Part shown: one piece after another, positions 1 to 40,372 of the stretch
How positions within the stretch are numbered: the stretch's first letter is position 1
Layout of the letters: each line of letters starts with the position of its first letter
Assembly (NCBI GenBank): GCA_032718475.1
Contig: JAUCBJ010007669.1
Span: 1 to 40,372 of the forward strand
DNA from: Nemertoderma westbladi
Taxonomy: Eukaryota > Animalia > Xenacoelomorpha
Reading direction: 5' to 3'
Length of the DNA: 40,372 bases
Program-made: the position numbers and the translations under genes
Notes under the pieces: generated by a model
Told to the model about the DNA's origin: nothing
The model's input: only the letters and a program-made list of their open reading frames with translations
Database searches by the model: none

Positions 1-248
1 ACTAAACACAAGTCCAGAGGTCAGCCGGTTCCCTAGCTGCCTAGTGCTACCACTACCACCTGACCACCCCAGCACTCCCACCCATCTGACCATTTTAACT
101 AAATATTAATAAATATAAATAAGTCCATGAAGTCAGTAGGCCCTACAGCAGTAAGTACAGGCATTAATTAAATCAACAATTACCGATCTGTCGATAGCAG
201 ATAGTGCAGTAGTGGACAGACAGCTCAGCTGGTAGAGAATAGTGCAAT

Positions 249-875
249 ATGCCATCAAAACCTAAACCAACTCTAGTTGATTCCAATAAAACAGACAATC
301 TGTTAACGGAGGCGGATCTCAGCAACAAGGACAGCGTATGTCCAGAAGATGTACTCCGACTCACTGGACCCACCGCCGACTACCTTTGCGACATCAACGC
401 GAACGTCTACAAGATCGATTTTACCCGTTTCAAGATCCGCGATATGGATTCCGGTTTGGTTCTATTCGAGATATCGAAACCCGCCAAGGATTCCTCTACG
501 GAGATCGCGGATGAACCTCCGAACTCGGGGCGTTACGTCCGGTACCAGTTCACCTCGCAATTCCTCCGCCTCAAACACATCGGCGCCACAGTCGAGTTCT
601 CCGTTGGAGATATGCCTGTTAGTAACTTCCGTATGATTGAACGACACTTCTTCAGGGATAAACCTCTGAAAACCTTCGATTTTAACTTCGGTTTCTGCAT
701 CCCCAACAGTCGGAACAGCTGCGAACACATCTACGATTTGCCGCAGCTTGACGCTGAAACTGAACGTGATATGATTGAAAGCCCATTCGAGACTAAATCC
801 GACAGTTTTTATTTTGTAGATGATATTCTTATAATGCATAACAAGGCAGACTACTCTTACAATGGGGCATCTTGA
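249..875 (+). CDS. unc-119: UNC-119 homolog (PDE-delta-fold lipid-binding trafficking chaperone), single exon
   Basis: 208-aa ORF with family motifs [62 protein letters not shown] and [21 protein letters not shown]. Confidence 0.96.
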
Positions 876-3800
876 CAAAATTCTGGATAGGCGGAGACTA
901 TTGATTCAATCTAAATTAGTAAATTCAACATTTCTCCATTTATCTAACACATTAAACGAGCAAAAATACAACTGTTGCCTCCTGTGAGTCTTTCACTTCG
1001 CCTAGCTGTTAGAATAACATGCCCGATGATATAACCTGGACATTTTCTTTCATTGTTAATTAACATAATTAATTCGCCAGTATGGGAAAGGGAAATTAAT
1101 TCTCCGAGGATTTACCAAGATCGTCTCCACTCGCCCTGTCTCATAAGTTTACTTATTTTACAGTAATTTGTAACGCAACCTTTTCTCAATTGAGTAAAGT
1201 GTTTCTGTATAATATAGCCTACATAAAAAAATTGTAGGAAAAAAACCATAATATAATATTTTGATGTAATATTATTCCGGCTTTAGTGTAGGTCTGTCTG
1301 TCAATATTTAAACAAAATTTATGTTAATTTAATATAAAAATGTGACGTTAACTTATTATATTTATATGTTAATGATATAAATGTTTGTTTATTGTTTAGA
1401 GTATGGTACAGTAGTATGCTGTAAGTTATACACATTCCATTGCATATTTATTATTGTGTGCTGTGGTACATTCTGGTTTCTATAATTAATTTCCACAGCA
1501 GAATAAATATCATTCGGTCTATAAATGACTAGAGGATATTTTTAATTGCAGTGCAGCAGTACTTAGTGTATTTTTATTTATAGAGTGCCAGTTACTATAG
1601 CCACTAGCCAGTTTAGTACCGGTAGGTAGTAAGTATATTGTATTATAAGTTTAATATGGTACTGGTCTGGTACAGAAGATAAAGTCGTTTATAAATTAAT
1701 TAATAAATAATATTTCATATTTATTATTGTAATTAAATATAATTGATGCCATTTAGTTAATTTCAATCTGTTGTATTGCAATATAGTGATATTTTCATTT
1801 ACATGGACTGCCCACCAAATTATTACACTTCGACTACAGTAAAATACATTATTGTGAATTTTACCTTACTATTATTATAAAAGAAACATTTATAATGGTT
1901 ATTATTATTATTAAGCCTTTACAAATCGCCATTGTTTGTTTTCGCACCCTTAGCCGTGTTGTTGCTCTTATTTTTGAATTATTCTTATTGTTTCCTAAAA
2001 CCTCGTTGAGTCGTTATCCCAATCTTTAAAATATAACATTAAATCGGTTCACAACATCAGTGCCTAAATATTCAGTATACGTACGGAACATTAATAGGTT
2101 ATTGTTTTAGCTTAGTAGTTGTAGTTTGTTAAAATCAAATATTCACGGTGTCAAACCAAATGTTATATACTTGTTTCGTAAATTGAGAAATGGCAAATTT
2201 TATTGGAAGGATTTTATTATAAACCGCCACGTTGTTGATAATGAAATGCCATAAATTCACAGTGTCATCCACCCGACACCCACATCCTTATCAAATTCGT
2301 ACTTAGATTATAATTCCAGGCGATTTTTAGTTTATATTATTTTTGTTTCCCATACTGTATGTTATTCGCACATATACATACGTCATCATGTATACACCAT
2401 GACACCATGTCCCGAAGTGTCGTATAATCCAGGGGCATTGTGTATAATTGATGTTTTTCGCTAAATTTTGTATCTTTTATCCGTTACGAGTTGAATTATG
2501 GTGGATCTAATGTATTAGGACATAACTAATTATTATACATAGCTGAAGAACGAGGCATTGTACATTATATCGTAATTATGATAAACTATCAGCTTCTTCT
2601 ATAGCAGCTGGCGTGTGAAAACTGAAGGGGTGAAGTGAAAACGCATTGCAGTCTTGGTACAAAGCTCATGGGGGGCGAGCCACGAAGTGAGCGAAGCCTT
2701 AGCATATGGGCGCCATTGGCGAGTTCTCTGTCGTCGTAAATTTTTGATCGCTAATTAACTCGGTTATTCCTTGATGAGGCCAGTATTGGTTGACAGGAGA
2801 TACGCAATGCGTATCCCATTGCGCCTCATAATAGCCTCTCGTCAACAAGTCAACCCCGCCGGCTAGCGGCACTGGCTGTTTCAGCTGACGGGGCTCTGTC
2901 GAAAAACGCGTCCCTGATGGAGTAAGGGCCCTCTTTTGAGGAGCAATATTATTATTGCCGCGGATCTGCTTCTACTCTAGGCCAGACCTAGCCAGAAGTA
3001 GAATCCTCACCAACCATCATGAATCTGACACACTTCCTCCCCCGCCCCAATGATGCAGAGGCAGACCAACAGCACACCTCTTCAACTCTACAGACGTCGG
3101 AGAGTAAATATCACGCATTATAGAATACAGGATAAGTTTGATCAAGCAATGCAACGAAACCTGTAAGTTAGAAAATGCATGGTCCCAATATTCGCAAAAT
3201 AATTACAAAGTCCTACATTTATTTTGCATGAGATACTAACAACGCGTCACTAACCACAACAAACGTACTGTATAGTACAGTAGCCTGTCGTATTCGCCCA
3301 AATACGGCAGTATAACTCTGGGTTCAGAGAACGTGCACATATTGACAGGCGGCAATCCCCTGATACAGTACCAAGCATGTGTTTGATATAAATATTAGAT
3401 TTCTACTTCCATAACAATTCTCATTGATTCCGCAGGTCAATGTTATAATTAAAACAGTCAATTTGATATATTCTTCCGATTCCATAGGTGGCTTACACAC
3501 CAACTCCCATCCTACAGCCCTATTTATCCCAATCCATCAATTTTTGTCACAGGTGGTCTGAGGATACTACATTATACAAAATGAGTTTTCCATCCTGATA
3601 ACTCTGTTTAATTAGACAATGTTTATAATAATAACTTCACCTCGATCCATATTCCATAAAGCATCAAACAGTCTTGCAATGTAATAAATCTGCCCAATAA
3701 CTCATTGAACCGGAAGGACGCCCCTGGCTGACAACATAAATCAAAGCTAAAGTAAACATTATCTCCCCTTCACAAACTTATGTCTTCAATTTACTACCCA

Positions 3801-6017
3801 GAGACAGTCAGTAGTCCCAGGCTATACAAAATTAGTTACCTCGGAGCCAGCAGCTGGCTGCAGAGTGTTGCATACAGATAAAAATCCTGTACTATAACAT
3901 TGCCTTTCTTTTCAATTCTTTGTTACATTCTCTCTTTTTGTGTAGTATCACAACACTTTAGTTCACAACTAATTTATTGCAGATAGATTATATAACATTC
4001 GATTTTCATTTTATTTGCACAGAAGCCTCCGGGAAATCGCGCAATGCATTATGGTCTTTGTTTACCTTTTTTCCTGAGCCCAGAACATCGGCTTTGGAAT
4101 TATTCTGGGTAAGTAATTAATATAATCAGATGGGGTGGGGGGGGGGGGGGGGGGGTAGGAATAATATAACAATAGGGATGAATACAGTATAATTAAAAAC
4201 AAACCAAGACTATACTATACAATATCCACAAGACTTGAAGCAGCCCCCAAGTATACCGTAAAAACTCTTAACCCAGTGGCCCCCTACTGTAAGAAATGTA
4301 CATACGCCAAATGTCAATATGTGCGCCGCCTCGTCGGATTCCGAGTGGCCCACATCCGCTCAGGTGTGCCCACTGCGTAGGCTAATGAAGGAGAAGAATA
4401 TTGTAAAACTAAAAATGTCATACTTAACTTAAATAGCCCGAGATAGAAGGTTTACAAATGTCAGTTAAGTATGTAAGGGCAAACTGAAATGGATCTCTGC
4501 TTTACAACTAGTTTATCACAAACTGATAGCATCAGCTTCACTCATATATATTTTGGGAAAGACGGTTTTCTTATATCTAATAGAGATTAGTATAATGTAC
4601 TCTCTAACATAGGCTCTCGCCTATACGAACGTGTATTACTTACGAAAGAGAACATGGTCTATCTGTTAGTGATATACTGTATCATCTATGTTGGATATTG
4701 GGTAGGATACACACGAAATAGTATGTATAATAGTAGTATAGTATAGTACTACCCAAACGGGGTGTGAAAGGGTCTTATACAGTAACATCAAGAGTGACAA
4801 ACTACTGTATTAGGTAAGGCAGATTTTGGATGAACTTAACGGTGCAATTGTAGGTAGCTAATTGTTGTCATTGTTTCAGTAGTATACATGGGGGGGGGGG
4901 GGGGGGGGGGGGGATCTTGGTTGAGGTTTACGGAATTGGTATTGGTTTAATGGTGCTCAAAGTAAAACATTAAAATTAAAATGAACAATTAATTAACACA
5001 ATTAAATAACACAAATAGATGACACATATAGATGACATTACATACATACAGTACATTGACAGGACATAGATTTGCAGTATTAATTTGGTGCTATAAAATG
5101 CTATTATTTCTAAAGTTATTATTAAGATACATTGCGCACCGGGGATAGCGTCTTAAGGCGAACCTTGCTTCCTAGAGGGTCCCCGCTGTCTGTTCCAGAG
5201 ATAAAAGTACAGTATTTACAATATGAGATTACGTTTACATAAATAGACAATAAAATAATGTATTTACATTTCTTGCATAAACTACGGTAATAAAATGGTG
5301 GTGCTTAAAAATCTTAAAAATCAGATGCGATTTTTAGGTTCGAGCCGTTCGACGTCCAATTTAAAAAATATAATTCTTGAATAAAATAATAATTAAACCT
5401 TGAAGCTATAAAAGTATCAAATAAAATCAATATTCATACAGTACTGTAGTGTATGAATATTTACATTTCTAGCATAAAATAATAAACAATTAGGGCCACG
5501 GACTGAAATATAATATACAATTTATTCAGTGAATGCATGAATTAATGCACTGAATGAATGCAATCAATTTTTAGGTCGTGTAAAGGTCATTTTGTCTGTG
5601 AAATAGTCTACAGTATTCATTTATATAATTTTTTAAAAACACATTTAACACCAGTTGCAGTCAGTCCATCGCCCCATCGTCCGGCCTATATCAATATAAT
5701 ATAACTGGTTTTTGGAAAAACAGCATCCTCAAGAACAGTCAACCAGACAACCGATTCACCATCTACCGACTCAGCTAACCCGTGACAAACCGTATCGAAG
5801 TGGTGATACCGATCGACTCTGAGTTGGCAGATGCGGCGGAAGGTCTACGAGAACGTCGAAACTCTTCTCGAGGTTGCGGGAAAAATTTTCTTCCTTCTAT
5901 TCCAATCAACCTTCTACCGACCCAGCCGACTCATTACCTTACTACTTTACCTTATTACCCTACTTACTATTGCGAACCAATCAGCAATAATATACTCAAC
6001 ATTCCGCTATCTACCAA

Positions 6018-6403
6018 TTGTTATTTCGTTATTCATTATTGTTAGCTCACTATTGCCACTATAGGTATCGGTATTGTCAATCAATCATCATTTTAGTCAA
6101 TCATTTCGTTATTTTGTTACTTCGTTATTCATTATTGTTAGCTCACTATTGCCACTATAGTTATCGGTATTGTCAATCAACCATCATTTTAGTCAATCAT
6201 TTCGTTATCCACCAATGGTTATTTCGTTTTCTACTATTGTTAGCCCGCTATTGATTCTGAGTCTATCTAATTAATTATCCATCTTTTACTGTTTGTTACC
6301 TAATGTTATCCACCAATTGTTATTTCGTTTTTTACTATTGTTAGCCCGCTATTGATTCTGAGTATCTATTAACTATTCATTTTCTACTATTTGTTACCTA
6401 ATG
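6018..6403 (+). repeat. Two pairs of related ~96-101 bp tandem repeats upstream of the Ulp1-bearing element (probable 5' UTR)
   Basis: 6018-6111 is nearly identical to 6114-6207, and 6208-6305 resembles 6309-6403. All share the core ttatttcgtt...ttattgttagc. Confidence 0.8.
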
Positions 6404-6546
6404 CGTATCTTGATTATCGTATCATTGCATTATTACAGTGTCGCTAATCTTTTGTCTACTTAATTCCTATTTGTCAAGTACCATTTATCCCCTTTCTTAT
6501 GTCTATTCAATTCATAGTACCGTACAACCAAAATCAGCCCCTGACA

Positions 6547-8275
6547 TGGATGACAACAGTGCCATTTGCCTCTCCGAAAGCATCCTCAAGCACGATCTGC
6601 CTCACAGATCCGCCAAATCCTTCTCCCTAGCTGGCGTCTCCCTCTCCGAAGATGATATTGCTTCCCTGAACGCCAAAGGTTGGCTCACCGACAATATCAT
6701 TGAAGCGGTAGCCCAATACCACATCAATATCCACCATGCCAGAGATCGAGCGAAGTTTTTCACCACCCATTTCCTTATCAGGTTCCATTCAAGTGGCTTT
6801 CAAGGAGTTATAAACTGGACCAAGCCAAATTTACTCCATATGGAACACCTGCTCTTCCCCATCCGCGTTGGGGGAAACCACTGGACGCTTGCTATCCTAT
6901 CTTTGCATCCACCCACACTCCAAAATTTCGATTCACTGGGGGCCATGGCGATGCAGCCATCGAAATATCAAGTCATGGTTTCTTCTCGAATGCCACTGTC
7001 GCAACTCTCCCTGCTCCACCATTACCATCAAACCACATCTCAAACGAGTTCAATTCAACAATCACCAGTGTGGTGTGTATGTCTCAAGGTTCATCGAGCT
7101 CTGTCTAGAGGGTTCATTAGGTCTCACCCAGATCAATGATGGCACCATCCAGCCCTACAGAGCACATCTCCCGCACCTTGTCTCCAGGAACTCAACCTGC
7201 ATCCCTCTACTCTCTCCGCCCAGACCAACTCAACTCACTGCCGAATCACCCAGCTTCCACCACACCGAGCCCGACTTTGTAACTGGTCCCACCACCAATT
7301 CGCCACTCCAGCCATTTGGCCAATCGATAGGCGAACCCGTAGTCCCTTCCTTTTTTGCTTGCAAGACCTGGAACCTGGCACTAAACACGGCACCACCAGC
7401 GATACTCACTGCAGCCAGTCATCCGATCATACCACCGCCAATTTACACTACTCTCAGCAATCTGGCCAACCGGCCGCTGAATCGTCCACCATTTCATCTA
7501 GCTTTTTTTCTTTTTCTTTTTCTTTCATCATTTCATCAGGATCCAGACACAGTGCTTGTGCAAGATTCCACCACTGAATTACCCAGTAACCAGTCTCCCG
7601 ACATAACCACCACCTATGCACCACCTTGCCAGTCTTCCAATCAATCAACCGACGAACCAGCCCAAACTACTTCCAGTTGGCAAGAACTATGCCCCATCTG
7701 CAACACACCTTTTCGCCGCAAATGGCTGGCTCACTGTAAGTCTTTCCTTGTCAAATCCCATGGTGCTTGTGCCGGGCTAACGAAAAATAACTTTGAGCAA
7801 GACCCAAACATGTCTGAGAACTGGCTCTGCAAGACATGTCGTCATGTCCCCACATCACCCATCCCCCCCCCACCCTTCGGTATTCCATGTCTTTTCTCTC
7901 ACCAAGACCCTTCCACGCATCCCCCAAGGTGCCTGATCAAATGCGTCATCCATTTACGCGAGTCTATGTGAATCAGTGGTCCGGGAGAATACCCCACGAA
8001 CATGGCTTAATCTTTTGGCTTTCCCCTACAGCCTCAGGATCCCACAATCAACGTCCAAGAAGCGTAGAGCCACTAAACCATCAAACCAACAATCCCTAAC
8101 AACCAAGGTCAAAATCCAGCTTGTTGAGTATGTTGAGTTGACCAACGACCCAACCCATCCAGTGTTGCTGGAACCCAGGAAAACCCACCAACGGGCATCT
8201 ACCAACTCGCCCAAATCCGTTGATGAAAAACTCTGTAAGCTCATCTCGACGAAGATAGAAGAAGGGAATGTTTGC
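6547..8275 (+). mobile_element. Truncated, frameshifted non-LTR retrotransposon ORF (CRE-like) with Ulp1/C48 protease and PHD finger; RT not present
   Basis: Ulp1 motifs GWLTDNII, FFTTHF, NHWTL (His), FDSL (Asp) and, after a frameshift near 6940, QFNNHQCG (Cys). PHD-like CPIC...C...HGAC...WLCKTC at about 7690-7840. Then RIPQGA*SNASSIYASLCESVVRENTPRTWLNLLAFP...SLTTKVKIQL...KIEEGNV, which resembles the pre-RT region of CRE-clade elements. Confidence 0.72.
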
Positions 8276-10396
8276 GCCTGTCGGGGTTAGTGACCGCTAT
8301 GGGTCATATGGGTAAAACTGTGAGGACCTGGCGAATATATCTCCCTGTAGATAATACACCAGGCGAGTAGCGGCCCACTGGTTGGATCTCCAGCACCCAG
8401 CACAACTGCCCGATGTGCAGTGCAGCAGCCTAAAGTCAGCGCAGGGTCACTGGTTCACGCGCACGAATTGTGAGGATGGAGTAGTCCCTGAGTCCAGGGC
8501 AGGGGGTGTTTGACTGTCAGACTGTCTGGCCGAAGGTTGCTGAAACAGTGATATCTGGGGGTGTTTTTGGTTCAAACTCTTACAGCGGGCTGCTAGGGAT
8601 CTGGCTATGGGGCTGAGTATGTGAAAATTGCAGAGTGGTTCATTGTATAAAAATGTATCTATAATATAATCAATCGCTGTCAATAAGCAGAATAAGCCTA
8701 GAAACTAATGTCCCACATTTACATTTACAAACATAACAATATTGAAAATAACAGAAAGGTGACTTACCGGCATTTAATAATCTGCACAATGAAAACCCAG
8801 CACAACAGACCAGAGGGACACGGCTTCCAAAGTTTGTAATTGATTAGATTCTCCAAACTGCTCACGCTGACAAAGAGATAACAGCACCATTGAACAACAG
8901 AACTGCATTTGAATATAATTCGTGCGTGCGTGAGCGCGTGCATGAGCGCGTGCGGTAACCAAATTAAGTGACCGGAACGCTATGACTGTAGGCCTTAGAT
9001 GGCCAAAGTACTGCACTGCTAAATCGATGACAGCACACACCGACAAGCTAGCTACCTACATACTGACAACGTGAATTAATGACACCTGAGAAATAGAGTG
9101 TACTATACTTATGGGAGCTACTCTGTACAGAGGTCAACCTGTTGTATGAAGTGTAACATTAAACTAAGTATAAACCCCTGCTATTGGCTCGGCTATTAAT
9201 TATCGAGTTTGTTACGCACCGGAACCAAAGCTAAAGGCTACCTCTAATCAGAGCAAATATAATCGCACAATAATATTATGGGCCTAAGATTTCGTTGCTA
9301 AGTAGATATCACCAGTAAATATAAATGGAATGCATATTAGTTCGCGAAAAGCTTATTGGAGAGAGGATGGACAATACAGTCAGTGCACCCTAAAAAATAT
9401 TTTTTTGAAAAAAATTTTTTTTTATAAACCCAAAGATACAACATCAAAGGATAACTGCACTTCCCTAAGCTATTTTCAAACTAAATCATTGAACACTTAA
9501 CTCACCTTAATCAACTCATTTTACACCTAACTTGTCATTCTACTGAATCACCGCATTATTTTACTGCTGTTATTAATTGTTGTTATATTAATGGATATTG
9601 TTGTTATATTTGGAGAATACCGATAAATAATCATAAAACCCCCAATCTTCTTGATTACTGAAGGTAAGAGGAACAGGTTTACCGGTAGCAACTGCGACTT
9701 ACATTATATTGGTTTTGTGTGAATTAAATGCTATTTCATAATCCCTACGTATGTCAGTTGCGATCCTCCTTATATATGATCAAATTCAGTGATGGTCGGC
9801 AGATTAGTGCGAAGTAGTGTGAAGTCGTGTGAAGTAGTGTGAAGGATAATAAAGCATCTCCTAAAGAATGCGCTATTTACGAAACTCTGTGGCCATCTAG
9901 TTGTGATTAGTATAAGTCATAACTCTGTTTTTATACTTAAAGCGCCACGTCCTAAAGGAACTGTTAATATTTCCCCAAAAGTAAATATATTTGTCAGAGA
10001 TTATATAGTAACGATCAATCGAATAATACAGTAGGTCTACACTGCAATAACTCTCAAGGAATCCGAATCCAGTCTCCCAAAACCGTGGGTGAAAGGTCGT
10101 GCACAGACTGGCTTCGGCTGAAGTAACTTCAGTACTACACTAAGTAATTGATATAGGCTAAAGTCGATTTATAAACAAGAGGACAACTAAAATTGGCAGG
10201 TTAAACTGCTAAAGGTCTAAAAGCGCGAACAGTTTCAAAGAGTCAGAAAAGGCGACATTTACGTACTGAGTATGCAGGGCACAAGTAATAACAACTTGAG
10301 TGATCAAATGAAATGCAGTTATAAGCAATATAAAGCAGGCACTGAGTGTGTGATTTCAGTCTATTGAGGGTAGCTCAGAATGCCATTAGTTCACAG

Positions 10397-13300
10397 TTAG
10401 GTATCATATCCATAACGTAAAGGAGGCCGGTGTGTGCGAGTGGGGTAGTAAGTTACCGCAGGTAGTGGTTGTGACGCAGGAGGCTCCATAGTGGAGATAA
10501 CACCAGGGGTGCCAAGGGCGGGTAGATCGCGGGGTGCTCCACGGCATGGAGGCAATGGTAAATCATCGTCACTGGACTCCGATGCATCACAGGGGGGTCG
10601 GAGCACGCCCTATATTGAGGCACGAGATAGCACTCGGAGCGTGGGACGCGATACGTTTGGGCCCGGAGTTGGGTGCCAATAAACTTTCGAACATTCAGCC
10701 AGCTGTCGGAGAGAAGAGGACACAATGTAACGTGGTCGGCTATGAAGTTTCGAACCATTGCCGTACAGGTGGAATAAGTCACCAACTTGTATAGGGACGT
10801 GTGGCTGCAATGTTGAAGGGAGACAACACTTTGACTTGGTGCTGGCTGAATGATTATCAGCGCGGTTGCATTGTTGACGGCGGATGAGTGCAGCATCATC
10901 CAGAGGCAGTTGGTCACCAGTAAATTGGTTGCGTTGGTGTAGGATTTCGCGAGCTGATAGGCCACTGTGACGGAGGCGCCGGTTGAGATTAGCAATAGCA
11001 ATTGCAAGGGCAACGCTGGAGCAGGGACCACCAGAAGGATGTAAACAGAGGAGTTCACCTTCAAGTTCGCGAATACCGTGTTCAGCCACGGAGTTCTTAT
11101 TTGGGTTCTTTGGGAGTCCTATTTCTAGACTAGTTTGGTGGGAGAGGAGGATGTCGTCATTGCAGAGTGCCTTAAATCCAGAGCCAGGATCAACGTGAAC
11201 CACAGCAGATGGGCTGCTGAGGGGTACCAGGCCAACGCAGAGCGCGATAAGTGCATCACGGAGGGTCAACTGGGTCTCATTGGGGATGATAGTAGCGGCA
11301 GAAAAGGAAGATACTGTTTCACGGATGAAGAGGACGCGTAGACGGTGCTGGGCAAGGACATCGGCAGCGAGGGAGATGCCGATGACGGTTGGGGGCTCCT
11401 CTGATGACTGCGCAATGGTACGTGGGGGTGCAGTCTTAAGAGAAACGCACTGGGGGCTTGCGTCAACACATGCAGTTACTGCAGCACCAAGTTCTAGGGT
11501 CCAGAAGGAACGGTCAAGGACCTTACGTAACTGAGCCTTAGGAGGGTGCTGAAGCTCCAAATGGAGTGAGGTTACTAATCCGTGTATGGCGGAATGTGGT
11601 ACCACGATGAGATCGCGTGGGGAAGATAATGCAATGCGACGGCGGACGACAATGAGGCCGTCGCTGGCAATGGAAGCACAACCAAGGTATCGTTTGACGT
11701 CCCGACAGCAGTGGGTATCTTTCTTTGATGGTCGTGTACCCTGTTGTAAATGGGCTCGAGTGCGCCAGATCACGGCACATTCAGCTTGTGTGGCAAGCCA
11801 CACACTGCGGGTGGCATACAGGGGTTTGGTTTCGTCAGGAGGGATAGGAAGGGTCTGTATGAGGGGTCACTGACATAACTCGTCAACAAATGCACATACC
11901 TGGCATGATCGGTTGGGACAGGTAGGAGTGTGTCGGCTCTGGAAGTCAGCTGGCAGGTTATGTTTGCTTTGGATGTGCGATACTGTGATGCTGTATTGAC
12001 TCAGTGTAGCAAGAAACGTGGTGAGTCGAGGGCTCATTGATTAGGCACTGCGCGAGAGTTTATTATAGGCTTGAACACAGGGTTTATTGACTGTAACAAC
12101 ACAGGCAGGTATGGTAGACTGTGTTATGTAGGGGACAAAATGGTGTACGGAAGCTGCGATTGCAAGGGCTTCTATCTCACATGGTAGCCAAGACTGCTGA
12201 TGTTGACACAACTTGGCTGAAAAATACCCAGCAACATGTAGTTTGGAGTCACGTTTAGCATATAAGACTGAACCAATGCTGGAAGTATTTGATGCGGCAT
12301 CAGTTACGATGAACAGCTCATCGGATGGTCGGGGGATAACTATCAAATGACAATCCTTAAGGCCGGCTGGTGCACGACGGAATGCCGTGGATGTGGAGTT
12401 TGTCCAAGAGACAGGGTCAAGGGTTTTATCAGTGAGGAGTGACTCGAGAGGGCCAATGAGGGCAGAGCAATGTGGTAACACTCGTGACAGAACTTTGTAT
12501 GAGCCAATAAAGGAGCGCAATGCCCAGACTGTAGTAGGGGATGAGCACATAGCGAGGGCAGAAACAACATGGGGTGATGCAGAAAGTAAACCCTGAGTCC
12601 ACTTCCAGCCAAGGATGGTAGTGGATGAAGGACATATGACTGTCTTGCGGGCAGACAGCCGCAGATCACATCGCTCCGGAGCTGTCAACATATTATCAAA
12701 ATTAGTAGCAAGGTCGCCCGTGGTATCGCCACCACAGTAAAGATCGTCGGCGATTTTAGTGACTCCACCATGCACAAGGAGATCACCGAGGACACGTGAC
12801 ATGAGCTCCTCTAGAGCTGTCTCGGAGCCAGGCATGCCCATAGCTGACCTCAGGTAGACACAGACACCACGGAAGGGGGTGACGATACCACAAAACTTGT
12901 ATGAGTCCTTGTGCAAAGGTATCTGATAGAATGCGCTTGTTAAGTCGGTTTTAAAAATATATTTATATCGACCGAGGGAAGAGAGAGTTGAATTAACATC
13001 GGGTAGTAAGGATGGCTGGGGTTTCGCATATTTGGCGACTACATTAAATGCAGTGACTAGGCAGGTGCCTGCATTAGGTTTAGCAATGAGGAATGATGGG
13101 CTGAGATATTCCACATTGGCGCTAGCTCGTTCAGGGGTTGTGAAGACCCCAAGGCTCTCTAACTCATCGAACCGCTCTTGAAGTTCAACTAACCGGTTGC
13201 GTCCATACTGAGGGACGCGGCCCTTTCGCTGGGGAGGTAGTGTGGGACCCATATTAACTGTTGCTTCAAAGGGGCTGGCTGCTCCATTATATCCAGGGTA

Positions 13301-14912
13301 TACATGAGAAAAGACGATTGCATGGTGGTCGATTATCGATGAGAACCGTCCTCGTTCTGATGGTGTAAGTATGTTGTCGGGATCGAGTTGGATATCAGAG
13401 GTCGCGGGTGGTTGATTAGGGGTGATGGAGCCGGAACCAGTGTGTGGAGTTATAGGAGCGATGATGAGCTCCGACTCAGAGGGTTCACGAACAGGTGTAA
13501 TGCAGGCAATGTGAGAATGGCGTGGGACCATAATTGGATCTGGTGACTGGTTATAGAGGTCGAACTATAGAGGCGGAACTTAAAGTGCAGTTTGCCACGG
13601 GCAAGGTCGAAGTGGGTTTCTCCGCAGACATGTAGAGTGGATGATCCATCAGCGAGAGATGGTAGTTGTGATGTGTGCGAGTGATTCACGGATCAAGTCA
13701 GCTTCAGCTCCGCAATTGAGAAGGATAACTAACAGTCAGGACCAGTAGTTGGCATGGAGGATGAGTGAATGGATGACTGATACGCGGCGTGAAGAAGGAT
13801 GGGTATAGTCATCATTGGTAACTTCCTCGGAATCATTGATGATGATGATATTGGCGAAACCATTACTGACTTCAGCTTCATCCTGAATGTCAACAATGTT
13901 GGTGCGGACTAGGAAGCGGCGGTCCTGTTCCAGAAGGAACTGGCATGTGCTCAAAAAGTGGCCACCTCGGTACGCTTAGCCTGTGAGCACAGTGGGCAAA
14001 CTTTAATTGGGCGAGGAGTGGATCGACTCGGGGTTGGCCGGTTAACAGGGCGGCGTGGCGGGTACCTCGAGGTTGTAGTACGGAAAGTGCGCACATCAGA
14101 GGCAGTGTTCAACTCCTCCATAAGGGATGGGAGAGGGCCTGGCTGATTTCCGGTTTAATGGTTGCCAGAGTACGGTTCCGGAGTTCGGTTCCGTACTGCT
14201 GCTGAACCAAGCGGGGAAGGTCTGGGTGGAGGAGACGCAGCCAGGTTAATGTGAGGAGATTCTCCAAGGAGGGCGACATTTCTTCGTCGTGGGCAATGGC
14301 TGCACCCATGTGTTGAATACCACAATCGCATGTGAGCAGGTTGTCATCTACGAAGGCTGCGAGGCGTTGGTATAAGTCCTCTGGGCGTTCTTCGTGTTCT
14401 TGGGATATGGTGGCAAAGTCGAGGAAGTGGGACCCGGATGACTGGAAGCCAAAGTGGGCGCAAAGGGCTTGCCACACAAATTGTAAGGAGGTGGCGGAAC
14501 GGACAATAGCCGCACAAGAAATTACTGGTGCGTAGTTGGCTATTTGCCCAAGCATAAGCTCCAAGGCTGCGACCTGCTGGACTGCGGTACGACGGCGAGC
14601 GGCGGGTACGTCGCCTGGGTCGTCTATGAGACCACGTGTAGGCGCTGCTCGGGAGGCTGGTTGGTAGCCATTGGAGAGTTGTTGTTGAAAAACGTGCAAA
14701 TTCGGGATCTAAGGCTAGGCTGTATCGAAGAGTCTGTCGCCAGGCCTCAAATGAAGTCAGGGTCTCTAACTTAGTTAATGGTTGGAGGCGCGGCGTTTTG
14801 AAGGTAGCCAGCATAAGTAGGCTAGGTGTACTTCTGTTGTGGGCCTAGGTGCTGGATAGGTTTATAAACTCATGTGAATGGGGTGTGGGAATAATCACAA
14901 ATGCTGCCACCA
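10397..14912 (-). mobile_element. Decayed Gypsy-superfamily retrotransposon internal region (gag, protease, RT, RNase H, integrase) with many frameshifts
   Basis: Gag [19 protein letters not shown] (from 14814); degenerate protease LNCGAE near 13710; RT DLTSAFYQIP, AMGMPGS, KIADD; RNase H VTDAAS, CEIEALAIA; integrase LHLELQHP, VDPGSGF, AEHGIRELE. Candidate PBS TGGTGGCAGC at 14903-14912 resembles a tRNA-Leu 3' complement. Confidence 0.9.
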
Positions 14913-15106
14913 CGCCAAAGTGGTGAGAAGTAGGGTGTATGGTGTAGATACAGGTAAACACCTCTAGTAATATCCAGCGGGTATCGATATAATATAATAC
15001 AGCAATAAGCAGTATATAGTAATATGCACGAACAGGGGCAATACAATCAGGCCGTACAATAGGTAGGGTAAGGCAAGGCTAACCAGGCAGGTTAAAGCAG
15101 CTACCG

Positions 15107-15186
15107 GTCAGCCGGTAGGTGTCAGCCGGTAGGTGTCAGCCGGTAGGTGTCAGCCGGTAGGTGTCAGCCGGTAGGTGTCAGCCGGT
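15107..15186 (+). repeat. 14-bp minisatellite (GTCAGCCGGTAGGT), about 5.7 copies
   Basis: Perfect tandem copies read directly from the sequence. Confidence 0.95.
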
Positions 15187-15231
15187 TATAGTAAGACTGT
15201 AAGGCCTGGTCAAGCGCTACCCCCCAGAGCA

Positions 15232-15876
15232 GGTACATACTAAAAGGTAGAACGATCTATAACGGGCTATAACGATCTTTATAACGGGCAATAATAACGG
15301 GCTATAATTTCCTATAAACAGGCTATAACCACCTATAATGTGAAAATTATATATACCTATAATGAAAATTTACATTAAAAAAACGCCCCTTGGGTGTGTT
15401 TAACTTTTGGATTAACACGGTGGTCTGAAAAATCCCGCAGGTTAAAAATTAGGGTAGGCCTATCTGCGCCTAATTGATACTGGTAAGTTTTTTTTATTGG
15501 CCTATATTGCTCACATTCCTGTATTCTATATCGACCAGAAGCTGACAGCGGATATACTGTAGCAGGATGGAGGATAGACAGAGAGATGAGAGACCTCTCC
15601 TCTGCTGCACTGTCTGAAAGTCAGATAATGCAGTAGTGGCATGCTAACTAATGCAGTAATGACTGATTTCGTGATACCACAAAGATGAAAAGCATTATGG
15701 ACTAAAAAACCAAATTGCGTAATTAAATTACTGACTAGGATAATAAATCCATTCTAAAATAGGTTTTTTTATTGTTTTATTGTAAATTTTCAGATTATAG
15801 CTCGTTATAGGTGGTTATAGCTTGTTATGGGGAAGTTATAGCCCGTTATAGATCGTTCTACCTTTTAGTACGTACC
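15232..15876. mobile_element. Non-autonomous Mutator-like element (MITE), 645 bp
   Basis: TIRs of about 42 bp or more (ggtac[a/g]tactaaaaggtagaacgatctataacgggctataac); 9-bp TSD cccagagca at 15223-15231 and 15877-15885. Confidence 0.92.
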
Positions 15877-16020
15877 CCCAGAGCAGCCTGTGATCCGACT
15901 GACTGAATGATCGGCTACCGGTAGGTGTGATACAGTCTGGTTTGGTTGGTCACTGCTAAGGGGAACTCTCGTTAGGTCCCAGTCTCGGGGCTGTGGGAAA
16001 CACAACTCTAGACCCAAGGT

Positions 16021-16160
16021 CTGGCGCAATGCATTGCATAGTAGGCGGCGTGTATTGCAGTCTAGTGCACCCGAAAATCGCCACATGAATTTTAACCGTG
16101 AATTGCCCTTCTTTATTATTGTCGCAACCATTGATTCTCGGATTAGAATTTTATCCAGTA
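16021..16160 (-). mobile_element. Short CR1/L2-group LINE RT C-terminal fragment
   Basis: IIKKGNSRLKFMWRFSGALDCNTRRLLCNAL resembles the post-YADD region (KANxRLxFLxR...LxxAL) of CR1-group ORF2. Confidence 0.6.
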
Positions 16161-16236
16161 CCGAGGTAGTTGGGGGAATTGCCCCATAAGCCCTTACACT
16201 TACCCAGTAGCCCTGATTATAAAGTTCGAATCCGAC

Positions 16237-16279
16237 ACCACGCTGATGAGACCCAGTAAGGTCGAAACGCGTATGTGGT
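16237..16279 (+). ncRNA. Minimal type I hammerhead ribozyme
   Basis: ACCACG-CTGATGA-GACC(cagtaa)GGTC-GAAA-CGCG-TA-TGTGGT: intact core, 6-bp stem I, 4-bp stem II, palindromic ACGCGT stem III, GUA cleavage triplet. Confidence 0.88.
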
Positions 16280-16581
16280 TTGGAGAGATATATGAGATAT
16301 AAAAAATTACACGAATCCTAAATTTGCACACTACCGGGTTTAAAAGTTATTTTCGGTAAAATATACTTACATTCGAGGTTAAGACCCCTAGATCAGTTCC
16401 TATAATATTGTAATACACGCCGATGTGAAGAATACATGGTTTTCACATTTCGAAATCTTCGAAAGAAATTTAAATATGAAGAATTTGTTATTTTTTTTAA
16501 TTTCTCCTTATTAAGTGTTTTATAGCGCTTATGTCTGTCTTATAACCTGTACATATACTAATTCGTTTATTGTTTTGGTTA

Positions 16582-16663
16582 GTTTCAGCCCTTCTGTAAC
16601 CTGGGTTTTTAGTGACAAACTTGTTTCAGCCCTTCTGTAACCTGGGTTTTTAGTGACAAACTT
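16582..16663 (+). repeat. Perfect 41-bp tandem duplication
   Basis: gtttcagcccttctgtaacctgggtttttagtgacaaactt at 16582-16622 and 16623-16663. Confidence 0.93.
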
Positions 16664-16791
16664 GCTAAATGGAAAGTGAAATATAACATCAAAAAGACTT
16701 AAAATCGAATTAGTTTGTGTTATAAAGGACTAAGTCGCAATTCTAAATGAAATATGCATATTTTATAATTTATATACATATATACATATTT

Positions 16792-16835
16792 TATCATATG
16801 GCCATTTCGTGTATTAAAACACGTCTTCAGTGATA
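16792..16835 (-). ncRNA. Minimal type I hammerhead ribozyme (minus strand)
   Basis: Minus strand reads TATCA-CTGAAGA-C-GTGT(tttaat)ACAC-GAAA-TGGCCA-TA-TGATA: 5-bp stem I, one extra nucleotide before stem II, palindromic ATGGCCAT stem III, AUA cleavage triplet. Confidence 0.8.
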
Positions 16836-17382
16836 TAAATATAGGCCTACATCTATGATATACAGTAATACAGTACTATATATAATTCACTTCAAATTCA
16901 AACGGAAAGTCTGGTGTACTTTTAACTTCTCTTGGATCTTAAAGTTTAGTATATCGTTCTTGTATAATTTAACCACATCAGATGCCCTATTTATTGTACA
17001 GAAAGTGCAACAGGCTTTATTTTCCCCTTTACTGAGCGAGCTTAGAGTTATGTAGTGAGCGGCGAAAAGGATGATGAAACATTTTGTTCACTGTACCGTG
17101 TTGTAAATACTGTACAGGACAGGTTAAAATGAAATGGGTTAAAATATATACAGGGGCATATATTTGTTGAGCAATAGCATTATAAATAAATTTATGATTC
17201 ATCTTTTCTGAACATATAAAAAAGCAACTAAGGTACCTACAGTAAGCAATTAAATACAGTAGTAGGCATATTTGAAGATTCCATTAGGCGAAGTTCAGTA
17301 TCGATAGTATTCATACTGTAGCAACGATTATTGATTAATGTCACATTATTTGATATCGTAATATTACTGTTTGATGTCAAAC

Positions 17383-18073
17383 TCATATGATATTTGCTAC
17401 AGCAATAGAGATCACCATTATAATGACACAACCGTTCATCGTGGTCCCTGCACTAGGTGCGGTAGTTGTTTTTGATGACTCAGTGGTTTTTGAAGACTCA
17501 GTGGTTGACGACACCTCCTCCCCCTCCTTAGGTACCTCAGCTACCTTTTCGTCCCCTTTCGTCTTGGATTCATCTTTATCTGTTTTCTCATCACCAGTTT
17601 TTGTATCACCTGTTCATTCCAAATGAAAATATAGTGTTCATATAAGAAAGACCATTTTAGCGTTATAACTACATAATTTGTAAAGAGAGCAAATAGGACA
17701 GAAAAATTGTTACCTATTCCATAAAATTATGTGTAGAAGTTGTTTTATATTTGTAGTTATTATAAAATTGTGAATTTAATTTATTAAGACTACTATAATT
17801 GTAGGCCTATGCTTATTATAACTTTTTGTTGGGTACAGCTTTTGCAAAGTCGGCAATGACGTCCAGGTGGGATCGAACTGGTGACCTCCTTTGCAAAAGC
17901 TGTGCCCAACAAAAAGCTATAATGATGTGAAACCACTCATCCACCCATAACATCAATAATATATTATAACCTTTTGCTGCACTGTCAATTTCAGCATCAT
18001 CTGCTTTTGGAGTATCCGCGCAGAATACTTGGTAAACCCCAAACAAAATCACGATAAGTAAACAAATTTTCAT
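17383..18073 (-). CDS. Two-exon gene for a 109-aa secreted, probably GPI-anchored low-complexity protein (exon 1 18073-17971, exon 2 17609-17383)
   Basis: Signal peptide MKICLLIVILFGVYQVFC. A GT-AG intron (17970-17610, phase 1) joins in frame to GDTKTGDEKTDKDESK...SSTTESSKTTESSKTTTAPSAGTTMNGCVIIMVISIAVANII*, which ends in small residues followed by a hydrophobic tail. Confidence 0.82.
17815..17923. repeat. Intronic inverted repeat enclosing a tRNA T-arm-like fragment
   Basis: 28-bp arms at 17822-17849 and 17889-17916 with one mismatch, extendable by about 7 bp. The minus-strand spacer contains GTTCGATCCC. Confidence 0.85.
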
Positions 18074-18655
18074 TTTTATTTTTTTAATATACAGTAAAAA
18101 ATTGTTCTGCAAATCTTTTCACTGACGTAAACAATAATGTAGTGATAATATAGTCAATAACTGTAGTGACTAATGTGTATCAAATGCGTTAGCCTCTATG
18201 GGCTTATGTTTGCAATATTTATTGTCATTCAATATTTAATTAAAGATGGCACCTGTTGTCTAACTTTTTCCATCTATGAGTTGGATTATATTCCTGGGAA
18301 TAAGAATCCAGACATCAACATTAGAGTGCGGTACCGGTAATTATGCAGCAACCACCTGTTAACATTGTATCTAGAATATGCAGTACAGTAGGCCTACATG
18401 ACGTATTGCAGTACCTCATGACTCGTAATATAGGGCGTGATGCAAATATAATGCAATACTGCCACCATATACAGTCCCAATCCCAATAAACATTAACTTG
18501 GTCATTTTGGCGGCCAAAACGACCAAAATGGCCAAATATAAATTGCGGCATTCATGAAAGGAACTTCTGAGGCAAGTTGGCTTGTCAATCACAGCCAGTG
18601 AATAGAGGCTGAGTGTAAGTAAAGCCCAGGATGTTGGCAGATAGAAAAAGGCTTC

Positions 18656-19243
18656 GATTTCGGACATTCCCTCCCCAACCCCCCCCCCCCCCCCCCCCGG
18701 GACAGTTGCGTTCGAGGAGGACACTACTGTTTTATATTTCGCACGTTTATTTTTCATTTTGTAAGGTAAACGGACCGCTTGTATCTAGACAAGTTGTACA
18801 GTATCCAATTTCCCTTTCTTAGCTCAGAAATTTATATTTTGCATCCCGATTTTACATTTTATATCCACGTTTTATTTATGGATTTCATCAATTCAATTAC
18901 ACTGTATTGTTTGCTAATCTTTAAACAATTAATTAGATGACCTATATATTCCATCCCCCGAATGATATACTGTTTTGTTTACTAGAGTTATAATAATTAT
19001 GTAATAGTTTTAATAATGAGTATTATTATCTAATTGTTTTCTTCAAATTGAAGCAGATGGGGTTGACTATTATTGATGCAATCAAAATTTATACCTCTCC
19101 AGGGGAAAATCGACATGCGTCGACCTGTATTCTATGTTCAGCATTACACATTGATAAACTAATTAAATTTCCTGGTTACTTGCAAATATTTTAAATAGGA
19201 TTTTGTTGAATTATATAATATTATAGTAATTGTTATATTAATT
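18656..19243 (-). mobile_element. Truncated, inverted second copy of the Mutator-like family at 20101-22319
   Basis: Its reverse complement aligns with 20618-20699 and then 21771-22250 of the full copy, without the Helitron insertion. Confidence 0.85.
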
Positions 19244-20100
19244 TGGGAGAGAGGGGTGGAAACTGGACGCAAATCCAACCTTGGCAAATCAATGTTAAAT
19301 TCTCAATTCAGGGAAAGGAGCAGGTTACAATGGCACGTTATTTTAACCAAAACAATAAACTAAGCACAATAGAATAGGTTACAGTTTTATTTGTTAGAAT
19401 TATCAGCTGTTATTTAGGTAAAGCTCTATTGTAGGCTGTGGCTCTGTTTAAGCTTAGCTGAGCCAAGACGACAGACATTAGGATGGGAACACGAACACAC
19501 CATATTATCCTTCCCCTATTCATTTCAATGGTAGCCAGCTTGTCTTTCCCGCACTGGGGGTAGACCATTGCCATTGGTTAGCTGTATGCTATTGTAATAC
19601 AAAGAGAGCGGCAGAATAAAGAGAAATATGCCGACCTCACTAATAATGGGCTGGTCCCACAGGTCGCTTTAAGGTAGGTGGTACAGTTTCAAGGGCGCGA
19701 GTCCCTAGTCGCTCGCCCATAGTCTGTCATGGAGTTCCTGTATTAGTTTCAGACACTTTCACTCAGTATCCTAGTGTCCAGGAAGTTGGGAGTTGAGTGT
19801 GGGTGGGTGGATTGGTGGCCCCCACGCAACACCGCAGTGTCGGGTGACTACAAAACAAAGATCAACGACCCAAATAATAAGGACCTGTACAAATACAAAA
19901 CACATGTGTTAACTTTCGTTTATTGTTTTGGTTCCCCAACACGCCTCTGTAACCTGCTTCTTTACTAACCTGCTCCTTTAAATGGCAATGTGACCTCACG
20001 CTCTCTGGCAATGGGACCTAAAGCTCTTTGGAACCTAACGCTCTTTGGGACGTAACGCGACTTTACCTCTTTGTTTTGTACAGGTCACAATGTACCATTG

Positions 20101-22319
20101 GGATCTAGGACACTTCCCCCACGGACACTTGCCCCCCGGACACTTCCCCCTCCAGTTAAAGTGTTAAAATTAATCTGGGCGCATCAAAGCAATAAACAAA
20201 AGTTAAAGATGGTTACAGGACAAATTGTATCTAGACTAGTTTTTTCAAAATTATAAAAGAAACATTTTTATAGTCAAATTTTGTTTGTTTTTCTTTTAAT
20301 TCCTTTAATTCTTTTAATTTCTTTTAATTGGGGGCTGCCGCCCCCAAACCCCCGCTTCTTTTGTTGGGGGCTGCCTTCCCCAAACCCCCGCTTCTTTTGT
20401 TGGGGCTACCGCCCCCAAACCCCCGCTTCTATTCTTGGGGGCTGCCGCCCCCAAACCCCAGCTTCTTTTCTTGGGGGTTATCGCCCCCAAACCCCGGCAT
20501 TTCACTGAGTGCCCGTGGTGAAAGACTTAAGACCACTTTGAAATAATTAATTCATGTTTGTATCATCAGATAATAAATTGACTAAGCCTAAAGTAGGAGC
20601 TGTATTGAATGTTAACCAATTTAATATATAAATTACTACAATATTATATAATTCAACAAAATCCTATTAAAAATATTGCAAGTAACCAGGAAATTTAATA
20701 TGTAGTGTGTATAATTAGGAGCCCGCTTGGCTTAGGAGCCCGCTTGACAGCGGGATACTTTCTGTAAAAATCTCAGGATACATTACACTGACTGACTGAC
20801 TGACATACTGACTGATAATTATCTAGGTTAAGGCACTTCCTGCCTGGCGATTTTGATGAAATTTTGCAAGTACATTGCTTTGGTGGTTCATAATCGCGTT
20901 ACAAAATTTCAGATCGATTCTATGTGTGGTATTCGATATATTTAGTTTTTTGACATTGTTTTGTCGCGAAATTAAAAGCAATGGTAAAATAACAGCTGGT
21001 GTTCATGATGAAATATGGCTTAATATGTTATACACAGTCATAGAAAAACGTGTTGGTTGCCAAGTTTTACTAGTAGGCTATAAGGAAAGGCAATGTTTAC
21101 TCACACATAAGCTGTTGGTTTCTAATGTATTACCCCATAAGCTGATTGCTCTCCCAGTGCTTCCTAAGGGTATATCTACAATAAGGTTACTCACTCTGCT
21201 ATGTTAGGGGGTGGATCAGGAGAATGAATTTTAGTTACACAAAGCAGTGTGTTGTGTCCTATTGCAGTCGATACTCACTGTGGATTGCAAAATGTTTTAT
21301 AGTTGACCTACACTATAATACAGTAGTTGCATATATTTAAGGAGCCCGCTCAGGCCTACCGCCTAAGGAGTACCTATATTACATCTTCACATAGAATTCA
21401 CTGGGAAGAGATATTCCGCTTGACGACGGGGTAATACCTATAGAAGGAAACTAAATTTGTTATTTGGCTCTATTCGTTGTTATTTATCTGGTTGTGCATC
21501 ATGGGCATTTTTTATAAATATTCGGTAATCGCATCTTATATCTTGTAAACGTTCTTGATAATGAAATTATTTGCTTCATATTATATTTTTGTTAGTGGTA
21601 GCTAAGTTGCATTTTTTATTATGTGGGGCGAGCCACAAAGTCAGCTAGCCTCACGCCTTGCAGTTTAGACAATTTTAGTTTACTTACTGCTGACTGACAT
21701 AGTTCTTTGTAATAGTCTTGGCTAGGATTTTTCCCCCGGGCTCCTTCCAGCCAGCTTGCTGGCTTTCTAGTATATATATCAATATGTAATGCTGAACACA
21801 GAATACAGGTCGACGCATGTCGATTTTACCATGGAGAGGTATAATTTTGATTGCAACAATAATATTCATCCCCAGCATCTGCTACAATTTGAAGAAGACT
21901 ATTACATAATAATACCTATAATTAAAACAATTAATTATTATAATTCTATAGTTAATAAAAACAGTATATCATTCCGGGGATGGAATTTATAGGTCATCTA
22001 ATATAATTAATTGTTTAAAGATTAGCAAACAATACGATGTAATTGCATTGATAAAACCCATAAATAAAACTTGGATATAAAATGTAAAATCGGGATGCAA
22101 AAGATCACTTTCTGAGCTACGAAAGGAAAATTGGATACAACTTATCTGGATACAAGCGGTCCGTTTACCTTACAAAATGAAAAATACGAATGTGCGAAGT
22201 TAAGAACAGTCGGGGGGGAAGTGTCCGTGGGGGGGGGGGGGGGGGAGTGTCTGGGGGGGAAGTGTCCGGGGGGGAACTGTCCGGGGGGGAAGTGTCCGGG
22301 GGGGAAGTGTCCGAACACC
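20101..22319 (+). mobile_element. Non-autonomous Mutator/foldback-type DNA transposon with tandem subterminal repeats
   Basis: GG...CC termini with inverted arrays of ggacacttccccccc; 9-bp TSD gtaccattg at 20092-20100 and 22320-22328; five internal ~36-bp ggggctgccgcccccaaacccccgc repeats at about 20327-20497. Confidence 0.9.
20701..21770 (+). mobile_element. Non-autonomous Helitron-like insertion
   Basis: Absent from the paralogous copy at 18656-19243. It lies between A (20700) and T (21771) with no TSD, ends in a GCCAGC-tt-GCTGGC hairpin plus TTTCTAG, and has (CTGA)n near the 5' end. The 5' end is TG rather than canonical TC. Confidence 0.75.
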
Positions 22320-23361
22320 GTACCATTGCTATTTAAAGGCGCAGGTTAGTAAAGGTGCAAGTTACAGAGGCGTGACAGGGGATTCAAAACAATTATTAAC
22401 GAAAGTTAACACATGAGTAGTAGGAGAAGAAGTGTCCCCACCATAGTCCTCCCTCTCTTGGGCTATGGGCATTCCATTCGGAGGCCTTTAAAAAATGCCA
22501 AATTCCGGTGCTAAATTGCGGTGCGCGCCATATGTCACCATCGGCAGTTGCCATCAACCAATTGTAGCGTAGCCTAACCTCGCGATGCCCGCCTTACTCG
22601 ACTACTGACTAACTAACCCTAATGTTATTCACCTTTTCGCCATGTTACCACCACCACCGCCATGCTACCACCACTGTATACTGTATATGGTGACGACAAC
22701 GACGACGTGGCCATCTACACGCATCACTCATATACCCTCCCTCGATATTATATATTATATTATATCGATTGCCAACTCCTCGACTGCTGTCGCCAAACCA
22801 ACAAACCAACCAACCAGCCAGTATGATACATGAAATTCCGCCACGCATCAACTACACGTTCTCACATTTCCATAGTAGTTACTCATCCTAACCGATCCCT
22901 CAGCATCTGTGCCATATTGAAAGGCTACTACTAACATTATACTGTGCGTTTTTATTATAATTATTGATTAGTATTACACACAACCCTATGTTTCATATTA
23001 TTTCACGTATTTCCTATCCACGCAACCATTCATCCACATTGCAACCCATCTCTTTTCTTATTCGTCGATGATTATGCCACATCCCATCTCTTCTACGTTG
23101 ATCATGCCACATCCACATCACGTATTCAGAAACTTATATATAACTGAATGTTTTTGTTAAAATTCATCACTTGTAATCTTCATGGTAATATATTGATACC
23201 ATATCTAATTTTTTGTTCTCACTCTGAAATTGTGTTATTTCCTTAATAATTTCTTCATTATCTTACTCGTTGTATATTCATTGGTCGGAAACACTCGAAT
23301 AAATGATACTGATTCCCACATTGGGTTTCTAAACGTAATTATGTAACTCAAAGGAAATCTC

Positions 23362-23443
23362 GTTTGGATGTGAGGGAGAATTTTTAGTATCGATGAATGA
23401 ATATTTATTCATCGATACTATAAATTCTTCCTTACATCCAAAC
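23362..23443. repeat. 82-bp near-perfect palindrome upstream of the PC4-like ORF
   Basis: gtttggatgtgagggagaatttttagtatcgatgaatgaat / atttattcatcgatactataaattcttccttacatccaaac, with four deviations. Confidence 0.92.
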
Positions 23444-23538
23444 ACAATTTTAGAGTGAGAACTATGGTGTCAATTTATTACAGCGATACGGTTAAAAATT
23501 TATCACTTGTAATATTTTTCGTATTTATTATTATTATT

Positions 23539-24555
23539 ATGGCCTTAACGCAAAAAACTGGAGCAACAAATAGCTGGAAATTTACTTACAATAAATATAC
23601 TTGTACCGCCGTTCACAGCAAGTATTTTATTGTGGAATCTCAGGAGGACAACGAATCAATTTGTTTTTCCCATCAAGATACCCGCTATTTGCTAGACATT
23701 CTAGAAACAACAACCAACAACCAACATCAATCCAGACCAGCAATTATACCAGGTAGGATATATGCCGCTCTTCGTTTTGCGCGGGGAAATTTGAATATTT
23801 CTATCAACCCCACATCGGGTGATGTTTACGTTCAGAAACAAGGCAAATGTAAAGTCCTCAACAAAGCTTTTACTGAAGTTCTAATTCAATACAGAGGGAA
23901 ATTATTGCAATTTCTCTCTCCACCGCTAGAGATTATTAGCGATCAATTCTACATTGAATTATCAAATCCAGAGTTTATTGGATTTGTAACAGCTTTTAAA
24001 GGAACCAACTATGTTGGCTTATGGAAAATCAGCGTCAGATACGCTGATAGTGTTGGTTTTAACTATTATACGGGTTTCAATTTGTCAAATCAGGAACTAA
24101 CCGTTTTGTTGCGAGAGTGGGACACTCAAATTGATGAACCAGACAAGCATCTTTTTGATAAAAATATCATTCAATTATCAGACCGTCTCAAAATGATTAA
24201 AACCAATAATAATAAAATTATTATCACCAACACCGATAATTCTACTGAAGTAGGAGCAGGTGGAAATTCTATTGAGTTGCATTACTTGAATGATAAAGCC
24301 CATATTAGTTTTCTCAAAGAGGCTATGGATGGCGTTTCTCTTATTGAAGCCAATGTAGATGGTTTTGTCCTTTTGGATAAACCTAAAGCATTCGTAGAGA
24401 TCCCATCACCTAATCCGGATGTTGAAGAGAGTTGCTCTCAACCGCAACAGGTCTTTCCTGAAATATTACCTCGGAAGCCAAGATCATATCGAGTAAATTT
24501 ACCAACGCATCACCTGCAAAGAAACAGAAAGTTGCTGTTAACCCAGCTCCAGTAG
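23539..24555 (+). CDS. Polinton-associated protein with a PC4/Sub1-like ssDNA-binding motif; C-terminus probably frameshifted and split by the Gypsy insertion (tail at 30097-30141)
   Basis: Likely ATG at 23539. GFVTAFKGTNYVGLWKI...TGFNLSNQELTVL resembles the PC4 pattern VxxFxGxxYVxIR...GIxLxxxQ. An alternative frame reads SPAKKQKVAVNPAPVDP|VTNSPWKPDYYPNM* across the insertion site. Confidence 0.55.
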   Translation: MALTQKTGATNSWKFTYNKYTCTAVHSKYFIVESQEDNESICFSHQDTRYLLDILETTTNNQHQSRPAIIPGRIYAALRFARGNLNISINPTSGDVYVQKQGKCKVLNKAFTEVLIQYRGKLLQFLSPPLEIISDQFYIELSNPEFIGFVTAFKGTNYVGLWKISVRYADSVGFNYYTGFNLSNQELTVLLREWDTQIDEPDKHLFDKNIIQLSDRLKMIKTNNNKIIITNTDNSTEVGAGGNSIELHYLNDKAHISFLKEAMDGVSLIEANVDGFVLLDKPKAFVEIPSPNPDVEESCSQPQQVFPEILPRKPRSYRVNLPTHHLQRNRKLLLTQLQ

Positions 24556-24560
24556 ATCCA

Positions 24561-27500
24561 TGTTAGATTATGTATTGTTAGGGCTCTAGTAGACCCTGGC
24601 TTGGTGGTGGTTAGATCCAACCTACTGGTCTTTTACCTACCGGTCCTCTTCTGGTATTCCGGTATTCAGTCTTTCCTATCTTCTAGGTCTGTAGGTACAG
24701 TAACCGTTACCGGTACCTACTGTACTGCTGTACTGATGTGCTGTAAGGTGGTGGGTGTGTTCGTTGGTCTGTTGGTTCATATTATTGTTTGATATGCTGT
24801 TCTGTATGTCGACCATTAATAAACTGATGCAGCTGGTATTCATTTATTTCCGATCCCAATATGGCGCAGTGATGTACTTGATGTTCCTACAACCCTATTC
24901 AAATGGTGGACATTCCAGCGCATTCAGCAGGTCAGATAATTCAATATTATTCTACCGGTCGCCTCTACTGATTCTGATCTAGGCCTAGCTACCTACCTAT
25001 ACTTCCGGTGGTGTACCTACTCCAGTACTCTTCTAAACTAAGCCCTTGGGACGGACAGTGGAGTGGCTCGCGGTTATCGTTGTCGTTGTGTAGCTACATC
25101 GTTGGCGAAAAACACAGCGACGACGGTACATCGGCGCTGAGGACCTTGCACTGTCCGGGGGCCGTGAGGGGTAGGCAGCGACGCCCGCTAGCCTAATTAG
25201 AAACTACCGGTACCTATTCACATTCAGCAGTCAGGCGGTATTCCAGTCTGCCAGTATTCGATAACTACAGATTTTGGCTGATTTGCATGCAAAAGTTTTG
25301 CACATTTTTGCAAAATTTTTTCTTTTCGGATTTTGCAAATTTTTTCGGATATTTAATTTCCTGAAATTTCTCTAATATTCAACAGTCAGATATGCCTACT
25401 AAAGCTGAACTCGAAACCGAACTGGAGGCTTTAAGAGAACAGTTGGCTGGTCGTGGTAATCCTGATCCCACCTCAGCTCTTCTACATGCTTTAGTTAAAT
25501 CACAACGCGATTTGGCTGATTCCTTAGCACAATCCCAAGCCCAAAATGCCCATCAATTTCAACAATTACTTGGTCAACCACATCAACCTGTAGTTCATCA
25601 GGCTGACTCAACCCCTCGTAATCTTCAAATTAAAGCACCAATTGCTTTAGAACCGGATTTCAGTTTAGCAAAATTTGAAACTTGGAAGTCGGTTTGGGCG
25701 GATTATTATTCTGCATTTCAGATGGATAGAATGGCTAGGGATAGGCAAATCTGTATTTTCAGGAGTTACCTTTCTATAGGTATGCGCTCTACACTGGAAC
25801 AAGTTATTGACATTCCTCCTGACACACATGATAATCCTTTAACAGTTCAGGTGTTAATAGATTGTATTCAAAGTTATTTTCGTGGTAAACGGAATATAGC
25901 CCTTGATTGTGTTCAGTTTGATAATAGGAAACAACGTCAAAGTGAAAATTTTGATAGCTACCTGGTTGCTATTAAAGATCTTGCTCGAGATGCTGATCTA
26001 TGTCGTCATTGTTTCGATCGGCGGTTGACTACTCGAATTATGTCTGGTATTTCTTGCGAGGACACCAGATCTAAACTTCTTGCATTGACTCCATTTCCTT
26101 CGCTTGAAGATGCTGTAAATCTATGTAGGTCTGAGGAATCAGCCCAAGCTGGAGTTCAGGATTTAAAAAACCCTTCAATCAACCAAGCTTCTCGACAATC
26201 TCGTTTTCACAACAAAAAGCCCTATAATTCCAGGCGCAACAATTCTTCTAAATCCAATTCCAGAAACAATTCTTCAACTACTGGCCCTATAGTTTGTTAT
26301 GGTTGTGGTAAAACAGACCATAAACGCGCTGACTGTCCAGCAAGGAACAAAGATTGTTCTTATTGTGGCAAGGAAGGCCACTTTGCCAATGTTTGTCGGT
26401 CTAAACAAAATAATTCGAATTCATCTTCAAAACCTAAGACAAAACCCATTAGCCGCATCACCCTCAATTTGGTTGGAAGCCATAATCGACAAGCTCCAAA
26501 AGTATTTCTGAACTTCTGTCATATCGCAACAGGACATTTATTCGGTTCTCTCAAAGCAACTCCAGATACTGGTGCTGAGGCCACTGTTGCCGGCTTAGAT
26601 TTTCTTCAGGCCCTTTCTATTGACAAAGAAAATTTACTTCCACCAGACCATGATGATCTTTCTGCTGCTAATGGTAGTCTTCTTTCATGCATTGGTCTCC
26701 TCCACACCACAATTTCCTATGGTGAATATTCAACTGATGAGCTTATCTGCATTTGTGAAGAAGTCAATGGAATTCTTTTGGCATGGTATACTTGTCAAAA
26801 CCTAGGAATTATTTCAAGTTCATATCCAGAACCAGTGGCAGAAATTCAGTCTGTTGCTTCTTCTAATTCTTCTAATATGTCACCAATTGGTATTAAAAAC
26901 TCAATTCCAACAACATCATTCAAGGTTGACTTCCATCTTTCTGATGAACCTTCTCCTTCAGAATGGGATACTGTTAAGCAGAAACTCATAAAAGCTTATT
27001 CTGATGTTTTTGACCAAGATGACAAACTTCGTCCAATGAATGGCCCACCCATGACCATTTCATTAAAAGATGATGCCCAACCATATGCTATTCATACAGC
27101 CAGGCAACTTCCTTTAGCCATTAGAGACTGGGCTAAAGCTCGCTTAGAGAAAATGGTTGAACAAGGTATTATTTGTCCAGTTCTGGATAACGAACCAACT
27201 GATTGGGTCCATCCTCTTGTTGTAGTTCCTAAACCAACAGGCGGTTGGCGCCTTTGTGTTGATTTGACTAAACTAAACAAACATGTTAAACGTCCGTATC
27301 ATCCATCGGTTACTCCTCGTGAGGCTGTCAATTCGATTTCTCCATCAGATTGCTTCTTTTCTTCATTAGATGCCAAGGATGGATATTGGCAGATACCTCT
27401 TGATGAATCCAGTCAGAATTTAACAACATTCATTTCCCCTTGGGGTCGATTCAAGTTTCTTAGGAATCCCATGGGATTAACTTCAGCACAAGATGTGTTT

Positions 27501-30091
27501 TGTCTTCGTGGTGATATAGCTTTACAGGGATTGGAAGGCATTGCTAAAGTAGTTGATGACATTCTAATTCATTCTTCCGATAGTCACAGTCATCTCGCAC
27601 ATATTATTGCCGTTCTGGATCGGTGTCGTGAACACCAGATCAGTCTCAAAGCTGCGAAATTCAAATTAGCTACCCCTGAGGTGTGCTTCGCAGGATATAT
27701 AATTAGTAGTAATGGTATTCAAGCGAATCCTTCCAAACTTAATGCTATTGCTGACTTTCCTGTTCCGACCAACATTTCTGAACTTAGATCTTTCTTGGGT
27801 CTTGTGAACCAACTAGGTGAGTTCACTTCCTCTATTAGCGAAAAGGCAGGCCCTCTTCGGGACCTTCTTAAAGTTAAAAATGTCTTCTGTTGGTCAGAAC
27901 CCCAAGAGACTGCATTTCAAGCAGTTAAGAAAGCTCTTGTAAGTCCTCCAATTCTACCTCCATATGATCCATTGCTGCCTACAATGTTGCAGACAGATGC
28001 TTCACGTTTGAAGGGTCTTGGTTTCTCACTTCTTCAGAAACACGACAGCTTTTGGAAACTCATTCAGTGCGGTTCAAGATTCATAACTGACACTGAATCA
28101 CGTTACGCAATGATAGAGCTTGAACTGTTAGCCGTCGTATGGGCTACTAGGAAGTGTAAGGTGTATCTTATGGGTCTCCCATCATTTGAGTTGGTAATTG
28201 ACCATAAACCTCTTCTTCCTATCCTAAACAATTATACTTTGGATATGATAGACAATCCCCGAATCCAACGTCTTAAAGAGAAACTCACCCTTTATTTCTT
28301 CAATACAACATGGAGAAAGGGAAGTGAACATTCCATTCCAGACGCACTTTCCCGTGCCCCTGTTTCGGATCCTACTCCAGAGGATATTCTTTGTGATACA
28401 GATGTCAATGACCATGTTTCCGCAGTCATTCGTCACGTGTCTACCTCAATTGTTGTTTCTGATGCTCCAAGTCATCTCAAGGATTCATATATTGAGTCTA
28501 TCCGATCATCTGCAAAGGATGATATTTCTTACATGGCTTTGGTGGATGCTGTTATTTCTGGATTTCCCTCAACATCCACACAATGTTCTGTGCACATACG
28601 CCCATTCTGGAATGTGCGACATCAGTTATCTTGTGAAGATAATCTTCTTTTATTAGGTTCCCGGATTGTAATTCCATCTTCCCTCCGCAAGAATGTCCTG
28701 AAGCACCTTCATGATGCTCATCAGGGCATTGAACGTTCTAAGAGGAGAGCTAGGCAAACTGTATTCTGGCCTGGTATCAATAGCGATATTACAAACATAG
28801 TCAATTCTTGTCCCCAGTGTCAACTTTATCAACCAAGTTTACCTAAAGAGTCTCTCCAAAGCGACCCTCATCCATGTCTTCCAATGGAGGATTGCTCTGC
28901 TGATCTTTTCTACTTCAGCACCTGGTCATACCTGGTTTATGTCGATAGATATTCTGGGTGGCCATGCGTTCATTCTTGGCGTGCCGATCCTTCCAGCTCT
29001 CAAGTTATTTCAGCTCTTCGAGGATGGTTCAAAGATTTCGGTATTCCAAAACGCCTTCGTTCTGATGGTGGTACACAATTTAATTCAGCACGTTATCATG
29101 ATTTCTTATCCGAATGGAATATCATCCCTGAGTATTCTACTCCTGAGTATCCTCAGTCTAATGGCCATGCAGAGGGGGCTGTAAAGGCCATGAAATCATT
29201 GATAAAAAAGTTAGATGTCAAAGGAGATCTAAACTCTACTTGCTTTGTTCGTGGTTTGCTGGAATGGAGAAATACTCCTAAAGAACATGGTATGTCTCCA
29301 GCTCAACTGTTGTTCGGTAGATCCCTCCGTTCTACTATACCAGCTCATTCGTCCACACTGGCAGGTGATTCATTCCCTATCCCTGGTCCTTCAACGTCTT
29401 CAGCAACTGAATCATATTATAATGATCATGCTCACGACTTAACCCCGATTCCTATTGGTTCCCGAGTTTGCATCCAGAGTGCACATTCCAAACTATGGAA
29501 CAAATCTGGTATCGTCCTTTCCCGTGGTACTAGGCGAGATTACCGGATAGAACTAGACAATGGTCGGGTGTATTGGAGAAATCGTCGTTATCTACGTTCC
29601 ATCCCAGATGACTCTTCTCTTCGTGATATAACGCCTCAAAAACAGGTACAGTTCGCTGATGATCTTCCCAGGCGCAGTTCGAGAACTCACAAGCAACCAG
29701 CAAGATTCGGAGTTCAATGAACTGACTTATTGGTGGTGGTTGGATTTTTTTTTTCAGTACAAATGTCTCCTACATTGTTCTTGGGGGAGATGTTAGATTA
29801 TGTATTGTTAGGGCTCTAGTAGACCCTGGCTTGGTGGTGGTTAGATCCAACCTACTGGTCTTTTACCTACCGGTCCTCTTCTGGTATTCCGGTATTCAGT
29901 CTTTCCTATCTTCTAGGTCTGTAGGTACAGTAACCGTTACCGGTACCTACTGTACTGCTGTACTGATGTGCTGTAAGGTGGTGGGTGTGTTCGTTGGTCT
30001 GTTGGTTCATATTATTGTTTGATATGCTGTTCTGTATGTCGACCATTAATAAACTGATGCAGCTGGTATTCATTTATTTCCGATCCCAATA
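24561..30091 (+). mobile_element. Full-length, apparently intact Gypsy (Mag-like) LTR retrotransposon
   Basis: 301-bp LTRs at 24561-24861 and 29791-30091, identical by eye; 5-bp TSD atcca at 24556-24560 and 30092-30096; PBS TGGCGCAGT at 24862; PPT GGGGGAGA before the 3' LTR. Confidence 0.97.
25392..29720 (+). CDS. Gag-Pol polyprotein, 1442 aa, single open frame
   Basis: Two CCHC knuckles, protease PDTGAE, RT (LDAKDGYWQIP, VVDD), RNase H (QTDAS, IELELLA), integrase (LHDAHQG, CPQC, SDGG, SNGHAE). Confidence 0.97.
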   Translation: MPTKAELETELEALREQLAGRGNPDPTSALLHALVKSQRDLADSLAQSQAQNAHQFQQLLGQPHQPVVHQADSTPRNLQIKAPIALEPDFSLAKFETWKSVWADYYSAFQMDRMARDRQICIFRSYLSIGMRSTLEQVIDIPPDTHDNPLTVQVLIDCIQSYFRGKRNIALDCVQFDNRKQRQSENFDSYLVAIKDLARDADLCRHCFDRRLTTRIMSGISCEDTRSKLLALTPFPSLEDAVNLCRSEESAQAGVQDLKNPSINQASRQSRFHNKKPYNSRRNNSSKSNSRNNSSTTGPIVCYGCGKTDHKRADCPARNKDCSYCGKEGHFANVCRSKQNNSNSSSKPKTKPISRITLNLVGSHNRQAPKVFLNFCHIATGHLFGSLKATPDTGAEATVAGLDFLQALSIDKENLLPPDHDDLSAANGSLLSCIGLLHTTISYGEYSTDELICICEEVNGILLAWYTCQNLGIISSSYPEPVAEIQSVASSNSSNMSPIGIKNSIPTTSFKVDFHLSDEPSPSEWDTVKQKLIKAYSDVFDQDDKLRPMNGPPMTISLKDDAQPYAIHTARQLPLAIRDWAKARLEKMVEQGIICPVLDNEPTDWVHPLVVVPKPTGGWRLCVDLTKLNKHVKRPYHPSVTPREAVNSISPSDCFFSSLDAKDGYWQIPLDESSQNLTTFISPWGRFKFLRNPMGLTSAQDVFCLRGDIALQGLEGIAKVVDDILIHSSDSHSHLAHIIAVLDRCREHQISLKAAKFKLATPEVCFAGYIISSNGIQANPSKLNAIADFPVPTNISELRSFLGLVNQLGEFTSSISEKAGPLRDLLKVKNVFCWSEPQETAFQAVKKALVSPPILPPYDPLLPTMLQTDASRLKGLGFSLLQKHDSFWKLIQCGSRFITDTESRYAMIELELLAVVWATRKCKVYLMGLPSFELVIDHKPLLPILNNYTLDMIDNPRIQRLKEKLTLYFFNTTWRKGSEHSIPDALSRAPVSDPTPEDILCDTDVNDHVSAVIRHVSTSIVVSDAPSHLKDSYIESIRSSAKDDISYMALVDAVISGFPSTSTQCSVHIRPFWNVRHQLSCEDNLLLLGSRIVIPSSLRKNVLKHLHDAHQGIERSKRRARQTVFWPGINSDITNIVNSCPQCQLYQPSLPKESLQSDPHPCLPMEDCSADLFYFSTWSYLVYVDRYSGWPCVHSWRADPSSSQVISALRGWFKDFGIPKRLRSDGGTQFNSARYHDFLSEWNIIPEYSTPEYPQSNGHAEGAVKAMKSLIKKLDVKGDLNSTCFVRGLLEWRNTPKEHGMSPAQLLFGRSLRSTIPAHSSTLAGDSFPIPGPSTSSATESYYNDHAHDLTPIPIGSRVCIQSAHSKLWNKSGIVLSRGTRRDYRIELDNGRVYWRNRRYLRSIPDDSSLRDITPQKQVQFADDLPRRSSRTHKQPARFGVQ

Positions 30092-30296
30092 ATCCAGTTA
30101 CTAATTCTCCATGGAAACCAGATTATTATCCTAACATGTAAACCTGATCATAAGTTAAACTCTTTGAGGTTTCCAATACCCATAGGCGATTGGTGATTGG
30201 TGTTTGGTGATTGGTTTAAAATTATTTCACTCGCTAGCATTAAATGTTTAGATATAGTCAATATTTTATCATTTTTATTTTATCATTTTATCATAT

Positions 30297-32384
30297 GATC
30301 ATTCACATATTACAGGTAAATATATTGCGGCAGCCTGTAATAGTTGTAACCGAAGTTTATCATTGAAACAATACCTGTATGTACTTTGCGGGCATAATTC
30401 CAGTAATTATGATATACATTGTATATTACAAACCGGATTTAGAGATAAGAAATACACAGATTGGGATATAAGGGTTATACCGAGAAATACAGAACGATAT
30501 ATTTCAGTGAGTGCATTTATCCCAATTAAATACACTTCTAAAAAAATTGAGTTACGTTTCTTAGACACATATCAATTTTTAAGCTTTTCTTTAAGTAATT
30601 TAGTTGAGTGTTCAACAAAGGATGTAGCGAGTCATGATATAAGCTCAATTTTACCTATTACTCTACAAGAAATTAAATATTTTTATCCAAACTTGAATAA
30701 CTCAACAATTAAACGGAAAGGAGTATTTCCATACGAGTACTTGACAGATATAAATAAATTTAATGATACTGGTTTGCCGTCTATAAATAATTTTTTTAGT
30801 AACTTAAGTCAAAAAACATGCACAATTGAAGATTATAGGTTTGCGGAATTATCATGGGTACAATTCGACTGTGTGAATCTCAAAGATTATCTTTTAGCCT
30901 ATTTAAAACTCGATGTTTGTTTGCTTGCTGATATATTTGAGAATTTTAGGAATGTTTGTAAACAAAATTACGATTTAGAAGCGGTTTTTTACTGTAGTAT
31001 CGCGTCATTTACCTATGATTGCGCACTAAAATATAATAAATGTAAAATAGAATTAATAAAGGATTATCAGACATATAGAGATTTTGAAAAATCAATTAGG
31101 GGTGGTGTTTCATTTTGTCGAAAGCATTATATAGAATCAAATATACCAGGAACAAGTACATATGATTCTACTAAGGAAGAATGCCATATTTTTAATATTG
31201 ATTTCAACTCTTTATATTCTGGGAATTTAAGTAAAAAACTACCCACCTCACAATTCAAAGAAGTAAGTATTAAACATTTAGAGAATGCAATTCCAGAAAA
31301 ACTAATCGAGTACTTGGTAGATTTAGACATTGATGGATCTACTGGATATTTTTTAATATGTGATTTAAATTATCCCAAAGCTATTCACGATCAAACATTA
31401 CAATTACCGTTAGCTCCAGAGCATTTAAGTATAAATGAATCAATGCTTTCACCTTATATGAGGGAACAATTTAATAACTTATTGATACAAAGAGGTACCT
31501 CCCGTAAATATAAGATGCCTATGCCAAAACTCTTGCTGACGCAATTTGATAAAGAGTTTTATCATTTAAATTTGAAACTGTTAAAATTTTATATAAAACA
31601 TGGATTAATTGTTACTAAACTACATAAATTATATTCTTTTCAACAAGAATTTGTATTTAAAAATTACATAGATTTTAATATTAATCAAAGGCGACTAGCA
31701 AAAAGTTACATTGAAACAGCTGTCGCGAAATTGCTTAATAATTCGTTATTTGGTAAATCAATAGAAAAGATAAGAGATCGATGTAACTTTCGTATCACAA
31801 ATAGCAATAATAAATGCGACCAATTGGTAAATCGTATTAATCATGAACAATTTATAATATACAATAATACATTATCGGGACATTTATTAGTGAAAGACTC
31901 TGTAACTCTCGATAAGCCTATATTTATTGGTAGCACTGTGTTGGACTTGGCTAAATTGGATATGTATGAGCTGTTCTACAATAAATTGCTACCTATTGAG
32001 AAAGAATTAAACTGCCGTATTGAAATTGCTGCATCAGATACAGACTCTTTAATAGGTTGTTACTATAATACATCGCAGAATAATTTTTTAAAAGCATTAA
32101 TTAAAAATAATATGTTAGATACATCCAATTACCCTAAGGATCACCCTCTCTACAGCGATAAAAATAAATCGAGACTTTATTACTGTAAAGATGAACTAGC
32201 TTCATGTGAAATTAAACAAGCAGTATTTTTAAGACCAAAATTATATTCAATTTTGGAATGGAATAACAAAAATATTCGTAGAGCAAAAGGTATTACAAGA
32301 GTTGTTGTGGAAACGAATATTACACATGAAGAATATTTAAAAGCATATAACTCAAATGAAGAAATAAAAAAAACATACACAGAT
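30297..32384 (+). pseudogene. Protein-primed family B DNA polymerase (Polinton-type), N-terminally truncated and interrupted by BEL/Pao
   Basis: In-frame DHSHITGKYIAAACNSCN from 30297, then GHNSSNYD (Exo II), RKGVFPYEY, YLKLDV (Exo III), IRGG, DFNSLY (A), KLLNNSLFGK (B), DTDS (C), LRPKLY and AKG. Confidence 0.95.
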
Positions 32385-35300
32385 TAAATGTGTTGACGCC
32401 TCGGTCTAAGTTTGTAAATGTTTTTGGGTTCGTAATATGATGACGGATATTAAGAAATATAAAATGAATGAGTTGATGATAATAAGACATAGTTTAATAT
32501 TTTATAATAATAATTGACGATCGCACTCTCATTACACTCCTAATGTATATCATAATGCTACCTAATTGATAATAATATCCTATAAAAAAGCTACGATATT
32601 TTATACTACTATATTTTATTATAATATGTTTCATGTGCCTATCACAGAAAGTTATATCCAATAGGATTTCATACACTGGGTGAAAAGTAAGGAACAGAAA
32701 ATGATTGAGGATTCACATCAAACTTATAACTCTCAATAACTACAGTAAGAAACTGGCTAAATTAATCGTGCATAGAGATAATGATTCCTGTCCTAAGGTA
32801 GACTAAAAATGTTGTACAGTAAGCAGCATTACAAATGACAGGTCGTGATTGACATATTATTCATGCTGAGTCTACATGTGCTTCATGTTTACATATCGAA
32901 TAATAATAAATAAAAAACGCATCTGAAATAACATGTGCCAAGGGGCAATTCATGCATGTCTTCTAATCTCGGGAAAATATGTCAAATAATTTTGGTGTTA
33001 CATGGTCACAAACGTTCTACCGTTAACATAGCCACCCCTCTCAACCAGAGCCATTTTGGGCCCTTTCTAAAAGGCACAGCTTAACTGTAGGACGTATCAA
33101 CGATTTGGAAGCAGCAGTACGGATTTCAACCATGCGTACTCTGCCATCCTTTCCAGGTAGAGCTCGTACGACTCTGGCTAATGGCCAGTGTCCTCTCGGT
33201 AAGTGCCCGTCAACTACCAGAACGAGATCGCCGATAGCAAGATTACGACGTTCCCTATTCCAAATAGCTCTCACTGTTAATGTGGGTAGGTATTCCCTTT
33301 GGAAACGGTTCCAAAAGTGGTCGGTAAGCAATTGGCATTGGCGCCAACGCTTACGTAGCAACATATCACCATCGTTGAATTCACCGGGTGATGCATTCTC
33401 ATAACTTTGTCCAATAAGGAAGTGACTCGGCGACAATGCATTAAAGTCATCAATACTATCGCTGACTGGAGAAATGGGTCGCGAGTTGAGAATGGCTTCA
33501 ATTTCTGTCAACACGGTATAGAGTGTATCATCATGGACACACTGCTTCATGATTGTGGCACGTAAAGATTGTTTCACTGTGCGCACCAAGCGTTCCCATG
33601 AACCACCAAAGTGTGGTGAAAGTGGTGGGATTCTTGTCCATGAGATATTGAGGTGCGCCAGGGTGCTACGTATCGCGCCGTGATCGATGGCATTGAGGGC
33701 TTCCCGCAGCTCTCTTTCGGCGGCAATAAAGTTGGTTCCGTTATCAGAATGAATAACAGATGGATATCCCCTTCGAGATATGAAACGACGAAGTGCCATA
33801 ATAAAGGCATCTGCATTTAGATTATAGGCAACTTCTAAATGAACCGCGCGAGTTGTCAAACAGGTAAATAAACATACCCAACGTTTTTCTCTGCATCTTC
33901 CTCTCTTAACTGCTATAGGTCCGAGATAATCTAGACCTGTCTCAAAAAAGGCCGGTTTCAGTACTGCCAATCGACAAGAGGGTAGGTCTGCCATATACGG
34001 AGGTGCAGCCCTTGCGTTGCTTCTACGGCACACTACACACTTGTCAATAACAGAACGAACTGCGGCTTTACCTCTGGTGATCCAGACGTTTTCCCTTAAT
34101 GACGCCAATACATGATGTGGTCCTTGGTGGGCTAATTTGCTATGGGTTGACCAGATCATGATCTTCGAGAGAGCATCATTATGACTCAGTATTGCTGGGT
34201 GTTTAGTAGCAATTGGTAGATCTGAATTGCCCAGTCGTCCACCCACTCTCAAAATACCCGCTTTGTCAATGAATGGGTTGAGTGGCACAAGTGGACTATC
34301 TCTTTGTAGAGGTCGGCCTGCGTTTAATGCACTAATTTCTGCAGACCATGTCTTCTCTTGCTGCAAGCGAATGGCTAACATTCCTGCCTGATCCAATTCG
34401 GTGGCTGATGGGTCAGCCACCCCTAGTGGCATCGTCGGATGTTCCTTGCGCTGCCGGAAGCGCCGAACCCATCCTAAACATCTGGCTATGCACCCACATA
34501 ATCGATTCCAATTGGAGAATCGACTAAAGTCAATAAGTGTTGTTGTGTTACTTTCTACTATTGTAGCAGCAATAACTACAGATTTCTTAAGTTCACAGTC
34601 TTCGTTATGAACGGGCTCTGAACTGCTTTGTGAGGGCCAGCTTGCCTCAGGTTCCCACAGGAAATCTGGCCCTTGAAACCAGCGATCTGACATGGTTGCC
34701 GATGAAAGCGATAAACCTCGTGTCGGATCATCCGCTGGATTTTGTGAACTAGATATGTGATGCCATTGAGATACGTCACTGTGGTCATGTATCTCTGCTA
34801 CGCGGTTTGCTACGAATGGTGTGAATCTGCGAGATTCACTTCCAATGTACTGTAATGCCGTTTTAGAATCAGTCCAATAGAAACGCTGAGAAATTGGTAA
34901 TTCGATCTCTGATTGGATTAAATTCGCGACTCGAACACCCATTACACAGGCTTGGAGTTCCTTGCGAGGAACTGATATAGTGCGCAAGGGGGCTAGACGA
35001 GATTTTCCCATAATGAGGCAGCATTTAACTTGCCCATTTTCATCAACAGCTCTGAGATATCCATCCAAAAGCAACGTCAGAAGCATCACAAAATATATGA
35101 AGTTGGAGTGACGCAATGTATTGTTGAGAAGGAAAATAAACCCGAGGGAGTTTAATATTTTCTACGTAGGTGAGATCGTTTAACCACCTTAACCACACAC
35201 TCAGTAGCTCTGTTGGTATGAGATCGTCCCATCCAACTCCTATCCGCCACAACTCTTGTATGACTAATTTAGCTGGTAATATGAACGGCGTTAATAATCC

Positions 35301-38300
35301 CAATGGATCAAAAATTGAGCTAGTTATCAAAAGTATTTTTCTTTTAGTGAAATGGGAACTGTCTTTACTCGATGCGACAGTTGTGAATGAAATAACATCT
35401 TCATTCGCATCCCACTGAACACCAAGAGCACGTTGCGTGGGGAGTCCATCGCAATCTAAATTAACAATGGATCGTGTGAGTTCGGTAGAAGGTATCGAAG
35501 TAAGAACTTCACGTGAATTACTCACGAATTTAGTAAGGCGAAATCCCCTGTTGTTCAGCATAGCAATAAGTTGGCTTAACAATTTAATTGCTACGGTGGT
35601 CGAAGTCACAGACGTCAGTAAATCATCCGAATAAAAGTCTCGTATAACCGTAGCTACAGTTAGTGCATCAAATGAAGAAGCTTGATCGGTAGCAGCACGT
35701 CGCAATCCCGTGATTGCACATGTTTGAGAGGAAACAGCGCCAAAGATATGGCGAGTCATCTCATAAACATTTGGCGGGTCGACTCTATTGTCTCCTCGCC
35801 ATAGAAACCGCAAAGCGGGTCGGTCACTCTCTTGAACGCCCACTTGGTGATACATAGCCTCTATATCACCAATAATAGCAACTAAATGTTGACGAAATCT
35901 CAACAAAATTCCGATAAGGCTATTCAATAAGTCAGGTCCGGTCAATAACTGATCATTTAACGATGTGCCACTGTACTTTGCAGCGGCATCGAAAACTACT
36001 CTAAGTTTTCCAGGCTTGTTTGATTGGGTTACCCCATGGTGGGGTAAATACCAAGTTACTTTAGATGGAATCAGTGACTCCTCTTTTGTTAGCTTACGGG
36101 CAAACCCTTTGGATTCGTATCCATCTATTATTTCAGTATAGCGTTTAGCTAAATCATGGTCTTTGTCTAATTTCTTCTCAAGGGATAAAAGTCTATGAGT
36201 AGCCATGGGGGTGTTGTCTGGAAGACGTGGTGCATCACGTCTCCAGGGCAACCCCATCTCATAACGACCATCAACGAACTTGATCGTTCGTTCAATGATT
36301 TGTAAGGCTCTTGTGTCTTCGACTGATCGAGAAGCACAAGAATCATGAGTAGTACCAAATGCATCAGTACGCCAAAACATCTCGAGACGTTTGTCAAGTC
36401 TATCTGTTTCAGAAACAGTGGTCGTATAAACAACCAATTCGTCATTTTTAGACGTGGTAGTTTGAGATCTTCCTAAAAGATACCAGCCCAGTGCCGAACA
36501 GTGCGCTTGGGGTTGTCCTGATGCACCCACATGTCTTTCAGCAGTATTCAGAGCATCAGGTACATTGGCCCCAATAACTACTGCTACATCTGGTAGTTCA
36601 TTGCAGGATAAATCAAGGCCCTGCAAATATTCAAATTGACTATCATTGCTATCAAAGGCGAATGATCGGGATGGTGCATTCATTGAAGGAAGCACGTATG
36701 CTTCATCAACATAGAAAATTGTGTTATATGGATGATGCCCTGATATGGAAAAGTAAACACGCTTTCGTTTTTGGTCTCCACTTTTTCCAATCAGGCCGTT
36801 TAATTTTATACATTTAATTTCCCCATCTAAATTGAGTGCATCAGCGATATCCTTACGTATGAAGGAGGTCTCACTGCATGCAACAAGAAGGGCATGAGTA
36901 TTAAGAGTTTCACCGTTGGGAGAAATAATCTTAATAGGCACAGTAGGTAAAAACACAGATGTTTCGTTATTTGTTGTAGTATTACAACTTACGTGCTTGG
37001 AATCTTGCCTGTGTGATTTAAAATAGTCATGCAATAGCGTGTGGTGTCGCTGATTGCAGTTAGACACATGACAAGAATGAATTGATGAACATTTAGATGC
37101 GTGATGATTCTGTTTGAGACAGTTGGTGCAAAGAGCATTGTCTAACGCTACTTTCCCCTTATTATCGGGTGTCATGCCAATAAATTTTGAACACCTATAT
37201 ATTAAATGGGATCCATTGCAAACCAAACATATATCACTAATATGTCCTGATGTTTCATTGGGTAAGCCTTTTGATACCGTTGGTTTGAACTGAGATATGT
37301 AATTTTGCCGTGAATCTGGCTTTGTTGTTTTATTAGATTCAGTAATAACTGAAGAAGCGTAATTTGATATTAACGGCGCTGGCTGTCTGAATGGAACCGA
37401 TTTTTGAACAACATTGCGGGGGTATTTAGATTCGGTTTAGATTTGGCATTAGATGCTGAACTCCAATCCTCTATTGGCATAACTGAAGGTTCAAAAGTAA
37501 CCTTTACTCTTTGCCTCAGCCATTCTTCAAAATGTACCAAGGTCGGTTCTTCCCTTGGTCTGATACGCTGACAAGTTTCGCACCAACGTTCTCTTAAACG
37601 AAAAGGGAGTCTATTATATGCACCGCGTAATATATCCGCGTAATATAAACACTCTCTAAACGTCCCATACGTTTTAAGGTATGCACCCCTACGGTAACGG
37701 ATATTGAAAATGTTCTTAGAGCTGACTTATTGTCAGCAGGAACCATTGAGCCGGATGTTATTGAGGAGGTGAAGGCCCTCACGATTAGGCTAGGGTGTGC
37801 AAACTGCTCTTTGAGCATTTGCAGTGCAACCGCATATGCCTTCCCATCGGAACCTAAACCTTTTACCACCTCTCTAGCATCAGCACTCAAGTGGTTCAAT
37901 AGTTGTGCCATGCGCCGGTTATCATCATTATAAATTTTATTATGCACATGTGTGTAAAAATTACTTATAAAGTCCGGCCATTTTAAAGGATTTCCATCAA
38001 ATTTAATAATGGCAATGGGAGGTATTCCTCGATCCTCTTCCAATCGCAATAGCGACCTCTCTAATGAAGCATTAGGGGTGATTGTATGTAGAAATGTTTC
38101 TTCGTAAGGGATTAGTCTATCCACCCAGGCATCCACAGGCTCCTGGGGTGTATGAAATTGCTTGTTAACGAAACCAGGAAAATCGCTTATTTCATCTTTG
38201 TTCTCACTAGGAAACATAATCGGCGCGGGTTTGGGTATAAATACTGGCCGAGTAGGATCCAAAACAGGTTGATTGAATGTGGAAAGTTTAGGCCTATTAA

Positions 38301-39754
38301 CGTTAGATGCACTCACCAAAAGCGGATTTGTGGATGTGTCCATATGGGGTGCATTATAATTCATAAGTGGTGATATTTCAGCACCCGCTGTATTTTTTCG
38401 CATTACGGTATTGGCATGGCAATAACTAACCGATGTTGAAGTCGATGTGACAAGTTGATTTGGAAGAATTGAAGTCGGGTGTTGATTTAACTCGGGTTCT
38501 TGTATGGGTTCCTGTTGCAGGAGTACATTACCAGGTTCAGTTGATCCACGGGAAACCGGGTGGTCGGTAGAATGTACGGAGACTTCATCATCAAAGTCAT
38601 GAAGTCTTGTTTCGAGATTTTCATCACCCTCTTCGACGTCTTCTATTAGTAGCTTTGCCTCCAGGGCTTTCATTGCGGCTTCCTGGTCGGCTTCCAGAGT
38701 CTCAGCATTGGCCTCTACCGTCGCCTTTTCAACTCGCAGTTGGGCTCTCGCTCGAGCCTGATCCGCTGCTAGCTGGGAAAGACGTGCACTTCGTGCAGCA
38801 TGTCTTGCACGTGACGTGATCGTGCATGACGAAGCCGAGTGGGTTTGATGACTCGTTTGTGTTATGTGGCTTCCTAGGGCAGAAATTCCACGAGTAATGG
38901 GAGAATCCAGGGGTAACGATGCAGGTACGAGTTTCGGAGTAGGATCCTGTCCCGTTGAGATCCGTCTTTGAGAGGTTCGTCGCAGGGCAACTCGCCGGCT
39001 GATACCGCCAGGTTCACTCATCTTGAAAGGGTGTTTCAGTAATTATTTGGGAACAAATCCCACAGAGTCATCGTAGTTAGTGGGTTGATGTATCCGGTTC
39101 GAAGGACCAATAAATGTGTTGACGCCTCGGTCTAAGTTTGTAAATGTTTTTGGGTTCGTAATATGATGACGGATATTAAGAAATATAAAATGAATGAGTT
39201 GATGATAATAAGACATAGTTTAATATTTTATAATAATAATTGACGATCGCACTCTCATTACACTCCTAATGTATATCATAATGCTACCTAATTGATAATA
39301 ATATCCTATAAAAAAGCTACGATATTTTATACTACTATATTTTATTATAATATGTTTCATGTGCCTATCACAGAAAGTTATATCCAATAGGATTTCATAC
39401 ACTGGGTGAAAAGTAAGGAACAGAAAATGATTGAGGATTCACATCAAACTTATAACTCTCAATAACTACAGTAAGAAACTGGCTAAATTAATCGTGCATA
39501 GAGATAATGATTCCTGTCCTAAGGTAGACTAAAAATGTTGTACAGTAAGCAGCATTACAAATGACAGGTCGTGATTGACATATTATTCATGCTGAGTCTA
39601 CATGTGCTTCATGTTTACATATCGAATAATAATAAATAAAAAACGCATCTGAAATAACATGTGCCAAGGGGCAATTCATGCATGTCTTCTAATCTCGGGA
39701 AAATATGTCAAATAATTTTGGTGTTACATGGTCACAAACGTTCTACCGTTAACA
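32385..39754 (-). mobile_element. Full-length BEL/Pao LTR retrotransposon with frameshifted gag-pol
   Basis: 644-bp terminal repeats at 32385-33028 and 39111-39754, identical by eye; TSD cagat(t) at 32380 and 39755; PBS TGGTCCTTCGAACCGGAT at 39092-39109; PPT GAGGGGTGGCTA. Confidence 0.97.
33041..39021 (-). pseudogene. BEL/Pao gag-pol in three main ORF pieces (37594-39021, 35043-37226, 33041-35116)
   Basis: Gag FDGNPLKW and CCHC knuckles; RT YLPHHGV, KLRVVFDAAA, FYSDD; RNase H FCDAS; integrase GLDYLGP, SDNGTNF, GGSWERLV. Frame breaks near 37620, 37420 and 35065. Confidence 0.93.
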
Positions 39755-39974
39755 CAGATTTCAATCTAAATTACATCGCATTTATACCTTAAAGCAAAAT
39801 AAATTTGCACTCAGTAGCTTTGATGATAAACTTTATTGGGTTAATAAAAATCAATCACTTCCTTGGGGGCACTATAAAACAAACCTCAAAAAACATATAA
39901 AAATATCAAATATACCAATTTATGAAGAACCAAAAGACGATAGTGTTGATGATGAATTATCAAATAGTAAATAA
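39755..39974 (+). pseudogene. C-terminal segment of the pPolB beyond the BEL insertion
   Basis: RFQSKLHRIYTLKQNKFALSSFDDKLYWVNKNQSLPWGHYK matches the typical Polinton pPolB ending (H.IYT..QNK.ALS.FDDK...LPWGHY). Stop codon at 39972-39974. Confidence 0.9.
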
Positions 39975-40372
39975 AAATATAAGTTGTAAGCAGATCATTT
40001 ATGGACTTAATTTAAAAGAATTAAAAAATCAATTGACTGGTAAAATTGTACTCAAACCTAATCAGTTTAAATATAAGGTATTTGGTGCAACCATATTAAT
40101 GTTTACAAATGGACGAATAACAATTCTCGGTAGAAAATATAATTTTAATAAAGTGAAAAAGCATATATTCGAAAAAACAAACATTAATTTGATTTTTAAA
40201 TCAATCAATTTGTGTACTTATATTTTTAGTATCGATACCGTAATTTATAGGTTACTTATAAACAATATCGGGTTTTATGTTATATTTGATAATGTTAAAC
40301 TAGAAATTTCATACGAGCCCGAAATATTCAATAACTGTAAAGTCAGAATAAATAATATTGTTGTTGTTTGCT
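39949..40372 (+). CDS. TATA-binding protein (TBP)-like ORF, open to the window end
   Basis: Manual translation gives 141 stop-free codons: MMNYQIVNKNISC...LNLKEL...ATILMFTNGRITILG...FKSINL...SYEPEIFNN.... These match TBP repeat motifs (TALIFSSGKMVCTG, SYEPELF). The ORF overlaps the pPolB end by 26 nt. Confidence 0.82.
   Translation, partial: MMNYQIVNKNISCKQIIYGLNLKELKNQLTGKIVLKPNQFKYKVFGATILMFTNGRITILGRKYNFNKVKKHIFEKTNINLIFKSINLCTYIFSIDTVIYRLLINNIGFYVIFDNVKLEISYEPEIFNNCKVRINNIVVVC

What the first reader, a model, noticed from the sequence alone, without database searches (positions are those of the whole stretch)
22416..40372. Hidden Polinton-like virus cassette: PC4-like protein, pPolB and TBP-like protein, split by two LTR elements
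Seen: removing the Gypsy (24561-30091) and BEL (32385-39754) elements at their TSDs leaves a compact, intronless, co-oriented cassette after an AGTAGT terminus. Known: pPolB and 5'-AG termini mark Polintons/Mavericks, whose standard core is integrase, packaging ATPase, adenain protease and capsid proteins; TBP and PC4 are host Pol II general factors. Inference: this endogenous linear DNA virus lineage may carry its own basal transcription-factor mimics to redirect host transcription. I cannot tell from sequence alone whether this combination has been described.
Basis: partly seen in the sequence, partly recalled or inferred. Interest (0 to 1): 0.88.

Follow-up and report, generated by a model that had tools for sequence, protein, structure and literature searches.

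The report
Dead Polinton copy carrying TBP gene
A broken copy of a virus-like jumping element (a Polinton), interrupted by two retrotransposons, carries a divergent TATA-binding-protein-like gene that likely helps such elements switch on their own particle genes, plus a gene weakly predicted to encode a single-stranded-DNA binder that more likely serves replication than transcription.

Summary
The anatomy is real. An element starts exactly at 22416 (AGTAGT; an empty copy of the target repeat in the window diverges at that base). Gypsy (24561-30091) and BEL (32385-39754) have identical LTRs and 5-bp TSDs. The host element is a likely multi-copy, defective Polinton. The TBP-like ORF (Pfam E 2.7e-4, cut by the window end) is supported by a TBP (E 4e-12) 1 kb downstream of pPolB in L003, a Polinton with the full core gene set from the same pPolB clade. 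ORF1 is a real gene, but PC4 is only weakly supported (low-confidence fold matches to PC4/Whirly/Pur, Z up to 5.3); a replication SSB role fits better than a coactivator role. TBP and PC4-like genes did not co-occur in 82 related loci. A TTAAGC box precedes L003 particle genes (weak statistics). A TBP label exists in Starrett 2021 (Fig. 5 legend), and this scan has reported Polinton TBPs, once with PC4, on other DNA. New variant of a known kind.

The parts
22416..40372 (+). Left part of a defective endogenous Polinton/Maverick copy; continues past the window end
22416..22430 (+). Left terminus AGTAGTAGG..., inserted into a host repeat; the 6 bases before it (CACATG) are the predicted TSD, untestable here
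   Evidence: empty paralogous site at 20000..19841 diverges exactly here; one X3 contig breaks at 22416
23355..23450 (.). Near-perfect 96-bp palindrome holding the only TATAAA of 22416-24560 (23419), 45 nt before ORF1's first ATG
   Evidence: z = -9.8 against 200 shuffles
23464..24555 (+). ORF1 (ATG 23464 or 23536): real gene, predicted tandem beta-sheet/helix modules, weakly PC4/Whirly/Pur-like; 3' end probably off-frame in this copy
   Evidence: one homologue P0132, E 1.3e-4; fold; indel
24561..30091 (+). Gypsy LTR retrotransposon, single 1451-codon frame, identical LTRs, TSD ATCCA (24556-24560 / 30092-30096)
30092..30296 (+). Element sequence 3' of ORF1, ending at an inferred internal deletion junction near 30297
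30297..32384 (+). pPolB, middle part (HNH-like remnant, exonuclease motifs II and III region, polymerase motifs A, B, C); N-terminal ~450 aa absent, no start codon
   Evidence: 762 hits at E <= 1e-10, best 39% identity
32385..39754 (-). BEL/Pao LTR retrotransposon inside pPolB, identical 644-nt LTRs, TSD CAGAT (32380-32384 / 39755-39759)
39755..39974 (+). pPolB C-terminal tail (~70 codons), separated by BEL
   Evidence: matches pPolB frames of L031 (E 3.8e-10) and L076 (E 3.2e-9)
39949..40372 (+). TBP-like ORF (ATG 39922, 39949 or 39952), overlapping the pPolB stop, cut by the window end within repeat 2
   Evidence: Pfam PF00352 E 2.7e-4, 21.1 bits; L003 TBP E 7.5e-5; alignment

Best explanation
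This is a dead, internally deleted copy of a likely multi-copy Polinton (Maverick/adintovirus-type element), interrupted by a Gypsy and a BEL retrotransposon, whose family carries a divergent TBP-like gene that likely acts as a private promoter factor for the element's own particle genes and an ORF1 that likely acts as the single-stranded-DNA-binding helper of its polymerase. Shown: terminus, both insertions, pPolB homology and truncation, TBP homology, and TBP next to pPolB in a relative with integrase, ATPase, protease and capsid-cluster genes. Inferred: ORF1 and TBP would be made early from host-type TATA promoters; ORF1 would coat the strand displaced during protein-primed replication; the viral TBP would bind a non-canonical T(T)AAG-type box before capsid, packaging and integrase genes and recruit host TFIIB and Pol II through its retained YEPE stirrup.
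For: Terminus and insertions. pPolB; clade with L003, L004, L005, L018, FastTree support 0.98. L003 gene set: rve+chromo E 3e-11, A32-like ATPase E 7.5e-4, pX E 1.4e-7, TBP E 4e-12 with two repeats; its protease cluster matches adenain E 2.6e-9; 3 of 10 members of its capsid cluster match Pfam DJR-like. Window TBP keeps F40, F52, F127 and YEPE(122-125), shared with L003 and matching the TBP motifs printed; the roles of these residues (DNA intercalation, TFIIB contact) are recalled. The Thr of the first repeat's G-x-x-x-I-T-G motif is Leu in both, a hint of altered DNA reading. L003: TAAGC lies within 100 nt upstream of 8 of 14 ORFs, corrected P 0.019 over 1024 five-mers, with TTAAGC before capsid, ATPase, integrase and a penton-like gene and no TAAG before pPolB. 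ORF1: 12 of the top 30 fold rows are titled PC4/Sub1, Whirly/PBF-2, MRP or Pur, hitting two separate regions; the best profile match to Polinton PC4-like proteins falls on residues 148-191. The PC4-like superfamily includes a phage T5 replication factor (PMC7549692, passages).
Against: No function is tested. The window holds no particle genes, so the box comes only from L003; the P value is not corrected for the 13 loci tried (about 0.25 if it were), and the second TBP-bearing locus L060 shows no significant five-mer. The box idea came from earlier scan notes. Window TBP scores below Pfam's cut-off (21.1 vs 22.9) and finds no TBP in PDB by itself or in NCBIfam. Both ORF1 models have mean pLDDT ~36; Foldseek finds nothing at E <= 0.001; VIA Z of at most 5.7 is in the range the tool calls common; a small profile of Polinton PC4-like repeats did not beat shuffles (91 of 1000 scored as high); HHalign probability was 2%. 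TATAAA before TBP is uninformative (41% of 100-nt windows there hold one). L004, in the same pPolB clade, has no TBP between pPolB and the next penton-like gene.
Confidence: 0.55

Rival explanations
1. One reading: TBP and a PC4-like coactivator form a two-part viral basal transcription module, with ORF1 stabilising the opened promoter.
For: Both genes are in one element and co-oriented; human PC4 and MoSub1 are among the fold rows (Z 4.4-4.6).
Against: Among 126 ORFs scanned, TBP was in L003 and L060 and Pfam PC4-like hits were in L011 and L073, never together. ORF1 looks multi-module like Whirly/Pur; their adjacency to pPolB is partly due to a deletion.
Confidence: 0.12
2. The viral TBP is a decoy or general booster: it binds ordinary TATA boxes or titrates host TFIIB/TAFs, with no private promoter.
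For: The YEPE stirrup and Phe residues are retained; L060 shows no significant private motif.
Against: L003 shows TAAGC enrichment while canonical TATA[AT]A is not enriched in L003 (3 of 14) or L060 (1 of 12), although it is in 7 of the 15 other loci at P < 0.02 (motifs chosen after the fact).
Confidence: 0.2
3. The TBP-fold protein has lost any transcription role and is a repurposed DNA-binding or replication/packaging protein, or ORF1 is not PC4-like at all.
For: Very high divergence: no homologue by word search, sub-threshold Pfam score, failed folds.
Against: Two elements whose TBPs are only 30% identical keep the same Phe, Asn and YEPE positions.
Confidence: 0.13

Closest known systems
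Polintons/Mavericks of animals = adintoviruses (Starrett et al. 2021, PMC8502044; abstract and sections 3.1, 3.2, 3.4 read)
   Same: pPolB, AG-type terminus, insertion into host DNA; relative L003 has integrase, FtsK/A32 ATPase, adenain, capsid-cluster and pX genes. The missing PF03175 hit suggests the Beta PolB class (inferred).
   Different: Carries a TBP-like gene; TBP is not among the adintovirus accessory genes named in section 3.2. This copy is deleted and doubly interrupted; pPolB is at most 39% identical to anything found.
[quoted passage not shown] 5 legend; also bioRxiv 10.1101/697771 legends)
   Same: TBP-like gene in a midsize linear DNA virus with adintovirus-like PolB.
   Different: Only a legend label; the figure was not visible, so which element carries it is unknown to me. 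No residues, promoter or function are given in the passages read.
Beta/gamma-herpesvirus viral TBP mimics (KSHV ORF24; PMC12529657, PMC13345323, PMC4893493: search listing and start of abstracts only)
   Same: Proposed logic: a viral TBP mimic directs host Pol II to late viral promoters.
   Different: Analogy, not homology tested here. The Polinton protein is a small stand-alone TBP core; no partner activators were seen.
PC4-like superfamily: PC4/Sub1, Whirly/PBF-2, MRP1/2, Pur-alpha, phage T5 PC4 homologue (PMC7549692, passages)
   Same: Predicted strand-strand-strand-(strand)-helix modules; these proteins fill 12 of the top 30 fold rows.
   Different: No Pfam PC4 or Whirly hit; models are low-confidence; several modules in one chain rather than PC4's single module.
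VLTF3-carrying polintoviruses (PMC11131425, passage; L007 here, Pfam E 1.3e-16)
   Same: Polintons that carry a viral transcription factor.
   Different: A different factor, related to giant-virus late factors rather than to TBP.

Membership tests
Polinton/Maverick (adintovirus) | [quoted passage not shown] | tested here: met
   762 homologues at E <= 1e-10; groups with the pPolB of L003; motifs DFNSLY, NNSLFGKS, SDTDS present. Truncated in this copy.
Polinton/Maverick (adintovirus) | 5'-AG terminus with short tandem repeat (recalled) | tested here: met
   AGTAGTAG at 22416, junction fixed by an empty paralogous site.
Polinton/Maverick (adintovirus) | Matching terminal inverted repeat and 6-bp TSD at the far end (recalled) | not testable with these tools
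   Right end lies outside the window; no genome is held.
Polinton/Maverick (adintovirus) | rve integrase, packaging ATPase, adenain, capsid proteins in the same element | not testable with these tools
   Not in the window, which ends inside TBP. Present in relative L003.
Beta-class adintovirus PolB | Divergent from the pfam03175 type, with N-terminal OTU domain (PMC8502044 section 3.1) | tested here: inconclusive
   No PF03175 hit for the window ORF, but some homologues list it; the N-terminus is deleted here.
TBP (PF00352) | Profile score at or above 22.9 bits | tested here: inconclusive
   21.1 bits, E 2.7e-4 on a protein cut by the window end; relative L003 46.2 bits.
TBP (PF00352) | Two repeats with intercalating Phe pairs and the acidic YEPE stirrup (roles recalled) | tested here: met
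   F40, F52, F127 and YEPE retained; the fourth Phe position lies past the window end and is present in L003.
TBP (PF00352) | Saddle fold, TATA-type DNA binding, TFIIB recruitment | not tested
PC4/Sub1 (PF02229) | Profile match to PF02229 | tested here: not met
   No hit for ORF1, its four segments or P0132 at E <= 10.
PC4-like superfamily (PC4/Whirly/Pur fold) | Beta-beta-beta-beta-alpha repeat fold | tested here: inconclusive
   pLDDT ~36 models; e.g. 3k44 Z 5.0, rmsd 3.2, 66 aligned; 1l3a Z 5.2, rmsd 4.8, 101 aligned; 6ycs Z 4.5, rmsd 3.7, 53 aligned; similar for the N-terminal module.
PC4-like superfamily (PC4/Whirly/Pur fold) | Single-stranded nucleic acid binding | not testable with these tools
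   Needs a binding assay.
Herpesvirus-type viral TBP late switch (works like) | Non-canonical box before late genes | tested here: inconclusive
   TAAGC 8 of 14 in L003 (corrected P 0.019 within the locus); nothing significant in L060; no late genes in the window.

The most novel reading that the evidence does not exclude
A Polinton lineage encodes a minimal two-protein pre-initiation module: a re-specified TBP that reads a private TTAAGC-type box and a multi-module PC4-like protein that holds the promoter open, so that a ~20-kb element without RNA polymerase runs its own early-to-late switch on host Pol II. The TBP-only version of this switch is more probable (about 0.45).
Probability: 0.12. 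Interest if true: 0.8.

Novelty: new variant of a known kind. Interest (0 to 1): 0.5.

Why it matters
How Polintons time their capsid and integrase genes without an RNA polymerase is open. A TBP with a private box would give a direct test (binding and reporter assays with an intact natural TBP) and would parallel the viral TBP mimics of large herpesviruses in a much smaller element. TBP-like genes in two distant pPolB branches (L003 and L060) suggest repeated capture or loss. A candidate SSB would fill an expected gap in protein-primed replication. This copy itself is a dead fragment; its value is as a further, divergent lineage.

Tried and rejected
No genome is held, so the downstream part and other copies could not be read. 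Word-based homologue searches for ORF1 and TBP found nothing; PDB sequence searches for ORF1 gave nothing relevant; the window TBP alone gave no TBP in PDB, the three-sequence profile only weak TBP rows, E 0.21-2.6. IMG/VR scans with window pPolB, L003 TBP and L060 TBP found no relatives. The ESM Atlas gave no answer. Foldseek on the ORF1 model returned only beta-propellers and the like at E > 0.001. The pPolB profile found no polymerase in PDB at E <= 1, only EndoVII and zinc fingers; the capsid profile found nothing in PDB. No RNA holder was listed; X5 is only guessed to be RNA and has depth about 5, so nothing is concluded on expression. The depth profile at the terminus was too fragmented to show a step. 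Look-up of earlier findings by pPolB sequence gave nothing. Rejected: AGTAGT as chance; a whole pPolB after removing BEL; a spliced pPolB 5' exon inside the window (no tblastn match); a captured host TBP gene (no long N-terminal tail, overlaps pPolB, closest match is a Polinton ORF). No complex prediction was run.
Full report
Observation. The two LTR elements are as described. Gypsy spans 24561-30091 with one 1451-codon frame and TSD ATCCA; BEL spans 32385-39754 on the minus strand with TSD CAGAT. Both LTR pairs have no mismatch, so both insertions are likely recent. Contigs of public DNA runs join across each insertion, so copies without them exist. The start at 22416 is real: AGTAGT occurs 33 times in the window, but a second copy of the flanking repeat matches up to the base before 22416 and then differs.

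The pPolB frame begins at the HNH-like motif. In the 29 of 48 top relatives that start with Met, exceed 1100 aa and hold that motif, it lies at residue 377-480. The first Met is codon 396 of 709, no N-terminal pPolB match lies upstream in the element, and contigs of two runs carry other letters 5' of 30298. So this copy has an internal deletion of at least about 1.3 kb (inferred), and ORF1's closeness to pPolB is partly made by it. ORF1 also differs from most laid depth by a small indel near 24.49 kb. With BEL inside pPolB, the copy is dead. Summed contig depth over the element is 14,700-298,000 against 110-340 over most of the BEL body, and single sites differ in up to 30 contigs. The tool warns that depth is not copy number; I take it only as a hint of a large family. 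The host was not determined; BEL/Pao elements suggest an animal (recalled).

Relatives. pPolB has 762 hits, the best 39% identical. An alignment scan gave 82 loci: 2 from IMG/VR and the best 80 of 531 metagenome matches. In a FastTree tree of 100 sequences (99 of 125 candidates passed the length filter; only alternate proteins of P0001-P0060 plus nine chosen ones were offered; midpoint root) the window is the deepest branch of a clade with L003, L004, L005 and L018, support 0.98. L003 has integrase, ATPase, pX, a protease whose cluster matches adenain, and a capsid-cluster gene (L003's own capsid ORF has no Pfam hit, 3 of 10 cluster members do).

TBP. The window ORF matches PF00352 at E 2.7e-4, just under the cut-off, and is cut by the window end. 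Among 1692 ORFs of the 82 loci its only phmmer hit is the ORF 1 kb downstream of pPolB in L003 (E 7.5e-5), which is a clear two-repeat TBP (Pfam E 4e-12; all 35 PDB rows are TBP chains). The two share N8, P37, F40, F52, G55, G61, YEPE and F127. A Pfam scan of 126 of 401 kept ORFs found one more TBP, in L060, on another pPolB branch; a profile of the three found no further one. So 2 of the 14 loci of 10 kb or more show a TBP, though loci are partial. L004, in the window's clade, lacks TBP directly after pPolB, so the order is not fixed.

ORF1. It is a real gene: one homologue among 1.84 billion representatives (P0132, E 1.3e-4), aligning along most of its length. Pfam, NCBIfam, PHROGs and PDB sequence searches give no PC4. 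Two AlphaFold models have mean pLDDT about 36. These Z values are below what the tool treats as meaningful. Profile tests against Polinton PC4-like proteins were weak or negative. I put a PC4-like fold at about 0.6. Pfam PC4-like hits in relatives (L011, L073, both sub-threshold) are in loci where no TBP was seen. The superfamily includes a phage T5 replication factor (PMC7549692, passages), and protein-primed strand-displacement replication needs an SSB (established for phi29 and adenovirus; recalled). An SSB role is therefore more likely than a coactivator role.

Promoters. Following a lead from earlier scan notes, I looked 100 nt upstream of ORFs. Motifs chosen after seeing the data gave TTAAG in 8 of 14 L003 ORFs (background 0.12) and 4 of 12 in L060 (0.14), while canonical TATA[AT]A was enriched at P < 0.02 in 7 of the 15 other loci and in neither TBP locus. 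An unbiased five-mer test over 13 loci gave TAAGC in L003 (corrected P 0.019 within the locus, about 0.25 across loci), nothing in L060, ATATA and TATAT in L007 and TTGAA in L010. L003's TBP ORF was dropped from these counts by an overlap filter. In the window the only TATAAA of 22416-24560 lies 45 nt before ORF1. The window has no particle genes, so the switch cannot be tested on it.

Mechanism. Most likely (0.55): early host-driven expression of ORF1, pPolB and TBP; ORF1 as SSB; TBP as a promoter factor for particle and integrase genes with host TFIIB and Pol II. Anatomy and homology are shown; all functions are inferred.

Literature. Starrett 2021 (PMC8502044; abstract, sections 3.1, 3.2, 3.4 read) labels a gene 'TBP' in the Fig. 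5 legend only; the preprint has it in two legends. The one supplementary file held as text had no TBP, TATA or PC4; figures, and supplements of preprints, could not be seen and may map more TBP or PC4 genes. Term searches in five other Polinton papers found no TBP or PC4. Library searches for Polinton with TBP returned 5, 2 and 3 papers, with no title or abstract start on this topic; of these only the Starrett paper and its preprint were opened. For PC4, the 25 of 35 and 30 of 162 papers listed showed no PC4 count except PMC11662393, which I did not read. The library lacks most subscription papers. Herpesvirus TBP mimics were seen as search listings with abstract starts only. This scan has reported Polinton TBPs on other DNA several times, including one TBP-plus-PC4 case; those notes are leads, not support.

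Verdict. Observation partly confirmed, interpretation partly supported; new variant of a known kind; interest 0.5.

Noticed in passing
window 243-875 (+): Uninterrupted 210-codon frame matching GMP_PDE_delta (UNC119/PDE-delta family, E 2e-67); intronless host gene or retrocopy.
   Followed up: no
window 6414-8290 (+): Overlapping frames with a Ulp1-type protease (E 4e-7) and a weak PHD finger; probably a transposon remnant.
   Followed up: no
window 10453-14844 (-): Older, broken LTR-retrotransposon remnant with RT and RNase H.
   Followed up: no
window 18661-22415: Nested inverted-repeat elements with G-rich 15-nt tandem units; the Polinton inserted into one of these repeats, and an empty copy lies at 20000..19841.
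   Followed up: partly
window 24650-25279: Laid depth in the Gypsy 5' region is far above the Gypsy body (91,780 vs 680-3,600 in X1), with loose ends near 25070-25205: probably another high-copy repeat inside or shared with the Gypsy leader.
   Followed up: no
window 23355-23450: 96-bp palindrome around ORF1's TATAAA; may be a local fold-back event or a promoter feature.
   Followed up: partly
L060 8426-8911: A second, shorter TBP type (Pfam E 7e-8) in a Polinton from another pPolB branch; its 90% cluster has 33 members on contigs up to 21 kb.
   Followed up: partly
L003 7095-8943: Two small orphan ORFs between pPolB and TBP, and a 184-aa ORF after TBP that starts with a D-x-E motif resembling a DEDD nuclease (recalled); no Pfam, NCBIfam or PHROG hits.
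   Followed up: partly
L007 5447-6085; L076 751-1526; L043 3643-4284: Other Polinton cargo: VLTF3-like factor; BIR/IAP and dUTPase; deoxynucleoside kinase.
   Followed up: no
L001 (6543 nt): Small IMG/VR contig with terminal inverted repeats, pPolB and a parvovirus NS1-like helicase, like the bidnaparvovirus layout.
   Followed up: no

Follow-up and report, generated by a model that had tools for sequence, protein, structure and literature searches.

Does the mobile element at the right edge of this stretch of Nemertoderma westbladi DNA (40,372 nucleotides of contig JAUCBJ010007669.1; hereafter the window) encode a TATA-binding protein (TBP) of its own and, if so, which promoters and partners would such a protein serve? 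The frame in question is free of stops from 39,901 to the last base of the window, and from the ATG at 39,949, from which residues are counted here, it comprises 141 whole codons with an open 3′ end. Two further ATGs are candidates (39,922 and 39,952), and a purine at −3 is found only at 39,952. The start at 39,949 lies 26 nt inside the end of a gene for a protein-primed family B polymerase (pPolB), whose TAA stop (39,972–39,974) is in a different frame; starting at 39,922 would extend this overlap to 53 nt and add nine residues. In 20,000 shuffles of the 450-nt stretch, no frame ever stayed open for at least 140 codons. The original prediction had described a stop-free frame carrying ATILMFTNGRITILG (40,087–40,131, residues 47–61) and SYEPEIF (40,309–40,329, residues 121–127) and overlapping the polymerase end by 26 nt, and this is what the sequence contains. 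It had also remarked that the gene is missing from the ORF track, which is most likely explained by the frame running off the window, and that it has no N-terminal extension: nine residues at most precede the saddle. A C-terminal extension is possible past base 40,372, where the expected last 35–40 or so residues (fourth Phe, second FxxG motif and last helix) also lie.

Profile comparisons identify the encoded protein as a relative of TBP. Among 24,736 Pfam models, TBP (PF00352) was the best match to the ORF (21.7 bits, E = 1.9e-4), in the Pfam search proposed with the original prediction; the score of this partial protein lies slightly below the gathering cut-off of 22.9 bits. Profiles built from 70 cellular-type TBPs, from 36 TBPs of viral contigs and from the 106 sequences pooled gave the ORF 13.9, 15.1 and 16.7 bits, respectively, the best of 5,000 shuffles reaching 13.0, 10.5 and 10.6 bits; with the cellular-type profile, the ORF ranked top of the 683 frames of the window. 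A profile of a single TBP lobe (86 proteins) matched the N-terminal and the C-terminal half of the ORF separately (Table 1), and one of 5,000 shuffles scored higher than the C half, for which alone this control was run. Comparison with TBP by hhalign returned 74% over 111 columns. The distance between the lobes, taken from F52 to Y122, is 70 residues (69–71 in 69 reference TBPs). Identity to cellular TBP amounts to 18–29%, and strand 1 and helix 1 of the second lobe align poorly. An internal repeat between residues 38–51 and 128–141 (ungapped score 12, next best 6, without shuffle control) is only suggestive. The claim that the frame holds signature segments of both TBP repeats is thus upheld, by a lobe match in each half and by canonical spacing, with the second lobe seen in part.

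Structure prediction, likewise proposed as a check, contributed little. AlphaFold2 reached a pLDDT of 31 without an alignment and of 56 on a TBP alignment, the latter model being circular as a test of the fold. With this alignment-based model, the first 26 listed rows of a Foldseek search were TBPs (E = 3e-3 at best), and TBPs held the two best rows of a VIA fold search (Z 6.2 and 6.0) with HMA domains tied at 5.6; EBV BcRF1 appeared weakly in a fold search of the ORF model, at rank 12 (E = 0.09). TBPs thus head the fold searches weakly, on models of low pLDDT. The parts of the first lobe are strand 1 with N8, helix 1, a shortened strand-2/stirrup segment, strands 3–5 with F52, and a short helix 2.

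Direct sequence homologues did not turn up. Searches of 5.8 billion and 1.84 billion proteins returned no real one: none of 13 candidates was confirmed in the first, and the single match in the second, a 445-residue repeat protein, was judged spurious. A PDB sequence search produced four weak matches to ribosomal S15 and no TBP. Pattern stretches of the ORF were confirmed in 0 of 6 and 0 of 113 cases in viral and metagenome contigs, and none of 283 stretches was confirmed with a two-sequence alignment of the ORF and the relative L036 (see below) as query. The ORF matched neither a plasmid nor any NCBIfam or PHROG family. When viral contigs were scanned for its motifs, five and three loci emerged, none of them TBP-like, and Pfam TBP occurred in none of the seven viral records searched.

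The ORF belongs to a nested assemblage of elements (Table 1). Directly upstream of it lies the C-terminal tail of pPolB, which matches the pPolB end of L036 with E = 4e-12 and whose stop is overlapped by AATAAA at 39,970–39,975. The original prediction was therefore right about the identity of this “pPolB end”, which is, however, a tail severed from its body and out of frame: a 7.4-kb BEL/Pao retrotransposon separates the two parts, which lie in different frames in this copy. Because pPolB is broken in this way, the window copy is likely inactive, and because BEL/Pao elements are typical of animals, the whole likely represents an animal Polinton/Maverick that is dead in this copy. The best homologues of the pPolB body include many of about 1,100–1,180 residues and many with PF02945; 250 homologues have an E-value of at most 1e-10 and several of them carry PF03175 or PF02945; the window protein has no PF03175 match of its own. 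The N-terminal part of pPolB that is known from relatives is missing, the gene beginning abruptly at the EndoVII motif about 170–200 nt past the end of a Gypsy-type retrotransposon (30,092–30,298). Loose contig ends reveal that the sequence preceding pPolB differs in other copies, so the window copy seems to be internally deleted there. Both LTR retrotransposons have identical LTRs, are very recent and are nested in this one Polinton copy, the Gypsy element as one 1,442-residue gag-pol ORF and the BEL element as three ORF pieces.

Table 1. Positions in the window of the TBP-like ORF, its parts and the element that carries it.
Feature	Position	Strand	Evidence or remark
Candidate left Polinton end, AGTAGT start	22416..22445	+	Depth already high in bin 22400–22999
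Element ORF without known family	23476..24555	+	PC4/SSB-like by eye only
Gypsy-type LTR retrotransposon within element	24561..30091	+	ATCCA target-site duplication
pPolB body, begins at endonuclease-VII-like motif	30258..32384	+	Best homologues 34–39% identical
BEL/Pao LTR retrotransposon within pPolB	32385..39754	−	644-nt LTRs, 0 mismatches; CAGAT target-site duplication
pPolB C-terminal tail, 72 codons + stop	39756..39974	+	49% identity over 41 residues to L036 pPolB end
Two TATAAAA words in pPolB tail (39873, 39896)	39873..39902	+	Weak post hoc candidate promoter
TBP-like ORF	39949..40372	+	Pfam TBP match, own profiles, hhalign; open 3′ end
First TBP lobe, residues 4–77	39958..40179	+	Lobe profile 14.8 bits; AlphaFold2 secondary structure (partly circular); ungapped L036 match
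LKPNQF, probable shortened first stirrup	40051..40068	+	F40–F52 spacing; Leu in L036
Second-lobe stirrup SYEPEIF and following strands, cut by window end	40309..40372	+	C half 7.8 bits; spacing

Other members of the family lack the two insertions. Contigs from public runs (X1, X4 and X5) join across the BEL insertion, and the Gypsy insertion is likewise joined across. The summed contig depth in X1 is about 200,000 for the TBP ORF, similar to pPolB, and about 200–370 for the BEL body; over the contigs on 22,400–40,372 the ORF is some 600–1,000 times deeper than the BEL body, neither figure being a copy number. Hundreds of element contigs are found in DNA runs of three studies, far deeper than the inserted retroelements (again not a measure of copy number). 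The depth contrast and the contigs joining across the insertions show that the element is a many-copy family, with other members free of them.

On the left, AGTAGT, which we take to be a Polinton terminus motif, occurs 18 times in the window, and the one at 22,416 is thus a candidate end only. A 48-bp inverted repeat without loop (85% complementary, 23,355–23,450) lies just upstream of the first ORF of the element. This ORF has no Pfam, NCBIfam, PDB or homologue match and two weak PHROG matches of unassigned function; its read-contig depth is as high as that of pPolB, with many copies differing near the 3′ end. By eye, its strand-strand-helix repeats resemble the PC4/Whirly pattern, and it is perhaps a single-strand DNA-binding protein. 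Genes for integrase, packaging ATPase, protease and capsid are not in the window's part of the element and are expected past 40,372; the right end of the Polinton lies outside the window.

Elsewhere in the window, an uninterrupted 208-residue ORF (249–875) matches GMP-PDE delta of the UNC119 type (E = 2e-67) and is an intronless host gene or a retrocopy, an Ulp1-type protease fragment (PF02902, E = 4e-7) lies beside a matchless 367-residue ORF at 6,438–7,971, possibly as part of another transposon, and a further fragmented RT/RNase H element occupies 10,453–14,814 on the reverse strand.

Whether related elements carry such a gene was addressed in 112 pPolB loci (32 viral and the best 80 of 506 metagenomic ones), 34 of which are at least 10 kb long. 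One of them, L036, has a TBP-like gene; given how short the loci are, the other 111 do not show its absence. A TBP-free reading of all 112 (best E for L036 0.036–0.14) was overturned by inspection of the recurring weak match in L036. This locus is a 23-kb Polinton-like metagenome contig with genes for a 1,615-residue EndoVII pPolB (36% identical to that of the window), KilA-N and PLA2. Its TBP-like ORF (L036:13,662–13,895, 78 residues) is cut by the locus end, lies 5.5 kb downstream of pPolB and matches Pfam TBP with E = 0.0043. It aligns without gaps to 36 residues of the window ORF (26–61; 33% identity, pair E = 8e-6), sharing K36, P37, Q39, K43, T48, F52, N54, G55 and G61 and having Leu in place of F40. 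From this alignment, the shortening of the first stirrup appears to be common to two distant elements. In the viral loci that bear a TBP, no pPolB was convincing within 8 kb, where the sole candidate was a weak match of 17 bits. Among viral proteins, two of 566 residues (L115:869–2566 and L122:2584–4281) have a divergent TBP-like region at the N terminus and a long basic C-terminal part, and about 40 viral contigs (L251–L292), many of 30–370 kb, encode near-canonical TBPs of roughly 180–250 residues.

The copies also allow selection to be estimated, as had been suggested. Variants were listed at a level of at least 5 in 100 in four runs of three studies, a small sample drawn from contigs. In the non-overlapping part of the ORF, synonymous changes account for 7 of the 12 variants and synonymous sites for 19% of all sites (pN/pS about 0.17; binomial p = 0.003). 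The other five variants alter the protein (T30N, F74L, E119Q, S121T and E123D), and no frameshifting indel is listed. By this mostly synonymous variation, the protein is under purifying selection among copies. With two lobe matches, the spacing between them, purifying selection, the Polinton context and L036, we regard the proposal of a minimal virus-encoded TBP as supported; the ORF is real and, on sequence grounds, a Polinton-encoded TBP relative whose C terminus is incomplete in the window.

How far this protein would still act on DNA and TFIIB as TBP does depends on its two stirrups and its DNA face. F99, F190 and the remaining DNA-face positions of TBP are given their usual roles here; yeast numbers were assigned via L120 + 57 and PDB 1rm1. 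The original prediction had noted that the first repeat reads LKPNQF instead of YNPKRF. YNPKRF is indeed missing, but LKPNQF is probably not its degenerate form. The two Phe of the first lobe are 17 residues apart in 69 of the 70 cellular-type TBPs and in 31 of the 36 from viral contigs, whereas F40 and F52 are 12 apart; as, in addition, strand 3 of the alignment-based model begins at F40 and L036 has Leu there, F40 probably lies buried in strand 3 and is not a DNA-wedging Phe. MAFFT, HMMER and hhalign place it as the first wedging Phe, a placement we rejected on the spacing and the Leu of L036. Two registers are possible for F40, the yeast V102 or M104 site. The strand-2/stirrup segment is likely shorter by 4–5 residues, and the yeast F99 site likely lost along with it.

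Of the four wedging Phe, those at the F116 and F190 sites are kept (F52 and F127), F99 is likely lost, and F207 corresponds to the codon that the window end splits, whose first base, the final T of the window, is compatible with Phe and no more. N8, T48, L50, F52 and F127 are kept on the DNA face; in yeast terms, N69, T112, L114 and F116 are retained in the first lobe, and Y185-E186-P187-E188 and F190 in the second. E123 and E125 of the second stirrup correspond to the acidic TFIIB-contact sites and are kept, the variant E123D still being acidic, and the polar or basic residues of the DNA face include N10, K41, R56 and K131. Altered DNA specificity, as originally proposed, is plausible from this mapping, its basis having shifted from the LKPNQF motif to the shortened segment and the likely loss of the F99 site. 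The available text of PMC7221094 describes F116 as the key and most conserved DNA residue of TBP, the two stirrup glutamates as TFIIB contacts whose conservation among viral TBPs is only about 40%, and a basic patch of the N lobe as the place where TFIIA, TAF1, Brf and Mot1 all bind; viral TBPs are said there to be without this regulator surface.

Since the DNA face is partly kept, the TFIIB stirrup host-like and the first lobe remodelled, we favour, at somewhat better than even confidence, the reading that the ORF is the Polinton's own promoter-recognition factor, with altered specificity and using host TFIIB and Pol II. Such a factor would bind an AT-rich promoter word specific to the element and draw TFIIB and RNA polymerase II of the host to its later genes. 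Loss of the first wedging Phe and gain of N10, K41, R56 and K131 would move specificity off the host TATA box, and the remodelled first lobe with its short helix 2 would weaken binding of host TFIIA, TAF1 and Mot1, so that the protein may escape host control while retaining TFIIB docking through E123 and E125. Its place beside pPolB would make the gene an early one, with late genes (capsid, packaging) as its targets. This function would belong to active members of the family, not to the window copy. Two TATAAAA words 76 and 53 nt before the ATG at 39,949 (at least two occur in 0.6% of shuffles, for a zone chosen afterwards) together with the AATAAA are a hint that the ORF has an early transcript of its own under a host-type promoter. 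The 160 nt preceding the L036 gene showed no TATAAAA-type word, and TAAGA occurs neither in the left part of the element nor in the TBP region. Counting against the use of host TFIIB, the available text of PMC7221094 makes the case that the partner of most viral TBPs is a viral TFIIB. More tentatively, and short of an even chance in our estimate, the lineage of Polintons with EndoVII–pPolB may have evolved a minimal, asymmetric TBP with first stirrup and wedging Phe deleted, as in the distant L036, and the TFIIB stirrup still host-like. Much like a sigma factor, this one protein would switch the host's TFIIB and Pol II to a promoter word of the element's own, beyond the reach of TFIIA, TAF1 and Mot1, and at high copy it could rewire host promoters.

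Other functions can be read from the same features. The original prediction had raised the possibility of a decoy, which would shut off the host by binding its TFIIB or idling on its promoters, lowering host transcription and leaving viral promoters undirected. A best-conserved motif that is the TFIIB stirrup YEPEIF, with an E123D in many copies that stays acidic, would suit this, as would the altered first wedging Phe site and several altered DNA-face residues. Yet a pure sponge would need neither N8, T48, L50, F52 and F127 nor the basic DNA-face residues, all of which are kept; L036 retains T48, F52 and K43, and toxicity would be ill-suited to a many-copy endogenous family. Given the DNA-face residues kept, a decoy is less favoured, and we consider it unlikely. 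We give still less credence to the ORF being half of a private viral pair, with a TFIIB-like partner encoded elsewhere in the element past the window. Nearly all TBP-bearing viruses also encode TFIIB according to the available text of PMC7221094; the stirrup glutamates of the ORF, however, are host-like, and no TFIIB-like gene was found among the scanned ORFs of L036 and of the window's part of the element, both of which are incomplete.

A use apart from transcription, as a repurposed minor-groove DNA bender in replication, integration or packaging at AT-rich terminal repeats or a hairpin, strikes us as improbable. The overlap with the polymerase gene in the window and the 48-bp hairpin of the element fit this idea, but in L036 the gene is about 5.5 kb away from pPolB, and a bender would have no reason to keep the TFIIB stirrup. 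Least probable of all, in our judgement, is that there is no working TBP here and that the likeness is due to chance or to a decayed host TBP/TRF retrocopy within the element. The Pfam score below threshold, the lack of any sequence homologue among 5.8 billion or 1.84 billion proteins and the weak structure models are what such a relic would lead one to expect; two lobes at canonical spacing, purifying selection, a third-position GC like that of pPolB (0.23 versus 0.22) and an independent relative, L036, with the same deletion all argue against it.

Viral TBPs are already known from large DNA viruses and herpesviruses. The ORF shares with cellular TBP (PF00352; PDB 1rm1, 1cdw and 1mp9) the tandem lobes, their spacing and the yeast sites listed above, and differs from it by having no N-terminal extension, a first-stirrup segment 4–5 residues shorter with the F99 site probably lost, a shorter helix 2 and FNN in place of FPG after the second stirrup. 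Large-virus TBPs are often accompanied by a viral RNA polymerase. The TBPs of Nucleocytoviricota and poxviruses, in the available text of PMC7221094, keep the F116-type residue and are missing the N-lobe regulator signatures, as does the ORF; unlike it, they usually come with a viral TFIIB, and 31 of our 36 TBPs from viral contigs keep the 17-residue spacing. In animal TRF2/TBPL1, likewise a relative of TBP, the DNA face is changed and the promoter preference is another, but its N-lobe F116 site is occupied by Trp (PMC7221094, available text), where the ORF, itself part of a mobile element, keeps Phe. The beta- and gamma-herpesvirus mimics of TBP (KSHV ORF24, EBV BcRF1) also have a changed DNA face; the available part of PMC12529657 presents KSHV ORF24 as a viral TBP mimic that serves late promoters together with host Pol II and, in a section heading, calls its model incompatible with TFIIB binding. 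ORF24 is large, has several domains and is part of a complex of six proteins, whereas the window protein is probably a bare saddle with a TFIIB stirrup; the extra Pol II-binding and DNA-binding domains of herpesvirus vTBPs (ORF24/BcRF1/UL87) have no counterpart in the nine residues, at most, before the saddle.

Closest in setting are the MELD viruses with adintovirus-like PolB, for which the legend of Fig 5 in Starrett et al. 2021 (PMC8502044; preprint 10.1101/697771) labels a TBP gene: like the window element, they would combine a TBP-like gene with a mid-sized pPolB genome without its own RNA polymerase. That TBP is a legend label in a section on non-animal datasets, with no analysis in the available text or in the one supplement file searched. 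TBP is mentioned for mirusvirus-related elements in the available part of PMC10675990; by term look-up in the available parts of PMC11161782, PMC10748475 and 10.64898/2026.10.13.758929, neither TBP nor TATA is mentioned, and PMC12220804 gave an author-name match only. Within the literature so covered, the MELD legend is the sole label of a TBP in Polinton-like elements; supplements of preprints, figures and subscription journals may hold annotations. What is new here is the first-stirrup deletion common to two distant elements together with a kept TFIIB stirrup.

For Polintons, a self-encoded TBP makes gene expression and any virus-like early-to-late programme testable through a single small protein, its predicted promoter word and its predicted host partner. 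Such a protein would rank among the smallest viral transcription switches and would be a natural test of which parts of TBP, here one stirrup and one Phe, can be removed with function kept.
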